A stretch of DNA of 64,000 nucleotides from Clostridia bacterium (GTDB lineage Bacteria > Bacillota > Clostridia > Oscillospirales > Acutalibacteraceae). How positions within the stretch are numbered: the stretch's first letter is position 1; the number at the start of each line of letters is the position of its first letter. The stretch spans positions 2,296 to 66,295 of the forward strand of contig JAFSIB010000071.1 in NCBI GenBank assembly GCA_017440005.1. The letters run 5' to 3'. Below are positions 1-64,000 of the stretch, piece by piece. A program made the translations under genes and the position numbers. The notes under the pieces were generated by a model. That model saw only the letters and a program-made list of their open reading frames with translations. It had not been told where the DNA came from and ran no database searches.

Positions 1-423
1 GATGACTTCATTTCCCGTTTGCCGCACGGATACGATACCCCGCTCATGCGGATCTTTGAACAGACCGGCGTGGAACCGTCGATCGGTCAATGGCAGAAAC
101 TGGCGATCGCCCGCGCGTTTTATTCGGATTCAGACGTGCTCATTCTGGATGAACCGACCGCCTCTCTGGATGCGATCGCCGAGCAGGAGATCTTCAATCA
201 GTTTGACCGTTTGCGTGAAGACAAAACCACCTTTTTTGTGTCGCATCGGTTATCAAGTGCCACCATTGCCACCAAAATTTTGGTGTTGGACGGTGGGCGG
301 CTTACCGAAACGGGCAACCACACACAACTGATGCAACAAAAAGGCACGTATTACAAATTGTTTACCACGCAAGCCAGTCGGTATCTGGCAGAAGAAGCCG
401 AGCGCAAAGGCGCACCCGTTTGA
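1..423 (+). CDS. ABC transporter ATP-binding domain, C-terminal fragment (5' end lies outside the window)
   Basis: Frame 1 is open from nt 1. Signature-like SIGQWQKLAIARA, Walker B VLILDEPT and H-loop FVSHRL are present. The stop lies inside a terminator hairpin. Confidence 0.85.
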   Translation, partial: DDFISRLPHGYDTPLMRIFEQTGVEPSIGQWQKLAIARAFYSDSDVLILDEPTASLDAIAEQEIFNQFDRLREDKTTFFVSHRLSSATIATKILVLDGGRLTETGNHTQLMQQKGTYYKLFTTQASRYLAEEAERKGAPV

Positions 424-438
424 GGGTGCGCCTTTTTT
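409..438 (+). terminator. Intrinsic terminator
   Basis: GGCGCACCC (409-417) pairs with GGGTGCGCC (424-432) and is followed by T6. Confidence 0.8.
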
Positions 439-505
439 AAATTTACCGATTATTCACCAAAAATTTCTTGCATAGTCTATACTATAAGGAAAGGAGATGT
501 TACGC

Positions 506-1222
506 ATGTCAAAGAATAAGACCGTGTCGGTACGGCAGATCGTTTCGATCGCGGTGTTTATTACCATGGTCGCTTCCGCGGTGGTGTTGGCGGTTTCCAT
601 GATATTGGCACCGTCGGAACCCGCCGAAGGGGTTACGCGTGTGAAAAGCGATTACGTGCTGATGCTGTTGCAATCTATACTCGGCATTTTTGCCATGTTG
701 TTGCCGCGGTGGTTATCGCACAAGTGGGGCGTGGAGATTCCGTCGTTCATGATGATCCTGTATGCGGTGTTTCTGTATTGCGCCATTTACCTGGGCGAGG
801 TGCGCGGGTTTTATTATCTGATTCCGTATTGGGACACTATTCTGCACACGTTCAGCGGTGTGGCGCTGGGGGCTCTTGGTTTTTCGGTGTTGAGTTTGCT
901 TAATAAAACCGATCGCGTGCCGTTCAATTTAAGTCCCGCTTTTGTGGCGGTGTTTGCGTTCTGCTTTGCCATCTCGGTGGACGTTGTGTGGGAAATTTAC
1001 GAATACGTGATGGATGGCGCGTTCGCCATGAACATGCAAAAGCACGCGGCGGCAGGCGGCCGTGCGCTGATCGGCAGAGACGCCTTGGGCGACACCATGA
1101 CCGATCTTATCGTGGATTCGGTCGGTGCGTTGTTCATTTCCCTTGTGGGGTATGTTTCGCTCAAGTGGAAAAAAGGGTGGATCGAAAAAATGCTCCTGCG
1201 CATACGTAAGAAATCACATTAA
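506..1222 (+). CDS. Polytopic membrane protein, function unknown (possibly YjdF/DUF2238-like)
   Basis: Several hydrophobic segments. ATG 506 sits 9 nt after AAGGAAAGGAG; the track start at 497 is too close to the RBS. Confidence 0.6.
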   Translation: MSKNKTVSVRQIVSIAVFITMVASAVVLAVSMILAPSEPAEGVTRVKSDYVLMLLQSILGIFAMLLPRWLSHKWGVEIPSFMMILYAVFLYCAIYLGEVRGFYYLIPYWDTILHTFSGVALGALGFSVLSLLNKTDRVPFNLSPAFVAVFAFCFAISVDVVWEIYEYVMDGAFAMNMQKHAAAGGRALIGRDALGDTMTDLIVDSVGALFISLVGYVSLKWKKGWIEKMLLRIRKKSH

Positions 1223-2196
1223 GACACGGTGGTGCCTGTGTAGTAATGCTTGAGGATCTCCACATAGGTAAACCCTTGTTCCGCCATCGTTTTGGCACCG
1301 TGTTGGCTCATGCCTACCCCGTGACCGTATCCGCTCACGGTAAAGGTGAATCCGTCTGCACCGTGTGTGACGGAAAAGCACGCGGATTTGAGCCCCAACG
1401 CCTCGCGCACGTCCTTGCCGCTGAACGTCTGACCGCCGATCGTGATCGCGGTCACCGTGCCGGATTCCGATACGGTGGGTGTACCGGTGATCCACCCGTT
1501 CGCATCACCGGATAATGACAGCGCGGGGAATGCGGCGGCAAAATCGGCATCGGTAATAACGGTTGTTGTATTGTAATGCGGGGATACGGTATCGCCGCTG
1601 CTGACAACGGGTTGCAGATATGCAAATTCATTGCCCCAGATCACGGATGCCGCTTCCGTCCTGCCGGCGTTGGCGCTGTGATAGGCGGCAAAAATGGGTT
1701 CGCCGTTGAATAAGATCCTCTTGCCGTACACGGCATCCACCGCTGCGGCGATGGTCTGCAGATGCTTGTCATAGGAATCCCCCCACAACGTTTTCAGCCC
1801 TTCCGGAGAATACGTGGTGGGAAACGATGCGGGCACGGCGGAAAAATCCGCACCCTGCAAAGCCGCATTATCCGCTTGACGGCTTTTTTCGTAAGTATAA
1901 TATGTATAAGAAGCAACCGCCTGCGCCTTGAGTGCCTCTTCGGGGTAGGATGCCGGCATTTCGGCGGCAACGGTATAGATCAGAAAATCCCGCTCGGCAA
2001 AGGTGTAGATTACACCCGCGTTAGCATCCAACACTTTAAACACCGCGGTGTCGGTTTCGGGTAACGTGCTGGGCTCGTCCGGTGTTACAACGGGTGGTGT
2101 CGGTGTCGGCGTCGGTTCCGGTACACGTAACGTGGATAAGGGCAACAGTAAGAATAAACAGTAGCAAATGGCGCAAATTCCCAGATATGCTTTCAT
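1219..2196 (-). CDS. spoIID: Stage II sporulation protein D (SpoIID lytic transglycosylase family)
   Basis: N-terminal signal/TM segment, AYHSANAGRTE and C-terminal GYGHGVGMSQHGA motifs typical of SpoIID/LytB. Confidence 0.9.
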   Translation of the reverse strand: MKAYLGICAICYCLFLLLPLSTLRVPEPTPTPTPPVVTPDEPSTLPETDTAVFKVLDANAGVIYTFAERDFLIYTVAAEMPASYPEEALKAQAVASYTYYTYEKSRQADNAALQGADFSAVPASFPTTYSPEGLKTLWGDSYDKHLQTIAAAVDAVYGKRILFNGEPIFAAYHSANAGRTEAASVIWGNEFAYLQPVVSSGDTVSPHYNTTTVITDADFAAAFPALSLSGDANGWITGTPTVSESGTVTAITIGGQTFSGKDVREALGLKSACFSVTHGADGFTFTVSGYGHGVGMSQHGAKTMAEQGFTYVEILKHYYTGTTVS

Positions 2197-2226
2197 AACA
2201 TCCTCCTTGTGTTCGACAAAAAAGAT

Positions 2227-2255
2227 TTGACATTTTGCACCTGACAGTGCATAAT
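2227..2255 (+). promoter_or_regulatory. Sigma-A type promoter upstream of citrate synthase
   Basis: TTGACA (2227-2232), 17-nt spacer, CATAAT (2250-2255). Confidence 0.5.
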
Positions 2256-2287
2256 AGAAACACTATTTTTAAAAAGGGAAGAACTCT

Positions 2288-3661
2288 ATGGACAGTTTAT
2301 TTGAAATGGACAACTTGTTTGAAAACTCTTTGTTTACATCTTTATGCGGACAAGTGAGGGAAAATAACCACATCCCGCGCGAACGGTATAACAATTATGA
2401 TGTTAAGCGCGGGCTGCGTAACGCGGACGGAACCGGTGTGGTGGCAGGGCTTACCCGCATCTGTAACGTGCACGGTTACGTGTTGTCGGAGGGTGAGAAG
2501 CAATCCATCGAAGGTGAACTCACGTACCGTGGGTATCACATTGAGGATCTGGTAAACGGCAGTCACGGGCAGGGCCGTTTCGGCTTTGAAGAAGTGGTCT
2601 TTTTGTTGTTGTTCGGCAGTTTGCCGACCAAAGACCAACTGGCTCGGTTTTACGATCTGTTGGCGCAAAGCCGCGATCTGCCGGAATACTTTGCCGAGGA
2701 CATGATCCTGAAAGCGCCCTCTCCCGATATTATGAACAAAATGGCGCGTTCGGTGCTTACCATGTATTCGTACGATTCGCATCCCGAACCGGAGAGTTTG
2801 GAAAACGTGTTGCGGCAGTGCATTCAACTGATTGCCATGCTGCCCACGGTGCTGGGGTACGCGTATCAGGTCAAACGCCGCCATTACGATAAAGAAAGTA
2901 TGTATTTCCATCCGATGTTGCCGCAGTTGTCCACATCGGAAACCATTTTGCGCACCATTCGCGCCGATGCGAAATACACCGATGAAGAAGCACGGCTTCT
3001 GGACTTGTGCCTGATGTTGCATGCAGAGCACGGCGGCGGTAATAACTCAGCGTTTGCCACGCGCGTGTTGTCCTCTTCGGGTACTGACACGTATTCTGCG
3101 ATCGCCGCGGCGATCGGCTCGCTCAAAGGCCACCGTCACGGCGGTGCTAACCTTAAAGTGACGCAGATGTTGCGTGAACTGATGGGGAATATTCAAAACA
3201 AGGACGATGACGAGGAGATCGCCGCATACCTTGGTAAGATCCTGCGTAAGGAAGCGGGTGACGGTTCCGGACTCATCTACGGCATGGGACATGCGGTGTA
3301 CACGTTGTCGGATCCGCGTGCCGTGATCCTCAAACGGGAAGCGAAGCGCATTGCCGAGGAACACGGCTATGGGGATGATTTCAAAATGCTGGATGCCGTG
3401 GAACGTCTGACCCCCGCCGTGATGGCAGAAGTACGCGGCATTGACCGTGCGCTGTGTGCCAACGTGGATATGTATTCGGGGCTTGTGTACCGTTCACTGG
3501 GCATTTCCGAGGATCTGTTCACCCCGTTGTTTGCGGTGGCGCGGATCAGCGGTTGGTGTGCACATCGTCTGGAAGAATATCTGACCGGTAAACGCATCAT
3601 CCGTCCGGCATATAAGCCGTTCAGTCACAGCAAGGAATATATTTCGCTCGAAAAGCGGTAA
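2288..3661 (+). CDS. Citrate synthase
   Basis: Citrate synthase signatures LMLHAEHGGGNNS and GMGHAVY. 457 aa. Confidence 0.9.
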   Translation: MDSLFEMDNLFENSLFTSLCGQVRENNHIPRERYNNYDVKRGLRNADGTGVVAGLTRICNVHGYVLSEGEKQSIEGELTYRGYHIEDLVNGSHGQGRFGFEEVVFLLLFGSLPTKDQLARFYDLLAQSRDLPEYFAEDMILKAPSPDIMNKMARSVLTMYSYDSHPEPESLENVLRQCIQLIAMLPTVLGYAYQVKRRHYDKESMYFHPMLPQLSTSETILRTIRADAKYTDEEARLLDLCLMLHAEHGGGNNSAFATRVLSSSGTDTYSAIAAAIGSLKGHRHGGANLKVTQMLRELMGNIQNKDDDEEIAAYLGKILRKEAGDGSGLIYGMGHAVYTLSDPRAVILKREAKRIAEEHGYGDDFKMLDAVERLTPAVMAEVRGIDRALCANVDMYSGLVYRSLGISEDLFTPLFAVARISGWCAHRLEEYLTGKRIIRPAYKPFSHSKEYISLEKR

Positions 3662-3668
3662 AGACAGT

Positions 3669-3700
3669 GGCGCACCACCGATACGTGGTGCGCCGTTTTT
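3669..3700 (+). terminator. Intrinsic terminator
   Basis: GGCGCACCAC (3669-3678) pairs with GTGGTGCGCC (3685-3694), then GTTTTT. Confidence 0.8.
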
Positions 3701-3773
3701 GCGTATGCAATTCTCGGCTTCACGGTTGATTTTTTTGGAAAATGTGATACAATATAGCGAGTGAGGGATATCT

Positions 3774-4760
3774 ATGAAAAAGATGACAATTGATCTACAA
3801 CCGAATTATCGCTATCTGTGCATCATCACAGCTGCGGCGGCAGTTCTTCTTGCCGTTTTACGGGTCGCGCTTACGCCGATCGCGTTTGATCAGCCGGCGC
3901 CGTACGCGGTGGCGTTGGTGGCAACGTTGCTGATGGTTGCTGCCGTATTGGGCGTTTGCGCCGTCGGCAAGCAACCCCTTTCAGCGAAAAGCGGCCGTGT
4001 GACGCGGTTACTGTCTGCGGCGGCGATCATCATGGGGGCAACGTTTGTAATCTTCACGTTTTCCGCCGCGTTTTCGTGGTTTGCCGAAGGATTGATGCCG
4101 TTTCCGCAAAAACCCGTCATCGGCAAGATCGACGTGATGCTACTGTATCTGTTTTTGATTGCAGGGCTACTCAGCGGGGTATTCTTTTCCCACCTTGCCA
4201 TTCAATGGTGGCACGACAATAAAACTACACGGGGACTTGCCCCGTTGCTTGCCTTAGCACCCGTTTTGTGGAGTTGGGTGCGGGTGATTCGGTACATCAC
4301 CTCGTATGTGAGCACAACAGGCTTGTTCCGCAATCTGTACGACCTTGCGATGATCGTCTTTGAACTGTTGTTTTTCGTGCAGTTTGCGCGGTATATTACA
4401 CGCATTGATGAGGGCGGTTCCCGTTTCTTTTTCGGTATATCGCTTTGCACCGGCTTGTTGTGCACGGTGAGTGGAATTTCGCAGATCGTGTTTTTTGTGC
4501 TGCAGGATCACGCGGCGTTTGATACGTGCGTGTTGGTGGAAGCACCCGATTTTGCGGTTGCGTTGCTTGCGTTTGCCACCGTGTTTGTGCAGGCGTTCGG
4601 TAAACCGTGTGAGGAAGAACCGCTTGAACCCGAGTCGGAAGAGGAAGAGGCGGCAACGGATGAAGAAGATGACCCCGAAGACGGCGTCGGTGCGGAATTC
4701 CTGTTGAGCGATGAATGGTTTATCGTAACGGATGACGAAAACGAGGACGAGGACGACTAA
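3774..4760 (+). CDS. Multi-pass membrane protein with a strongly acidic C-terminal tail, function unknown
   Basis: GAGGGA RBS. About 7 hydrophobic segments. The last ~55 aa are dominated by E/D (EEEPLEPESEEEEAATDEEDDPED...DDENEDEDD). Confidence 0.6.
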   Translation: MKKMTIDLQPNYRYLCIITAAAAVLLAVLRVALTPIAFDQPAPYAVALVATLLMVAAVLGVCAVGKQPLSAKSGRVTRLLSAAAIIMGATFVIFTFSAAFSWFAEGLMPFPQKPVIGKIDVMLLYLFLIAGLLSGVFFSHLAIQWWHDNKTTRGLAPLLALAPVLWSWVRVIRYITSYVSTTGLFRNLYDLAMIVFELLFFVQFARYITRIDEGGSRFFFGISLCTGLLCTVSGISQIVFFVLQDHAAFDTCVLVEAPDFAVALLAFATVFVQAFGKPCEEEPLEPESEEEEAATDEEDDPEDGVGAEFLLSDEWFIVTDDENEDEDD

Positions 4761-4867
4761 AGTGGATTCGCTCTTGGGCAAAATTCATGAAAAAACCGAT
4801 TGCGTGAGAGATTCCTTACTGCAAGGGTATAAAATTTGACGGATTGGTTAAAATTTTATCAAAGTTC

Positions 4868-4896
4868 TTGAAAAATTTGCCTGAAGAGTGTAATAT
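4868..4896 (+). promoter_or_regulatory. Sigma-A type promoter upstream of gap
   Basis: TTGAAA (4868-4873), 17-nt spacer, TAATAT (4891-4896). Confidence 0.45.
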
Positions 4897-4930
4897 AATA
4901 AAAGATCAAAAATATTGGAGGAGTTCAGTT

Positions 4931-5950
4931 ATGGCAGTTAAAGTTGCAATCAATGGCTTTGGCCGCATCGGCCGTCTGGCTTTCCGTCAGATGTTCGGCG
5001 CCGAAGGCTACGAGATCGTTGCGATCAACGACCTCACCAAACCCAGCATGTTGGCACATCTTTTGAAATACGATACCGCTCAGGGCCGTTATGACGGTCA
5101 CACCGTTGTCGCGGACGACGAAGCGGGCACCATCACCGTTGACGGCAAGGTGCTGAAGATCTATGCTGAGAAAAACGCTGCGGATCTGCCCTGGGGCGAG
5201 ATCGGCGTGGACGTCGTGCTCGAGTGCACCGGCTTCTACTGCAGCAAAGAGAAGAGCCAGGCTCACATCGATGCCGGCGCAAAGAAAGTCGTTATCTCGG
5301 CTCCCGCAGGTAACGACCTGAAGACCATCGTGTTCAACGTGAACCACGAGACCCTGACTGCGGATGACACCATCATCTCCGCTGCTTCCTGCACCACCAA
5401 CTGCCTCGCTCCCATGGCGAAGGCTCTTAACGATTACGCTCCCATCCAGAGCGGTATCATGACCACCGTTCATGCGTACACCGGCGATCAGATGATCCTG
5501 GACGGCCCGCACCGCAAAGGCGATCTCCGCCGCGCTCGTGCCGGTGCTCAGAACATCGTTCCCAACTCCACCGGTGCTGCAAAAGCCATCGGTCTGGTTA
5601 TTCCGGAACTCAACGGCAAACTGATCGGTTCCGCTCAGCGTGTACCCACCTGCACCGGTTCCACCACCATTTTGGTTGCCGTTGTGAAGGGTAAGGACAT
5701 CACCAAAGAAGGCATCAACGCCGCTATGAAGGCTGCTGCTCCCGAGTCCTACGGTTACAACGAGGATCAGATCGTGTCTTCCGACGTGATCGGTATCCGT
5801 TACGGTTCCTTGTTCGATGCTACGCAGACCATGGTCGCGAAGATCGACGAAGACACCTATCAGGTGCAGGTCGTGTCGTGGTACGACAACGAAAACTCCT
5901 ACACCAGCCAGATGGTTCGCACCATCAAATATTTTGCGGAACTCGCTTAA
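4931..5950 (+). CDS. gap: Type I glyceraldehyde-3-phosphate dehydrogenase
   Basis: [16 protein letters not shown]-terminus and active-site [21 protein letters not shown] lies before ATG 4931; the track ORF start at 4844 is an extension. Confidence 0.95.
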
Positions 5951-5967
5951 GACAATCGCATAAGAGG

Positions 5968-5999
5968 GGCGCGGGATTGAGGAATCCCGCGCCTTTTTT
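5968..5999 (+). terminator. Intrinsic terminator
   Basis: GGCGCGGGATT (5968-5978) pairs with AATCCCGCGCC (5983-5993), followed by T6. Confidence 0.85.
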
Positions 6000-6009
6000 A
6001 TTTGTTTTC

Positions 6010-6038
6010 TTGCACAAGCTTAAAAACCGTGGTACAAT
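6010..6038 (+). promoter_or_regulatory. Sigma-A type promoter (extended -10)
   Basis: TTGCAC (6010-6015), 17-nt spacer, TGgTACAAT (-10 hexamer at 6033-6038). Confidence 0.5.
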
Positions 6039-6062
6039 ACACGTGTATGTGAGGTGTAACGA

Positions 6063-6659
6063 ATGTTTAAAGAAAATTGCAAACAAGCTCTGGCGTTGTA
6101 CGGGCGCACGTTTTTGGCGGGCGTTATGGGTCTTTTCATTTATTTGTCGGTCGGCGTTTTAGTGTCGATCGCGGTGCCGCGCGGCGAAACGATGAGCGCG
6201 GCAACGTCGCTTGTGATGAACATGATCTCGTTGTTTTTGCAAGGCGGCCTGTTTTATATCATTGTGTACAGCCGCTTGTGGGATCTCGGTGATAAAAACG
6301 GCAACGCGGTGCAGTTCGGCCGTATGGCGCCCGATCCGTTGCGCGGTTTAAAAATCGGGTTGCTTGCCGCCATTCCGTCGTTTCTCAGTTTTTTGGTGCT
6401 CTTGGCGGATAAACTCTTTGGCGTGTGGCCGCACACGGCAACGGTATACCGCGTGTGCCAACTGGGGTTATACCCCATCATCGTATGGTCAATGGGCCCC
6501 AATGTGCAGATCGCGGCGGCGGATGTGTCGCTTGGCGGAATTCTGTGCGCGGGATTGCCGGTGCTGTTTGTGCCGGCGGTTGCGTGTCTCGCATACTACC
6601 TTGGTTTCCGACACATCGTGGTGTGGGAAAAGGTCGTGTTTGTCCGCAAAAAGAAATAA
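6063..6659 (+). CDS. Membrane protein, function unknown
   Basis: GAGGTG RBS, ~6 hydrophobic segments, no recognisable motif. Confidence 0.55.
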   Translation: MFKENCKQALALYGRTFLAGVMGLFIYLSVGVLVSIAVPRGETMSAATSLVMNMISLFLQGGLFYIIVYSRLWDLGDKNGNAVQFGRMAPDPLRGLKIGLLAAIPSFLSFLVLLADKLFGVWPHTATVYRVCQLGLYPIIVWSMGPNVQIAAADVSLGGILCAGLPVLFVPAVACLAYYLGFRHIVVWEKVVFVRKKK

Positions 6660-6701
6660 CGGGTTCCATCTCCGCATAAGCATATAGCGGAGGGGATCAC
6701 G

Positions 6702-7397
6702 GTGAAACAACTTTTTCGCTTGGCAGTGTGGGACGTAGCGATCGTGCTGACCTGTGCGGCGATCGTGCTGACGGTGTCGTTTGGGCATACGGATCGCCGC
6801 TTTGCGCAGGCACAGAGGAACGCGGCAACCCGCATTGTGATCGATGCGGGGCACGGCGGCGCGGACGGCGGCGCCGAAGCGGCAGACGGTACGTTGGAAA
6901 AAACCATCAATCTGGCGGTCGCGCAACCGCTCGGGGATCTGTTGCAGATCATGGGATATGCTGTTACGTATACCCGCATAGATGATACGATGATCCACAC
7001 CGAAGGCGATACGTTGCGTGAACGCAAAGTGAGCGATATGCGCAACCGTTTGGCATTGGTGGAAACGGCAGATCTGACGGTCAGTATCCATCAGAACAAG
7101 TTTCCGCAGACGCAGTACAGCGGCACGCAGGTGTTTTACGGTGTGGGGCACGAAACCAGTCGCACGGTGGCGGCAGCAATACGCGAGGAAGTGGTGTCAC
7201 TGTTGCAACCGCACAATACCCGTGAACTGAAAAAAGGCGATTCTAACATTTACTTATTATCCAAAGCCACGCGCCCCATTGTATTGGTGGAGTGCGGCTT
7301 TTTATCCAACCCGTCGGAACTTGCAAACTTAAAAACGGAAACGTACCGTTGCCGTTTGGCGTTTGCGATCGCTGGCGGTGTCCTGAAGGGGCGTTGA
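6702..7397 (+). CDS. cwlD: N-acetylmuramoyl-L-alanine amidase, CwlD-like (germination-specific type)
   Basis: GTG start after GGAGGGGA. N-terminal TM segment, then Amidase_3 motifs VIDAGHGGADGGA, SIHQN and ECGFLSNPSE. Confidence 0.8.
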   Translation: MKQLFRLAVWDVAIVLTCAAIVLTVSFGHTDRRFAQAQRNAATRIVIDAGHGGADGGAEAADGTLEKTINLAVAQPLGDLLQIMGYAVTYTRIDDTMIHTEGDTLRERKVSDMRNRLALVETADLTVSIHQNKFPQTQYSGTQVFYGVGHETSRTVAAAIREEVVSLLQPHNTRELKKGDSNIYLLSKATRPIVLVECGFLSNPSELANLKTETYRCRLAFAIAGGVLKGR

Positions 7398-7399
7398 AA

Positions 7400-8749
7400 A
7401 TGGCAGGAAAACAAAAGAGTATATACGTTTGTTCGGAATGCGGCGGGCAATTCCCCAAGTGGTCGGGCAAATGCCCGTTGTGCGGTGAGTGGAACACCAT
7501 TGCCGAAGAACCCACCGTTGTACGGCAATCAGCGGCAACGTCTGCGCGACGGCAGGCGGTCGTGACCATGGATGCCATTGATACGCAGGCCGAAACGCGG
7601 TATTTGACCGGGATCGGAGAATTGGACCGTGTGCTCGGCGGCGGTATCGTGCCAGGCGGGCTCATGCTCATCGGCGGTGATCCGGGTATCGGAAAATCCA
7701 CGTTGCTGTTGCAAATTTGCGGAAAATTAAGCGAAAATTTCAAAATTTTATACGTTTCCGGTGAGGAATCCCCGCGCCAGATCAAACTGCGCGCCGAACG
7801 GTTGGCGGTCGGCGGTGAATCACTTTTGCTGTTGTGTGAAACCGATATGGATGCGGTATTGGATGCCATTCGCGAAAACAAGCCCGATATGGTGATCGTC
7901 GATTCCATCCAGACGGTGAGTCTTTCGGAAGTGGCATCGTCACCGGGCAGTGTCACGCAGGTGCGCGAATGTGCATCGGCGCTGATGCGGGAGGCAAAAC
8001 AAAACGATATTCCGATCTTCATTGTCGGACATGTGAACAAAGACGGCGCTATCGCCGGTCCCAAAGTGATGGAACACATTGTGGATTGCGTTTTATATTT
8101 TGAAGGCGATCCGCACAGTAATTATCGCATGTTGCGTTGTGCCAAAAACCGTTACGGCTCCACCAACGAAGTCGGTGTGTTTGAAATGCAGGGACGCGGC
8201 TTGGTGGAAGTGGAAAATCCCTCGCTCATGTTGTTGTCGGGCAGACCGAAAAACGTAAGCGGCACGTGTGTGGCGTGTGTGATGGAAGGCACGCGTCCGT
8301 TGTTGGCGGAAGTACAGGGACTGGTTTCACCGACCGGATTCGGCAATCCGCGGCGGATGTCCACGGGCTTTGACGGCAATCGATTGGCGCTGCTGCTTGC
8401 GGTGCTGGAAAAACGTGCGGGATACTTTTTCTCCAACTTAGATACCTATCTGAACGTGATCGGCGGATTGCGGTTGGATGAACCGGCGGCGGATCTGCCG
8501 GTTGCGTTGGCGCTGATCTCGAGTTTAAAAGACACCCCGATGGACGAAGGCGTGGTCGCGTTTGGAGAGATCGGCTTGGCGGGTGAGTTGCGGTCGGTCT
8601 CGGGTGCGGAACAACGTATCGCCGAAGCGGCACGGCTTGGCTTTACAAAGATCATTGTACCGGAACAAACCAAACGGACACTGCACGGCACATATCCCAT
8701 TGAAATCGTCGGTGCCAAAACCGTCCGCGAAGCATACGAAAATTTATAA
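7400..8749 (+). CDS. radA: DNA repair protein RadA/Sms
   Basis: Zinc ribbon CSECGG...CPLCGEW, Walker A GGDPGIGKST, KNRYG motif and Lon-like C-terminal domain. The track ORF start at 7292 overlaps cwlD and was trimmed. Confidence 0.95.
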   Translation: MAGKQKSIYVCSECGGQFPKWSGKCPLCGEWNTIAEEPTVVRQSAATSARRQAVVTMDAIDTQAETRYLTGIGELDRVLGGGIVPGGLMLIGGDPGIGKSTLLLQICGKLSENFKILYVSGEESPRQIKLRAERLAVGGESLLLLCETDMDAVLDAIRENKPDMVIVDSIQTVSLSEVASSPGSVTQVRECASALMREAKQNDIPIFIVGHVNKDGAIAGPKVMEHIVDCVLYFEGDPHSNYRMLRCAKNRYGSTNEVGVFEMQGRGLVEVENPSLMLLSGRPKNVSGTCVACVMEGTRPLLAEVQGLVSPTGFGNPRRMSTGFDGNRLALLLAVLEKRAGYFFSNLDTYLNVIGGLRLDEPAADLPVALALISSLKDTPMDEGVVAFGEIGLAGELRSVSGAEQRIAEAARLGFTKIIVPEQTKRTLHGTYPIEIVGAKTVREAYENL

Positions 8750-8759
8750 AATCAACGAA

Positions 8760-8790
8760 CAGGCAAACACAATGTGTTTGCCTGTTTTTT
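8760..8790 (+). terminator. Intrinsic terminator
   Basis: CAGGCAAACAC (8760-8770) pairs with GTGTTTGCCTG (8774-8784), followed by T6. Confidence 0.85.
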
Positions 8791-8858
8791 GTTGTTATAT
8801 TTTGAAGTTTCCTTCAAACACTACCAAGAGAAAAAGTGGAACCAAAGGAGGAAACGCC

Positions 8859-9788
8859 ATGAAAAAATATGTGTGGTTGGCAGTCGGCGTGTGTGTGGCG
8901 ATTGCGGCGATTTTTGCGGTGCGTTCGGCAACAGTGCCAAAGGAGATCACGGTATCGCTTGTTACGTTGGAACCCGCCACGTTGCAACACACGGTGACCT
9001 GCACCGGCAAGGTGGAAGCGGGCGAACAACGGGACGTATTTGTGGAGATGCCGTGTGTGACAAAAGAGATCTTTGTGAAAGAAGGGCAGACGGTCAAAGC
9101 GGGCGATGTCCTGTTTTCCATTGATACCGCCGCAACGCAGGCGGTACTGTCGCAATTGGTGCCTTCGCTTAATGGCGGGATCGGCGATCTGAAAGAAACC
9201 GTGACGGCACCTGTGGCGGGAACGGTCGCCTCGGTGGACGTTCAAACGGGAGAGGTGGCAGATCATACCAAGCCGTGCGTGAGCATTGCCGCAGAAGATG
9301 CCGTGCAGGTCACGGTGGCGATCCGCGAACGGCATTTGCCGCGCGTGAGTATCGGACAGTCTGCCACCGTGACGGGTGTGGCGTTTTTGCAGGATCGGTA
9401 TGCGGGCGAGGTGGTCGCGATCGCCGATACCGCGCATCAGGAGTACGTGGGAACGGTTTCCGAAACGGTGGTGGATGCCGTGATCGCGCTGGATGCGGGC
9501 GTTGCGGATGAATCGCTTCGCACCGGACTCAATGCGCAGGTGGAAATTTTGACGGGTGTTACGGAAAACGTGTTGTTAATACCGTACGATTGTCTGGCAC
9601 AAACAGAAGAGGGGGACGATTGTGTATATGTGTACAATGCTGACGGGGAAGCTGTACGGCGGCTTATCGAAGTGGACGGCGAATATGCCGACGGAGTTTT
9701 GGTGGTGTCCGGCGTATCGGCGGGCGAACGGTTGGTACAGGCTGCGGAAACCTTATCCGGCGCGCGGGTGCGCGTGCGTGCGGGGTGA
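8859..9788 (+). CDS. Efflux transporter periplasmic adaptor subunit (HlyD/MacA/YknX-like)
   Basis: AAAGGAGG RBS before ATG 8859. N-terminal TM anchor, then beta-barrel/lipoyl-like adaptor sequence. Directly coupled to an FtsX-type permease. Confidence 0.8.
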   Translation: MKKYVWLAVGVCVAIAAIFAVRSATVPKEITVSLVTLEPATLQHTVTCTGKVEAGEQRDVFVEMPCVTKEIFVKEGQTVKAGDVLFSIDTAATQAVLSQLVPSLNGGIGDLKETVTAPVAGTVASVDVQTGEVADHTKPCVSIAAEDAVQVTVAIRERHLPRVSIGQSATVTGVAFLQDRYAGEVVAIADTAHQEYVGTVSETVVDAVIALDAGVADESLRTGLNAQVEILTGVTENVLLIPYDCLAQTEEGDDCVYVYNADGEAVRRLIEVDGEYADGVLVVSGVSAGERLVQAAETLSGARVRVRAG

Positions 9789-9791
9789 TCT

Positions 9792-10949
9792 ATGGAACTG
9801 ATAAAAGCGGCACTGCGGCAGATCACGCGCAAACGCGGGCGCACCTTGCTTACGATCGGCGGCATTGCGGTTGGTGTGATGATGGTGTCCAGTGTAACGG
9901 TGGTCAGTGCGGTTGGCCGTGATCTGGTGGATCGGGAACTGGACAGTATGGGCGTCAGCGGGTTATCGGTGATGGCGTTGACGCCGGATATGCTCCTCAG
10001 CGAACAGGCGCTTGACGAGATCCGTTCTCTGCCGCAGGTAACAACGGCAATGCCGTTGATGTTGCAGCTCACGGGTGTTTCGTCACCGCGCGGCAGTATG
10101 GAATCGGTATTGTGCGGGATCGATGCGGGCGCGGGACAGGTGATCTCGCTGTCTTTGCAACACGGGCGTATGATCACAAAAGGCGACGTTGCCGCCGCCA
10201 ATACGGTGTGTATGTTGGATGAAGCGGCGGCAGAAAAGGCGTTTGGCAGGAAAAACGTGGTGGGAAAAACCGTCACGGTGGAATTCGGCAATCGCAGTCA
10301 GGCGTTGACGGTGGTTGGTGTCACACAGACGGGCAGTAGTTTGCTGCAGAACGTAACGAGCATGATCCCCGGCATGGTGTATCTGCCGTATACCACGCAG
10401 CAGGAATTAACGGGACGGACGGAATTTGATCAGATTGCGGTACGCACCGTGGACGGTGATTCCACCGAGCGGGTGCAACAACGCATTGACCGAGTACTGG
10501 AGCGGTTGTACGAAACGCCGTCAGTATTCCGCACGGATGATCTTGCCATGCAAAAAGATCGTCTGACACGCATTGTGGACGTGGTTGCCGCGGTGCTTAC
10601 CGTGCTCAGCGGGGTATCGTTGGTGGTTTCGGGGTTTGGGATCATGACGGTGATGCTGTCCTCTGTCAGTGAGCGCACGCGGGAGATCGGTGTTAAAAAG
10701 GCCATCGGTGCCACACAAAGGCGTATTTTGGCGGAATTTTTAACGGAAGCGATCTTGTTGTCGGTGGCAGGCGCTTTGGTGGGGCTGATACCGGTGGCGA
10801 TCTTGCTTGTGATACTGAAAGCATCGGTTTCACCGTTTTTGTTTTTGGCGCTTACGGGGTTTGCCATGGTGATCGGCGCGGCGTTTGGCGTATACCCTGC
10901 TTACCGTGCTTCCAAACTTCCGCCGGTGGAAGCACTGCGCTGTGAATAA
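9792..10949 (+). CDS. ABC transporter permease, FtsX/MacB type
   Basis: N-terminal TM segment, large extracytoplasmic domain and C-terminal FtsX-like 3-TM bundle (REIGVKKAIGATQRRI). Confidence 0.85.
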   Translation: MELIKAALRQITRKRGRTLLTIGGIAVGVMMVSSVTVVSAVGRDLVDRELDSMGVSGLSVMALTPDMLLSEQALDEIRSLPQVTTAMPLMLQLTGVSSPRGSMESVLCGIDAGAGQVISLSLQHGRMITKGDVAAANTVCMLDEAAAEKAFGRKNVVGKTVTVEFGNRSQALTVVGVTQTGSSLLQNVTSMIPGMVYLPYTTQQELTGRTEFDQIAVRTVDGDSTERVQQRIDRVLERLYETPSVFRTDDLAMQKDRLTRIVDVVAAVLTVLSGVSLVVSGFGIMTVMLSSVSERTREIGVKKAIGATQRRILAEFLTEAILLSVAGALVGLIPVAILLVILKASVSPFLFLALTGFAMVIGAAFGVYPAYRASKLPPVEALRCE

Positions 10950-11028
10950 GTCTGAAAGAAAGACTTTTCACGACAGGGAAAGTGTGGTATACTGATAAAC
11001 AAGAAATCGTCCGGGCGGAGGTCTTGAC

Positions 11029-12312
11029 ATGAAGATAGAAAACAGACAACAAGGCAACGGTGTAAACAGTGTGGTGTTGTCGGATGATCGGTTTAAAACA
11101 ACACAGTTGACGGTATCGCTTTCGATGCCGCTTTGCAAGGAAACGGTGGAGGCGTATGCGTTGTTACCGCGCGTGTTGATCCGCGGATGCGCTGCGTATC
11201 CGGATTTTACGGCACTGCATCGGCATTTGAACCGCTTGTACGGCGCGTCGGTGTCGGGTGACGTGGTGCGTGTGGGTGAGATGCAAACACTGGTGCTGTC
11301 GGCAGAGTGCACGGGCGATCGCTATGCCATAAACGGCGAAAAACTTGCCGCCGCCTGCGCTGAATTGTTGGCGGAAATGCTGTTCCGTCCGGTGCTGGAA
11401 AACGGGGCTTTCCGCGCAGAAGACGTGGAAACCGAGCGGCGGTGCCTGGCGGAAGAGGTGCGTGCCGAGATCAATGAAAAACGGTTTTATGCACGGCGGC
11501 AGGCGGAACGCTTGTTGTGCCCGGAAGAAGCATACGGGATCGGCCGTTACGGCGTGGCGGAAAGGATTGAGCAATTAACACCGCAAACGGTGACCGCCGC
11601 GTGGAAACAGGTTCTCAAACAAGCAAAAGTTCAACTCATCCTGCAAGGAGAGGGGGACTTGTCTGCGGTGGAAGAAACATTCAATCGCGAATTTGCCGCC
11701 GTTTTTGACCGCGAACCGATTGCGTGTGTGACGGATACCGCCACGCGGGTCCCTACGTTCCGTCGGCAGGTGGAACGTATGGAAGTGGGACAATCCAAAC
11801 TGGTGATGGGTTTCCGCGCCGCTTGTGCCGAACCGGCAGACGGTGTTAACGCCGTGCGATTGATGAATGCCTTGTGGGGCGGTACGGCAACATCGCTGTT
11901 GTTTCGCAACGTACGGGAAAAACTGAGCTTGTGTTATTACTGTTCCTCGCTTTACGATCGGCTCAAAGGCGTTTTGTTTGTGCAAAGCGGTGTGGATGAA
12001 CCGAACGTGGAACGCGCCGAAAAAGAGATTTTGGCACAATTGGACATGATCCGAAACGGTGAGTTTACGGACGAGGATCTGGAAGCGGCGCGCCGCAGTA
12101 TTGTGCAGAGCTTTGAAGCGGTGAACGACTCGCAAAGTGCGCGGGCGGCGTGGTATATCGGACAGACGGGATTGGCCGACGTCTGTACGCCGGAAACCGC
12201 ACGGGACGCCATTGAAGCGGTCACCCGTGACGAGGTGATCCGCGCCGCACAAGGTGTAACGTATGAGTGTGCGTATTTGTTGGCGCAGAAAGGAGAGGCA
12301 ACCGATGAGTAA
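11029..12312 (+). CDS. M16-family (insulinase/pitrilysin-like) peptidase subunit lacking the HxxEH motif (probably non-catalytic)
   Basis: Two-domain M16 architecture with no HxxEH. Translationally coupled (ATGAGTAA overlap) to an HxxEH-bearing paralogue. Confidence 0.75.
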   Translation: MKIENRQQGNGVNSVVLSDDRFKTTQLTVSLSMPLCKETVEAYALLPRVLIRGCAAYPDFTALHRHLNRLYGASVSGDVVRVGEMQTLVLSAECTGDRYAINGEKLAAACAELLAEMLFRPVLENGAFRAEDVETERRCLAEEVRAEINEKRFYARRQAERLLCPEEAYGIGRYGVAERIEQLTPQTVTAAWKQVLKQAKVQLILQGEGDLSAVEETFNREFAAVFDREPIACVTDTATRVPTFRRQVERMEVGQSKLVMGFRAACAEPADGVNAVRLMNALWGGTATSLLFRNVREKLSLCYYCSSLYDRLKGVLFVQSGVDEPNVERAEKEILAQLDMIRNGEFTDEDLEAARRSIVQSFEAVNDSQSARAAWYIGQTGLADVCTPETARDAIEAVTRDEVIRAAQGVTYECAYLLAQKGEATDE

Positions 12313-13603
12313 TTGGCAAACGATCACTTGCAAACACACGGGTGAGCGGTGTTATTATTTGTTGCACCGTTCCGGGTTGCCGATCTACGTGTGGCCGAAA
12401 AAAGGGTATGCGTCTTCTTATGCGGTGTTTGCGACAAACTACGGTGCGATCGATACCGCGTACCGCGATGCGGAAACCGGCAAATCGGTGGAAGTGCCGG
12501 CGGGTATCGCGCATTATCTGGAACACAAATTGTTTGAAAACGAGGAATGTGACGCGTTTGAACGGTATGCCAAAACCGGTGCGAATGCCAACGCGTACAC
12601 CTCATTTGACCATACGGCGTATCTGTTTTCCTGTACACAGCAGGTAACGGAGTCGCTTGAGATCTTGCTGGACTTTGTGCAGGATCCGTATTTCACCGAA
12701 CAGACGGTGGAAAAAGAACGCGGGATCATCGGGCAGGAGATCCGCATGTGTGAGGATTCTCCGTCGCGCACGGTGTTTTGCAACCTGCTCACGGCGTTGT
12801 ATCACCGTCATCCGGTGCGGATCGACATTGCGGGAACGGTGGAATCGATTGCCGAGATCACGCCGGAATTGTTATACGGCTGTTATCACGGTTTTTACGA
12901 TCTGCACAACATGGTGTTGTCGGTGGCGGGCAACGTCACCTGCGAGCAGGTGGAAGAGGTGGCGGATCGGTTGCTCAAACCCGCTCACGGAAAAGTGCCC
13001 GCGCGCGTGCCGGTGGACGAACCGATAGCGGCGGCGCAATCGCGTATTGAAGTGCGCATGCCGGTTTCGGAACCGCTGTTTTACCTGGGGTATAAGGTGC
13101 CGCAGGATACGGCAAACGGGGTTCGGTTTGAGTCGGCGGCGGATACGGCAGCAGCCGACGTGTTGCAGGAATTGCTTGGCGGAAAAGGAAACGCGTTGTA
13201 TGCGGATCTGATGCGGCGTGGACTTATTAATGCGTCGTTCGAATTGGAATATTTTGACGGGCCCGGTTACGGCGTGTGGATCCTCGGCGGCGAGTCCGCC
13301 GATCCCGATGCGGTGTGCGTGGCATTCCGCGCAGAAGTGGCACGGCTGTGCCGCGAGGGAATCACGCAGGATGAATTTGAGGCGGCACGCAATGCCGTGT
13401 ACGGTCGGTTGGTTTCGCAACTGGACAACGTGGAAGCATGCGGCGATATGGTGATCGGTGCGCATTTGGCACAGCAATCGCCGTTTGCGGTACTTGACGA
13501 AGTGGCCGCTCTTGATATACAATCGGTGTATCGGCGCGTTGCTCACGATTTTAACGAAGAGGCGTCGGCGTTGTCACTTGTATTGCCGGTTGCGAAAGGA
13601 TGA
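12305..13603 (+). CDS. M16-family zinc peptidase (catalytic subunit)
   Basis: Inverted zinc motif HYLEH (AGIAHYLEHKLFE). ATG 12305 overlaps the upstream stop. Confidence 0.85.
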   Translation: MSNWQTITCKHTGERCYYLLHRSGLPIYVWPKKGYASSYAVFATNYGAIDTAYRDAETGKSVEVPAGIAHYLEHKLFENEECDAFERYAKTGANANAYTSFDHTAYLFSCTQQVTESLEILLDFVQDPYFTEQTVEKERGIIGQEIRMCEDSPSRTVFCNLLTALYHRHPVRIDIAGTVESIAEITPELLYGCYHGFYDLHNMVLSVAGNVTCEQVEEVADRLLKPAHGKVPARVPVDEPIAAAQSRIEVRMPVSEPLFYLGYKVPQDTANGVRFESAADTAAADVLQELLGGKGNALYADLMRRGLINASFELEYFDGPGYGVWILGGESADPDAVCVAFRAEVARLCREGITQDEFEAARNAVYGRLVSQLDNVEACGDMVIGAHLAQQSPFAVLDEVAALDIQSVYRRVAHDFNEEASALSLVLPVAKG

Positions 13604-14550
13604 GGAAAATGGATTCGTACGTTTCGTTTCCCAAACTGGGATGGACCATCCCGCTGAACGAAGAAATTTTGTCGATCCCGTTTTTTAAAACGGAGATCAG
13701 CATCAAATGGTATGGGGTGTTGATTGCCATCGGCTTTTTGCTGGCGGTCGTATATGCGATGCGCAATTACAAACGCTTTGATCTGCAAAAAGACCCCATG
13801 ATCGACGTGGTGCTGGTGTGTACGGTCATGGCGTTTATCGGCGCGCGGTTGTATTACGTGCTGTTTTCGGATCACCGTGCGGAATATTTTGAAAATCCGT
13901 TGTCGATCTTAGAGGTTTGGAACGGCGGTCTTGCCATTTACGGCGGCATCATCGGCGCGTTTGTGACGGCACTCTGGATGTGTCCGTTGCGCAAAGTGGA
14001 TACGTTGCGCATGTTTGACATTGCATCGATCGGGTTCTTCATCGGTCAGGCGATCGGCAGATGGGGTAACTTTTTCAATCAGGAAGCGTTCGGCGGCAAC
14101 ACGGAATTGCCGTGGGGCATGACGGGCAGTTGGATCTCCAGCACGGCGAACCCGACGAGCGGGTTTGACCACACGTTGCCGGTGCATCCCACGTTTTTGT
14201 ATGAATCGTTATGGTGTCTGCTCGGCTTTTTACTGTTACATATCGTGTCCAAAAAAGCGTATCGGTTCAAAGGTCAACTGTTTGCTTTGTATATTATGTG
14301 GTACGGGACCGGCCGGTTCTTCATTGAGTTGTTGCGCACCGACAGTCTGTACTTCTTTACCATGAAGGTGTCGTGCATTGTGGCGGTGTTGTCGGTGATC
14401 GGCGGCGCGGTGATGTATTTTGTGTTTAAAAACTTAGAAAACCGTTCGGCAAAAACACTTGTAGAGGATACCCCGACCATTCCGCTTGCAGAAGAAACGG
14501 AAGAGCCGGTTGCCGAAGAGAAGGAGGATACCGATGGCGAACAAGATTGA
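13600..14550 (+). CDS. lgt: Prolipoprotein diacylglyceryl transferase
   Basis: Lgt motifs [12 protein letters not shown] and [13 protein letters not shown]. An alternative start at ATG 13609 has better RBS spacing. Confidence 0.9.
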
Positions 14551-15382
14551 CGGGAAAGCCATTTCCGCCGCCGTGCGCCAAGATTTGGCGAAAGAGGTTG
14601 AACAACTAAAAGCGCGCGGCACGGTGCCGGGCCTCGCGGTTATCATTGTGGGCGATGATCCTGCTTCACGCGTGTACGTGAACAACAAGAAAAAGGGATG
14701 CGCTGAGATCGGCGTATATTCGGAAGAGATCGCCTTGCCTGCCGAAACCACGCAGGAAGAATTGCTGGCACACATTGAAGCGTTAAATGCACGCGAGGAC
14801 ATTGACGGCATTTTGTGTCAGTTGCCGTTGCCGTCGCATCTGGATGACAAGGCGGTCATTGCGGCAATCGCGCCGGAAAAGGATGTGGATGCGTTCCACG
14901 CGGCAAACGTGGGACACATTATGATCGGTGATTTTTCCTTTTTGCCGTGCACACCGGCAGGTGTGATGGAACTGTTACATCGCAGCGGCATTTCGGTGGA
15001 GGGCAAAGAGTGTGTAGTGATCGGGCGCAGTAACATTGTGGGTAAGCCCATGGCGATGTTGTTGTTGCACGAGAACGCTACCGTTACCATTTGCCATTCC
15101 CGTACCCGCGACTTAAAAGACGTGTGCCGCCGCGCAGACGTGTTGGTGGCGGCGGTCGGCAAAGCCAATTTTGTGACACCGGATATGGTAAAACCGGGAG
15201 CTACCGTGATCGACGTCGGCATGAACCGCAACGCAGAGGGCCGCTTGTGCGGTGACGTGGATCCGGCGGTGGACGAAGTGGCGGCATATCTGACACCCGT
15301 GCCGGGCGGCGTTGGCCCGATGACGATCGCGATGTTGCTCAAAAATACGGTGACCGCCGCCAAAAAACGCGCTGAAAAATAA
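14534..15382 (+). CDS. folD: Bifunctional methylenetetrahydrofolate dehydrogenase/cyclohydrolase
   Basis: [12 protein letters not shown]-terminus, [31 protein letters not shown] before ATG 14534. Confidence 0.95.
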
Positions 15383-15390
15383 TCGAACAA

Positions 15391-15414
15391 AAAACGAACA
15401 AATTTTCGTTTTTT
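15391..15414 (+). terminator. Intrinsic terminator after folD
   Basis: AAAACGAA (15391-15398) pairs with TTCGTTTT (15405-15412), in a T-rich context. Confidence 0.55.
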
Positions 15415-15416
15415 AG

Positions 15417-15445
15417 TTGACAAACCTAAAATCGGATGTTACAAT
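15417..15445 (+). promoter_or_regulatory. Consensus-like sigma-A promoter
   Basis: TTGACA (15417-15422), 17-nt spacer, TACAAT (15440-15445). Confidence 0.55.
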
Positions 15446-15502
15446 ACCATTGAAAGAAACATTTGTTCGTATTTTTCCGAACAACAAAAAGGAGTTTTCA
15501 CA

Positions 15503-15853
15503 ATGGTATTCAGTGTAATAGCAGCGGCTGTTTTTGCAACGGCGGGTTTGTATATGATTACGGCGGCAAAGTTTACGGTAACACGGCGCATGGCGTGGAT
15601 TCCGTTATCGATGGCGGCAATGGAACTGGCGATGTGCGGCATTTTGGCAATGGGGGAATACCCGATCCTGACCGTCATTTTGATGGCGTGCCGCGCAACG
15701 GTGCTGACCTGTTGCTCGATCTCCATGAAGCGGGATGCTGCAATGGCGCGCAACCGCCGTCGCCGCCGCGAGGTATGGCGCCGTGTGGCGTACGATATGG
15801 CGGCAGAGGTACAGGCAAGACCTGCTCTTCGTGAAGTCAAGCGTTGTGCATAA
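15503..15853 (+). CDS. Small membrane protein with an arginine-rich C-terminus, function unknown
   Basis: AAAGGAG RBS. Three hydrophobic segments, then MARNRRRRREVWRR. Flanked by its own promoter and terminator. Confidence 0.5.
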   Translation: MVFSVIAAAVFATAGLYMITAAKFTVTRRMAWIPLSMAAMELAMCGILAMGEYPILTVILMACRATVLTCCSISMKRDAAMARNRRRRREVWRRVAYDMAAEVQARPALREVKRCA

Positions 15854-15869
15854 AATGAGTTTTTTGAAA

Positions 15870-15896
15870 CACCCGATGTGAAATCGGGTGTTTTTT
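15870..15896 (+). terminator. Intrinsic terminator
   Basis: CACCCGAT (15870-15877) pairs with ATCGGGTG (15883-15890), followed by T6. Confidence 0.8.
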
Positions 15897-15953
15897 CTTG
15901 CTTTTTCTGCAAAAACTATATATACTGGTGGCAATGCTTTTGGGGGCGATCGT

Positions 15954-16877
15954 GTGATTGAGAATTTTATCACCGTTGGCGGACAGGTGCTCATTCTGTT
16001 TGTGTTGGTAATTGTTGGATACGTGTTGGGGAAAACCAACGTCATAACGGAAAAAGGCGGCAAAGTGTGTTCTGACTTGGCGCTGTTGATTGCCACGCCG
16101 TGTGTGATCGTAATGTCGCTGCAACGGGAGTACAGTCCGCAGGTGCTGAAAAATCTGCTGATTGCGTTGCTGGCGGCATTCGGCGTGCATGCCGTTGCCG
16201 TTGTGATATCTCTTTTGGTGTACCGAAAAGACAATCCCACCACACGGGTGTACCGTGCATCTGCCGTGATGTCCAACGCCGGGTTTATGGGTTTGCCGCT
16301 TCAGCAGGCGGTACTGGGCGACGAAGGCGTGTTATACGGTGCGGCGTTTGTGGTTCTGATGAACATCACGCTGTGGAGTTACGGCATCATTCTGATGGAT
16401 AAACGCGGACAAAAACTTTCGGTCAAGCGGATGTTGTTTACCCCCGGTATGATCGGTGTGGCGGTTGGCCTTTTGCTGTTTGTGTGCCGTATCACCTTGC
16501 CGGATCTGATCGGCACGCCGGTGCGGCACTTAGCGGCGCTCAACACGCCGCTTCCCATGTTGTTTGCCGGTTATTATTTGTCGCGTATCGATATCGGCAA
16601 GGCGCTGCGGTCGCGCGCGATATACGGTGGGGTGCTGATGCGCCTGATCGTTGTGCCGATCATCTGCATTGCCGCCATTTACTTGTGCGGCGTGCGTGGG
16701 ACGTTGCTCGTTTCGATGGCAATTGCGGCAACGGCGCCTACGGCGGTGTCGGTCTCGATGTTTGCCGACCGCTATCAGCAGGACACCGAAACCGCCGTAA
16801 ATCTGGTGGCGATCGGTACGGTGTTCTCGGTGGTGACCATGCCGCTTTTGGTGGCTGTCGCTCAGTTAATCGCGTGA
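15954..16877 (+). CDS. AEC (auxin efflux carrier) family transporter
   Basis: The N-terminus VIENFITVGGQVLILFVLVIVGY resembles AEC family starts, and the protein has ~10 TM segments. The track start at 15888 lies inside the upstream terminator stem, so GTG 15954 is preferred. Confidence 0.75.
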   Translation: MIENFITVGGQVLILFVLVIVGYVLGKTNVITEKGGKVCSDLALLIATPCVIVMSLQREYSPQVLKNLLIALLAAFGVHAVAVVISLLVYRKDNPTTRVYRASAVMSNAGFMGLPLQQAVLGDEGVLYGAAFVVLMNITLWSYGIILMDKRGQKLSVKRMLFTPGMIGVAVGLLLFVCRITLPDLIGTPVRHLAALNTPLPMLFAGYYLSRIDIGKALRSRAIYGGVLMRLIVVPIICIAAIYLCGVRGTLLVSMAIAATAPTAVSVSMFADRYQQDTETAVNLVAIGTVFSVVTMPLLVAVAQLIA

Positions 16878-16902
16878 AGTTTCCTTTCTAAATATGGTGG
16901 TC

Positions 16903-16940
16903 AAGTGGTGCTTATTTTTGGGATAAGCACCACTTTTTGT
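16903..16940 (+). terminator. Intrinsic terminator
   Basis: 13-bp stem: AAGTGGTGCTTAT (16903-16915) pairs with ATAAGCACCACTT (16923-16935), followed by a T-run. Confidence 0.8.
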
Positions 16941-16976
16941 ATGCCCAAAAAAGTCTTGAAAAATCGCGTTTTGGGG

Positions 16977-17005
16977 TTGATTTTTTAAGGGAAAGGGAGT
17001 ATAAT
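16977..17005 (+). promoter_or_regulatory. dcw cluster promoter (P_mraZ)
   Basis: TTGATT (16977-16982), 17-nt spacer, TATAAT (17000-17005). Confidence 0.55.
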
Positions 17006-17014
17006 ATAGTCACT

Positions 17015-17040
17015 GTGGTGCGAAGTGGTGAAAAGTGGTG
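17015..17040 (+). promoter_or_regulatory. Putative MraZ operator: three direct GTGGTG repeats with 10-bp periodicity
   Basis: GTGGTG at 17015-17020, 17025-17030 and 17035-17040 (extended as AAGTGGTG), starting 10 nt downstream of the -10 box. Confidence 0.6.
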
Positions 17041-17097
17041 ACTTTCCACATTTTCCACCGAGTTTTCCACAATCTCACGAAAAGGAGGGAATACAGG

Positions 17098-17517
17098 ATG
17101 TTGTACGGACGGTTTCAACACTCGGTTGATGCCAAGGGTCGTATGTTTGTGCCCGCAAAGTTGCGTGACAAACTCGGCGGAACATTTATCGCGGCTGCGG
17201 TAATGGATCATTGTATCTGCCTGTATTCCATGGATGAGTGGGAGAAGTTGCAGGAGGGCCTGGCACAGAAACCGATGACGCAGGCGCGCAAACTGCAACG
17301 GTACTTATCGGCAAATGCTGAAGACGTGCAGGTGGATGCGCAGGGGCGTATCTTGTTGCCTAAGCACCTGCTTGCGTATGCGGGATTGGAAAAAGAGGCG
17401 CTCGTAATCGGCGCCGGCAACCGCGCAGAGGTTTGGAATCCTGCGGCGTATGAAGCGGATGTCGCCAGCATGACGGCGGAAGACGTTGAGGCGGAATTCG
17501 CCGAGTTGGGCTTCTGA
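17098..17517 (+). CDS. mraZ: Division/cell wall cluster transcriptional regulator MraZ
   Basis: MLYGRFQHSVDAKGRMFVPAKLR and a second SpoVT/AbrB-like repeat (DAQGRILLPKHL). AAAGGAGGG RBS before ATG 17098. Confidence 0.95.
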   Translation: MLYGRFQHSVDAKGRMFVPAKLRDKLGGTFIAAAVMDHCICLYSMDEWEKLQEGLAQKPMTQARKLQRYLSANAEDVQVDAQGRILLPKHLLAYAGLEKEALVIGAGNRAEVWNPAAYEADVASMTAEDVEAEFAELGF

Positions 17518-17518
17518 T

Positions 17519-18463
17519 ATGGCGGCGGTTGAACAGGGCGGATATCATCTGCCGGTTTTACTGAACGAAACGGTTGAAGCCTTACGCGTGTTGCCAAACG
17601 GTGTATACGTAGACGGCACGGCGGGCGGCGGAGGACATTCCCACGCCATTGCTTCACGGTTGGTTAAGGGACACTTGTTTTCGTTGGATCAGGATCCGGA
17701 TGCGATCGCACAAGCGGGTGCGCGGCTTGCGGGGCTGCCTGCCACGGTGGTGCGGCGGAATTTCCGATACATGGACGAAGTCTTGCGGGAGCAAGGAATC
17801 GATAAGGTTGACGGCGTGCTGTTGGATATCGGCGTTTCTTCGCATCAGTTGGATGAACCGGAACGCGGGTTTTCCTATCACACGGATGCACCGCTGGATA
17901 TGCGGATGAGCCAAGAGGGAACCTCGGCGGCAGATCTGGTGCGGGACCTGTCCGAAACGGAACTTGCCGACATTTTCTTCCGTTTCGGTGAAGAAAAGTT
18001 TTCGCGCAGGATCGCACAAGCGATCGTATCGGCGCGAACAGTAACCCCTATCACCACAACGTTGCAACTTGCGGAGATCATTAAGAATGCGGTTCCGGCG
18101 GCGGTACGCCGCGACGGGCATCCGGCACGCAAGGTGTTTCAGGCGTTGCGGATCGCTGTTAACGCCGAACTGGATTGCTTGTCGGAGGCGCTCGATATAG
18201 CGTTTGATCGTTTACAGGTTGGCGGCCGCTTAGCGGTCATCACCTTTCATTCTTTGGAAGATCGCATGGTAAAACAGCGGTTTTCGGAATTTTGCAAAGG
18301 GTGTGAATGCCCGCCGGAATTTCCGGTGTGTGTATGCGGGCGCACCCCTGCCGGACGGTTGGTCAACAAAAAACCGATTGAGGCATCCGCCGAAGAGTTG
18401 GCGGGAAACCCCCGCAGCCGCAGCGCGAAATTGCGGTGCATTGAGAAATTACACGAACGGTAA
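17519..18463 (+). CDS. rsmH: 16S rRNA (cytosine1402-N4)-methyltransferase
   Basis: HLPVLLNE, DGTAGGGGHS, DLGVSSHQLD-type motifs (LLDIGVSSHQLD) and FHSLEDR. Confidence 0.95.
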   Translation: MAAVEQGGYHLPVLLNETVEALRVLPNGVYVDGTAGGGGHSHAIASRLVKGHLFSLDQDPDAIAQAGARLAGLPATVVRRNFRYMDEVLREQGIDKVDGVLLDIGVSSHQLDEPERGFSYHTDAPLDMRMSQEGTSAADLVRDLSETELADIFFRFGEEKFSRRIAQAIVSARTVTPITTTLQLAEIIKNAVPAAVRRDGHPARKVFQALRIAVNAELDCLSEALDIAFDRLQVGGRLAVITFHSLEDRMVKQRFSEFCKGCECPPEFPVCVCGRTPAGRLVNKKPIEASAEELAGNPRSRSAKLRCIEKLHER

Positions 18464-18483
18464 ACGGAAAGGAGAGAGAAGTT

Positions 18484-18945
18484 ATGGCATCTTACGGATC
18501 GGAAGCGTATGATCTGTCCATGTATGAACCCAAAGCAAGACTTCGTGCTCTCCCCGGAAAGAAAGCGACCAAAGCCGATAAACGGCGCGCGCGGTTGCAG
18601 AAATTGCTCAACACGTTGGCAACGGTTTTGGTTTCTTCGGTTGTGTTGGTGGTCATTGCCACGATGATCTCCAGTCAGGTTCGCCTGACCGAGATGAACA
18701 GCGCCATCAGTCAAGCGGAAACGGCATATAACGAGGCGGTGGGTGAAACCAAACGTCTCGAAAGTGAGCTCGCCGCGCAAACATCTGCACAGAGTGTGGA
18801 AGAGTATGCGCAGAGTGCAGGGTTTCGTCAGGTAGAATCCGGCCAGATCGATTATATTACGGTCACCCCGATTACGCCGAAGGCGGAAGAGGATACGGGG
18901 CTTTGGGCAACGATTATAGGCGCCCTCAAGGCGTGGTTGCAATAA
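18484..18945 (+). CDS. ftsL: Cell division protein FtsL-like (septum formation initiator)
   Basis: Basic N-terminus, a single TM segment, a coiled-coil region, and the conserved position between rsmH and the PBP gene. Confidence 0.6.
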   Translation: MASYGSEAYDLSMYEPKARLRALPGKKATKADKRRARLQKLLNTLATVLVSSVVLVVIATMISSQVRLTEMNSAISQAETAYNEAVGETKRLESELAAQTSAQSVEEYAQSAGFRQVESGQIDYITVTPITPKAEEDTGLWATIIGALKAWLQ

Positions 18946-19079
18946 GTGGGGCGGTTCTATATCGGGGATGCTTCGGCATACTATAGAACGTGCCTCGAAC
19001 GGTGAGAGTTGGGATGTTCGCGTCTTGACTCTCTTTTCATTCCACCACAAATCGGTACGATTCGAGCGAGGTGAACAGG

Positions 19080-21353
19080 ATGTCTGCAAAAAGGGCAAAA
19101 CAAGCAAAAACGCAGGATAACGGGTTGCTGATGACAAAACCCATGCGCGTGCGCACGTATTTTTCCATCAGCGCGATCTTTGTGTGTCTGGTGTTGTTGT
19201 GCTGTCAGCTGTTCCGTATACAGGTTTTAGAGCAGGACTATTGGCAAAAACAAGCCGTGGCACAACAATTGTCCGACGTGGAGATCTCTGCGAACCGCGG
19301 ACAGATATACGATGCGAACATGTCGGTTCTGGCGTTGACACGGGAAGTGTGTACCATTGTGATGGCGCCGTGCAATATCCGCCGCGAAGTAACGCGTGAA
19401 AAGATCGCGGATGAATTGTCGGTCATGCTGGAAGTCGATCGCTCTACCTTATATCAGCAGACTTTGGATAGCGAATCGCAATATAAAGTGGTCAAATCCA
19501 AAGTCGATAAATCGGTGGGTGACACCTTTATTGAATGGGTGAACGAGAACAGTTTGGGCGGCGTGTTCCGTATCGTTACCGATTATAAACGGGAATATCC
19601 GCTCAAAAACACGTTGTCCACCGTGCTGGGGTTTGTCGGCAAAGATAACGTGGCGCGTGAAGGCTTGGAATTGAAATACGATTCCGTGCTTTCGGGGACA
19701 CCCGGACGGATGGTTGCCGCGCAGAACACATACGGTGACCATTTGCCAACCTCGTTGCAATACGAATATACGGTGGATGCGACCGACGGTAACAGTTTGG
19801 TGCTGACGGTCGACCAGTATATCCAACAGGTCACGGACAAATATCTGGCAGAGGCGATCGAAGAATACGGCGCACGCAACCGCGGCTGCGCGATCGTGAT
19901 GGAAGTGGATACGGGTGCGATCCTCGGTATATCCACCAAAGGGGATTACGATCCGAACGATTACTTAACGATCGCCGATCCGAGTACCGCCGAAAAGATC
20001 GCGTTGTTGGCGGGTGAAGAGCAGTCGGCGGCTATTGTAAAAGCACGCTTGGAGCAGTACCGTAACAAGGCGCTGGATTTCTATGAGCCGGGTTCGGTGT
20101 TTAAAATCTTTACGGCGTCAATGGGTCTGGAAGAAGGTTTGGTGACGGAGGAAAGTCCGTTTTATTGCGGCGGTATGTTCCACATTGCTGATAGAAGTAT
20201 GAAATGTTGGGTGCATCCGAACGGTCACGGGCAACAGAATTTTATTACGGCAATTGCCAACTCGTGTAACCCCGCGTTCATGACGCTTGGAACGCGTGTC
20301 GGAACGAAATTGTTCTCCAAATATTATGCCGGTTTTGGGTTTACCGCTAAAACCGATGTTGATATGCTTGGTGAGCAGGATGTGACGAGCGGTCTGTATC
20401 ACCTGCCGGAGAGTATTTCACAGGTGGATGTGGCGGCGTCGTCTATTGGACAGACGTTTAAGGTCACACCGCTTCAAATGATTACGGGTATTTCGGCGGT
20501 GGCAAACGGCGGATACTTAATGCAGCCGTATATTGTCAAACAGGTGATCGACGGCGACGGCAATGTCGTCTCCAATACACAACCGACCGTCAAGAGGCAG
20601 ATGATCTCCGAGAGCACCTCCGGGCGGTTGTGTGCCATGCTGGAAAACGCGGTCAGCAGCGGTAAGATCGCCAATGCTTATATTTCGGGATACCGTGTCG
20701 GCGGAAAGACCGGCACGTCCGAAAAAACCGAAACAAAATCCGAAGAAGATCAAGATCAGAACGTACAAGTCATTGCGTCGTTCGGCGGTATCGCACCCGC
20801 GGATGATCCGCAGGTGGCGGTGCTCGTGATGGTGGACGAACCGCAACGGTCGCGGTCCGGTAGTGCGGTTGCCGCACCCATCGCGCGGAAAATTTTGAAG
20901 GATATTTTACCGTATCTCGGCGTGGAGCCGAATTACACGGAAGCGGAGATCGCGGGTCTTGACCGCACCGTGCCCAACGTAGTAGGGGCAACGGTTGCCG
21001 CGGCGCAAAGCACGTTGAAAGCCTCCACGTTGTCGGCGCAAACGGTTGGCAACGGTACAACGGTTGTCAAACAGGTGCCGGCGAGCGGGACGTCTATCCC
21101 GAAAGGCGGTACGGTGTGGCTGTATACCGATAATCGTGAAACGCAAACCGCAACGGTTCCGGATTTTACGGGCATGTCGGTGGCACAGACCACGCAAGCG
21201 GCAAAAGCGGCAGGGATCAACGTGTTGTTATCGGGTATCAGTACCACGGACGGTACGCCTGCGGCAACACGGCAATCCATCGCCGCCGGCGAACAAGTTG
21301 CAAAGGGAACGGTTATTACCGTCGAATTTACCTACACGGCAAATATCTACTAA
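19080..21353 (+). CDS. Class B penicillin-binding protein (PBP2B/FtsI-like) with C-terminal PASTA domains
   Basis: N-terminal TM segment, PBP dimerisation domain, transpeptidase motifs SVFK, SCN and KTGT, and two PASTA-like repeats at the C-terminus. Confidence 0.9.
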   Translation: MSAKRAKQAKTQDNGLLMTKPMRVRTYFSISAIFVCLVLLCCQLFRIQVLEQDYWQKQAVAQQLSDVEISANRGQIYDANMSVLALTREVCTIVMAPCNIRREVTREKIADELSVMLEVDRSTLYQQTLDSESQYKVVKSKVDKSVGDTFIEWVNENSLGGVFRIVTDYKREYPLKNTLSTVLGFVGKDNVAREGLELKYDSVLSGTPGRMVAAQNTYGDHLPTSLQYEYTVDATDGNSLVLTVDQYIQQVTDKYLAEAIEEYGARNRGCAIVMEVDTGAILGISTKGDYDPNDYLTIADPSTAEKIALLAGEEQSAAIVKARLEQYRNKALDFYEPGSVFKIFTASMGLEEGLVTEESPFYCGGMFHIADRSMKCWVHPNGHGQQNFITAIANSCNPAFMTLGTRVGTKLFSKYYAGFGFTAKTDVDMLGEQDVTSGLYHLPESISQVDVAASSIGQTFKVTPLQMITGISAVANGGYLMQPYIVKQVIDGDGNVVSNTQPTVKRQMISESTSGRLCAMLENAVSSGKIANAYISGYRVGGKTGTSEKTETKSEEDQDQNVQVIASFGGIAPADDPQVAVLVMVDEPQRSRSGSAVAAPIARKILKDILPYLGVEPNYTEAEIAGLDRTVPNVVGATVAAAQSTLKASTLSAQTVGNGTTVVKQVPASGTSIPKGGTVWLYTDNRETQTATVPDFTGMSVAQTTQAAKAAGINVLLSGISTTDGTPAATRQSIAAGEQVAKGTVITVEFTYTANIY

Positions 21354-21374
21354 TCCAAGAGAGGGCGCCTGTTC

Positions 21375-23654
21375 ATGAAACGGTTTCATCAACAGGACGT
21401 TTCAATGCGGGCTCCGTCCCGTCGGATGTGGCAGCGGTCGTTTATCATACTGGTGTTGATCGCGTTGTGCTTTGCACTGGTATGTGGGCGGTTGGCGATT
21501 TTACAACTCAGCGAACACGAAAAATGGCAGACGCTGGCGTCTGAGCAACAACTCAGCGATAGCGTGATCTCAGACAAACGCGGAACGATTTATGACCGCA
21601 ACGGCGTGGTGCTGGCGCAAAGTGTCGAGGTGGCGACGGTGATCATGATGCCGTCGGAAATTCCGGACGATGCGGCGCGGCAGACGATCTGTGAGGAATT
21701 GCCGCCGTTACTGGGGATCAATGCCGAGAAACTGAAAAAACAGACGCAAAAGGTCGGTTCGCGTTACGAGGTTGTGAAATCCAAGATCGGCAACGAGGAA
21801 CGAACGGCGTTTATCGCTTGGGTGAAAAAGCACGGGTTCACCGGCGTTTTCCGTGTCATTCAGGATTATAAACGGGAATATCCAAACGGCAGTACGTTAT
21901 CCTGTGTATTGGGATTTACGGGTACCGATAACACCGGTCTTGAGGGGTTGGAAGCAAAGTACAACACCCTGCTTGCCGGCAAAGCGGGGCGCGTGATCAC
22001 CACCAAAAACGGGTGGGGGGACGCGTTCCCGAACGATATTCAGTATGAAACGACGGTCGATGCCGAAGAGGGCGAAAGTTTGTACCTAACGATCGACGTT
22101 ACCGTACAGAAGATCGTGGAAAAGTATTTGGAAATAGCGGTTGCCGAGACCGGCGCCGCCAACCGCGCGACGGCGATCGTCATGGATGTGCGCACCGACG
22201 AGGTGCTTGCCATGGCGACCAAAGGCGATTATGACCTCAATGCGCCGCGCGTGTTGCAAAACCCCGATACGACGGCGCAGATCGCGTTGCTTTCAGGAGA
22301 TGAACAGTCGAGCGCTTTGTTGACCGCGTTGCAAAAGCAATGGAAAAACAAGGCGGTATCGGAGTTTTATGAACCGGGTTCGGTATTTAAGATCTTTACG
22401 GCTTCTGCCGCGTTGCAGGAAGGTTTAATATCGGAAACTTCCCATTTTTTCTGTAACGGAACGTATACGATGGCGGGTGTGCGGACCATGAAATGTCACG
22501 TGTATCCGCGCAGTCACGGTGATCAGTCGCTGGCAGAAGCGATCTCACATTCCTGCAACCCCGCTTTCATGAAGATCGGGTCACTGCTGGGCACCGCGTT
22601 GTTCCCCCGTTACCACGAAGCGTTTGGATTCACGGCACCGACCGGCATTGATATGTTGGGCGAGGCGCGGGTGACTGCTTCATTGTATCACACCGCTTCC
22701 GCCATCACGGCGGTGGACGTTGCCACGTCCTCGATCGGGCAGACGTTTAAGGTGACACCGATCCAGATGATCACCGGTGTGTGTGCGGTGGCAAGTGACG
22801 GTAACCTGCGCACTCCGTACGTTGCCGCGCGCAGTGTGGCGGCAGACGGTACCGAAACGGTGCTGAATAAACCAACGGTCGTGCGGCGCGTGATCGCCGC
22901 TGAAACGGCATCACGCATGTGCGCCATGCTGGAAGGCGTGGTGGACGGCGGCGGTGCCAAAAATGCGTATATCGCGGGATACCGCGTGGCAGGAAAGACC
23001 GGTACATCGGAAAAAACCGACCAAGCCGCCGCGGCTAACGGCAGGAAAAATGCCGTGGCATCGTTTTGCGGATTTGCTCCGGCGAACGATCCGCGCGTGG
23101 CGGTGATCGTGATGATCGATGAACCGCAGACACAGATCCGTTACGGCGGCACGCTGGCGGCACCTGTGGCGCAAAAGATTCTGGCGGATGTGTTGCCGCA
23201 CCTCGGTGTGCAACCGCAATACACGGAAGATCAGTTGAAAACGTTACAGTGTACCGTGCCCGATGTGATCGGTAAAACCGTGTCGGCGGCACAAACCGCG
23301 CTCACGGCGGCGGGATTGCGCTATCGCGTGGCGGGCGGCGGAACGGTGACGGCGCAAACGCCGTCTGCCGGAACACTCATGCAAAAAGACGGCACGGTGG
23401 TACTCTATACCGAAGAACAGCCGACTGAACAAGTGAACGTTCCTCATACGGTGGGCAAACCGTTATCGGAGGCGAACCGTCTGTTGACAGATGCAGGACT
23501 TAACGTACGGATCATCGGTTGGACGGGAGAGGTTGGCGACCGCAATACCGGCGGGCAAGCGGTGGTCGCGGAGCAATCCATATTGGAGAACAACACGGTT
23601 GATAAAGGAACTGTTGTGGAGATCCGTCTGATATACACAGATGCGATCGAATAG
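21375..23654 (+). CDS. Class B penicillin-binding protein, SpoVD-like paralogue with PASTA domains
   Basis: Same architecture as the upstream PBP (SVFK, SCN, KTGT, two PASTA repeats). Occupies the B. subtilis spoVD position. Confidence 0.9.
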   Translation: MKRFHQQDVSMRAPSRRMWQRSFIILVLIALCFALVCGRLAILQLSEHEKWQTLASEQQLSDSVISDKRGTIYDRNGVVLAQSVEVATVIMMPSEIPDDAARQTICEELPPLLGINAEKLKKQTQKVGSRYEVVKSKIGNEERTAFIAWVKKHGFTGVFRVIQDYKREYPNGSTLSCVLGFTGTDNTGLEGLEAKYNTLLAGKAGRVITTKNGWGDAFPNDIQYETTVDAEEGESLYLTIDVTVQKIVEKYLEIAVAETGAANRATAIVMDVRTDEVLAMATKGDYDLNAPRVLQNPDTTAQIALLSGDEQSSALLTALQKQWKNKAVSEFYEPGSVFKIFTASAALQEGLISETSHFFCNGTYTMAGVRTMKCHVYPRSHGDQSLAEAISHSCNPAFMKIGSLLGTALFPRYHEAFGFTAPTGIDMLGEARVTASLYHTASAITAVDVATSSIGQTFKVTPIQMITGVCAVASDGNLRTPYVAARSVAADGTETVLNKPTVVRRVIAAETASRMCAMLEGVVDGGGAKNAYIAGYRVAGKTGTSEKTDQAAAANGRKNAVASFCGFAPANDPRVAVIVMIDEPQTQIRYGGTLAAPVAQKILADVLPHLGVQPQYTEDQLKTLQCTVPDVIGKTVSAAQTALTAAGLRYRVAGGGTVTAQTPSAGTLMQKDGTVVLYTEEQPTEQVNVPHTVGKPLSEANRLLTDAGLNVRIIGWTGEVGDRNTGGQAVVAEQSILENNTVDKGTVVEIRLIYTDAIE

Positions 23655-23665
23655 AGGTGGTTACG

Positions 23666-25096
23666 ATGAAACTGACAGAATTGTTACAAGCGATCGGGGC
23701 GACAGGGTTCTGCGAACCCGTGGAAGTCACGGCGTTGTGCCGCGATTCGCGCAAGATCGTGCAAGGGTGTTTGTTCGTGTGCATTGCCGGCACCAAGATC
23801 GACAGTCATCAGTTTGCGGCGCAGGCGTTGGAAAACGGCGCGGCAGCGGTTGTGTGTGAGCGGGATCTGGGGTTGCCGCGGCAGATTTTGGTGAAAGACG
23901 GCCGTGCGGCATGGGCGCAACTGTGCGCCAATTGGTTTGGCCGTCCTGCACAAAAACTGCGCATGATCGGTATCACGGGTACAAACGGCAAGACCAGCAC
24001 GTCATTTTTGCTCAAAGGGATTTTGGAAAAAGCGGGATACCGCGTCGGTTTGATCGGCACGATCAAAAATATGATCGGGGAGCACGAGGTGCACAGCGGT
24101 CAGACCACGCCCGACCCGTATGAACTGCAGGAGTTACTGGCGGCGATGGTGGACGCGGGTTGTGCGTATGCGGTGATGGAAGTTTCCTCGCACGCACTGG
24201 ATCAGGACCGCGTGACGGGATGTCGGTTTGCGGCAGCCGTGTTTACCAATTTAACGCAGGATCATTTGGATTATCACGGTACGATGGAAGCCTACGCCGC
24301 CGCGAAAAAACGGTTGTTTACCATCAGCGATTTGGCGGTTTTGAATGTAGATGATGCGTGGTATTCGGTGATGCGTGACGAAATGCCGTGTGAGGCGGTC
24401 ACGTACTCCACCGAGCGAAACGATGCCACGTACACGGCACACAACCTGCGCCAGCGACCGGACGGTATCGATTTTGAATTGGTAACGACCGGTGCGATCG
24501 GTCGTGTGAAACTCAAAACACCGGGACGGTTTTCCGCGTATAATGCGTTGGCGGCGGCTTCGTGTGCGTTGGCGCTCGGCATTGAGTTCGATAATGTAGT
24601 GGACGCCTTGCGCGATGCCAACATCATCAAAGGTCGTGCGGAAGTGGTGCCGACGGGACGCGATTTTACGGTTGTAATTGACTATGCGCACACCCCTGAC
24701 GGGTTACAGAATATTTGTGAAACGCTGAATGCTTGTAAAGCGGGGCGGCTTGTGACGGTGTTCGGTTGCGGCGGAGACCGCGACCGTACCAAACGGCCGA
24801 AAATGGCTGCCACGGCAGCGGCGCTTTCGGATTTTGTGGTGGTAACGTCCGATAATCCGCGCACCGAAGATCCGCACGCGATCATTGAGGATATTTTGAC
24901 CGGAATGGCGGATACCGCCACACCGTACAAAGTGATCGAAGACCGTGTGGAAGCGATCCGTTGGGCGATTCACAATGCCCAAGCGGGCGATACGATCCTG
25001 CTTGCGGGTAAAGGCCATGAAACGTATCAGATCTTAAAGAGCGGCACCATTCACCTGGATGAGCGGGAAGTGGTGGCAGAGGCGCTAAATATTTAA
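23666..25096 (+). CDS. murE: UDP-N-acetylmuramoyl-L-alanyl-D-glutamate--2,6-diaminopimelate ligase
   Basis: GITGTNGKTS P-loop. The DNPR motif (VVTSDNPRTEDP) indicates meso-DAP specificity. Confidence 0.95.
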   Translation: MKLTELLQAIGATGFCEPVEVTALCRDSRKIVQGCLFVCIAGTKIDSHQFAAQALENGAAAVVCERDLGLPRQILVKDGRAAWAQLCANWFGRPAQKLRMIGITGTNGKTSTSFLLKGILEKAGYRVGLIGTIKNMIGEHEVHSGQTTPDPYELQELLAAMVDAGCAYAVMEVSSHALDQDRVTGCRFAAAVFTNLTQDHLDYHGTMEAYAAAKKRLFTISDLAVLNVDDAWYSVMRDEMPCEAVTYSTERNDATYTAHNLRQRPDGIDFELVTTGAIGRVKLKTPGRFSAYNALAAASCALALGIEFDNVVDALRDANIIKGRAEVVPTGRDFTVVIDYAHTPDGLQNICETLNACKAGRLVTVFGCGGDRDRTKRPKMAATAAALSDFVVVTSDNPRTEDPHAIIEDILTGMADTATPYKVIEDRVEAIRWAIHNAQAGDTILLAGKGHETYQILKSGTIHLDEREVVAEALNI

Positions 25097-25112
25097 ATGA
25101 GGAGTACAAAAG

Positions 25113-26129
25113 ATGGGTATACTGATATCGGCGGTGTGGATCGTAACGGCGCTGGGCGCATACTTTTTATCGGAACGGATGGGGAAAAAACTGATTCCGG
25201 TGTTGCATCGGCTCAAGTTCGGACAGACGATCCGTGATGAAGGTCCCGCATGGCATAAGAATAAGCAAGGTACACCAACCATGGGCGGTATCATTTTCAT
25301 TGGTGCGATGCTGATCGTGGTGTTGGTTGTGATGCTCATCTGCCAGTTGTTCCTACCCCAAAAGGTGGTAACAGATGCGGATACCGTTTCCACCGTTACG
25401 CGCTTGTTCGCCGGTATCGTGATGGCGATCGGCTTTGGTGTGATCGGTTTTTTGGATGATTTCATCAAAGTGGTCAAAAAACGGAATTTAGGACTGACAA
25501 GCCGTCAAAAACTGCTGGGACAGATCCTGCTTTCAGGCGCGTATGCGATCGCGGTATACGCGACCGGCGGTGCGCAGATCCATATTCCGTTTTACGGTAT
25601 GTGGTTTGCGGGTATCTGGTATATCCCGATCACGGTATTCATTATTGTGGCGATGACCAATGCCACCAACCTGACCGACGGTGTTGACGGGTTGTGCGGT
25701 TCGGTTTCCGTGATCGTGTGTTTGTTCCTGTTGATTTTATGCGGTGACCGTTTGGGTTACGGAATCGTCACCGCGGCAACCGCCGGTGCGCTTGCGGGAT
25801 TTTTGGTATGGAATTTCCATCCCGCACGCGTGTTTATGGGCGATACGGGGTCGCTGTTTATCGGCGGTGTTCTCTGTGCGGTAGCGTTCGGTATCGGTCG
25901 GCCGCTTTTGTTGTTGCCGATGGGTATCGTATACGTGATGGAGACCCTTTCGGTGGTTTTACAGGTTTCGTATTTCAAATGGACTCACGGCAAACGTCTG
26001 TTTAAAATGAGTCCGTTGCATCATCATTTTGAGTTGTGCGGATGGAGCGAAAACAAGATCGTATTGGCGGCGGCAATGACCACCGTGATCGGTTGCGTGA
26101 TCGGTCTGACCGTGACGGTTTTAGCATAA
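25113..26129 (+). CDS. mraY: Phospho-N-acetylmuramoyl-pentapeptide transferase
   Basis: KQGTPTMGG, NATNLTDGVDGL and FMGDTGSL motifs, with 10 TM segments. Confidence 0.95.
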   Translation: MGILISAVWIVTALGAYFLSERMGKKLIPVLHRLKFGQTIRDEGPAWHKNKQGTPTMGGIIFIGAMLIVVLVVMLICQLFLPQKVVTDADTVSTVTRLFAGIVMAIGFGVIGFLDDFIKVVKKRNLGLTSRQKLLGQILLSGAYAIAVYATGGAQIHIPFYGMWFAGIWYIPITVFIIVAMTNATNLTDGVDGLCGSVSVIVCLFLLILCGDRLGYGIVTAATAGALAGFLVWNFHPARVFMGDTGSLFIGGVLCAVAFGIGRPLLLLPMGIVYVMETLSVVLQVSYFKWTHGKRLFKMSPLHHHFELCGWSENKIVLAAAMTTVIGCVIGLTVTVLA

Positions 26130-26165
26130 ATTGCTATACTGCAATATAAAAAAGGAGGAGCAATC

Positions 26166-27386
26166 ATGGCGAAGCGCGCAAAGACCTCGCAGGTAAAACA
26201 ATGGTTTTCCGCGCCGAAAAATGCACTGTCATCAAAAGGTCGCTTGTTTACGTTTTCGACCGGTTTTGACATGCCGTTTTTCATTCTGTTGATATTGGTT
26301 TTGGCTGTCGGTTTGGTGTGCTTATATTCTGCCAGCTTTGCCTATTCCTATTACCGTAACGGCGGGGACAGTTACCACTATATCAAACGGCAGTTGATCT
26401 ATGCGTTGCTCGGCGTGGCTGTCATGCTCGTTGTATCCACGGTGGATTATCACATCTTACACCGCTTTGCATGGTGGATCATGTTCGGCTCGTGGGGACT
26501 CTTGTTACTGGTTATGGCGTTGCCCACCATTCAGAACGTGCACCGTTGGATCCGTTTGGGACCCATTCAGATCCAACCGTCCGAAATTGCCAAATTTGCC
26601 ATCATTTTGTTATTTGCGCACTTGATCTCACAGTATCATCAGAACATGAAAGATCCGCGCAAAGGTTTCTGGCCGTTCATGGTGATCCTCGGCGTTACGT
26701 GTGCATTGGTCGTGATCGAGCCGCACTTGTCGGGTACCATCTTGCTGTTTGCGATCGGCATGGTCATGTTGTTTATCGGCGGTACCAGATGGCGGTATTT
26801 AGGTCTGGTTCTCGGTGCGGCGGTTGTGGGTGCCGTTGTGCTGGTCGTGTTCTTGGGATATGAGCAGGACCGTATCGACGTATGGTTGGATCCGGTTGGT
26901 GTGTATACGTCGGATATTGTATACGATTCGGGTCAGACCGGTCGTGACGCCGCCTGGCAGACGGTACAATCGCTGTATGCGATCGGGTCCGGCGGACTTA
27001 TGGGCGAGGGCCTTGGCAACTCGCGGCAAAAGCACTCATTCTTACCGGAACCGCAAAATGATTTTATTTTTTCCATTGTGTGTGAGGAACTCGGCTTTGT
27101 CGGTGCCGTGTTGATTATTTTGTTGTTTGCCGCGTTGGTATGGCGCGGATTTGTGGTTGGCATGCGGGCACCGGATAAGTTCGGTTCCATGCTGGCGATC
27201 GGGTTGATCGCGCAGATCGGCATCCAGGTGGTGTTTAACCTGGCGGTGGTGACCAATTCCTTCCCGAACACGGGTATCAGTTTGCCGTTCTTCAGTTACG
27301 GCGGTTCGTCACTGATCATGCTGTTGGCGCAGATGGGTGTTATCTTGTCGATTTCCCGACAGTCGAAACAACAGGAGGGCGGTTGA
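26166..27386 (+). CDS. ftsW: SEDS-family peptidoglycan glycosyltransferase FtsW/SpoVE
   Basis: SEDS motifs QPSEIAK, FLPEPQNDFIFS and LPFFSYGGSS. Confidence 0.9.
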   Translation: MAKRAKTSQVKQWFSAPKNALSSKGRLFTFSTGFDMPFFILLILVLAVGLVCLYSASFAYSYYRNGGDSYHYIKRQLIYALLGVAVMLVVSTVDYHILHRFAWWIMFGSWGLLLLVMALPTIQNVHRWIRLGPIQIQPSEIAKFAIILLFAHLISQYHQNMKDPRKGFWPFMVILGVTCALVVIEPHLSGTILLFAIGMVMLFIGGTRWRYLGLVLGAAVVGAVVLVVFLGYEQDRIDVWLDPVGVYTSDIVYDSGQTGRDAAWQTVQSLYAIGSGGLMGEGLGNSRQKHSFLPEPQNDFIFSIVCEELGFVGAVLIILLFAALVWRGFVVGMRAPDKFGSMLAIGLIAQIGIQVVFNLAVVTNSFPNTGISLPFFSYGGSSLIMLLAQMGVILSISRQSKQQEGG

Positions 27387-27388
27387 CG

Positions 27389-28504
27389 ATGCGTGTACTG
27401 ATGGTTGGCGGCGGTACGGCGGGTCACATCAATCCCGCGCTTGCCATTGCCGATATCGTGAAAGAAAAACACCCCGAAGCCGAGATTCTGTTTGTGGGTG
27501 TTAAGGATAAAATGGAAACCACCTTGGTGCCGGCGGCAGGGTATCCGCTGAAAACCGTAACGGTGCAGGGATTCAAACGCAGTTTGGCACCGAAGGCGAT
27601 CGCGCACAATCTTTCGGCGGTGTACCACGCGGTAACAGCGGGGGCAGAAGCCAAACGCATTATCCGTGAATTCGCGCCGGATCTCGCAATCGGCACGGGC
27701 GGTTACGTGTGCGGTCCCGTCTTACAAAAGGCGGCGCGCATGGGTGTGCCGGTTTTGTTGCACGAATCCAATGCACTGCCGGGTGTAACCGTTAAAATGT
27801 TGGCACCGTCCGCAAAAGCCGTCATGGTCGGCGATGAAGCGGCGTGTAAACATTTGCCGGACGGGACGCGCGTTGTGGTGACGGGTAACCCGTTGCGCCG
27901 CGGATTTTCCACCATGGACCGCGAGATGGCACGGCGGGAACTCGGCGTGGATGAACGGCCGCTGGTGCTCAGTTTCGGCGGCAGTCTGGGTGCGCGGCAT
28001 CTGAACGAAGCCGTTGCCGGTGTGTTGGCAAAGAACCAACAAAAGCAGGCGATCCAGTTTATCGTGGGTACCGGCAGGGGCGAAAATTACGAACGGATGC
28101 AAGCCCTTCTTGCACAAAACGGCGTCGCGCCCGATGGGGTGCACGTGCGGATCCGTGATTATATTGACGATATGCCGCGGTGCATGGCGGCGGCGGATCT
28201 GGTGATCTCGCGTTGCGGTGCCATGACGATCAGTGAATTACCGGCAATGCAAAAGCCGTCTATATTGGTTCCGTCCCCGTACGTGGCGGAAAATCATCAG
28301 TATCACAACGCGCAAACCTTGGCAAAACGCGGGGCGGCGGTGTGTATTGAAGAAAAAGATTTGACAGCGGAGCGTTTGTGGGATACGATAGAACAAACGG
28401 TGTTAGATCCTGCCAAACTGACCGCGATGAGCAAAGCGGCGGGTGAGGCCGCCGTGTGGGATGCCGATGAACGGATCTATTCAGTAATCAGCGAACTGCT
28501 TTAA
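27389..28504 (+). CDS. murG: Undecaprenyldiphospho-muramoylpentapeptide beta-N-acetylglucosaminyltransferase
   Basis: MRVLMVGGGTAGHINPA N-terminus and the ISRCGAMTISEL motif. AGGAGGG RBS lies 9 nt before ATG 27389. Confidence 0.95.
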   Translation: MRVLMVGGGTAGHINPALAIADIVKEKHPEAEILFVGVKDKMETTLVPAAGYPLKTVTVQGFKRSLAPKAIAHNLSAVYHAVTAGAEAKRIIREFAPDLAIGTGGYVCGPVLQKAARMGVPVLLHESNALPGVTVKMLAPSAKAVMVGDEAACKHLPDGTRVVVTGNPLRRGFSTMDREMARRELGVDERPLVLSFGGSLGARHLNEAVAGVLAKNQQKQAIQFIVGTGRGENYERMQALLAQNGVAPDGVHVRIRDYIDDMPRCMAAADLVISRCGAMTISELPAMQKPSILVPSPYVAENHQYHNAQTLAKRGAAVCIEEKDLTAERLWDTIEQTVLDPAKLTAMSKAAGEAAVWDADERIYSVISELL

Positions 28505-28582
28505 TGTCACCTTTTTACCCGAAAATCATAAGATGGCGTATAAGGCCGAACGGTCGATTTCGGGGAATAGGGGTGGACGACG

Positions 28583-29839
28583 ATGTCAAAGTTGGTCATT
28601 GAAGGCGGGCGCCGTCTGAGCGGAGTCATACATATTCACGGAGCCAAAAACAGTGCGTTGCCGATCTTAGCGGCGGCGTATCTGGCGCAAGGACCGTGTG
28701 AGATCGAGAACTGTCCGTTGCTTTCGGACGTGCAGGCCGCAGGCAAGATCTTACAACACCTGGGGTGCACCGTCGAACGCGAAGAACATACGATGCGTGT
28801 AGACGCGTCCGAAGCGAGCGGGTTTACCGTTCCGGACGGACTGATGCGCGAAATGCGGTCGTCCATTGTCTTTTTGGGCGCGATTGCCGCGCGCACGGGC
28901 AAGGCAGAACTGTCGTTTCCCGGCGGCTGTGAATTGGGGCCGCGCCCCATTGATCAGCACTTGTCGGCATTGCGCCAACTGGGTTTGCAGATCTGCGAAG
29001 AGGGCGGGCGTCTGGAATGCCGTGTTAAAGGACGGCTGACGGGTTGCCCCATCTCCTTGTCTTTTCCGAGTGTCGGTGCCACCGAAAACATTTTGTTGGC
29101 GGCGGTAACGGCGCGGGGAACCACGACGATCATCAACGCCGCACGGGAACCGGAGATCGTGGATCTGTGTGATTTTTTGTGCGCGTGCGGTGCGCATATC
29201 CGCGGCGCGGGTGAGGGCACGATCGTGATCGACGGTGTGGAACGGTTGCACGGATGCCGTCATCGGGTGATTCCCGACCGCATTGAAACCGCCACGTATA
29301 TGGGCGCGGCGGCGATCACGGGCGGTTCGCTTTTGTTAAAGCAAGTCAAGTCCGAACACGTGCAGGCGATCATACCGGTTTTTGAAGAAGCCGGATGTCA
29401 AGTGGCGGTGTGGGGTGATGAACTGCTCATCAGCGCGCCGGGGAGGTTGCGGCGTGTGCACACGGTGCGTACGTTGCCGTATCCCGGATTCCCCACCGAT
29501 GCGCAGGCACTCATGATGGCGCCTATGTGCGTGGCAGACGGCACCAGTGTATTTATTGAAACCATCTTTGAAAGTCGTTATAAACACGTGTGTGAATTGA
29601 TGCGGATGGGCGCGCAGATCAAAGTGGAAGGGCGCGTTGCCGTGGTGGAAGGCGTTGCCGAGTTATTCGGTGCGCCGGTGGAATGTACCGATCTGCGCGG
29701 CGGTGCGGCTCTTGTGTTGGCGGCGCTTGCGGCGAACGGAACGACCGAGATCACCCAACTGCATCATTTGGAAAGAGGATATGAGGCGATGGCGCAAACG
29801 TTCTGCGGAGTGGGCGCCGCCGCTTATCTGCAAGAATAA
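28583..29839 (+). CDS. murA: UDP-N-acetylglucosamine 1-carboxyvinyltransferase
   Basis: VIHIHGAKNSALPILAAA. The active-site loop FPGGCELGPRPID retains the Cys. Confidence 0.95.
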   Translation: MSKLVIEGGRRLSGVIHIHGAKNSALPILAAAYLAQGPCEIENCPLLSDVQAAGKILQHLGCTVEREEHTMRVDASEASGFTVPDGLMREMRSSIVFLGAIAARTGKAELSFPGGCELGPRPIDQHLSALRQLGLQICEEGGRLECRVKGRLTGCPISLSFPSVGATENILLAAVTARGTTTIINAAREPEIVDLCDFLCACGAHIRGAGEGTIVIDGVERLHGCRHRVIPDRIETATYMGAAAITGGSLLLKQVKSEHVQAIIPVFEEAGCQVAVWGDELLISAPGRLRRVHTVRTLPYPGFPTDAQALMMAPMCVADGTSVFIETIFESRYKHVCELMRMGAQIKVEGRVAVVEGVAELFGAPVECTDLRGGAALVLAALAANGTTEITQLHHLERGYEAMAQTFCGVGAAAYLQE

Positions 29840-29857
29840 AAAAGACGGAGAGGACGC

Positions 29858-30772
29858 ATGAAAAAAAGGCGGTCACAACCGAAACGCCGAAACAGCCAGA
29901 AGCGAAGACGCAATCGCTTCCGGCTGTTTGTCGTGCTGTCAATTGTGAACATCGCCTTGCTCGTCCTCACAATTTTACTGTTGCCTGCGGCGTTGGACAC
30001 GCCGAAGACCGATGAAAACGGGAAACCGTCCCCGCTGGGGATCCGCAGTATCACGGTGGAGGGAAACACGGTATACGACAACGAAGCGATCATCGGTATC
30101 AGCGAACTGGAGATTGGGCAGAGCGTGTTTGCCGTCAACAAAGGGCAGATCGAAAAACGGTTGAAAAAAGAATTTGTATACGTGCGTGACGTGGCGGTGG
30201 ATCTCTCGTTCAAGCGCGACGTGACGTTACGCATCACGCAGGCGGAAGAAATGGGCGCGGTGTATGCGAACGGCGGCTGGGTGATCGTGGATGAAAACGG
30301 TATCGGCTTGCAAAAAGAACCGATCGAAAGTGAACGGCCGCTCAGACGCATGTATCTGAAAGGCGCGGGCACGCTGACCGATGAGATCGGCAAACAGGTG
30401 CTGGATGAACGGAGCCTTGCGATCATCGGTGAGATCTGTTCGGCATTTGAAACGTATGAGCTCGGTGAGATCAGCGAGATCGATATGAGTAATCTGAACG
30501 ATATTCGGGCAAACTGGAAAAACCAGATCACCATTGCGTTTGGTAACGATTCCAATCTGGCGTATGAAGTGGCGGTGGCGGCAACGTCCATTCCGAAAAT
30601 TTTGGCGCGGCACGGGCAGACAGCGACGGGGCTTCTCAACGTCAGTCAGTATTCCGATCCGACGGTGGAAACCCCCACCATTATTTTCACACCGTCCTCT
30701 TTATTGGATGATGAAACCAAAAAAGAGCCCTCTCAAACGCCTGAGGATTCGACAACTCCCACAAATAATTAA
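29858..30772 (+). CDS. ftsQ: Cell division protein FtsQ/DivIB
   Basis: Basic N-terminus, a single TM segment, a POTRA-like IRSITVEGNTVYDNEAI segment, and the position upstream of ftsZ. Confidence 0.75.
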   Translation: MKKRRSQPKRRNSQKRRRNRFRLFVVLSIVNIALLVLTILLLPAALDTPKTDENGKPSPLGIRSITVEGNTVYDNEAIIGISELEIGQSVFAVNKGQIEKRLKKEFVYVRDVAVDLSFKRDVTLRITQAEEMGAVYANGGWVIVDENGIGLQKEPIESERPLRRMYLKGAGTLTDEIGKQVLDERSLAIIGEICSAFETYELGEISEIDMSNLNDIRANWKNQITIAFGNDSNLAYEVAVAATSIPKILARHGQTATGLLNVSQYSDPTVETPTIIFTPSSLLDDETKKEPSQTPEDSTTPTNN

Positions 30773-30799
30773 AAAAACAAAAATTTTTCTAAAATACTG

Positions 30800-30842
30800 T
30801 TGAAATCGTGGGGTTGACATGGTAGAATTAAAGCAGTATAAT
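30800..30842 (+). promoter_or_regulatory. Two overlapping near-consensus sigma-A promoters upstream of ftsZ
   Basis: P1: TTGAAA (30800-30805), 17 nt, TGgTAGAAT (-10 at 30823-30828). P2: TTGACA (30814-30819), 17 nt, TATAAT (30837-30842). Confidence 0.55.
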
Positions 30843-30902
30843 GTACAGTGACTCTGTAAACGTAGATTAACTGTTGCGAAATAAAAGGTAGGAGGATGTT
30901 CC

Positions 30903-31967
30903 ATGAACTTTGAATACGATGATGAAGTCTTGGATACCGGCGTTCAAATAAAAGTAATCGGTGTCGGCGGCGGCGGCGGAAACGCCCTGAACCGCATGGT
31001 CACTGCCGGTGTAAAAGGCGTGGAATTCGTGGCGATCAACACGGATCACCAGGCTTTGTTGCGCTCTCAGGCGACAATTAAACTGCAAATCGGCGAAAAA
31101 TTGACACGCGGTATGGGTGCCGGCGCTAACCCCGAAAAAGGTCAGCGCGCTGCTGAAGAAAGCCGCGATGAGATTACGGCTGCGCTCAAAGGTACCGATA
31201 TGGTGTTCATCACCGCCGGTATGGGCGGCGGTACCGGTACCGGTGCGGCTCCCGTTGTTGCCGAGATTGCCCGTGATATGGGTATCCTGACGGTTGGTAT
31301 CGTTACCAAACCGTTTGCGTTTGAAGGCCGCCGCCGTATGGAGCAGGCGGAAAACGGTATTGCCATTCTGCGTGAGCACGTGGATAGCTTGGTGGTTATC
31401 CCCAACGAGCGTTTGAAACTGGTTACCGAGCAACGCATCACGTTGGCAAACGCGTTCCAGGCGGCAGACAGCGTTCTGCGTCAGGGCGTGCAGTCGATCT
31501 CGGAATTGATCACTGCCGAAGCGGTCATCAATCTCGACTTTGCCGACGTTACTGCGATCATGAAAGATGCCGGTTATGCTCACATGGGTATCGGCCGTGC
31601 TGAAGGTAAAGATAAGGCAGAAGCCGCGGCTCGCGAAGCGATCGCCAGCCCGCTGCTTGAGACCACCATCAACGGTGCTCGCGGCCTGATCATCAACGTT
31701 ACCGCTTCGCCGGATATCCCGCTTGAAGATGTGGATATTGCCTGTAACCTCATTTCCGAGGCGGCGCATCCGGATGTCAATACCATCTGGGGTCTGACCT
31801 TCAACGAGAACCTGGAAGACGAACTGTGCATCACGTTGGTTGCTACCGGTTTCTCGGCAGACGGTTCGTACGTCCCGCCCACGGAAGACGGTCGCGGCGG
31901 TACGGATTCCAGCGATTATGACGATGAGGATCTCCTCAACATGTTCCGCAGAAGACCGCAGGAATAA
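30903..31967 (+). CDS. ftsZ: Cell division protein FtsZ
   Basis: [13 protein letters not shown] and [13 protein letters not shown] tubulin signature. GGAGGA RBS. Confidence 0.97.
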
Positions 31968-31980
31968 GATAGTTAACCGA

Positions 31981-32013
31981 AACGGCGGGAAGCAACGGCT
32001 TCCCGCCGTTTTT
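31981..32013 (+). terminator. Intrinsic terminator after ftsZ
   Basis: AACGGCGGGAAGC (31981-31993) pairs with GCTTCCCGCCGTT (31998-32010), followed by a T-run. Confidence 0.85.
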
Positions 32014-32035
32014 CAAATCACAAGGAGGTGTGGAT

Positions 32036-32752
32036 ATGGCGGCACGGGATCTGTCAGCGCCGTTTCGTGCGGCGGTGGACACCTATGCCATGATTGGAGA
32101 AGGTGACCGCGTGGCGGTGGGTGTGTCCGGCGGTAAGGACAGTGTGGCACTGTTGGTGCTGCTGGCACAACTGCGGCGGTTTTATCCGCATCGCTTTGAA
32201 TTGACCGCCATCACTTTGGATCCTTGTTTTGACGGGATCGCAGGGGATTACACACAAATCACGGAACTGTGTGAGCGGTTGGACGTGCCGTACATCCTCA
32301 AACGTACGAAACTGTGGGATGCCGTGCAGGAACATATCGGGGAGGAAAATCCGTGCAGTTTGTGTGCGCGGTTGCGCCGCGGAACGTTGCACCGCGTTGC
32401 CAAAGAGGCGGGGTGTAACACCGTGGCGTTGGGGCATCACCAGGATGATGCGGCGGAAACGGTGCTGATGAATTTGTTGTCCGGTGCCACCATCGGGTGT
32501 TTTTCGCCTAAGAGTTATTTAGACCGCAGTGACATTACGCTTATTCGCCCGATGATCTTTTTATCGGAAAAGGAGATCGATGCGTTTGTGAAACGGGAAG
32601 GATTGCCGATCATTCCGTCGCGGTGTCCGGTTGACGGCGTTACGCACCGCCAACAGACAAAGGAATTGATTGCGGAATTATCCAGAACGTACGGTGATGT
32701 CAGCAAAAAGATCACCGATGCCCTGCAAAAAGGACAGATCAGTAACTGGTAA
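32036..32752 (+). CDS. PP-loop ATPase, TtcA-family tRNA thiolation protein
   Basis: PP-loop VGVSGGKDS and the TtcA-type CSLCARLRRG motif. AAGGAGG RBS before ATG 32036. Confidence 0.8.
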   Translation: MAARDLSAPFRAAVDTYAMIGEGDRVAVGVSGGKDSVALLVLLAQLRRFYPHRFELTAITLDPCFDGIAGDYTQITELCERLDVPYILKRTKLWDAVQEHIGEENPCSLCARLRRGTLHRVAKEAGCNTVALGHHQDDAAETVLMNLLSGATIGCFSPKSYLDRSDITLIRPMIFLSEKEIDAFVKREGLPIIPSRCPVDGVTHRQQTKELIAELSRTYGDVSKKITDALQKGQISNW

Positions 32753-32756
32753 TTGG

Positions 32757-32788
32757 AAAACCCGACTTGGTAACAAGTCGGGTTTTTT
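32757..32788 (+). terminator. Intrinsic terminator
   Basis: AAAACCCGACTTG (32757-32769) pairs with CAAGTCGGGTTTT (32774-32786), followed by a T-run. Confidence 0.85.
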
Positions 32789-32944
32789 ATGTGAATATGG
32801 GGGATACACTATAATAGAGCCATACACGACGCGGTAGAACGTATCTCTACCGAAAAGAGAGACGCTTTTCGGTGTTGGTAGGTAGACTTTTTGCGGATGT
32901 ACATGATATGGTTTGTGCAGAGTTTTGAAAGGAAGGCACCTTGC

Positions 32945-33781
32945 ATGAGAACCGTTAAAATCGTGGCAGATTCCTCTGCCAATATGTTGTCGTTACCCCA
33001 TGTGGCTTTTGCATCGGCACCGCTGAAGATCATCACGGCGGATCGGGAGTTTACGGACGGGGAAACCTTGGACGTCCGTGACATGATCGCGTATTTTGAC
33101 ACATACAAAGGTACGTCCAAAACGTCGTGTCCTAACCCGTCGGACTGGCTTGCGGCGTTTGGGGATGCGGATGATATTTTTTGTGTGACCATTACGAGCG
33201 GATTGTCGGGCAGTTACAATGCGGCTTGCGCCGCCAAGGCCATGTATGAGGCGGAAAACGAGGGAAAGCGCGTGTGCGTGATCGATTCACTGTCTGCCGG
33301 TCCGGAACTGACGCTGATTATCGAGAAGTTAGAAGAATGGATCGGTAAAGGCGTGTCGTTTGACGATATCTGTGTGTTGGTGCGATCGTATACCGAAAAA
33401 ACGGGATTGTTATTCATGTTAGAATCGCTCAAAAACTTTGCGGCGAACGGCAGGGTGTCCCCTGCAATTGCCAAAGTCGTGGGGTTTTTAGGGATTTGGA
33501 TCGTGGGTAAAGCGAGCGAAAAAGGTCAGTTGGAACCGCTTCACAAATGCCGTGGACAGGAGCGGTCGCTGGAAACCTTGTTTGCGGAATTGAAAAAGAA
33601 CGGGTTATCCAAAGGCAAAGTGCGCATTGCGCATTGTGAAAACGAAGCGGCGGCAACGGCACTCCAAAAAGCCATTCTGGCGCAGATACCCGCTGCAGAC
33701 GTCAGCATATCCACATGCAGAGGACTGTGCAGTTACTATGCCGAAAAAGGCGGATTGCTGGTTGGATTTGAAAAAATATAA
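32945..33781 (+). CDS. DegV family fatty-acid-binding protein
   Basis: MRTVKIVADSSANM start, TSCPNPSDW and ITSGLSGSYN motifs typical of DegV. The track start at 32891 was trimmed. Confidence 0.85.
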   Translation: MRTVKIVADSSANMLSLPHVAFASAPLKIITADREFTDGETLDVRDMIAYFDTYKGTSKTSCPNPSDWLAAFGDADDIFCVTITSGLSGSYNAACAAKAMYEAENEGKRVCVIDSLSAGPELTLIIEKLEEWIGKGVSFDDICVLVRSYTEKTGLLFMLESLKNFAANGRVSPAIAKVVGFLGIWIVGKASEKGQLEPLHKCRGQERSLETLFAELKKNGLSKGKVRIAHCENEAAATALQKAILAQIPAADVSISTCRGLCSYYAEKGGLLVGFEKI

Positions 33782-33792
33782 TGCTGAAAATA

Positions 33793-33830
33793 CAGCGGGA
33801 CGGTTACGCAGTTGCGTAACCGTCCCGCTG
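33793..33830. terminator. 18-bp perfect hairpin between convergent genes (probable bidirectional terminator)
   Basis: CAGCGGGACGGTTACGCA (33793-33810) pairs with TGCGTAACCGTCCCGCTG (33813-33830). The flanking T/A tracts are weak. Confidence 0.6.
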
Positions 33831-33846
33831 TTATTATAGAATACTG

Positions 33847-35004
33847 TTACTGTTTCGCTTGCTGATCCAACACAAACTGCACAAGCAGGGCGGCACCGAT
33901 GGGAAGCGCTTTCTCATCAATGTCAAAATCGGGATTGTGGAGCAAAGCTGTGAGACCCTTTTCCGCGTTACGAGTGCCGGTGCGGAACAGGATGCCGGGG
34001 CGCACGTCCTGGAATCGTGAGAAATCCTCAGATGCCATCTGCGGTGCGATCACGGTTACGTTGTCATCACCCAGCACCGCACGTGCGGTGCACATCCAAG
34101 CTTCGCAAAGCGCCGGATCGTTGTTGACGACCGTGGCTTTGGTGGAATCCTCACATTTAAACGTGACGTTGGTACCGTTTGCCGCATTGGCACAGATCTC
34201 TTTGATGCGGTGCATGATGAACCGATCAACGTCCATGTCATACGTGCGAAGTGTACCGAGCATGACCGCATGATCCGGCACGACGTTTTGTGTGGTACCG
34301 GCATTGAGTTTGTTGATGGAGCAGACATAGCGCGTGAACGGATCGATTTCACGGTTGAGCATGGTGTGTATTGCCTGATAGGCGGTGATCGCCGCCGCCA
34401 GCGCATCGGCACCGGTGTGCGGCAAGGTTGCGTGAGCAGTCTTGCCGAAGAATTCCAGTTTATAGTTATGTGACGATGCCATGGCAGGACCGATACAGAT
34501 ACCGGCAGTGCCGACGTCCAACGCAGGGTCAACGTGTTGACCGATAACGATATCCACGTCGTCCAGTACGCCGTTTTGGATCATCATGGACGCACCGCTG
34601 ACGCGCCCCTCTTCACTGGGTTGGAACAACAGTTTCACCCGACAGGTAAGTGCCGTTTCCTGCTCTTTGAGCAGTTTGGCGGCAGCCAGCAACATGGCGG
34701 TGTGGGTATCGTGCCCGCAAGCGTGCATGAGTCCGGTGTGCGTGGAACGGTAAGGGACATCGTTTTGTTCCTGTACGGGCAGGGCATCCATGTCCGCACG
34801 GATGGCAATGCAATATTTTGCATCAGCAGGACCGATCGTTCCGACAACACTTCCCGTGCCGAATTTTTCGGTATACGGAATGTTAAGAGCGGTCAGTTCC
34901 TGTTTGACGATCGCTACGGTTTTGGGTAGATCGAATTCCAGTTCCGGAACGCGGTGTAATTCACGGCGAACACGGGTGACATAAGCGGTATCGACCGATA
35001 ACAT
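33847..35004 (-). CDS. M20-family amidohydrolase (N-acyl-amino acid amidohydrolase/hippurate hydrolase type)
   Basis: LHRVPELEF, IRADMDALP and MHACGHDTH motifs. ATG 35004 is preferred over GTG 35013 on RBS spacing. Confidence 0.85.
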   Translation of the reverse strand: MLSVDTAYVTRVRRELHRVPELEFDLPKTVAIVKQELTALNIPYTEKFGTGSVVGTIGPADAKYCIAIRADMDALPVQEQNDVPYRSTHTGLMHACGHDTHTAMLLAAAKLLKEQETALTCRVKLLFQPSEEGRVSGASMMIQNGVLDDVDIVIGQHVDPALDVGTAGICIGPAMASSHNYKLEFFGKTAHATLPHTGADALAAAITAYQAIHTMLNREIDPFTRYVCSINKLNAGTTQNVVPDHAVMLGTLRTYDMDVDRFIMHRIKEICANAANGTNVTFKCEDSTKATVVNNDPALCEAWMCTARAVLGDDNVTVIAPQMASEDFSRFQDVRPGILFRTGTRNAEKGLTALLHNPDFDIDEKALPIGAALLVQFVLDQQAKQ

Positions 35005-35019
35005 AACGGACACCTTCTT

Positions 35020-36036
35020 TTATTGTTTATAACCGTCCGGATTTTGGGATTGCCAACGCCAGGTATCGCGGCACATATCTTCAAGGCCCAACTGTGCTTC
35101 CCAGCCAAGCAGGGTTTTGGCTTTGGCGGGGTTGGAATAGCACGTGCCGATATCGCCGGGACGGCGATCGGTAATGACGTAAGGGACTTTGACACCGTTG
35201 ACCTTTTCAAAGGCATTGACCAGATCCAGTACGCTGTAACCTGTGCCGGTGCCGAGGTTTACGGCTTCAACGCCGGTGTGAGCAAGTGCGTAATCGACCG
35301 CACAAACGTGGCCGCGTGCCAGATCGACAACGTGAATGAAATCACGTACGCCGGTGCCGTCGGGTGTATCGTAATCGTTGCCGAATACCGACAGTTTTTC
35401 ACGCTTACCGATGGCAACTTGCGATACGTACGGCATTAAGTTGTTCGGAATACCGTTGGGATCTTCACCGATCAGACCGCTTTCGTGTGCGCCGATGGGG
35501 TTGAAATACCGCAGTAACACAACCGACCATTCGGGATCGGATACGCACAGATCCTGCAGAATACATTCGATCATGAACTTGGTACGGCCGTACGGATTGG
35601 TGACGGCACCTACCGTCATGGTTTCATCGAGCGGGGAAGGGTTATTCATGCCGTATACGGTGGCGGAAGAACTGAACACCATCCGTTTACAACCGAATTC
35701 ACGCATGACGTCACACAAAACCAGTGTGCCGTTGACGTTGTTATCAAAATATTCAAGCGGTTTTGCAACGGATTCGCCCACCGCTTTCAGTCCCGCAAAA
35801 TGAATGACAATATCGATTTTATGGTCTTGAAAAATGCGGCGCAACCCTTCACGGTCACGAATGTCGCACTCGTAAAACGGAATCTCTTTTCCGGTGATGC
35901 GTTTTACGCGGTTGAGCGCTTCCATGTCGGAATTATAAAAGTTATCCAACACGACGATATCCTGATTTTTGTTTAACAATTCAATACAGGTATGGCTACC
36001 GATGTACCCGCAACCGCCGGTAATTAATATTGACAT
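35020..36036 (-). CDS. galE: UDP-glucose 4-epimerase
   Basis: MSILITGGCGYIGSH Rossmann start, SSSATVYG, and the YGRTK catalytic YxxxK. Confidence 0.95.
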   Translation of the reverse strand: MSILITGGCGYIGSHTCIELLNKNQDIVVLDNFYNSDMEALNRVKRITGKEIPFYECDIRDREGLRRIFQDHKIDIVIHFAGLKAVGESVAKPLEYFDNNVNGTLVLCDVMREFGCKRMVFSSSATVYGMNNPSPLDETMTVGAVTNPYGRTKFMIECILQDLCVSDPEWSVVLLRYFNPIGAHESGLIGEDPNGIPNNLMPYVSQVAIGKREKLSVFGNDYDTPDGTGVRDFIHVVDLARGHVCAVDYALAHTGVEAVNLGTGTGYSVLDLVNAFEKVNGVKVPYVITDRRPGDIGTCYSNPAKAKTLLGWEAQLGLEDMCRDTWRWQSQNPDGYKQ

Positions 36037-36096
36037 TTTGAAACCACCTCAGTATAGTATAAAGTACGGGACCGATGTTCCGTTTGGTGTAGTTTC

Positions 36097-36125
36097 ATTA
36101 TACCATAAGAGAATCGAACTCGCAA
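36097..36125 (-). promoter_or_regulatory. Sigma-A type promoter for galE (extended -10)
   Basis: On the minus strand: TTGCGA (36125-36120), 17 nt, TGgTATAAT (-10 at 36102-36097). Confidence 0.5.
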
Positions 36126-36243
36126 TGGTTTTCACCGCATTTTTTCGCCCGGATTGCCTCGAATTTTCCCGCCATGCGTCAAGCATGCCGAAAAAATTAT
36201 TCGTTATCCGAACAAAAAAGTGTTCGGTGAAAACTGCTACGCA

Positions 36244-36348
36244 CCTATGTACAAAGATTTTTCAGTGATTTTTGCGGATGCGTCTGCCGGTGGGCTGACG
36301 CCCACCAAGGACAAAACCGCGAAAAGCGCTAAAAAGATTGTACATAGG
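36244..36348. repeat. 105-nt imperfect three-tier palindrome / long stem-loop in the galE-nucleotidyltransferase intergenic region
   Basis: CCTATGTACAA (36244-36254) pairs with TTGTACATAGG (36338-36348). TTTTGCGG (36270-36277) pairs with CCGCgAAAA (36317-36325). GGTGGGC (36289-36295) pairs with GCCCACC (36300-36306). Confidence 0.6.
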
Positions 36349-36515
36349 CATTGTGGGGTTCGGCTCTCTTATGGTATACCGCAACGTTGTGTCATTTTCA
36401 ATGGATATTTGTTGCACCGACAGAAAGTACACCATTTTTGACGGAACGGCTATTGCCCGATCTGACCGAAATGTTGTAAGATTGTGGTGTAATCCACAGA
36501 AAAGAGGAATGTTGT

Positions 36516-37430
36516 ATGAAACCGACACTCGTTATCATGGCCGCCGGCATGGGAAGCCGTTTTGGCGGACTTAAACAACTCACACCGGTGGGGCCTCATG
36601 GACAGTTGTTGATCGATTATTCGATCTACGATGCCATTGAGTCCGGCTTTGGTAAGATCGTATTTGTGATTAAACATGCCATCGAAAAAGAGTTCAAAGA
36701 ATTGCTGGGTAACCGCATTGCCGCGAAATTTCCGGTGGAATACGTGTACCAGGAATTGGATAAACTGCCCGAAGGGTATACGGTGCCGGAAGGCCGCACC
36801 AAACCCTGGGGTACGGGTCATGCGATCTTGTGCTGCCGCGGGGTGGTGAAAGAACCGTTTATGGTCATCAACGCGGATGATTTTTACGGTCGGGAAAGCT
36901 ACCGTATTCTGGCAGAGTTTCTGTCTGGGGCGAATGCGGAAAACGGAAAAATGCAGTTTGCCATGTCGGCATACACCCTGGAGAACACCTTGACCGAAAA
37001 CGGATACGTGTCCCGCGGGATTTGTTCTGTTGATGAACAGGGCAAGTTGTGCGGATTGGTTGAGCGTACACACATTGAACTGGTGGACGGCAAAGCGCAG
37101 TACAGCGAGGATGACGGCAAAACGTGGAATGAATTGCCCGCGGGTTGTGCGGTGTCCATGAATGCCTGGGCGTTCCCTGCCGAGATGTTGGATCACCTGG
37201 AAGCGGGATTCAAAGAGTTTTTGGATACCACGGCAAAAGAAAATCCGGCAAAAGCCGAGTTCTATCTGCCGTTTGCCGTGAACGATATGATGAGCGAGGG
37301 CAAGGCGGAAACCACCGTGTTGCGCACGCGTGACCGTTGGTACGGTATGACCTATGCCGCAGACAGAGCAGACGTGGAAAATGCGATTGCCGCTATGACG
37401 GAAAACGGGACCTATCCCGCTGATATGTAA
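36516..37430 (+). CDS. Sugar-1-phosphate nucleotidyltransferase family protein (substrate unknown)
   Basis: N-terminal NTP-transferase signature LVIMAAGMGSRFGGLKQ and the later INADDFYG. Co-operonic with the anomeric kinase, 14 nt apart. Confidence 0.8.
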   Translation: MKPTLVIMAAGMGSRFGGLKQLTPVGPHGQLLIDYSIYDAIESGFGKIVFVIKHAIEKEFKELLGNRIAAKFPVEYVYQELDKLPEGYTVPEGRTKPWGTGHAILCCRGVVKEPFMVINADDFYGRESYRILAEFLSGANAENGKMQFAMSAYTLENTLTENGYVSRGICSVDEQGKLCGLVERTHIELVDGKAQYSEDDGKTWNELPAGCAVSMNAWAFPAEMLDHLEAGFKEFLDTTAKENPAKAEFYLPFAVNDMMSEGKAETTVLRTRDRWYGMTYAADRADVENAIAAMTENGTYPADM

Positions 37431-37444
37431 GGAGTGTTTCCATT

Positions 37445-38524
37445 ATGACAATTGTTGAAATCGCGAAACAGTTTGCGCTGGATCGGGAACCGCTGACGGC
37501 GGAGCCGTACGGATGCGGACATATCAACGATACGTATTGTGTGCAGGCGGCCGATAAGCGCTATATTCTGCAACGGATCAATCACAACATCTTCCCCGAC
37601 GTTAAGGGCTTGATGGGGAATATCCAAAGCGTGACCGAGACCATTCGTGAAAAAGTGGTGGAGGCAGGCGGCGATCCCGAGCGCGAATGCTTGCAGATCA
37701 TCCCCACCAAAGACGGGCAACCGTATTTGGAGTATGAGGGGAATTATTACCGCATGTACGTGTTTGTGGAGCGCACACTCTCGTTGCAGACGGTGGAAAA
37801 CCCTGTGCATTTCTATTATTCGGCGGTGGCGTTCGGTCAGTTCCAACGTCGCCTGGCGGATTTCCCCGCTGACACCCTGTGCGAAGTGATTCCGAATTTC
37901 CACAACACCGCAAGCCGTTACCGCGATTTTGAAGCGGCTGTTGCGGCGGATAAGATGGGTCGTGCCGCTTCGGTGCAAGAGGAGATCGCGTTTGTGCGCG
38001 CCCGCAAAGCCGATACCGAAAAATTGGTGGCGCTTTTGGAAAGCGGCGAGTTGCCGTTGCGCGTCACGCACAACGACACGAAACTCAACAACGTGTTGCT
38101 GGATGATCAGACCGGTAAGCCGATGGCGGTTATTGATCTGGATACCGTGATGCCGGGTTCGGCGTTGTATGATTTTGGTGACAGTATTCGGTTCGGTACC
38201 AATCCCGCCAGTGAAGATGAGCCGGATCTCAGCAAAGTGTACTGCGATGTGGCGTTGTTTGAGGAGTACACCAAAGGATTTTTGGAAGCGTGCGGCGAAA
38301 GTCTGACCGCCAAGGAAAAGGAATTGCTGCCGTTCGGCGGTTATCTGATGACGCTGGAATGCGGTATTCGCTTCTTAACCGATTACTTGAACGGCGATAC
38401 GTATTTCAAGATCCATTACCCCGAGCAAAACTTAAACCGTTGCCATACACAATTCAAGTTGGCGGCAGACATTCAGGAAAAAATGGATGACCTGTGCGCG
38501 ATCGTGAAGAAGTACGACAAATAA
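37445..38524 (+). CDS. N-acetylhexosamine 1-kinase-like anomeric sugar kinase (APH/NahK family)
   Basis: 359 aa. Blocks EPYGCGHINDTY, RVTHNDTKLNNVLLD, IDLDTVMPGSALYDFGDSIRFG and LMTLECGIRFLTDYLNGDTYF match B. longum NahK as I recall it. Confidence 0.8.
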   Translation: MTIVEIAKQFALDREPLTAEPYGCGHINDTYCVQAADKRYILQRINHNIFPDVKGLMGNIQSVTETIREKVVEAGGDPERECLQIIPTKDGQPYLEYEGNYYRMYVFVERTLSLQTVENPVHFYYSAVAFGQFQRRLADFPADTLCEVIPNFHNTASRYRDFEAAVAADKMGRAASVQEEIAFVRARKADTEKLVALLESGELPLRVTHNDTKLNNVLLDDQTGKPMAVIDLDTVMPGSALYDFGDSIRFGTNPASEDEPDLSKVYCDVALFEEYTKGFLEACGESLTAKEKELLPFGGYLMTLECGIRFLTDYLNGDTYFKIHYPEQNLNRCHTQFKLAADIQEKMDDLCAIVKKYDK

Positions 38525-38530
38525 TGCCGA

Positions 38531-38559
38531 ACGACCCCGTCAATACGGGGTCGTTTTTT
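38531..38559 (+). terminator. Intrinsic terminator
   Basis: ACGACCCCG (38531-38539) pairs with CGGGGTCGT (38546-38554), followed by T6. Confidence 0.85.
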
Positions 38560-38570
38560 GTTGGGATAAG

Positions 38571-38599
38571 TTGACAAGTTTTTAATTGTATGGTATAGT
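38571..38599 (+). promoter_or_regulatory. Sigma-A promoter driving the lysine riboswitch leader
   Basis: TTGACA (38571-38576), 17 nt, TGgTATAGT (-10 at 38594-38599). Confidence 0.6.
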
Positions 38600-38605
38600 C
38601 AAAAC

Positions 38606-38821
38606 ACAATCGTCGATAGAGGTGCGGGACACATCAGTAACGCGAAAAACCGTGGGGACGGGCGCGTGAAAGGGTGTTTCGCCGAAGTGTCGGGGACGGT
38701 CCCTGCCGTACCGATGCTGGTTGGCTGCAAAATATGTTGTCAACTGTCACATCTGTGGAGCGCTATCACCCTTTGTGCAAGCAAACGTGATCGCGCTGTC
38801 GGTGTGTGATCACGGTTTTTT
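38606..38821 (+). promoter_or_regulatory. Lysine riboswitch (L-box) with terminator expression platform
   Basis: Conserved L-box blocks in order: GATAGAGGTGCG, AGTA, GGGGACGG, GTGAAAGG, CGCCGAAG, CTGG, ACTGTCAC, GTGGAGCGCTATC. Terminator: 38786-38796 pairs with 38804-38814, followed by T6. Confidence 0.85.
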
Positions 38822-38840
38822 ATTTGTAGGAGGAGTGTTT

Positions 38841-40649
38841 ATGAGAACAACCAGAAAACCCCGCTGGCTGACCGTATCCATCGTGTGTTTGATCGTGTTT
38901 TTGGTCACGACCTTTGCGCTGACGGTATCGGCTGACGGCGAACCCGCAACGGACGTTGCCCCTTCGACGGAGTTGGTGTTTACACTGGACGACGTTGAAT
39001 ATGATCTGTCGGATGGCGAATCCGCGCAGGCTTACGTGGACGGCTATGCCGACAACCTGAACGCAGACCCGCAATTCAAGACTCACTTGGATGCGGCTTT
39101 GGCAACGGTTCGGGAATCTATTGGCCAATACGCGACTGTTTGGGCACTGTTGCCGCCGGTGATCGCCATTGTGTTGGCGCTCATCACCAAAGAAGTGTAT
39201 TCTTCGTTATTTGTCGGTATTTTGGCAGGCGGTCTGATCTATTCAAACTTTAATTTTGAAGGCACGGTCGTGCACGTGATCAGTGATGGCTTTGTTGCCA
39301 GTCTGGCAGATAGCTACAACGTTGGTATTTTGCTGTTCCTTGTTATGCTTGGCGCGTTGGTTGCCATGATGAACAAGGCGGGCGGTTCGGCGGCGTTCGG
39401 CCGTTGGGCAACCAAACACATCAAAAGCCGCATCGGCGCGCAACTGGCAACCATCGCGTTGGGTGTGCTCATCTTTGTGGATGACTATTTCAACTGCCTG
39501 ACCGTGGGTTCGGTTATGCGTCCGGTAACGGATAAGCAGAATATTTCCCGCGCGAAGTTGTCTTATCTGATCGATGCGACGGCGGCGCCTATCTGCATCA
39601 TTGCCCCGATCTCTTCGTGGGCGGCGGCAGTGTCCGGTTTTGCTGCCGGCAGCGGTGCCAAAAACGGTATGGCACTCTTTATCAGTGCAATTCCCTTTAA
39701 CTTCTATGCGTTGCTCACCATCGCCATGATGATCTTTTTGGCGGTGACCCAGACCGATTTCGGTCCGATGAAAAAGCATGAAGACAATGCGAAAAACGGC
39801 GATATCTTCACGGTGGAAACCCAAGAAGCAATCGAAAACATGGAAGGCAACCCGAAAGGCCGCGTGTGGGATCTGGTGGTACCGATCCTGTTCCTGGTCG
39901 TTGCGTGCATTGTCGGTATGATCTATTCCGGCGGTTTCTTTACGGCGGATTCCGACGGATACCGCAACTTTATTACCGCGTTCTCGAATTGTGACGCATC
40001 GGTAGGTCTTGCTTACGGTTCGGTGATTGCGCTGATCTTTGCGGTAATCTATTTCTCACTTCGCCGTGTACTGACGTTTAAAGTGTGCATGGGTTGTGTG
40101 CCGGAAGGCTTCAAACTGATGGTACCTGCCATCATGATCCTCACCTGTGCATGGACGCTCAAAGCGATGACCGATAGCTTGGGTGCCAAGATCTTCATTT
40201 CACAGATCGTGGAAAACTCCGCCGGTTCGTTTGCCTTGTTCCTGCCGGCGATCATCTTCCTGATTGCTGTTGGTCTGTCGTTCGCGACCGGTACGTCTTG
40301 GGGTACGTTTGGTATTCTCATCCCGATTGTGCTCAGTGTGTTCGGTGCCGAGTCCGGTACGATCACGGTGATTGCCATTTCGGCGTGTATGGCCGGTGCG
40401 GTGTGCGGTGACCACTGCTCGCCGATATCCGATACCACCATCATGGCTTCTGCCGGTGCACAGTGCAATCACATTGCGCACGTGTCCACTCAGTTGCCGT
40501 ATGCGTTACTGGTTGCCGGTGTTTCCTTTATCGGTTATATCCTGTGCGGCTTTGTACAGAGTGCATGGGTCGTGTTGCCGATCTGTTTGGTGTTGCTCCT
40601 GGGCGCGATCCTGGTGATCCGCGCGGTGCAGAACAAAAAGGCTGCATAA
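38841..40649 (+). CDS. NhaC-family transporter (candidate lysine transporter) with an N-terminal extracytoplasmic extension
   Basis: GGAGGAG RBS before ATG 38841. Signal/TM segment plus an ~90-aa acidic soluble segment, then an NhaC-like polytopic core. The track start at 38721 would read through the riboswitch. Confidence 0.85.
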   Translation: MRTTRKPRWLTVSIVCLIVFLVTTFALTVSADGEPATDVAPSTELVFTLDDVEYDLSDGESAQAYVDGYADNLNADPQFKTHLDAALATVRESIGQYATVWALLPPVIAIVLALITKEVYSSLFVGILAGGLIYSNFNFEGTVVHVISDGFVASLADSYNVGILLFLVMLGALVAMMNKAGGSAAFGRWATKHIKSRIGAQLATIALGVLIFVDDYFNCLTVGSVMRPVTDKQNISRAKLSYLIDATAAPICIIAPISSWAAAVSGFAAGSGAKNGMALFISAIPFNFYALLTIAMMIFLAVTQTDFGPMKKHEDNAKNGDIFTVETQEAIENMEGNPKGRVWDLVVPILFLVVACIVGMIYSGGFFTADSDGYRNFITAFSNCDASVGLAYGSVIALIFAVIYFSLRRVLTFKVCMGCVPEGFKLMVPAIMILTCAWTLKAMTDSLGAKIFISQIVENSAGSFALFLPAIIFLIAVGLSFATGTSWGTFGILIPIVLSVFGAESGTITVIAISACMAGAVCGDHCSPISDTTIMASAGAQCNHIAHVSTQLPYALLVAGVSFIGYILCGFVQSAWVVLPICLVLLLGAILVIRAVQNKKAA

Positions 40650-40662
40650 TTATACTTAAAAG

Positions 40663-40696
40663 AAACCGTCCCGCCTCAAAAGAGGCGGGACGGTTT
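40663..40696. terminator. Bidirectional intrinsic terminator between convergent genes
   Basis: 15-bp stem: AAACCGTCCCGCCTC (40663-40677) pairs with GAGGCGGGACGGTTT (40682-40696). A-run upstream and T-run downstream. Confidence 0.85.
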
Positions 40697-40703
40697 TTGT
40701 TTA

Positions 40704-41435
40704 TTACCGTTGCCAAATACAAGGAATTTCCCCGCGTAAAGCGGCAAGGATGGTTTCGGGCGCGGCATCCGGCAATTCCAAAAAGGGACCGGCATCCTGA
40801 ATATCTTCCAAGCGATGCGCGTCCGAGTTTTGCAAAAGCGGTTTCCCTTGAATTTCCGGATACTGCGTTTTGAGTGTTTCCACATCGCCGCTTGCCGTGA
40901 TTTCCACAGCGGCAAATCCGAGCGGCGGCAGATCACCGAGTGAGGCGGTGACACTGTAAGACGGGCGGTCAATGTGTGCGGGGAACGCCACACCGCCAAA
41001 GGAACGTGCCAAGGTTGCTACACTGTCCACACTGATGGAGGAAGCGGTGGTGAGCAAAATATCACGCGTGCCGATCACACGGTCTTCGGCATCGCACAGC
41101 AGTTGGTCGCCGAAAATATCGGGACGGTTGGGGATCGGCGGCAACAGCGGCGCCACGTGTTGTTCAAACCGTTCGGCGGCTTCAACCGAGGGGAACAGAC
41201 ACACCACGTGTGCTTCTTCTGCGGTGCACAGTTCCATGCCCGGCAAAAACGTGATGCCGAGTTCCTTGGCGACCGATGCGGCGGCGGCACAGTTGCCGCA
41301 GGTGTTATGATCGGTCAGGGCAATGGCAGACAACCCCGCCAACTGTGCCATGTTGACGAGGTTGTTGGGTGTCATTTCACTGTCACCGCAAGGGGACAGA
41401 CAAGAATGTATATGAAAATCGTAATAAATTTTCAT
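40704..41435 (-). CDS. PHP-domain metal-dependent phosphoesterase
   Basis: MKIYYDFHIHSCLSPCGD N-terminus, ALTDHNT and AHIDRP motifs of the PHP fold. Confidence 0.8.
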   Translation of the reverse strand: MKIYYDFHIHSCLSPCGDSEMTPNNLVNMAQLAGLSAIALTDHNTCGNCAAAASVAKELGITFLPGMELCTAEEAHVVCLFPSVEAAERFEQHVAPLLPPIPNRPDIFGDQLLCDAEDRVIGTRDILLTTASSISVDSVATLARSFGGVAFPAHIDRPSYSVTASLGDLPPLGFAAVEITASGDVETLKTQYPEIQGKPLLQNSDAHRLEDIQDAGPFLELPDAAPETILAALRGEIPCIWQR

Positions 41436-41448
41436 AAAACCCCTTCGA

Positions 41449-41778
41449 TCAAGAAAGTTTTTGTGATAAGGTTACTGCCAATTCATACGCGGAACGGGTA
41501 CTGCGTAAAATGGTGACATCTTCCATCTCGGCGCGTGTTTTTGCCGCATCGTCCAACGCGGCGTTTTCACAAAGCACCAGGCACGCCACGTCTGCCAATA
41601 CGCATACGGCAACGGCGTTGACGTTACCCATTACACTGAACCAGGCGTCGCCCGCTTTGGCGCGGCCCATGACCCAACTGAGCAGGTCACCGCAGTATCC
41701 GCCGGTGACTAAGCGGGTGAGATCACCCGCGGTCAGCACGTCCAGTTCCAAATCGTCGATCAAGTCTTTAACGGTCAT
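41449..41778 (-). CDS. DRTGG-domain protein
   Basis: LVTGGYCGDLLSWVM block typical of DRTGG single-domain proteins. ATG 41778 follows GGGAGGG and overlaps the upstream stop by 11 nt. An alternative start is at 41823. Confidence 0.7.
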   Translation of the reverse strand: MTVKDLIDDLELDVLTAGDLTRLVTGGYCGDLLSWVMGRAKAGDAWFSVMGNVNAVAVCVLADVACLVLCENAALDDAAKTRAEMEDVTILRSTRSAYELAVTLSQKLS

Positions 41779-43018
41779 TGTTACATCCCTCCCGCAGGCG
41801 GAAACAGTCACTTTCTTTGGCAAAACCGCGCACGATATCTTCGGCTAATGCACGGCAGGTGGGAGCGCCGCAGGCACCGCAATCGAGTTGCGGCAGTTTG
41901 GCGCATACGTCATCCACCTGTTGCATCATGCGCATGGCATCACTGATGTTGCCCGCCAGGTGCAATGCGGGATTCTCTTTAAGGGTCTGTGACCAGTTGA
42001 GGGCGCGCAAATCGCCGAAATCTTCAGCGCGGTTACACGACACCGGTAAATATTTGCGCAAGCGGGTGATCCGCGCACGGGCAACGTATCCGTTTTCCGC
42101 TGTGAATACACCGCCGACACAACCGCCTGCACAGGCGCTCAGTTCAATGAAATCCAGATCGGCTAATTTCTCATCTTCCAATTCTTCCAACACACGGATG
42201 ACGTTTTGAATACCGTCTGCCGCCAAGTGGTTTTCGTTGAGAAGGCCCGCGGCTTCCCCACCGATAAAGGACCAACTGGTACCGATCAAACCGGAATTGG
42301 ACAAATGCTCCACCTCTTCCAGATGGTTCATCTCATGTACCAATTTGGGATAAATATCCGCAATGGACAGTACGCCGTTGACGTGCGAGTGCGAATCACC
42401 GATGGGGAAGCGCACGTCGGTTACTTTGGCGGGGCACGGTGAGATGAAGAAAATACCGATCTCATCCGGTGCGTAGCCGGTCTGTGCCATGGCGCGTTGA
42501 CGCGCCAGCGCGGCGGCGACTTCCATAGGTGCTTTCATCGGCAATACGTGATCGCACAGATCCGGAAAACGGATCTGAATAAGCCGCACAACTGCGGGGC
42601 AGGCGGAACTGATGACCGGTTTCTTGAGTAGTCCGTCCGCCATGAGTTTGCGCGTGGCATCGGATACGATCTCCGCGCCGCGCGATACTTCAAACACCTG
42701 GTCAAAGCCGAGCTTAATAAGTCCGGATAACACCACGTCGATATCATCCAGATTATGAAATTGCCCATACAGTGCCGGTGCGGGCAGGGCAATGGTATAA
42801 CGATAATTTTCCAAAGCCGCCAGAGTATCGTGACGGGCTTTTTTGGCATGGTGAGGACAGACGCGGATACATTCGCCGCAATCGATGCAACGGGCATCCG
42901 TGATCACGGCTTTTCCGTCGCGCACGCGGATGGCTTGCGTGGGACACCGCTTCACACAGTGGGTGCAACCCACACATTTATCGCGATCCAACGTAACGGA
43001 ATGTAAAATACGTTCCAT
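41768..43018 (-). CDS. [FeFe]-hydrogenase-like Fe-S protein, putative sensory type (HydS-like, no PAS domain)
   Basis: Two CxxCxxCxxxCP motifs. H-cluster-like motifs SSACPAV, SPCPAK and ELSACAGGCVGG. C-terminal CGACGAPTC-x16-C. Confidence 0.8.
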   Translation of the reverse strand: MERILHSVTLDRDKCVGCTHCVKRCPTQAIRVRDGKAVITDARCIDCGECIRVCPHHAKKARHDTLAALENYRYTIALPAPALYGQFHNLDDIDVVLSGLIKLGFDQVFEVSRGAEIVSDATRKLMADGLLKKPVISSACPAVVRLIQIRFPDLCDHVLPMKAPMEVAAALARQRAMAQTGYAPDEIGIFFISPCPAKVTDVRFPIGDSHSHVNGVLSIADIYPKLVHEMNHLEEVEHLSNSGLIGTSWSFIGGEAAGLLNENHLAADGIQNVIRVLEELEDEKLADLDFIELSACAGGCVGGVFTAENGYVARARITRLRKYLPVSCNRAEDFGDLRALNWSQTLKENPALHLAGNISDAMRMMQQVDDVCAKLPQLDCGACGAPTCRALAEDIVRGFAKESDCFRLREGCNNDR

Positions 43019-43035
43019 ACGAGCACTCCTTGTAA

Positions 43036-43449
43036 TCAGGCAACACGTACCGTCATGGTGATGGTCGTACCTTTGCCGAGTTCGGTGGCAATATCCAACG
43101 AATCGGTATATTTTTTAATGTTCGGAAGACCCATGCCCGCGCCGAATCCCAAATTGCGCACGGTTTCGGGGGCGGTGGAGAAGCCTTCCTGCATGGCTTT
43201 ATCAATATCGGGGATGCCGGGACCGCGGTCGCTGAGCACCATGGTGATGAGATCGGGTTCAACGTCCACATTGATGTCACCGCCGTCTGCGTGGATCACC
43301 ATGTTGATCTCGCCCTCATACATCGCGATGGCGACGCGGCGAATCACTTCCGGCGGAAAACCCAACCGCTTTAACGTGGCTTTGACCGCACCGGAGGCTT
43401 CACCCGCGCGGGTGAAATCGTCCCCGGATACTTCATAATGGTATTTCAC
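43036..43449 (-). CDS. Anti-sigma-factor-type Ser/Thr protein kinase (RsbW/SpoIIAB-like GHKL ATPase)
   Basis: 137 aa. N-box YEGEINMVIHA, G1 DRGPGIPD, G2 GFGAGMGL. GTG start after GAGGTG. Confidence 0.8.
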   Translation of the reverse strand: MKYHYEVSGDDFTRAGEASGAVKATLKRLGFPPEVIRRVAIAMYEGEINMVIHADGGDINVDVEPDLITMVLSDRGPGIPDIDKAMQEGFSTAPETVRNLGFGAGMGLPNIKKYTDSLDIATELGKGTTITMTVRVA

Positions 43450-43460
43450 GTGCGGTCACC

Positions 43461-43808
43461 TCACTGTTTGTCGCCGCCGGTTAAACCGCTTTGATACAAC
43501 AGACCGCAAGCGGTAAACATACGCAACGGTGTTTTCATCAGGACAATACCGAACTCTTCAGCCAAAGCGATCATCTCGGCGGTCGGTTCTTTACCGCGGA
43601 CAAATACGATGCACAACATGTCCATCATTTCCGCGGTGCGTACCACCTGCGTGTTGACCAGACCTGACAACAAAACGGACTGATCTTTCACAAAGGCCAG
43701 CACGTCACTCATCATATCGCTGCCGCAAGCATTGTGCACTTCGGCATCCAGATTGTTGCCGCATACGATCTCGGCTTTCAAAATTTTTTGTACATCTGCA
43801 ATTGTCAT
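43461..43808 (-). CDS. DRTGG-domain protein
   Basis: 115 aa. SDVLAF...VLLSGLVNTQVVRTAEMMD...IVFVRGKEP pattern typical of DRTGG. AAGGTGGGA RBS. Confidence 0.7.
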   Translation of the reverse strand: MTIADVQKILKAEIVCGNNLDAEVHNACGSDMMSDVLAFVKDQSVLLSGLVNTQVVRTAEMMDMLCIVFVRGKEPTAEMIALAEEFGIVLMKTPLRMFTACGLLYQSGLTGGDKQ

Positions 43809-43847
43809 AAACAGTTCCCACCTTATCGTGAATTGGGGTTCAATTTC

Positions 43848-43876
43848 AGTATACTGTATATCCCCGAAATATGCAA
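43848..43876 (-). promoter_or_regulatory. Sigma-A type promoter for the DRTGG-kinase-HydS-like operon
   Basis: On the minus strand: TTGCAT (43876-43871), 17 nt, TATACT (43853-43848). Confidence 0.45.
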
Positions 43877-43919
43877 GAGGACGAATTGTTAAAAGTTTGA
43901 CAAAGGCCGTAAGTTTTGG

Positions 43920-43948
43920 TTGACTATTCGGAAGAATAGGAGTAAAAT
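43920..43948 (+). promoter_or_regulatory. Sigma-A type promoter for serC-serA
   Basis: TTGACT (43920-43925), 17 nt, TAAAAT (43943-43948). Confidence 0.45.
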
Positions 43949-43984
43949 AACAGTAATTCTATTATTCTATTGGAGGAATGAATC

Positions 43985-45070
43985 ATGGCAAGAGTATACA
44001 ATTTTTCGGCCGGCCCTTCCGTGCTGCCGGAAAGCGTTCTGAAACGTGCGGCGGAAGAGATGCTGGATTATCAGGGATCCGGTCAGTCTGTAATGGAGAT
44101 GTCGCATCGATCGAAGGTGTACGATGCCATCATCAAGGAGTGTGAGGCTCTTCTGCGGGAGATCATGAACATTCCGGATAACTATAAAGTGCTGTTTTTG
44201 CAGGGCGGTGCTTCCTCGCAGTTTGCGATGATCCCGCTGAACCTGCTCAACAAGAGCGGCAAAGCCGATTTTATTCTGACCGGTCAATGGGCAACCAAGG
44301 CATACAAAGAAGCCGCCCGTTACGGTGAGGCAAATGTAGTTGCCAGTTCCAAGGATAAGACGTTCTCGTATATCCCCGAGTGGAACGAAGCAGATTTCAC
44401 CAAAGATGCGGATTATTTCCACATCTGCATGAACAACACCATTTACGGCACCAAGTTTACCAAGTTGCCGGAAACCGGTGACGTGCCGCTGGTGGCTGAC
44501 GTTTCGTCCTGCATTTTGTCCGAGCCGATCGACGTATCGCGCTTTGGCATTCTGTATGCCGGTGCACAGAAGAACATGGCACCTGCCGGTCTGACGGTTG
44601 TGATCATCCGTGAAGATCTCATCGGCAATGCGCAGGAGATCACCCCCACCATGTTCAATTATCAGACCCATGCGGATAACGATTCCATGTTCAACACCCC
44701 GCCTTGCTACACCATTTACGTGTGCAAACTGGTGCTGGAGTGGTTGAAAAATGAGATCGGCGGTTTGGAGAAGATGAAAGCCATCAACGAGAAGAAAGCC
44801 GCGATCCTGTATGATTTCCTGGATTCGTCCAAAATGTTCAAGGGCACGGTTGAAAAGAAAGACCGTTCGCTCATGAACGTACCGTTTGTGACGGGTGATG
44901 AGGAATTGGATGCCAAGTTTGTCAAAGAGGCAACGGCCGCCGGTTTTGTGAACCTGAAAGGTCACCGTTCGGTTGGCGGTATGCGCGCTTCGATCTACAA
45001 CGCCATGCCCACGGAAGGTGTGGAGAAACTGGTTGCGTTCATGAAGGCTTTTGAAGAAGCCAACGCATAA
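43985..45070 (+). CDS. serC: Phosphoserine aminotransferase
   Basis: MARVYNFSAGPSVLPESVL, SVMEMSHRSK, and the YAGAQKN PLP-lysine motif. Confidence 0.95.
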   Translation: MARVYNFSAGPSVLPESVLKRAAEEMLDYQGSGQSVMEMSHRSKVYDAIIKECEALLREIMNIPDNYKVLFLQGGASSQFAMIPLNLLNKSGKADFILTGQWATKAYKEAARYGEANVVASSKDKTFSYIPEWNEADFTKDADYFHICMNNTIYGTKFTKLPETGDVPLVADVSSCILSEPIDVSRFGILYAGAQKNMAPAGLTVVIIREDLIGNAQEITPTMFNYQTHADNDSMFNTPPCYTIYVCKLVLEWLKNEIGGLEKMKAINEKKAAILYDFLDSSKMFKGTVEKKDRSLMNVPFVTGDEELDAKFVKEATAAGFVNLKGHRSVGGMRASIYNAMPTEGVEKLVAFMKAFEEANA

Positions 45071-45161
45071 GGTGACACGACCCACTTGAACTTGCCGCAA
45101 AGCGGCTGATTTCGGGTCTTTTCACCCCATTCAATCTCGCAAGGCATAAAGGAGAATTACT

Positions 45162-46319
45162 ATGGAAATTTTAACACTCAATAAGATCGCCGCGTGCGGT
45201 ACCGAGCGTTTCGGCGCCGGTTACGTGATTGGCGACGACGTTAAAGAACCGGTTGGCGTAATGGTGCGTTCCGCCGCCATGCACGATATGGAATTCCCGA
45301 AATCGTTGCTCGCGGTCGCCCGTGCCGGTGCCGGTGTCAACAACATTCCGCTTGACCGTTGCAGTGATGAAGGCATTGTGGTATTCAACACCCCCGGTGC
45401 CAACGCCAATGCCGTAAAAGAATTGGTGATCGCCGGTTTGCTGCTCGCATCCCGTAAAGTGGTGCCGGCAATCGAATGGGCAACGACCCTTAAGGGTAAG
45501 GGCGCGGAAGTCGGCAAGTTGGTTGAAAAAGGCAAGAGCCAGTTTGGCGGTCCCGAAATTCTGGGCAAAAAACTGGGTGTTATTGGTTTGGGCGCTATTG
45601 GTATTTTGGTTGCCAATGCTGCTAAATCGCTTGGTATGGAAGTGTACGGTTATGACCCGTACCTGTCGGTGGATGCGGCGTGGAGCCTGTCCCGTTCGAT
45701 CCATCATGCCGCCAGCATGGAGCAGATCTTTGCAGAATGCGATTACATCACGGTGCACGTACCGCTCAACGACGGTACCCGCGGCATGATCGGCAAAGAA
45801 AGCATTGCCACCATGAAAGACGGCGTGCGCATTTTAAACTTCGCCCGCGGCGAGTTGGTGGACAGCGAAGCCATGATCGCTGCTCTGGCAGACGGTAAAG
45901 TGGCGGCGTACGTGGTGGACTTCCCGTCCGATGAAATGTTGTGCGTGGAAAACGTGATCGCGATCCCGCACCTGGGGGCTTCCACTCCCGAAAGTGAAGA
46001 TAACTGTGCCATGATGGCGGCAGATGAACTCAAAGCGTATCTGGAGCGCGGTGTGATCCGCAATTCGGTGAACTTCCCCGCCATGGACGTGGAGAAGAGC
46101 GGCGATGTGCGCATCTGCGTGTTGCACCGTAACGTGCCCAATATGTTGGCACAGATCAGCGGTGTGGTTTCCGAAGCGGGCGTCAACATTGATACGTTGA
46201 CCAACCGTTCCAAGAAAGACAACGCGTATACGGTGCTCGATATTGTCGGCGACGTTCCCGCGAACGTGATCGACGGTATTCAGGCGATCGACGGCGTTAT
46301 CCGTGTACGGAAGATCTAA
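45162..46319 (+). CDS. serA: D-3-phosphoglycerate dehydrogenase with C-terminal ACT domain
   Basis: NAD-binding GVIGLGAIG, 2-hydroxyacid dehydrogenase catalytic region (FARGELVD, HLGAST), and an ACT-like tail. Confidence 0.9.
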   Translation: MEILTLNKIAACGTERFGAGYVIGDDVKEPVGVMVRSAAMHDMEFPKSLLAVARAGAGVNNIPLDRCSDEGIVVFNTPGANANAVKELVIAGLLLASRKVVPAIEWATTLKGKGAEVGKLVEKGKSQFGGPEILGKKLGVIGLGAIGILVANAAKSLGMEVYGYDPYLSVDAAWSLSRSIHHAASMEQIFAECDYITVHVPLNDGTRGMIGKESIATMKDGVRILNFARGELVDSEAMIAALADGKVAAYVVDFPSDEMLCVENVIAIPHLGASTPESEDNCAMMAADELKAYLERGVIRNSVNFPAMDVEKSGDVRICVLHRNVPNMLAQISGVVSEAGVNIDTLTNRSKKDNAYTVLDIVGDVPANVIDGIQAIDGVIRVRKI

Positions 46320-46331
46320 ACTTGTATGGAT

Positions 46332-46365
46332 GCGGCACCGTTTTGGCGGTGCCGCGTTTTGTTTT
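46332..46365 (+). terminator. Intrinsic terminator after serA
   Basis: GCGGCACCG (46332-46340) pairs with CGGTGCCGC (46347-46355), followed by GTTTTGTTTT. Confidence 0.8.
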
Positions 46366-46386
46366 AAGGAAAGGATGGATACCGAT

Positions 46387-47160
46387 ATGCCGAAAACACT
46401 CCTGCGTATTGTGCTTGCAATCGTGTGCGGTGGCATTGCGGTCTGGGGCGTTTTGCCGACGTTTAACGGTCGGTTTCACGCGGGCTGTATCACCATGGTG
46501 TTGGTGGGTGGTGCCGGTTTGGCGGTGTGTATTTGGTTTCCGCACGTGGCACGGTTTGTGGCTTCGTGCTGGCAAAATGCCGTTTGGAAAGGCGTGTTGA
46601 TCGTTGTTACCGCATTGGTGGCGGCGTTACTCTTGTTGTTTGTCGTGGTGTCGGGATTTATGATCGCGGCGTGTGCCAAACAACCAAGCGAAGAAGCGAC
46701 CGTGATCGTGTTGGGTGCTGCGTTGCGCGGTGACCGTCCCAGTTTGTCCCTGCGCACGCGTTTGGAGGCGGCGCAGGCGTATCTGGAAGAACACCCGCAA
46801 GCCGTCTGCATTGTATCGGGCGGGCAGGGCCCCGATGAGATCTGCACTGAGGCGAGTGTCATGAAACGGTGGCTTGTGGAACGCGGCATTGCCGAGGAAC
46901 GTATTTACGAGGAAGACCGTTCCACCAGTACGTATGAAAACATTTGCCATTCCCGCGAACTCATTGAGCAGGAACATCTGAACCCGAACGTGGCGATCGT
47001 CACGCAGGAATTTCACCAGTTCCGTGCGCAACAATTTGTAAAGCGCGCCGGGTTGACGGTTTCGGGTGCTATCACGGCGCATACGCCGTGGTACCTGCTT
47101 GCCAGTTACTGGATCCGCGATTTTGCGGGAATCTGTCACATGACTCTTTTGGGGACATAA
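46387..47160 (+). CDS. DUF218 (YdcF/ElyC/SanA-like) membrane-anchored protein
   Basis: Three N-terminal TM segments, then VIVLGAALRGDRPS, VSGGQGPDE...EASVM and STSTYEN blocks. The start may be ATG 46375 or 46387. Confidence 0.75.
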   Translation: MPKTLLRIVLAIVCGGIAVWGVLPTFNGRFHAGCITMVLVGGAGLAVCIWFPHVARFVASCWQNAVWKGVLIVVTALVAALLLLFVVVSGFMIAACAKQPSEEATVIVLGAALRGDRPSLSLRTRLEAAQAYLEEHPQAVCIVSGGQGPDEICTEASVMKRWLVERGIAEERIYEEDRSTSTYENICHSRELIEQEHLNPNVAIVTQEFHQFRAQQFVKRAGLTVSGAITAHTPWYLLASYWIRDFAGICHMTLLGT

Positions 47161-47164
47161 TCAA

Positions 47165-47197
47165 AAGCACCGACTGACAGAATGTCAGTCGGTGCTT
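47165..47197. terminator. Bidirectional terminator between convergent genes
   Basis: 15-bp stem: AAGCACCGACTGACA (47165-47179) pairs with TGTCAGTCGGTGCTT (47183-47197). Confidence 0.8.
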
Positions 47198-47200
47198 ATT

Positions 47201-47710
47201 TTATGGGGACGTTTTTACATTTGAAAAGGTGACCGAGAGCGGGAGTGCGGGGACGGTGAGCGAAAGCGGCGCGCCGCTTTGGGCATCGTACACATACGTG
47301 TACGGAAGATCCCCCGCAAGACCGGTTACGGTAATTTGACCGTCTTTCTCTGTGCGTTCTCCCTCACCGTGTAATGCCGCGTTGAACGCCTGCAGTAATT
47401 GTTCGCCCAACGCCTGCTCCGGCAGTTTGGCAGAGTCCACCGTATAGGACAGTCCCAGATACTGAAGGGTAACGGCATCGCCGTTCCATTCCGCAGACAA
47501 CCCATTCAGTGTTTGGGGTTCTGAAAAGTCCAACTGTAACGTATCGGCGGTGCGGCGGGTGAGTGTTCCCGCGGCGGTCATGTTGTTGTACTGCGCCCGA
47601 AACTCACAGACAAAATCCGTGGTCAGCGGATCTGCGGGTTTGGGCTTATGACAAGCCGTGCAGACAAGGGGAATGAATAAACACAAAACAGTCGCTAAGC
47701 GACGGCGCAT
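47201..47710 (-). CDS. Putative lipoprotein, function unknown
   Basis: Signal peptide MRRRLATVLCLFIPLVCTAC with a Cys-containing lipobox-like end. The remainder is soluble and beta-rich. Confidence 0.5.
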   Translation of the reverse strand: MRRRLATVLCLFIPLVCTACHKPKPADPLTTDFVCEFRAQYNNMTAAGTLTRRTADTLQLDFSEPQTLNGLSAEWNGDAVTLQYLGLSYTVDSAKLPEQALGEQLLQAFNAALHGEGERTEKDGQITVTGLAGDLPYTYVYDAQSGAPLSLTVPALPLSVTFSNVKTSP

Positions 47711-47724
47711 AAGCTGTTCGACTC

Positions 47725-48579
47725 CTATTGTTCAAGTTGCAGAAACAGCGCACCCAGCTCATCCATTATGTCGGTTGGCAACAACGCGTGTTGCGAAACC
47801 TTTGCGGCGGCGCGATCACCGGCCGCGCCGTGCAGATATACACCGCAACAAGCGGCATCCCACGGAGATAACCCTTGTGCCGCCAGTCCGGCAATTATGC
47901 CGGCGAGCACGTCGCCGCTTCCGGCGACTGCCATGCCGGGGTTGCCGGTATCGTTTACAAACACCGTTCCGTTTGGTTGAGCGATCACGGTGCGGTGCCC
48001 TTTCAGTACCACGGTTGCCCCAAAACGCCGAGCGGCGGTTTTGGCAACGGTTTGCCGATCCGCCTGCACTTGTGCGACGGTCAGATTCAGTAACCGCGCA
48101 AGTTCGGCAGGATGCGGAGTCAGGATGAGCGGTGCGTGCGCTGCTTCTACTATAGATATATGCCGCGCCGCCGCATTTATGCCGTCTGCATCCAAAATAA
48201 TCGGGGTTTCGGTTTGCGCAAACAAAGCAGTAACCAGTTCTGCGGTTTGGGCGGTGTTGCCGAGTCCGCATCCGATCAACACCGCGGTTGCCTTTTTCAA
48301 AAACGGTTGCATTTGTGTCATTTTAGCGGCGGCAGACCCCTCGGCAAGGGGGCAGAACACCACTTCGGGCAGTTGCGCGGCGGCGATGGGGTAGACCGAT
48401 TTGGGTACTGCCGATACCACCAAACCCGTTCCGCAACGGCCTGCGGCACGCGCTGCCAACACGGCGGCACCCACCATGCCGTAACTGCCGCAGACCGAAA
48501 GCAACGTGCCGTACGTGCCCTTGTGACTATCTACTTTACGCGGCGGAAAACACGCGCGAATGTGTTGAGGAATATCCAT
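47725..48579 (-). CDS. ADP-dependent NAD(P)H-hydrate dehydratase (YjeF C-terminal family)
   Basis: SHKGTYGTLLSVCGS, GNPGMAVAGSGDVLAGII. ATG 48579 follows AAAGGAG; the track start at 48645 was trimmed. Confidence 0.85.
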   Translation of the reverse strand: MDIPQHIRACFPPRKVDSHKGTYGTLLSVCGSYGMVGAAVLAARAAGRCGTGLVVSAVPKSVYPIAAAQLPEVVFCPLAEGSAAAKMTQMQPFLKKATAVLIGCGLGNTAQTAELVTALFAQTETPIILDADGINAAARHISIVEAAHAPLILTPHPAELARLLNLTVAQVQADRQTVAKTAARRFGATVVLKGHRTVIAQPNGTVFVNDTGNPGMAVAGSGDVLAGIIAGLAAQGLSPWDAACCGVYLHGAAGDRAAAKVSQHALLPTDIMDELGALFLQLEQ

Positions 48580-48595
48580 GGTTTTCTCCTTTGAA

Positions 48596-48620
48596 AAAAG
48601 GCAGCCGTTGGCTGCCTTTT
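48596..48620 (-). terminator. Intrinsic terminator (minus strand)
   Basis: AAAAGGCAGCC (48596-48606) pairs with GGCTGCCTTTT (48610-48620). On the minus strand it is followed by T6. Confidence 0.75.
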
Positions 48621-48626
48621 GTATAC

Positions 48627-49148
48627 TTATTCGTCTTTGTCCCAATCCAGTTGCACCAGTTTGGGCAATCCCTCATACAAGGATTCTTTTACGCGGTCAT
48701 CCGGTTGGAAGATCACCAACGTGTTGCCGCGTTTTTTACTGTGATACGTGAAATAATACAAATTCTCTTCACGGTCAGACGGTGCGGCGACCACGGTGCG
48801 ATCAATATTGCGACCCGTCCATTTTTCCGGCACGTACCGTCCCGCACTTTCAATCTTGCGGCCGGCAACCGATACGATGCGTTCCCGTTTGCGCTGAGCA
48901 ACGATGCGGTCAATATCGATATCACCGTTGGTGACGCAATATTCATATTCAATGTTTTGCGCGGTCAACAGATACCAAGCACCGTAAAACACCGCCACAA
49001 TGATGATGGCGGACAACGGGCCAACGATACCGATGAGCAAGACGGAAAGCGCCAACAGTATCAAAGCCAACAGAATCGTGCCGGCAATGGCAACGATCTG
49101 CCCCGTACTTTTTTTCTTTTTGACCAATTGTTCCACGAATATATCCAT
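48627..49148 (-). CDS. Membrane-anchored protein, function unknown
   Basis: AAAGGAGAAAA RBS before ATG 49148. Basic N-terminus, two TM segments, and a soluble C-terminal domain. Confidence 0.55.
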   Translation of the reverse strand: MDIFVEQLVKKKKSTGQIVAIAGTILLALILLALSVLLIGIVGPLSAIIIVAVFYGAWYLLTAQNIEYEYCVTNGDIDIDRIVAQRKRERIVSVAGRKIESAGRYVPEKWTGRNIDRTVVAAPSDREENLYYFTYHSKKRGNTLVIFQPDDRVKESLYEGLPKLVQLDWDKDE

Positions 49149-49245
49149 GGCGTTTTCTCCTTTCGGGATGCTCCTCACGGCGCCGCAAAATCCCTCTGCA
49201 CTTTAGTATAGCATACCTTTTTGGGGTATTGCAAGGGGAAGCGTA

Positions 49246-51084
49246 CTATTTTTCCCGATAATAGTCGACGATTTTCTCCGCCGCAGGCCGCGTCATACCC
49301 TTGACCGCGGCGAGTTGATCAACGGTTGCCTCACGCACGGCGCGCAGGGAGCCGAAATGACGCAATAACAGTGCGGAGCGTTTGGCACCGATTCCCTCAA
49401 TATCAGTCAAGGAAGAAACCGTGCTTTGTTTACGGCGTTTTTGGCGGTGGTAGGTAATGGCAAAGCGGTGCACTTCATCCTGAATGGCAGAAACCAGGGA
49501 GAACGCACTGCGGCAGGCACTCATGGACAGTTCTGCGCCGATTTCCGTGATAGCGCGGGTGCGATGATGGGAGTCTTTGACAAGACCGAACACGGGAATA
49601 CCGTGCCCGAAACTGTCAACAAGCGGTTTCACGGCGGCAACATGACCTTTGCCGCCGTCCAGCAAAATGAGATCGGGAAGCGTGCCGAAGCCCGCGTCAT
49701 CGGGCGACGTTTGGTGTTCCCGCAAGCGGCGGTCCAGCACCTCACGCATGCAGGCATAGTCATCCTGCCCGACAACGGTTTTGATGGCGAAACGGCGGTA
49801 AGCGGATTTGAGCGGTTTGCCGTTTTGGAATACCACCATGGCACCCACCACTTCACTGCCGCCGGTGTGAGAAATATCGTAACTTTCAATGCGGGCGGGC
49901 GGTTCGGGCAATCCCAATAACTGTTGCAGTTCCGATAACGCGGCAACGTCGCGCCCGCGCATGCTGAGTTGTTGTGCCACCCGTTCGGCGGCGTTATCGC
50001 GGCACATAGCAAGCAGTTGCGCTTGTTCACCGCGTTCCGGATACACAAACCGCACCGTATACCGCGCGCCGTTTTCCGCTGCCTTTTGTGTTAACCATTC
50101 TTCCAGCAACGCGGCGTCTTCGATCTCACCGTCCAATACGATGCGCGGCGGAACCGAATCACGCAGGGAATAATAGCGGCGCAAAAATTCCGCGCGGAGA
50201 GCGGGCAGGTCAACGGACGGGTCAACCGTGAAATGTTCACGGTCGGACAAGGCGCCGTCATGAAAACGGAAGACCTCAAAGCAGGCAACGCCTTGTGATA
50301 CGGCAACGGCAACAATATCCTGCCGCTTGACGCGGGATTGCACCACTTTCTGCGTGGCGTTCAGTTTTTCCAAAGCGCGCAGGCGATCGCGCAACCGTGC
50401 GGCGGTTTCAAAATCCAGATTTTCCGCGGCAGCTTCCATGCGTTTACGCAAAGACGCCGCCAGTTTGTGCCGTCCTTGGGTGAGATACGTGATCGCTTGC
50501 TCCACCCGTTCCGCATAATCGGCGGGGGCGATCCTGCCGGTGCAGGGGGCGCAACATTGCCCGATATAATGATTCAGACACGGGCGGTCAGTGGCGCGGC
50601 GGAAACAAAGCGGTTTACGGCAGGTGGACAGTTCAAACAGTTTGTTGACTTCGTCCACCGCCTGCTTAATGGCAAACGACGACAAGTACGGTCCGATATA
50701 CCGCGCGCCGTCATCTTCTTTTTGTTTAGCTTCACTGATGCGGGAATACGGAGGCGGCGAGATGCGGATATAGTGATACCCTTTATCGTCTTTTAACAGA
50801 ATGTTATACTTGGGGGAATACTGTTTGATCAGCGAACATTCCAGCACCAACGCTTCAAACTCACTGCCGGTGACAATGTAATCAAACCGATCCACGCGGC
50901 TGACCATCTGCCGCACCTTTTCGGTATGGTTGGTGTCAGAGCCGAAATACTGGCTGACGCGATTTTTGAGAATTTTTGCTTTGCCGATGTAAATGACCGT
51001 GCCGGTGTGATCTTTCATGATGTACACACCGGGATCGGTGGGCAACGCCATAGCGGCTTTGCGAAGTTCCTGCTTTTTATCCAC
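49246..51084 (-). CDS. uvrC: Excinuclease ABC subunit C
   Basis: GIY-YIG N-terminus (PGVYIMKD...IYIGKA), UVR domain, and C-terminal HhH (GIGAKRSALLLRHFGS). Confidence 0.95.
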   Translation of the reverse strand: MDKKQELRKAAMALPTDPGVYIMKDHTGTVIYIGKAKILKNRVSQYFGSDTNHTEKVRQMVSRVDRFDYIVTGSEFEALVLECSLIKQYSPKYNILLKDDKGYHYIRISPPPYSRISEAKQKEDDGARYIGPYLSSFAIKQAVDEVNKLFELSTCRKPLCFRRATDRPCLNHYIGQCCAPCTGRIAPADYAERVEQAITYLTQGRHKLAASLRKRMEAAAENLDFETAARLRDRLRALEKLNATQKVVQSRVKRQDIVAVAVSQGVACFEVFRFHDGALSDREHFTVDPSVDLPALRAEFLRRYYSLRDSVPPRIVLDGEIEDAALLEEWLTQKAAENGARYTVRFVYPERGEQAQLLAMCRDNAAERVAQQLSMRGRDVAALSELQQLLGLPEPPARIESYDISHTGGSEVVGAMVVFQNGKPLKSAYRRFAIKTVVGQDDYACMREVLDRRLREHQTSPDDAGFGTLPDLILLDGGKGHVAAVKPLVDSFGHGIPVFGLVKDSHHRTRAITEIGAELSMSACRSAFSLVSAIQDEVHRFAITYHRQKRRKQSTVSSLTDIEGIGAKRSALLLRHFGSLRAVREATVDQLAAVKGMTRPAAEKIVDYYREK

Positions 51085-51106
51085 AAACTCACCTCCCTTT
51101 CAAGAC

Positions 51107-51136
51107 AAAAAGGCGCAGCCGTACCGGCTGCGCCTT
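51107..51136 (-). terminator. Intrinsic terminator after ptsH (minus strand)
   Basis: AAGGCGCAGCC (51110-51120) pairs with GGCTGCGCCTT (51126-51136). There is a T-run on the minus strand. Confidence 0.7.
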
Positions 51137-51150
51137 GCGAATACACAATT

Positions 51151-51414
51151 TTACTCCGTGAAACCGGACTGTACCAAGGATACCAAAGCATCCACAGCGG
51201 CTTCTTCATCGTTGCCGTCCGCAATGATGCGGATGGTGGTGCCGCCTACGATACCGAGCGACAAAACACCCAACAAGCTTTTTGCGTTGACGCGACGCTC
51301 CTCTTTTTCAACCCAAATGGACGATTTGAATTCGTTCGCTTTCTGAATGAAAAAAGTGGCCGGACGAGCATGCAGACCGACTTGGTTCTGAACCAAAACA
51401 TCTTTAACACACAT
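51151..51414 (-). CDS. ptsH: Phosphocarrier protein HPr
   Basis: His15 motif VGLHARPA and Ser46 motif NAKSLLGVLSLG. GAGGGAG RBS before ATG 51414. Confidence 0.9.
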   Translation of the reverse strand: MCVKDVLVQNQVGLHARPATFFIQKANEFKSSIWVEKEERRVNAKSLLGVLSLGIVGGTTIRIIADGNDEEAAVDALVSLVQSGFTE

Positions 51415-51462
51415 AATGAAATCTCCCTCTCTCATCACGTCTAAAAACTTATCACTATACAT

Positions 51463-51490
51463 AGTATAGCACAAACTACGCAACCGTCAA
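51463..51490 (-). promoter_or_regulatory. Sigma-A type promoter for ptsH
   Basis: On the minus strand: TTGACG (51490-51485), 16 nt, TGcTATACT (-10 at 51468-51463). Confidence 0.45.
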
Positions 51491-51600
51491 ACAAAAAACG
51501 CGCAAAAAAACACGATTTTTGAAATTTTGGAAGCCTGCCCTATTTTGAAAAAAACCAAACTGTCGGAATTGTTCAAAATGACGGGGTTGTTGAAAGGTTT

Positions 51601-52338
51601 TTAGTGACTATCACGCTTTTGGTCTTCCAAAAACGCTTTTTCTTTGGGTGTCAGGTCTGCGGTTTCCAATAAATCGGGACGATGACGGAGCGTGCGCAAT
51701 AAGGATTGTTCCCGCCGCCACGCCGCAATATTCTCATGATGTCCCGATAATAAAACGGGCGGCACTTCACGACCTTCCCATACGGCAGGGCGCGTATACT
51801 GCGGGTATTCGAGCAGCGAGGCAAAATGACTTTCTTCCGTGAAGCAGATCTCATCGGACAACACGCCGGGGATCATGCGGGAAATGCAATCCGCCAACAC
51901 GAGCGCGGGCAATTCGCCGCCGGTCAACACGTAATCGCCAATGGAGATCTGTTCGTCCACCATGGCATCCAATACGCGTTCGTCCACACCTTCATAATGC
52001 CCGCAAAGCAGACAGATCTCCGGCAACTGCGCCAGTTCGCGCGCACGCTTTTGCGTGAGTGTTTTGCCTTGCGGCGATAAATAAATGAAGTGGGGACGGT
52101 GCCCGATCTGTTCACACACCGCGCGGAAACAGTCGGCGATGGGTTGGGCGTTCATCACCATACCCATGCCGCCGCCGTACGGGTAGTCATCCACCTGCTT
52201 TTGCCGATTTTCGGTATAATCGCGAATCTGGTGGAAATGAAAGTCCAGAATTCCCCGTTCACGTGCACGGCCGATAATGCTTTCGCCAAGCATGGTGTTG
52301 CAGGAATCGGGGAACAGGGTCAGAAAATCAATTCTCAT
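51601..52338 (-). CDS. trmD: tRNA (guanine37-N1)-methyltransferase
   Basis: MRIDFLTLFP, DDYPYGGGMGM, CGHYEGVDERV. Confidence 0.95.
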   Translation of the reverse strand: MRIDFLTLFPDSCNTMLGESIIGRARERGILDFHFHQIRDYTENRQKQVDDYPYGGGMGMVMNAQPIADCFRAVCEQIGHRPHFIYLSPQGKTLTQKRARELAQLPEICLLCGHYEGVDERVLDAMVDEQISIGDYVLTGGELPALVLADCISRMIPGVLSDEICFTEESHFASLLEYPQYTRPAVWEGREVPPVLLSGHHENIAAWRREQSLLRTLRHRPDLLETADLTPKEKAFLEDQKRDSH

Positions 52339-52846
52339 CGTCAAACAATCCTAACATGGGAAAAATTCGGATGGTATCGCGCTCAATATCCACTTTGCGG
52401 ATCACATCGGGGATCGCGGGGATCAGGATCTCGCGCCCATCGGATGTGCGCAGGTGATACACGTCGTTGGAACCGGTGTGTGTTACATCGGTACACGTAC
52501 CGTACACTTCATCCGTATCGTCATCCACGACTTGCGCACCGATCAGATCACAGATGAAATAACGGCCTTTTTCCAATTTGAGGTCACGGCGGTTGAGGTA
52601 CAACATGGTCCCGCGCAACGCTGCCGCGGCTTCCACGGTATCCACACCGTCCAATTTGGCAAGGGCGATATTTTTGTGTGTACGCGCTTTCATGCGAACG
52701 GATCGATTGCCTTCGGCGTCCAGATAAACCGTGCGCAACGTACAAAATTGCGCGGGTGAGTCACATTCGGGACGAACGCGCACCTCTCCCCGCACACCGT
52801 GTGTGCCGACGATCTCACCGGCTTCCAAAAACTGCAGTTTTGCCAT
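52328..52846 (-). CDS. rimM: 16S rRNA processing protein RimM
   Basis: GEIVGTHGVRGEVRV PRC-barrel family start. AAAGGAGGA RBS before ATG 52846. The long track extension was trimmed. Confidence 0.9.
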   Translation of the reverse strand: MAKLQFLEAGEIVGTHGVRGEVRVRPECDSPAQFCTLRTVYLDAEGNRSVRMKARTHKNIALAKLDGVDTVEAAAALRGTMLYLNRRDLKLEKGRYFICDLIGAQVVDDDTDEVYGTCTDVTHTGSNDVYHLRTSDGREILIPAIPDVIRKVDIERDTIRIFPMLGLFDDEN

Positions 52847-52861
52847 GGTGTCCTCCTTTGG

Positions 52862-52895
52862 AAAAAACCTCTCACAACACCGTTGTGAGAGGTTT
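52862..52895 (-). terminator. Terminator-like hairpin inside the rpsP-KH-rimM-trmD block (minus strand)
   Basis: 14-bp stem: 52865-52878 pairs with 52882-52895. On the minus strand it is followed by T6. Confidence 0.6.
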
Positions 52896-52904
52896 GCTTT
52901 TGTA

Positions 52905-53141
52905 TCAGTCGTCGATCTCAACCGACACTTTGGCATCCTGACGGGTAGCGGCAGCACGCATGACGGTACGCATTGCTTTGGCAATGCGGCCCTGCTTGCC
53001 GATCACACGACCCATATCGTCTGCCGCGACACGAAGGTGGAACACGATCGTGCCGTCTTCCGCGGGTTCATCCTGCGTGACGGTTACCGCATCGGGATCG
53101 TCCACAAGACCACGCGCGATGGTCAACAATAAGTCTTTCAT
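52905..53141 (-). CDS. KH-domain RNA-binding protein (YlqC/UPF0109)
   Basis: 78 aa with IGKQGRIAKAMRTV (GxxG KH motif). Conserved position after rpsP. Confidence 0.85.
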   Translation of the reverse strand: MKDLLLTIARGLVDDPDAVTVTQDEPAEDGTIVFHLRVAADDMGRVIGKQGRIAKAMRTVMRAAATRQDAKVSVEIDD

Positions 53142-53158
53142 CGGTGTTCAGCCTTTCC

Positions 53159-53398
53159 TTACATGCCGACTTTCTTCAAAAGATCTTTCACGGTATCGGT
53201 GGGCTGAGCGCCGTTGGCGATCCATTTCTGAGCTTTCTCGGTGTCGATTTTCACAACTGCCGGCTCTTCCAGCGGATTGTAGTAGCCGATCTCTTCGATG
53301 AAACGGCCGTCACGGGGATAACGGGAATCCGCCACCACAACGCGATAGAAGGGAGCTTTCTTTGCGCCCATGCGGCGCAGTCTGATTTTTACTGCCAT
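53159..53398 (-). CDS. rpsP: 30S ribosomal protein S16
   Basis: [26 protein letters not shown]. Confidence 0.95.
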
Positions 53399-53457
53399 GT
53401 TGGTTACCTCCAAAAAGTACTGTTAAAATATATTCCTACCAACCAAAACGGTTGACA

Positions 53458-54813
53458 TTAGAAACCGAACGGATTACCTTTGCCGCCAAAGCCGGGCATC
53501 ATCATGCCGCGACCGCCTTTTTTGCCCATGTTTTTCATACGTTTCATGAGTTGTTTCATGGTATCGTACTGCTTGAGCAGGCGGTTCACGTCTTCCACGC
53601 GCATACCGCATCCGGCGGCGATACGCCGTTTGCGTGACGGATTGATGATATCGGGTTTGCGACGTTCTTTTTCCGTCATGGACAGGATGATGGCTTCAAT
53701 GCGGGCGAACTGCCGCTCATCGATATCCACATCCTTGAGTTGTTTGCCCATGCCGGGAATCATGCCGAGCAGACTTTTGATGTCGCCCATTTTCTGGATC
53801 TGACGGAATTGATCCAACATATCGTTGAAGTCGAACGTGTCCTGCTGCATTTTACGCGCCAGTTCTTCGGCTTCTTTTTCATCGATCTGTTGTTGCGCTT
53901 TTTCGATGAGCGACATCACATCACCCATGCCGAGAATACGCGATGCCATCCGCGCCGGATGGAACACTTCCAGATCGTCCAGTTTTTCGCCGGTACCCGC
54001 GAACTTGACCGGCTTGCCGGTGACTGCGCGGACCGATAACGCCGCACCGCCACGGGTATCACCGTCGAGTTTTGTTAAGATGACACCGTCAATGGACAAC
54101 GTTTCGTTGAACGATTGTGCAACGTTGACCGCGTCCTGACCGGTCATGGCATCCACCACAAGCAGAATTTCCTGCGGCGAGACCGCTTCACGGATATTTT
54201 TAAGTTCCGCCATCAGTTGTTCGTCAATATGCAGACGGCCGGCGGTATCCAGAATCACATAATCGTTGCCGTGATCCTTGGCGTGAGCAACCGCTTCTTT
54301 GGCGATGTGCACGGGATCGGCGGTGCCGCGTTCAAACACCGGCACGCCCGCGTTAGAACCGACCACCTGCAACTGCGTGATGGCGGCGGGACGGTATACG
54401 TCACACGCGACCAGCAACGGGCGGTGTCCTTGTCCTTTGAGCATTTTTGCCAGTTTGGCGGAATGCGTGGTTTTACCGGAACCCTGCAGACCGCACATCA
54501 TAATGATGCACGGCGGGCGATTGGCGTGAGCCAGTTTGGCGGCTTCGCCGCCCATCAGGTTGGTCAATTCTTCGTTGACCAGTTTGATGACCATTTGTGC
54601 CGGCGTGAGGCTTTCCATCACCTTTTCACCGACAGCACGCTCGGCAACGGTTGCCGTGAAATCTTTGGCAACTTTATAGTTGACGTCCGCTTCCAACAAA
54701 GCAAGGCGCACTTCGCGCATGGCTTCTTTGACATCGGACTCGGACAACTTACCTTTATTCTTTAACCGCTTGAATGCGGCAGAGAGTTTTTCGGACAGAC
54801 CTTCAAATGCCAC
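53458..54813 (-). CDS. ffh: Signal recognition particle protein Ffh
   Basis: GLQGSGKTT, DTAGR, TKLDGD and a Met-rich M domain. GTG start after GAGAGAGGT. Confidence 0.97.
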   Translation of the reverse strand: MAFEGLSEKLSAAFKRLKNKGKLSESDVKEAMREVRLALLEADVNYKVAKDFTATVAERAVGEKVMESLTPAQMVIKLVNEELTNLMGGEAAKLAHANRPPCIIMMCGLQGSGKTTHSAKLAKMLKGQGHRPLLVACDVYRPAAITQLQVVGSNAGVPVFERGTADPVHIAKEAVAHAKDHGNDYVILDTAGRLHIDEQLMAELKNIREAVSPQEILLVVDAMTGQDAVNVAQSFNETLSIDGVILTKLDGDTRGGAALSVRAVTGKPVKFAGTGEKLDDLEVFHPARMASRILGMGDVMSLIEKAQQQIDEKEAEELARKMQQDTFDFNDMLDQFRQIQKMGDIKSLLGMIPGMGKQLKDVDIDERQFARIEAIILSMTEKERRKPDIINPSRKRRIAAGCGMRVEDVNRLLKQYDTMKQLMKRMKNMGKKGGRGMMMPGFGGKGNPFGF

Positions 54814-54818
54814 GGCGC

Positions 54819-55184
54819 TTACCTCTCTCTCAATTCATCCGCCAACTGTACGATGCGCTTGGAGCGCTCGTCAATCTCGCGAGAGTAACGGGTACGGTCG
54901 TTGAGCATCTGGATATCCTGCGCCGCTTCACGGATGGATTCCAGGCCGTCACGCATATCGCGAAACCGCGCCGCCAAGTGTAACCGCTCTTCCATTTCGA
55001 TCATCTGTGCCTCGGCACGTTTGATGGAATCCCGCACACCCTGCCGTGTGATATCCTGACTTTCCGCAATTTCAGCAAGGGACAAATCCTCTTCATAATA
55101 CAATTCAAACACGTTGCGTTGTTTATCCGTCAACATATCGCCGTAAAAATCAAACAACCATACGATCTCCATGTTTTTTGCCAT
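54819..55184 (-). CDS. ylxM: YlxM/p13-like putative DNA-binding protein (UPF0122)
   Basis: LFDFYGDMLTDKQRNVFELYYEEDLSLAEIAE sigma-70 region-4-like HTH. Conserved position upstream of ffh. Confidence 0.85.
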   Translation of the reverse strand: MAKNMEIVWLFDFYGDMLTDKQRNVFELYYEEDLSLAEIAESQDITRQGVRDSIKRAEAQMIEMEERLHLAARFRDMRDGLESIREAAQDIQMLNDRTRYSREIDERSKRIVQLADELRER

Positions 55185-55211
55185 GTGATTTATCCCCCTT
55201 TCTGCCAAAAC

Positions 55212-55238
55212 AAAAAACGCTCGGAAGTTCCAAGCGTT
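55212..55238 (-). terminator. Terminator-like hairpin in the ylxM-ffh leader (minus strand)
   Basis: AACGCTCGG (55216-55224) pairs with CCAAGCGTT (55230-55238), with one G-U pair. There is a U-tract on the minus strand. Confidence 0.55.
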
Positions 55239-55265
55239 TCCTGTAAAGGAATTTGCTTTACACAC

Positions 55266-55294
55266 ATTATAACAGAGCGGCGGGCGCTTGTCAA
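55266..55294 (-). promoter_or_regulatory. Perfect-consensus sigma-A promoter upstream of ylxM-ffh
   Basis: On the minus strand: TTGACA (55294-55289), 17 nt, TATAAT (55271-55266). Confidence 0.6.
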
Positions 55295-55312
55295 GAGCAA
55301 AAGCAAAATTTT

Positions 55313-56445
55313 TTAATACGGAATGGCGATAAATGTACGATCCACCATCGTGTTGGTGATATTACTGCCCACGCGCACCAGACAAATGTTGCGGTTGATG
55401 GGATCTACCGACAACGTTGTGAGGCAATCTTCCGCTTTGGTGCCGGGATAACGGGGGAGATCGGAATCGTAATTTTGCCAACCGTCCGAGCAGGCGGAGG
55501 CAAGCGACACGATCTTCTGATTGGGATATTGCTTCACGTGTGCAATACCGTCGCGGTGGCAGTGACCGAGCAGGTGGCACACAAAGTTGCCGGGGCCGCG
55601 CTCGGTAAAGTCGGCATCCACCGTCAGATCTTCAAAGTATTCGGCATATTGTTCGTTCACGGGATAGGTGCGTTTAAGCACGCCGCTGCGCACCCACGCG
55701 TCCACAATATCGGCAATGGGATTGGTTTCTTTGCTGTATAACAAGCCGCGGTCGCCGGGGCTGATACCGCGGTTTACCTGCGTCCAGTTGCACGGTTCCA
55801 TGACGGCATATCCCTCAAATGAATGACGGGCGACGATCACGTGATAGCCTTCCGGAATTTCGCGCAGTGTGTCGATGAACCAGGGATTTGTTCCGGTCGC
55901 ATGGCCTCAAAACCGCGGTTGACGGCGAAATCACCGTTTTCCAGACGGTCATCGGGGTTATCATAGTTATTGAGGACGATCACCGACACCCGGTATTCAT
56001 CAAAATTTTTCGCGTAATAGGGTTTTGTGAGATTTTCGATGCCGGCTTTATCCGAAACGGGAGCAAAGAACTTGTCAAACACCTGCTGAACCGTGCCGCA
56101 GATCTCCTGCTTGTCCGAGTTGCCGCCGTCGTGATTGCCGACGACCGAGAAAAACGGTTTTTCGGCACGCGCCACTTCGTTGGTATACCAGGTGCCGTCA
56201 TTTTGTGCATAATCGCCTGCCTGCATATCACCAAGGTGGATACCGGCATCAATGGCGTCCATAGCGTTTAGATAGTCAACCATGTTAGCAAGCTGCGTAA
56301 TGCTGTGATGCACATCTGCGGCGCACAGCAACGTAAACCGCGGATCTTTCGGTTTGGTGGCCGAGTAATGCCCCTGGTTGGCGGCGGCGTTGACGATGTG
56401 CTCAACGTCTTTGTTACGGGTGACAATGATCGGTTCCTGACTCAT
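55313..56445 (-). pseudogene. Calcineurin-like metallophosphoesterase interrupted by a frameshift
   Basis: The N-terminal ORF carries AADVH, GDM and GNHD. The C-terminal ORF carries VIVARH and GHCHRD. The frames join across a GGG/CCC run at 55883-55885. Confidence 0.7.
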
Positions 56446-56458
56446 GGTTGACTCCCCC

Positions 56459-56677
56459 TTAATCTAAACGGAAATCAGCTTCCGTGTAGTTTTGCAATTC
56501 CGGTTGGATGTACGGGATGCGGCGAAGCGGGTCATAACGGAATTTCCGACAGTGCGCCGAGGGCGGCATGATGCCTTTGCGCAAGCACAAGATCACCTTA
56601 CCGTCCGACGAAAACCGACCGTTGGCACAGATCTCGCAAACGGGGGTGATGTCGTTACCGTATAATTTCCGTTTCAT
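56459..56677 (-). CDS. Small Cys-containing protein, function unknown
   Basis: 72 aa with CEIC...C...C. Tightly placed between ylbJ and the phosphoesterase gene. Confidence 0.5.
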   Translation of the reverse strand: MKRKLYGNDITPVCEICANGRFSSDGKVILCLRKGIMPPSAHCRKFRYDPLRRIPYIQPELQNYTEADFRLD

Positions 56678-56697
56678 GTTGTCACATCCTTCAAAAC

Positions 56698-57789
56698 TTA
56701 CGTGCTGATATGTGTTTTATTATAGGTTACTCCGTTTCCTTTGTCAACAGAAAGCAACCAAATTCCGCACAATATGAGCGTAAAAACCGACACGGTAACA
56801 CCGCCTGAAAAGGCTTCTACCACGGGACCTCCCGCCATACCGAAAACCGGTATGGTGATGGGGATAATACGCAACAACAAAACTGTGAGTAAGGCGGTCA
56901 GTGCCCCGTGAAAAAAGCGGAACACCCAAAAACGGGGCGTAATCACACCGGTGCCTGTAAAGGCGGCGGCGATCTGACAGTGAACCGACAACCCGCCGAA
57001 TCCCACCGTGAATCCCAGTACCAGCGGTGCGGCTTCACGCAAGGCGGCGGCACGGATGCACCCGCAACTGACTTCCAACAGGCAAGAAAGCAACGCGGGA
57101 GACGAGGGAAGGCAGGCATCCAGTAACGCTAAAACGGTGGAGAATACCGTGACAAACCCGCATGTGTTCAGCAACGTCTGACACGCGGCGGATACGGATT
57201 GTGTGAACGCCTCGGCGATCGAAACGGGTGCGGGACGGCGCGTCATACTGCCGCCCCGCCGTGCTGTGTGCGGTGCACTGATCGTACCGATCAAAAAAGC
57301 CGATAACAGGTTGGCGGCAAACAGAATAAGACCGAGCGGTGTGCTGTTCATCAGACGGCTGCCGACGGTGACAAGGATAAACCCGGGACCGCCGCACACG
57401 CAAAAGCGCAGCATGCGTTCGCCCTCGTCACGGGTAAGTTGACCGGTGTGTACCAGATCGGCAACCGCCGCGCCGCCCGCAGGATAGCCGCCGAAGCAGG
57501 CGAGCAGAACGGCGGGAGCGGCACACCCGGGAAGACCAAATAAGCGGCGGGTCGGCCGCTCCAGCCGCCGCCCGATTGCGGCCGCAACACCGGAACGTGC
57601 GGTCAGTCCGCTGATGACCAAAAACGGGAACAGTGTGGGAATGATCACCGAAGCGCAAACGGACAACCCACGGCTGATCCCCGCCGCGGCAGCTGCCGGG
57701 TACATCAACAGGAAAACGGTTGCCGCCGCCAATATCAAACCGAAAAAACAAGTGCGGACTCGGTGCAGGGAAACGTGTTTTATGTACAT
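56698..57789 (-). CDS. ylbJ: Sporulation integral membrane protein YlbJ (nucleoside-recognition domain family)
   Basis: AAAAAGISRGLSVCASVIIPTLFPFLVISGL pattern. ATG 57789 follows AAGGAAGAG. The upstream 124 codons of the track ORF overlap yqfC on the other strand. Confidence 0.8.
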   Translation of the reverse strand: MYIKHVSLHRVRTCFFGLILAAATVFLLMYPAAAAAGISRGLSVCASVIIPTLFPFLVISGLTARSGVAAAIGRRLERPTRRLFGLPGCAAPAVLLACFGGYPAGGAAVADLVHTGQLTRDEGERMLRFCVCGGPGFILVTVGSRLMNSTPLGLILFAANLLSAFLIGTISAPHTARRGGSMTRRPAPVSIAEAFTQSVSAACQTLLNTCGFVTVFSTVLALLDACLPSSPALLSCLLEVSCGCIRAAALREAAPLVLGFTVGFGGLSVHCQIAAAFTGTGVITPRFWVFRFFHGALTALLTVLLLRIIPITIPVFGMAGGPVVEAFSGGVTVSVFTLILCGIWLLSVDKGNGVTYNKTHIST

Positions 57790-57877
57790 ACAGACTCTTC
57801 CTTTCGGTTTATATATATGGTGTTGGCGGTGTATTATTCGGGGCTCTGGCTCATAGATATAAACGAGAGGTGACGCT

Positions 57878-58147
57878 GTGATGAAAAAACCGACACGCAG
57901 ACAGGCAGAAGTTGCGTTATCGTTGCCGACAGGTGTTCTCACCGAGGCATCCCACATGGAATTGTGCGGGAACCGCCGCGCGATGATAGAGGGGTGCCGC
58001 GGCATTGTGAAATACGATGAGGACGTGATCGAATTGCGCGTTGACAACGGTACGGTGCGGTTTACGGGGCGCGAACTGTGCATGACCAATTTGAACCCCA
58101 CGTGTGCCGTGGTGACGGGGCGGTTACTGTCGCTGGAGTTTTTGTAA
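57878..58147 (+). CDS. yqfC: Sporulation protein YqfC (YabP/YqfC family)
   Basis: ~89 aa with LELCGNRRAMIEGCRGIVKYDEDVIEL...TGRELCM pattern. Directly upstream of yqfD. The start is GTG 57878 or ATG 57881. Confidence 0.8.
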   Translation: MMKKPTRRQAEVALSLPTGVLTEASHMELCGNRRAMIEGCRGIVKYDEDVIELRVDNGTVRFTGRELCMTNLNPTCAVVTGRLLSLEFL

Positions 58148-58162
58148 AAAGGGGGGAACACC

Positions 58163-59317
58163 GTGTACTGGGCAACGGTACAGATCGAATGTGAGGGCGG
58201 TTTCCCGGAACGGTTTTTGAACGAAGCGCGTAAACGGGAGATCGCTTTGTGGGATATTACACGGCGGGATATTTCACTGTTTTGTCGATGCCGAGCGGAT
58301 GATTACCGCTTCTTACGCCCGGTGGCAAAGGCGGCATCGGTGCGGATGCGTGTGCGCAAACGCCAAGGAATGTGGTTTCACATTCGCCCGTTTCGGTATC
58401 GGTTCGGGTGGGTTTGCGGGATGGTGTTGTTTGCGGTAGTCTTGCAATTGCTGTCTGCCCGCATCTGGACGGTGCGTGTAAACGGGAACGAGCAGGTGCC
58501 CGAGAGTGCGATCCGCGAGGTGCTACGCCCGCTCGGTGTATACGAGGGGGCGGTATTTGACAAGGTGGATCTGCCGCAGTTGCAGTTGACGGCGTTGGAA
58601 CAGTTACCGCAACTGGTGTGGCTTACCGTCAATCAAACCGGCAGTGTGGCATACGTGGAAGTGCGAGAACGGACACCATCCGAACCCATTACGTCAAACG
58701 AACCCGCCAACATTGTGGCATCGCGGGACGGGGTGATCGTTTCGATCGATTGCGAAAACGGTCAGGCGGCGGTCAAGGTGGGGGATGCCGTTACCGAGGG
58801 AAGTTTGCTGATCGGCGGTGTGGTGGACAGTAAAGTCGGACCGCTTTTAAAACATGCACAGGGTACGGTGTTGGCACGCACCGAACGCGAGCTTGCAATA
58901 TCCGTTCCGTTTGAAGAAACGGTGACGGCGGAGAAACCGTTTCCCAAGGTGCGCCCTTCGTTGTATGTGCTCGGCGTGCGGTTTCCTCTGTATACGTCGG
59001 GTGAACCGTGGCGCAACGCCACCACCACGATGCACTTGTTGCGCGCGTACGGCAAAACGTTACCGATCGGTATTGAGGTGCAAAAACGAGAAGAACAGGA
59101 AACGGTCACCGTGGTGCGCAACGAGCAAGAAACGTATGAAGAAGCCGTGGCACGGTTGGCGCTCGCCCGTTCGGAATGGGGGGATACCATACAAGTACAA
59201 GAGGAACGTATTACCGCTACCCAAACCGCAGACGGGTGGACCGTTTGCGGGCAATATACCTGCGTGGAGCCGATCGGTTTATGGCAATCCTTGCAAATGC
59301 ACGAGAAAAAGGAGTGA
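58163..59317 (+). CDS. yqfD: Sporulation protein YqfD
   Basis: 384 aa with a central TM segment, and the conserved yqfC-yqfD-phoH order seen in Bacillus and Clostridia. Confidence 0.8.
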   Translation: MYWATVQIECEGGFPERFLNEARKREIALWDITRRDISLFCRCRADDYRFLRPVAKAASVRMRVRKRQGMWFHIRPFRYRFGWVCGMVLFAVVLQLLSARIWTVRVNGNEQVPESAIREVLRPLGVYEGAVFDKVDLPQLQLTALEQLPQLVWLTVNQTGSVAYVEVRERTPSEPITSNEPANIVASRDGVIVSIDCENGQAAVKVGDAVTEGSLLIGGVVDSKVGPLLKHAQGTVLARTERELAISVPFEETVTAEKPFPKVRPSLYVLGVRFPLYTSGEPWRNATTTMHLLRAYGKTLPIGIEVQKREEQETVTVVRNEQETYEEAVARLALARSEWGDTIQVQEERITATQTADGWTVCGQYTCVEPIGLWQSLQMHEKKE

Positions 59318-59395
59318 AAATCGGTATTTTGACTAATGACATCCGCATGAATTTATGGTACAATATACAGAATAGTATCAAAGGGGGCGGCTGTC

Positions 59396-60394
59396 ATGGA
59401 ACAGATCATCAACGTTGACCGTATGGAACAAGCAGTGGCTTTGTTTGGGAATTTTGATGAGAATATCCGTTTGATCGAGCAACAGTTTGCGGTATCGGTC
59501 ATCAGCCGTGACAGTGATCTGAAGATCAGCGGTGAACCGGAAGGTGTTGCCAAAGCGATCCGCGCGATCGAGGGGTTGTTGCAACTGATTAACCGCGGTG
59601 AACAGCTGACCGAGCAAAACGTGCGGTATGTTTTGATGTTGGTGAATGAGGGAAACGATGATGAACTGCCCGCGCTGACGGGGGACAGTATTTGCATCAC
59701 GGCAAAGGGTCGCCCCATTAAACCGAAAACATTGGGTCAAAAGCGATACGTGGAAGCCATTCGCGATAACACGGTGGTGCTCGGCATCGGCCCTGCCGGT
59801 ACGGGTAAAACCTATCTGGCGGTGGCAATGGCGGTGGAGGCGTTCCGCGCCAAACAGGTCAATCGCATTATTTTGACACGGCCGGCGGTGGAAGCGGGGG
59901 AAAAACTGGGATTTCTGCCGGGGGACTTGCAGTCCAAAGTTGACCCGTACCTGCGTCCTTTGTACGATGCGTTGTTTGATATGCTGGGTACTGAAACGTA
60001 TCAAAAGTATCTGGAACGCGGCAACATTGAGATCGCACCGCTTGCATATATGCGCGGTCGGACGCTGGATGACAGTTTTGTGATTCTGGATGAAGCGCAA
60101 AACACAACACCCGAACAGATGAAGATGTTTCTGACCCGTTTGGGGTTCAATTCCAAAATGGTGGTCACCGGTGATATTACGCAGATTGACCTGCCAAGCG
60201 GTAAACAAAGCGGTCTGCGGGAAGTCATGCGGGTGCTCAAGGACGTGGAAGACGTATCCATTTGTACGTTTACGCAAAAAGACGTGGTGCGGCATCAGTT
60301 GGTGCAACGCATCATTGAAGCGTATGAGAGATATGAGAAGAACAAAGAAAGGAAGCAAAATCGTCATGCTGAAAAAACTTCGAGTCGACATTGA
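59396..60394 (+). CDS. phoH: PhoH-family ATPase
   Basis: GPAGTGKTYLAVA Walker A, ILDEAQN Walker B, VVTGDITQIDLP. Confidence 0.95.
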   Translation: MEQIINVDRMEQAVALFGNFDENIRLIEQQFAVSVISRDSDLKISGEPEGVAKAIRAIEGLLQLINRGEQLTEQNVRYVLMLVNEGNDDELPALTGDSICITAKGRPIKPKTLGQKRYVEAIRDNTVVLGIGPAGTGKTYLAVAMAVEAFRAKQVNRIILTRPAVEAGEKLGFLPGDLQSKVDPYLRPLYDALFDMLGTETYQKYLERGNIEIAPLAYMRGRTLDDSFVILDEAQNTTPEQMKMFLTRLGFNSKMVVTGDITQIDLPSGKQSGLREVMRVLKDVEDVSICTFTQKDVVRHQLVQRIIEAYERYEKNKERKQNRHAEKTSSRH

Positions 60395-60872
60395 AAATCA
60401 ACAACGTACCGTGAAGATCCCGACCGGTCTGCGCATGCTGATCCGTCGGTGCTGCCACGCGGTACTGGAACTGGAAAACTTTGACGGAAACGCGCAGGTG
60501 GACGTCACGTTGGTGGATAACGACCGCATTCATCAGGTCAATATGGAGCAACGCGGCATTGACGCCCCTACCGACGTGTTGTCCTTCCCGCTTGGTGAAA
60601 ACGGGGAATATGACGTGCATCCCGAAACCGAAGAAGTCATGCTTGGCAACATTGTGCTGTCGCTTGAACAAGCGGAAAAACAAGCGGCGGATTACGGCCA
60701 TTCGTTCAACCGCGAAGTGGGGTATCTGACGGTACATTCCATGCTTCATCTTTTGGGTTACGATCACGTGCAGGGTGGACTGGAAGCCGTGCGCATGCGT
60801 GAAAAAGAAGAAACCGTTATGAAACAGGTCGGGTTACCCCGCGGGAGCAGTTATGTGCTGGAAGATTCTTAA
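60366..60872 (+). CDS. ybeY: rRNA maturation endoribonuclease YbeY
   Basis: TDVLSFP and the HSMLHLLGYDH zinc motif. ATG 60366 overlaps the phoH end. Confidence 0.95.
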   Translation: MLKKLRVDIENQQRTVKIPTGLRMLIRRCCHAVLELENFDGNAQVDVTLVDNDRIHQVNMEQRGIDAPTDVLSFPLGENGEYDVHPETEEVMLGNIVLSLEQAEKQAADYGHSFNREVGYLTVHSMLHLLGYDHVQGGLEAVRMREKEETVMKQVGLPRGSSYVLEDS

Positions 60873-61308
60873 AGGTTTCGGGTACGCGTTTCGCGGTTTG
60901 TGGCGATGCTTGCGTGAAGAATGGCATTTTCGCTTTCACGTGACGGTGGCGGCATACGTTCTCTTGTTTTTGCCGCGCTTTTCATTAACGCGCGCCGAAG
61001 GTGCCGTGCTGGCACTCACGTTCGGCACGGTACTGGCACTGGAAATGGTTAATTCCGCGATTGAGAGGACCATTGACCGTTTTTCAACCGAATACCACCC
61101 GCTCAGCGGTGCCGCCAAAGATCTGGCGGCAGGCGCGGTACTGGTGGCGGCGATCGCTTCCTTGGCAGTGGCGGCGTGCCTGTTCTGGAAACCGGACGTG
61201 TGGTGCGCGATCTTTGCCGATTGGGGCACCCATATTTATAAACCCATCTTGCTGGCGGTATCGTTCGTCCCGGCAGTATTGTTTGTGTGGAAATGGAGAA
61301 CAACATAA
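60853..61308 (+). CDS. dgkA: Diacylglycerol/undecaprenol kinase (DgkA family)
   Basis: FRGLWRCLREEWHFRFH, EMVNSAIERTIDR. Three TM segments. Confidence 0.9.
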   Translation: MCWKILKGFGYAFRGLWRCLREEWHFRFHVTVAAYVLLFLPRFSLTRAEGAVLALTFGTVLALEMVNSAIERTIDRFSTEYHPLSGAAKDLAAGAVLVAAIASLAVAACLFWKPDVWCAIFADWGTHIYKPILLAVSFVPAVLFVWKWRTT

Positions 61309-62207
61309 TGGAAACAACCTCTGCGTTTATTGCGATCGTCGGTCGTCCGAACGTTGGCAAATCCTCTTTGCTGAATACGCTTGTCGGGGAAAAAGTTGCC
61401 ATTGTATCGGACAAGCCGCAGACGACCCGTAACCGTATCATGGGCGTGCTTACCCGCGATACGGTACAACTGGTCTTTCTGGACACCCCCGGTACGCACC
61501 GCCCCCGCACGCGGCTTGGCGATTTCATGGTGAAATCCATCGGAGAAGCCATGTCGGGCGTTGACGTGGGTGTGCTGGTGGTGGAACCCACCGCCACCGT
61601 GCGTGACAGCGAGCGAGAACTGCTACAGAAATTCCGCGCGCAAAAACTGCCGATCGTATTGGTCATCAACAAGATCGATACGGTTGAGGACAAGGCATCG
61701 TTGCTCACGTGCATTGATGCCTGGCAACAAGAGGGCGAATTCGCGGCGATCATTCCCGTTTCGGCGTTGACCGGTGAGGGAACGGACGAGTTGCTTGCCG
61801 AACTGTCTAAGTACGTTTTTGAAAGTCCGCACTTTTTCCCGGCAGATGCCGTGAGTGATCAACCGGAAAAAGTGCTGGCATCCGAACTGTTGCGCGAGCA
61901 GATGCTTCTTTCGTTGCGGGATGAGATCCCCCACGGGATCGCCGTGGTGATCGAGCGCATGGAAGAACGCGAGACCGAGCGCGGCGTGATTTTGGATATT
62001 GACGCCGAGATCTTCTGTGAGCGGGACACGCATAAGGGTATGGTGATCGGTAAAAAAGGCGCAATGCTCAAGCGTATTTCCACCGCCGCACGTGCGGAAA
62101 TGGAAGCGGCGTTTGATGCGCACGTGAACCTGCAGTGCTGGGTCAAAGTCAAGGAAGATTGGCGCAACCGCCAAGGGCTGCTGAACGGATTCGGATACCG
62201 ATTGTAA
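61308..62207 (+). CDS. era: GTPase Era
   Basis: GRPNVGKSSL (G1), DTPG (G3), NKID (G4), and a C-terminal KH domain. TAATG coupling to dgkA. Confidence 0.97.
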   Translation: METTSAFIAIVGRPNVGKSSLLNTLVGEKVAIVSDKPQTTRNRIMGVLTRDTVQLVFLDTPGTHRPRTRLGDFMVKSIGEAMSGVDVGVLVVEPTATVRDSERELLQKFRAQKLPIVLVINKIDTVEDKASLLTCIDAWQQEGEFAAIIPVSALTGEGTDELLAELSKYVFESPHFFPADAVSDQPEKVLASELLREQMLLSLRDEIPHGIAVVIERMEERETERGVILDIDAEIFCERDTHKGMVIGKKGAMLKRISTAARAEMEAAFDAHVNLQCWVKVKEDWRNRQGLLNGFGYRL

Positions 62208-62268
62208 AAATTTCCTGTATGGAACGCGTCACTTTCGTTCAAAGTAATAGTGAACGGAGGCGGTGAAC

Positions 62269-62424
62269 GTGGAACAGGAAAAATTATGGGCAACATTTCA
62301 AAAGACCGGAAAAGTGCAGGATTATCTGCGATATTGCGGAATCGATCTGCACGAAACCGGCGAAAATTCCGTGAAAAAGGAGAAACCGCATGAAACTGAC
62401 GACCGACGCGTTGATCATACGTGA
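62269..62424 (+). CDS. YqzL-like small protein (candidate, 51 aa)
   Basis: GTG 62269 sits 8 nt after GGAGG. LWATFQKTGKVQDYLRY resembles the W..F..TG....YL core of YqzL. Occupies the era-recO position as in B. subtilis. Below the track length cutoff. Confidence 0.45.
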   Translation: MEQEKLWATFQKTGKVQDYLRYCGIDLHETGENSVKKEKPHETDDRRVDHT

Positions 62425-63121
62425 AACGAATACGGTTGGCGAGTCGGACCGTTTTGTGACGGCGCTGACGCGTGATTGCGGTGTGATCCGCGCTTCGGTG
62501 CGCGGTGCCAGACAACTGAAAAACCGCAACGGCAGTGCTACGCAGTTGCTTTGCTACTCCCGTCTGTCTTTGTACAAAGGGCGGGAGAAATACATAGTGG
62601 ATGATGCGGAACCGTTACAGGTGTTTTTTGAGGTGCGCGGTCAGTTGGAAAAACTGGCGCTCGCCCAATATTTTTGTGAATTGGCGGGTGTGTTGGCGCC
62701 CGTGGAAGAACCCGCAGAGGAAGAACTGCGGTTGTTACTCAATGCTTTGCATTATCTGGCGGAGGATTCCCGTCCGATGCCGCTCATTAAAGCGATCACC
62801 GAACTGCGGCTTCTCTGCCGCGCGGGATACATGCCCGCCGTTGTGAACTGTGCCGCGTGTGATACGCAGGTTTGTGTGCGGTTTTCGCCGCTGCGCGGGG
62901 AAGTATACTGTGAGGAGCACGGCGCGCCTGATGCCGTACCCCTGACTGCGGGTGCTTTGCAGGCGATGCGGCATATTGTGTATGCACCGTTTGAAAAATG
63001 TTTTGCTTTTTCGTTGCCGCAAACCGATACGGAAGTGCTTTGCACGGCAGTGGAACGGTTCTTGCTTGCGCAACTCAACCGCGGTTTTCATACATTGGAT
63101 TTTTACCACAGTTTAAGGTGA
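62390..63121 (+). CDS. recO: DNA repair protein RecO
   Basis: OB-fold N-terminus (ALIIRETNTVGESDRFVTALT), a zinc-finger-like CAACD...C..H region, and the position after era. Confidence 0.9.
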   Translation: MKLTTDALIIRETNTVGESDRFVTALTRDCGVIRASVRGARQLKNRNGSATQLLCYSRLSLYKGREKYIVDDAEPLQVFFEVRGQLEKLALAQYFCELAGVLAPVEEPAEEELRLLLNALHYLAEDSRPMPLIKAITELRLLCRAGYMPAVVNCAACDTQVCVRFSPLRGEVYCEEHGAPDAVPLTAGALQAMRHIVYAPFEKCFAFSLPQTDTEVLCTAVERFLLAQLNRGFHTLDFYHSLR

Positions 63122-63128
63122 CATAGAG

Positions 63129-64000
63129 ATGAACAAACACTATCGTGCTTTGGAACTGGATAAGGTGCTGGACCTGCTGGCGGCACACGCAACGTGTGAC
63201 GATGCCGCCGAGGCGGCGCGCGCGTTGCAACCGTCGCCGCAACCGGGCGAGGTACAACGCTTGCTTAACGATACGGACGCCGCGTTTTGCTTGATGGCAA
63301 AATTCGGGGCGCCCCCGTTCGGTGACGTCAAAAACGTATCCAACGCCTTGCGCCGCGCGCAGGCAGGCGCGATGTTATCGTTGCAGGAATTACTGCGCAT
63401 TGCGGGTACGTTGCGCGGGATCCGCTCGGTTTCGGATTGGCACGCACACTGTGAGGGGATGGGGACGTGTCTGGATGACCGTTTTTCGGTGTTGTCCCCC
63501 AACAAATATCTGGAAGACCGCATCCGCACGGCAATCGTGTCGGAAGATGAGGTAAGCGATAACGCTTCGGTTGAACTGTCGCTCATCCGCCGCAAAATGC
63601 GGGCGGCATCGGCACGTGTGCGGGAGCAGCTTGATAAACTGATCCATTCGCAAACGGCACAAAAAGCGTTGCAGGAACCCATTGTGACCATTCGCGGCGG
63701 GCGGTTTGTGGTGCCGGTCAAAGCGGAACACCGCTCCTCAATTGCGGGTCTGGTGCACGATACGTCTTCCACCGGTGCCACGGTGTTTATTGAACCGATG
63801 GGCGCGGTGGAAGCCAACAACGAGTTAAAAGTATTGGAATCGCAGGAGGCGGCGGAGATCGAACGCATCATCCGTGACCTGTCTGCAGAAGCGGGTTCGT
63901 TTGCCGATTCCATCATTGGCGATTATGAAGTGTTGGTGGGTATTGATCTGATCTTTGCCAAAGCACGGCTGGGGTATCAGATGAAAGCCACCGTCCCCGC
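63129..64000 (+). CDS. mutS2: Endonuclease MutS2 (3' end lies outside the window)
   Basis: Open frame from ATG 63129 to the window end. Contains LELDKVLDLLAAHA and PIVTIRGGRFVVPVKAEHRSSIAGLVHDTSSTGATVFIEP, the characteristic MutS2 block. Confidence 0.9.
   Translation, partial: MNKHYRALELDKVLDLLAAHATCDDAAEAARALQPSPQPGEVQRLLNDTDAAFCLMAKFGAPPFGDVKNVSNALRRAQAGAMLSLQELLRIAGTLRGIRSVSDWHAHCEGMGTCLDDRFSVLSPNKYLEDRIRTAIVSEDEVSDNASVELSLIRRKMRAASARVREQLDKLIHSQTAQKALQEPIVTIRGGRFVVPVKAEHRSSIAGLVHDTSSTGATVFIEPMGAVEANNELKVLESQEAAEIERIIRDLSAEAGSFADSIIGDYEVLVGIDLIFAKARLGYQMKATVP

Follow-up and report, generated by a model that had tools for sequence, protein, structure and literature searches.

Comparative work in 2012 found M2e genes near protein kinases and downstream bifurcating hydrogenases, for which the encoded group D [FeFe]-hydrogenases were called sensory (PMC3561251). 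The same proximity to a kinase and a bifurcating hydrogenase was remarked again for TamHydS of Thermoanaerobacter mathranii, an enzyme that binds the [2Fe] cofactor, tolerates CO and combines low turnover with a high affinity for H2 (PMC8163306). Asp-Cys pairs at the C-terminal cluster have been described (PMC13104023). Signal transduction by group D is still termed unresolved in the searchable literature (PMC8163306, PMC13104023), and the literature searched reports no experimental tie between these enzymes and signalling, the sensory role being termed putative throughout. An earlier note on the locus described here held that the function of this gene neighbourhood had not been worked out, which stands for its signalling but not for the neighbourhood as such, already discussed in the same context (PMC3561251, PMC8163306).

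The locus lies in a 64-kb stretch of DNA, hereafter the window, and comprises the following features:

43461..43808, minus strand: DRTGG1, 115 aa, a single-domain protein of the DRTGG family
43036..43449, minus strand: SpoIIAB/RsbW-like GHKL ATPase, 137 aa, GTG start, putative Ser/Thr kinase
41768..43018, minus strand: HydS homologue, 416 aa, of group D (M2e) [FeFe]-hydrogenase type
41449..41778, minus strand: DRTGG2, 109 aa, a DRTGG1 paralogue
40704..41435, minus strand: PHP-family metal-dependent phosphoesterase, 243 aa
43848..43876, minus strand: sigma-70-type promoter, TTGCAT-17 nt-TATACT, read from the sequence
40661..40698, both strands: intrinsic bidirectional terminator, 15-17 bp stem with 10 GC pairs
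43886..43903, no strand assigned: Rex-type operator-like palindrome, TTGTCAAACTTTTAACAA on the minus strand

We favour, with reasonable though far from full confidence, the explanation that this operon is a conserved regulatory cassette built around a putative H2-sensing [FeFe]-hydrogenase of group D (M2e), and that the cassette is here detached from its usual partner enzyme.

Operon layout and regulatory signals

The five genes form a real, tightly packed operon. Intergenic distances are 11, 17, -11 and 13 nt, the negative value being an 11-nt overlap between the DRTGG2 start and the hydS stop, and each of the five starts is preceded by a Shine-Dalgarno sequence. The DRTGG2 reading frame spans 41449-41823 and has its ATG at 41778, for a product of 109 aa; on metagenome contigs with an identical locus, independently called genes encode 115, 137, 416, 109 and 243 aa. 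The packing, promoter and terminator that the earlier note had described were all reproduced from the sequence. The elements TTGCAT (43876-43871) and TATACT (43853-43848), separated by a 17-nt spacer, make a plausible, unproven promoter that was not listed in a stricter consensus promoter scan. At the other end, the 40661-40698 hairpin scored as a terminator in either direction, has T-runs on both strands and is common to the operon and a convergent NhaC-type antiporter gene.

The Rex-type box lies 10 nt upstream of the operon -35 box, in an intergenic region common to the operon and the divergent serC. It is the sole match to TTGTNAANNNNTTNACAA in the 64 kb at one mismatch or fewer, with 0 mismatches. 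L001 and L002, the two closest relatives, have a box at the equal position (-97) and are the only loci in which it is conserved. Rex-like boxes were also found upstream of hydC in 9 of the 37 loci where the cassette is linked to hydABC, and a perfect Rex box precedes a rex-cassette operon in L086. Across 1.14 Mb of loci there were 21 Rex-like boxes, 13 of them within the ~5% just upstream of the cassette or hydC. We consider 43886..43903 a candidate Rex operator that could serve either the operon promoter or the divergent serC promoter.

The HydS-type protein

Pfam searches of the 416-aa protein returned two Fer4 domains, Fe_hyd_lg_C (1.7e-30) and a PF04060 FeS domain (1.4e-12), and no PAS domain; its top PDB sequence matches are [FeFe]-hydrogenases. 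The motifs reported earlier were found at the following residues: CxxCxxCxxxCP at 15 and 44, the H-cluster motifs SSACPAV at 137, SPCPAK at 193 and ELSACAGGCVGG at 292, and a C-terminal Cx2Cx4Cx16C cluster at 380-405. All four H-cluster cysteines, K198 (CpI K358) and the accessory-cluster cysteines are retained, while A139, S193 and S294 stand at the positions of CpI C299, M353 and M497. The H-cluster site is complete, and three accessory [4Fe-4S] sites are kept as well. Full-length identity to P0121 is 53%, and P0121 is itself 99% identical to TamHydS (in the sequence rebuilt from the supplementary information of PMC13104023); the window protein has in common with P0121 the signatures SSACPAV, ISPC and a C-terminal DCGxCGxPTC...DC. 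These likenesses bear out the group D-like, PAS-less reading of the earlier note and identify the protein, at the level of sequence, as a TamHydS orthologue and a HydS-type [FeFe]-hydrogenase homologue of group D (M2e).

The degenerate forms of TSCCPxW, MPCxxKxxE and ExMxCxxGCxxGG would fit a Nar1/Narf-like or other cofactor-less Fe-S protein without a diiron subcluster, a possibility that the earlier note had raised against its own reading. We disfavour this candidate and regard it as hardly credible: the four H-cluster cysteines and K198 are kept, and the L1 motif is identical to that of TamHydS-like P0121, TamHydS being an enzyme that assembles a functional H-cluster (PMC8163306).

The protein is a probable hydrogen-sensing [FeFe]-hydrogenase. 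It could instead be a hydrogenase that catalyses slowly or poises redox state, or a redox sensor of ferredoxin or NADH, with the accessory proteins acting in [FeFe]-hydrogenase assembly, protection or repair. TamHydS does slowly catalyse reversible H+/H2 interconversion (PMC8163306), a 2024 survey gave the function of group D as undefined (PMC11216029), and in most loci the cassette is co-located with hydABC and not with a transcription factor. We nevertheless find this role unlikely: Ala (A139) stands in for the proton-relay Cys and Ser occupies the M353 position, as in all M2e enzymes (PMC8163306), an intact kinase-type GHKL ATP site together with a phosphoesterase typifies signalling and not cluster assembly, and 29 loci keep the cassette with no adjoining hydrogenase.

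The ATPase, DRTGG and PHP proteins

The 137-aa protein matched Pfam HATPase_c_2 (5e-12), and its closest solved relatives are SpoIIAB (1til, 6e-9) and RsbW (0.025), in line with the earlier assignment. Its ATP-site residues are invariant among 83 orthologues: E45, E47 and N49 of the N-box, the G1 box D74-x-G76-x-G78 and the G2 box G101-FGAGMGLPN110. Scores fell below the family cut-offs, at 56.7 bits against 135 for TIGR01925 spIIAB and likewise well under that for RsbW, and we describe the protein as a SpoIIAB/RsbW-like GHKL ATPase and putative Ser/Thr kinase. Its best structural relatives are anti-sigma factors, and two small proteins of antagonist size plus one phosphoesterase would fit the logic of partner switching, in which the SpoIIAB-like protein would sequester a sigma factor encoded elsewhere, with DRTGG proteins in place of STAS anti-anti-sigma factors and PHP in place of a PP2C phosphatase. 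This arrangement seems to us quite improbable. The scores lie well under the anti-sigma cut-offs, no sigma factor gene is present in the annotated ORFs of the window or in four distant loci with gene tables, and the cassette is linked to hydABC and, once, to rex, not to a sigma factor. No STAS protein, sigma factor or transcription factor was found among the larger ORFs of the 64-kb window.

DRTGG1 scored 25.9 bits against the Pfam DRTGG cut-off of 25.2, and DRTGG2 fell under it at 21.6 bits; profile-profile comparison of DRTGG2 with the DRTGG1 family (probability 99.8%, E 2.4e-30, colinear over 108 columns) marks the two as paralogues. Both lack the eponymous GDR and TGG residues, which are replaced (SGLVN). 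The DRTGG1 family comprises 1381 clusters at 50% identity (E<=1e-3), nearly all stand-alone. Invariant residues of DRTGG1 are C28, G29, D31, S34, D35, N52, Q54, R57, T58, D63, C66, R71-G72-K73 and C101-G102; in DRTGG2 the invariant residues are D31, S34, N52 and N54. In one lineage DRTGG1 and the GHKL ATPase make up a single polypeptide: a natural DRTGG::HATPase_c_2 fusion occurs in Thermovenabulum, in an operon that begins with a rex gene overlapping the fusion gene downstream. At least 9 contigs of independent origin carry the fusion in cassette context. Because such a fusion exists, the earlier proposal that the DRTGG proteins are kinase partners gains support, and DRTGG1 is likely the partner of the GHKL kinase.

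The 243-aa protein matched Pfam PHP (6e-10), and its metal ligands (D6, H8, H10, D42-H43, E68, E73, H76, H154, D205 and H207) do not vary across 79 orthologues, and neither does an unusual C16. Among solved structures, only the pAp phosphatase Cv1693 (2yb1), the 3e0f phosphoesterase and the 5'-3' exoribonuclease 7ug9 matched significantly; all are nucleotide phosphoesterases and none is a protein phosphatase, and the alignments are confined to the N-terminal ~75 residues. To cast this protein as the protein phosphatase of a kinase/phosphatase pair is an assumption.

The relatives of the PHP protein bring up a different kind of module, one that handles a nucleotide signal: PHP would cut a pAp-, oligoribonucleotide- or dinucleotide-like nucleotide, the DRTGG proteins would be nucleotide-binding regulators, the GHKL protein an ATPase or clamp and no kinase, and HydS a redox gate. 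Nucleotide binding has been ascribed to the DRTGG-bearing regulatory regions in CBS-pyrophosphatases and Pta. The sole PDB sequence similarity of DRTGG1 is to the DRTGG insert of CBS-pyrophosphatase, and its invariant GSD, G-L-x-N, RGK and CG would lie, in an inferred Rossmann-like topology, where the predicted strands reach their C-terminal ends, as residues of a ligand pocket usually do. The top NCBIfam matches of the PHP protein (TrlF PHP domain, nucleoside bisphosphate phosphatase and RNase RNM) point the same way, but all are below their family cut-offs. With the GHKL protein nearest to SpoIIAB, a true protein Ser kinase, and no nucleotide cyclase or synthetase in the cassette, we think a nucleotide module improbable.

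Conservation, linkage to hydABC and comparison with known systems

The order DRTGG, GHKL ATPase, HydS, DRTGG, PHP was intact in 78 of the 83 related loci examined, including those of Thermoanaerobacter, Caldicellulosiruptor bescii and Coprothermobacter, and the arrangement is therefore beyond chance. The cassette is widespread among anaerobic bacteria, and the five genes travel as one unit across Bacillota and Coprothermobacterota. Linkage was counted over the 66 loci with sufficient flank (informative loci). In 37 of these the cassette adjoins an electron-bifurcating hydC-HATPase-hydD-hydB-hydA operon. Thermoanaerobacter, C. bescii and Coprothermobacter have the hydC-HATPase_c-hydD-hydB-hydA genes downstream of the cassette, after a gap of 110-170 nt; in 28 Oscillospirales genomes the cassette is also upstream of the hydABC operon, and in 6 further genomes it is divergent from it. 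The remaining 29 (~44%) are unlinked, the window among them; no other hydrogenase genes were found among the larger ORFs of the window, and no hydABC lies within reach of the cassette in the window or its closest relatives. The earlier description of an operon with no encoded output thus holds as a local feature. Since an identical cassette abuts hydABC in 37 informative loci, HydABC is the likely output, and the cassette probably controls the neighbouring hydrogen-producing enzyme; given the 29 unlinked loci, the target may not be HydABC alone.

If the operon is the regulatory cassette of an H2 sensor, we infer the following signalling mechanism, in keeping with the general reading reached earlier for M2e genes (PMC3561251). 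Reaction of H2 with the HydS H-cluster, which is slow and deficient in proton relay, would determine how far the C-terminal [4Fe-4S] cluster is reduced, and the SpoIIAB-like ATPase/kinase, complexed with the DRTGG proteins, would read that state. The DRTGG proteins might be phospho-acceptors (a candidate being the Ser of their common D-[ML]-[ML]-S motif) or ligand-binding adaptors, and the PHP phosphoesterase would reset the signal. The output would be the activity or synthesis of a bifurcating HydABC encoded elsewhere in the genome, inside the Rex/NADH redox regulon. Several observations count against this explanation: the GHKL protein is far under the SpoIIAB/RsbW cut-offs and has no STAS partner, the PHP relatives are of nucleotide type, the DRTGG signature residues are lacking and the Rex-like box region is common with serC. 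The absence of a nearby hydABC from the window and its closest relatives, and the 29 unlinked loci of 66, count against it as well.

Among known systems, TamHydS is like the window protein in its two [4Fe-4S] motifs, H-domain, Cx2Cx4Cx16C cluster and lack of PAS, in its 53% full-length identity, and in SSACPAV, the Ser at CpI M353 and the C-terminal Asp-Cys pairs. It differs in carrying Leu, and not Ser, at the CpI M497 position, and the window protein is 19 residues shorter on the C-terminal side. The Thermoanaerobacter locus has DRTGG, HATPase_c_2, HydS, DRTGG and PHP in equal order; there the hydC operon follows, whereas the window cassette ends at a terminator beside the antiporter gene. 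The group C HydS/HfsB proteins (Thermotoga maritima HydS, Ruminococcus albus HydS, Thermoanaerobacterium hfsABCD) are likewise putative H2-sensing [FeFe]-hydrogenases that lack the proton-relay Cys and end in a cluster of four Cys. Genetically, they go together with genes for Ser/Thr kinases and phosphatases, with catalytic hydrogenases and with Rex (PMC5707799, PMC11837493, PMC8163306), but they have a PAS domain and a PP2C-type serine phosphatase where the window has a PHP-type phosphoesterase, two DRTGG proteins and no PAS.

The stand-alone DRTGG proteins belong to the same homologous fold family as the CBS-pyrophosphatase and Pta domains (PF07085), with weak similarity to PDB 3l2b/3l31; unlike those domains, they occur as two paralogous copies of 109-115 aa in which SGLVN replaces GDR and TGG, and DRTGG1 carries three invariant cysteines. 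The SpoIIAB-SpoIIAA-SpoIIE and RsbW-RsbV-RsbU modules also set a small single-domain GHKL Ser-kinase-like protein beside antagonist-sized proteins and a phosphoesterase, but the window has DRTGG and PHP partners in place of STAS, sigma factor and PP2C. Finally, in HoxBC with HoxJ/HoxA of Ralstonia/Cupriavidus, a slow regulatory hydrogenase that tolerates a common inhibitor senses H2 and is coupled to a kinase through which the expression of hydrogenase is controlled (PMC5707799, PMC8163306). The concept is alike, but the metal centre ([NiFe]) and the protein families are unrelated, and HoxJ is a PAS histidine kinase paired with a response regulator, a pair that the window cassette does not have.

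A probable group D HydS orthologue within a conserved operon

The five tightly packed minus-strand genes described in the earlier note, together with their promoter and bidirectional terminator, were confirmed in the window. The ORFs and their spacing (11, 17, -11 and 13 nt) were reproduced exactly when the fourth gene was read from the ATG at 41778; a Shine-Dalgarno sequence precedes each of the five start codons, and independent gene calls on two metagenome contigs carrying an identical HydS also give products of 115, 137, 416, 109 and 243 aa. The domain calls agree as well: DRTGG for the first protein (DRTGG1), HATPase_c_2 for the kinase, two Fer4 domains plus Fe_hyd_lg_C plus PF04060 "FeS" for HydS, a sub-threshold DRTGG for the fourth protein (DRTGG2), and PHP for the last. 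The promoter hexamers can be seen in the sequence with a 17-nt spacer and are not listed by a stricter consensus promoter scan. RNA elements were sought in the operon leader, and none were found.

Features of the window discussed in the text
1219-2196: SpoIID-like sporulation gene
17486-31967, plus strand: complete dcw cluster (mraW, two PASTA-containing PBPs, murE, mraY, ftsW, murG, murA-like, ftsQ, ftsZ)
38609-38773, plus strand: lysine riboswitch (RF00168, 84 bits, E 1.7e-20)
40661-40698: hairpin scoring as a terminator on both strands
40704-43808, minus strand: five-gene cassette (DRTGG1, kinase, HydS, DRTGG2, PHP)
43853-43848, minus strand: promoter hexamer TATACT
43876-43871, minus strand: promoter hexamer TTGCAT
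43886-43903: Rex-type box
58163-59317: yqfD, sporulation gene

The window otherwise carries housekeeping genes, with radA, uvrC, trmD, ffh, era and recO beside the dcw cluster, and some sporulation genes that mark a core region of a spore-forming Clostridia chromosome. Directly 3' of the lysine riboswitch lies an NhaC-family Na+/H+ antiporter-like gene, probably a lysine-regulated transporter, which converges on the cassette terminator. Its mechanical ORF start, 38721, falls within the riboswitch; the product predicted by gene callers is shorter, at 602 aa.

The 416-aa protein had been read as a putative sensory [FeFe]-hydrogenase, and the motifs quoted for it were all located at the expected places. 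Among solved structures it matches [FeFe]-hydrogenases best, its Fe_hyd_lg_C match in Pfam reaches 1.7e-30, and its N-terminus contains two [4Fe-4S] ferredoxin motifs (CxxCxxCxxxCP at residues 15 and 44). The H-cluster motifs are degenerate, but the site retains its ligands: in alignments with solved [FeFe]-hydrogenases, C140, C195, C296 and C300 occupy the positions of the cysteine ligands, which in the reference enzyme CpI are C300, C355, C499 and C503. In the structure-match alignments A139 pairs with the proton-relay cysteine CpI C299, and S193 stands at CpI M353; absence of the relay cysteine together with replacement of M353 by Ser or Thr is the published criterion for group D (PMC8163306). 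The C-terminal Cx2Cx4Cx16C motif consists of C380, C383, C388 and C405 (PF04060 at 375-405), the chain ends 11 residues past the last cysteine, and no PAS domain was matched in Pfam.

For comparison with TamHydS, the characterised group D (M2e) putative sensory hydrogenase of Thermoanaerobacter mathranii, a query was rebuilt from the codon-optimised gene in the supplementary information of PMC13104023, with OCR frameshifts mended by eye. Its matches include the TamHydS-like protein P0121 (99% identity) and proteins from Thermoanaerobacter (96%). Across its full length the window HydS shows 53% identity to P0121, and it has in common with that protein the A139 and S193 residues, an identical KKPVISSACPAVVRL segment, the FFISPC motif that places Ser at CpI M353, and the C-terminal block LDCGxCGxPTCRALAEDIV...DC, whose two Asp-Cys pairs are conserved in group D (PMC13104023). 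Since identity to group A3 HydA is only about 23%, and given the match to P0121, the common motifs, the absence of PAS and a five-gene context like that in Thermoanaerobacter, we assign the protein as a probable group D (M2e) HydS orthologue; a Nar1-like identity is very unlikely. TamHydS assembles an H-cluster and combines slow turnover with high H2 affinity and CO tolerance (PMC8163306). From orthology to TamHydS and the published properties of that enzyme, the window HydS would sense H2. One of the main rivals to our reading gives HydS a non-sensory role.

Kinase, DRTGG proteins and PHP phosphoesterase

The kinase shows all features of a Bergerat-fold ATP site (HATPase_c_2, 5e-12), and its N-box (E45, E47, N49), G1 box (D74-x-G76-x-G78) and G2 box (G101-FGAGMGLPN110) do not vary across 83 orthologues. 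Its scores against curated families are 56.7 bits for spIIAB (cut-off 135) and 22.7 bits for RsbW (cut-off 145), below both, and no cognate STAS or sigma factor gene occurs among the annotated ORFs of the window or in the loci with gene tables. The SpoIIAB/RsbW-type label given in the earlier note thus stands for the ATP-site motifs and falls short on family scores and partners. Classical anti-sigma partner switching, with the sigma factor encoded at a distance, is a second main rival; because the protein lies below the family cut-offs and comes without STAS and sigma partners, we regard it as SpoIIAB-like in fold and do not class it with the anti-sigma factors.

DRTGG1 passes the Pfam threshold for PF07085 (25.9 vs a cut-off of 25.2), DRTGG2 alone stays under it at 21.6, and orthologues at both positions match the family. 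Profile-profile comparison of the two families gives a probability of 99.8% (E 2.4e-30, 19% identity), and both contain a D-[ML]-[ML]-S-x-V motif, which marks them as clear paralogues at the sequence level. As we read the alignment, SGLVN in DRTGG1 and SVMGN in DRTGG2 stand where the family has its GDR motif, and the eponymous D-R-T-G-G residues are absent; the cassette proteins therefore appear to form a divergent subfamily. The DRTGG1 cysteines C28, C66 and C101 are conserved in 98-100% of 83 orthologues, with C28 and C101 checked and found conserved across phyla, and GSD, G-L-x-N and RGK are further invariant elements. These cysteines, like the invariant C16 of the PHP protein, may be sites that bind a metal or a cluster or respond to redox state.

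An exhaustive search with DRTGG1 returned 1381 clusters at E <= 1e-3 in a 50%-identity library, nearly all of them stand-alone proteins of about 115-125 aa. Two matches, of 270 and 275 aa, are DRTGG::HATPase_c_2 fusions. One of these has three cluster members; the contigs that carry it number at least nine and come from NCBI (Thermovenabulum sp.), JGI, ENA and Logan, so that an assembly artefact can be set aside.

Locus carrying the natural fusion
L086 (ENA ERZ1756073, Thermovenabulum-like), 6372-10288: region in which a 270-aa DRTGG::HATPase_c_2 fusion stands for the first two cassette genes

The gene order at this locus is rex, the DRTGG::kinase fusion, HydS, DRTGG, PHP, hydC, HATPase_c, a small gene, hydB and hydA. 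As Rosetta-stone evidence, the fusion supports the prediction that DRTGG1 and the kinase work together.

The PHP protein belongs to PF02811 (PHP, 6e-10) and carries its metal-ligand motifs (HxH, DH, E, H, H, DxH); the corresponding residues H8, H10, D42-H43, E68, H76, H154 and D205-x-H207 are invariant in 79 orthologues, and C16 sits beside HxH in an H-x-H-S-x-L-S-P-C-G motif. Its only significant structure matches are a pAp phosphatase, a related phosphoesterase and a 5'-3' exoribonuclease, aligned over the N-terminal ~75 residues, and its NCBIfam matches also point to nucleotide enzymes. Because both sets of matches are nucleotide-type, a protein-phosphatase role for PHP is an assumption. 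The affinities of the PHP and DRTGG proteins prompt a third main rival, in which a nucleotide-based signal takes the place of protein phosphorylation.

Distribution, hydABC linkage and Rex boxes

The HydS family is very large, with all 8000 scored candidate clusters passing E <= 1e-10. A locus scan restricted to one genome per species yielded 80 loci, all from Oscillospirales (Acutalibacteraceae, Ruminococcaceae and relatives; cultured or uncultured), a group to which the window evidently belongs. In almost every one of these loci, tblastn with the five window proteins recovered the series DRTGG1, kinase, HydS, DRTGG2, PHP. Thermoanaerobacter (HydS 96% identical to TamHydS), Caldicellulosiruptor bescii (CP001393) and Coprothermobacter also carry these five genes, identically ordered and similar in size. 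With order intact in 78 of 83 loci, the conserved neighbourhood proposed earlier is borne out, and we judge the cassette from these comparisons to be ancient and common.

Some relatives depart from this arrangement. In L002, a close relative of the window, a 158-aa YbaK/ProX-type aminoacyl-tRNA editing-domain gene (9581-10057; PF04073, 1.5e-24) apparently lies between DRTGG2 and PHP; the same insertion in L001, L004, L005 and L006 is suggested solely by a gap of ~500 nt, and the window, with 13 nt between these genes, lacks it. A 263-aa gene upstream of the Thermoanaerobacter cassette was considered as a regulator and set aside, since Pfam detects no DNA-binding domain in it.

In the three distant loci (Thermoanaerobacter, C. 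bescii, Coprothermobacter), PHP is followed by hydC (NuoE-like, 2Fe-2S), a HATPase_c gene, a small thioredoxin-like ferredoxin gene, hydB (NuoF-like) and hydA (M3 type with small-subunit domain), a set that encodes the electron-bifurcating hydrogenase HydABC. The PHP-to-hydC gap is 110-170 nt in these loci and ~650 nt in L010.

Position of hydABC relative to the cassette in 83 loci
Immediately downstream: 31
Divergently upstream: 6
hydABC absent, each flank at least 1.5 kb long: 29
Flank too short to tell: 17

In the divergent arrangement, cassette and hydABC have a common intergenic region; the six genomes are all Oscillospirales (L052, L058, L071, L075, L076, L078). The HATPase_c gene is another GHKL gene, different from that of the cassette (181-196 aa, with HATPase_c and HATPase_c_3 domains), and always lies inside the hydABC operon.

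Second GHKL gene, between hydC and the small ferredoxin-like gene
L010: 11607-12167
L081: 12019-12564
L082: 12001-12558
L083: 12085-12675

The window and its nearest relatives (L001-L007) belong to the unlinked class, and serC/serA adjoin the cassette in the window and in L002. The window contains no second hydrogenase, HydB or HydC, and its ORFs of at least 180 aa include no hydE/F/G, sigma factor, STAS protein or transcription factor. The absence of an encoded output claimed in the earlier note is thus true of this locus, but the family context, through hydABC linkage, points to HydABC as the most likely target of the cassette.

Poudel et al. 2016 reportedly analysed regulatory genes near HydA and may list DRTGG or PHP genes. 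The literature searched, with incomplete coverage, makes no mention of DRTGG or PHP genes alongside hydrogenases. The linkage to hydABC agrees with published comparative work, which places M2e genes close to those for protein kinases and 5' of those for bifurcating hydrogenases (PMC3561251). The hfsABCD operon was rejected as a match: it belongs to group C, its HfsB contains a PAS domain, and it includes a serine phosphatase.

The Rex-type box at 43886-43903 has 0 mismatches to the degenerate TTGTTAAnnnnTTAACAA / TTGTNAANNNNTTNACAA and is the only match in 64 kb. We take TTGTTAAnnnnTTAACAA to be the Rex operator consensus. The box sits in the cassette promoter region, 10 nt upstream of the -35 hexamer, within the intergenic region shared with the divergent serC, and recurs at the same offset in the two closest relatives. 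Putative Rex sites of this form have been described in T. saccharolyticum (PMC5886521). Rex-like boxes lie upstream of hydC in 9 of 37 linked loci, including Thermoanaerobacter, and most unlinked cassettes lack one; overall, 13 of the 21 boxes in 1.14 Mb fall immediately 5' of the cassette or hydC, in stretches that make up ~5% of the sequence. L052 and L078 each have a single box between the divergent cassette and hydABC operons. At L086 a perfect box, TTGTTAAAAATTTAACAA at 6269, lies ~100 nt upstream of rex, which overlaps the fusion gene by 4 nt, and this locus connects the cassette with the redox repressor Rex. A tblastn search of the window with Rex from L086 turned up no rex gene, and in the 80 Oscillospirales loci rex never stands beside the cassette; adjacency is confined to L086.

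Proposed signalling route and known systems

H2 partial pressure steers fermentation balance in the gut, the rumen and industrial anaerobes, and the authors of the TamHydS work ask how a PAS-less sensor transmits its signal. The comparative work narrows this problem to four invariant partner proteins. The C-terminal cluster of HydS has been suggested to take part in signalling (PMC8163306, PMC13104023), and the signal would pass through this domain to the SpoIIAB-like GHKL protein. The kinase would then act with DRTGG1, as substrate or adaptor, consistent with the fusion and the strict co-occurrence of the genes; DRTGG2 and PHP, which co-occur with them, would complete the module. The output may be HydABC activity or expression within a Rex-connected regulon, as suggested by linkage in 37 of 66 informative loci. 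The cassette is detached from hydABC in about half of the Oscillospirales species examined, which bears on post-translational as opposed to broader action.

Taken further, the DRTGG proteins and PHP could be the missing transducers of PAS-less (group D) H2 sensors, forming a new partner-switching module in which the DRTGG fold replaces STAS as kinase partner or substrate, PHP replaces PP2C, the C-terminal [4Fe-4S] cluster of HydS gates the kinase, and the unlinked module controls more than HydABC. We put this forward as a speculative and rather unlikely proposal. If true, the unlinked module of the window may reach, for example, into fermentation or redox metabolism more widely, acting alongside Rex.

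None of this is categorically new. There are thousands of such loci, their general context had previously been noted in the literature, the window cassette belongs to the known group D HydS family as a hydABC-unlinked example, and model thermophiles sequenced long ago carry the same conserved cassette. Added here, as leads towards a mechanism, are the definition of four partners, the fusion, the connections with Rex and the census of linked and unlinked loci. Among known systems, the cassette would work like the group C HydS/kinase/PP2C systems and bears a conceptual likeness to HoxBC-HoxJ, but differs from both in having no PAS domain and in its DRTGG and PHP partners.
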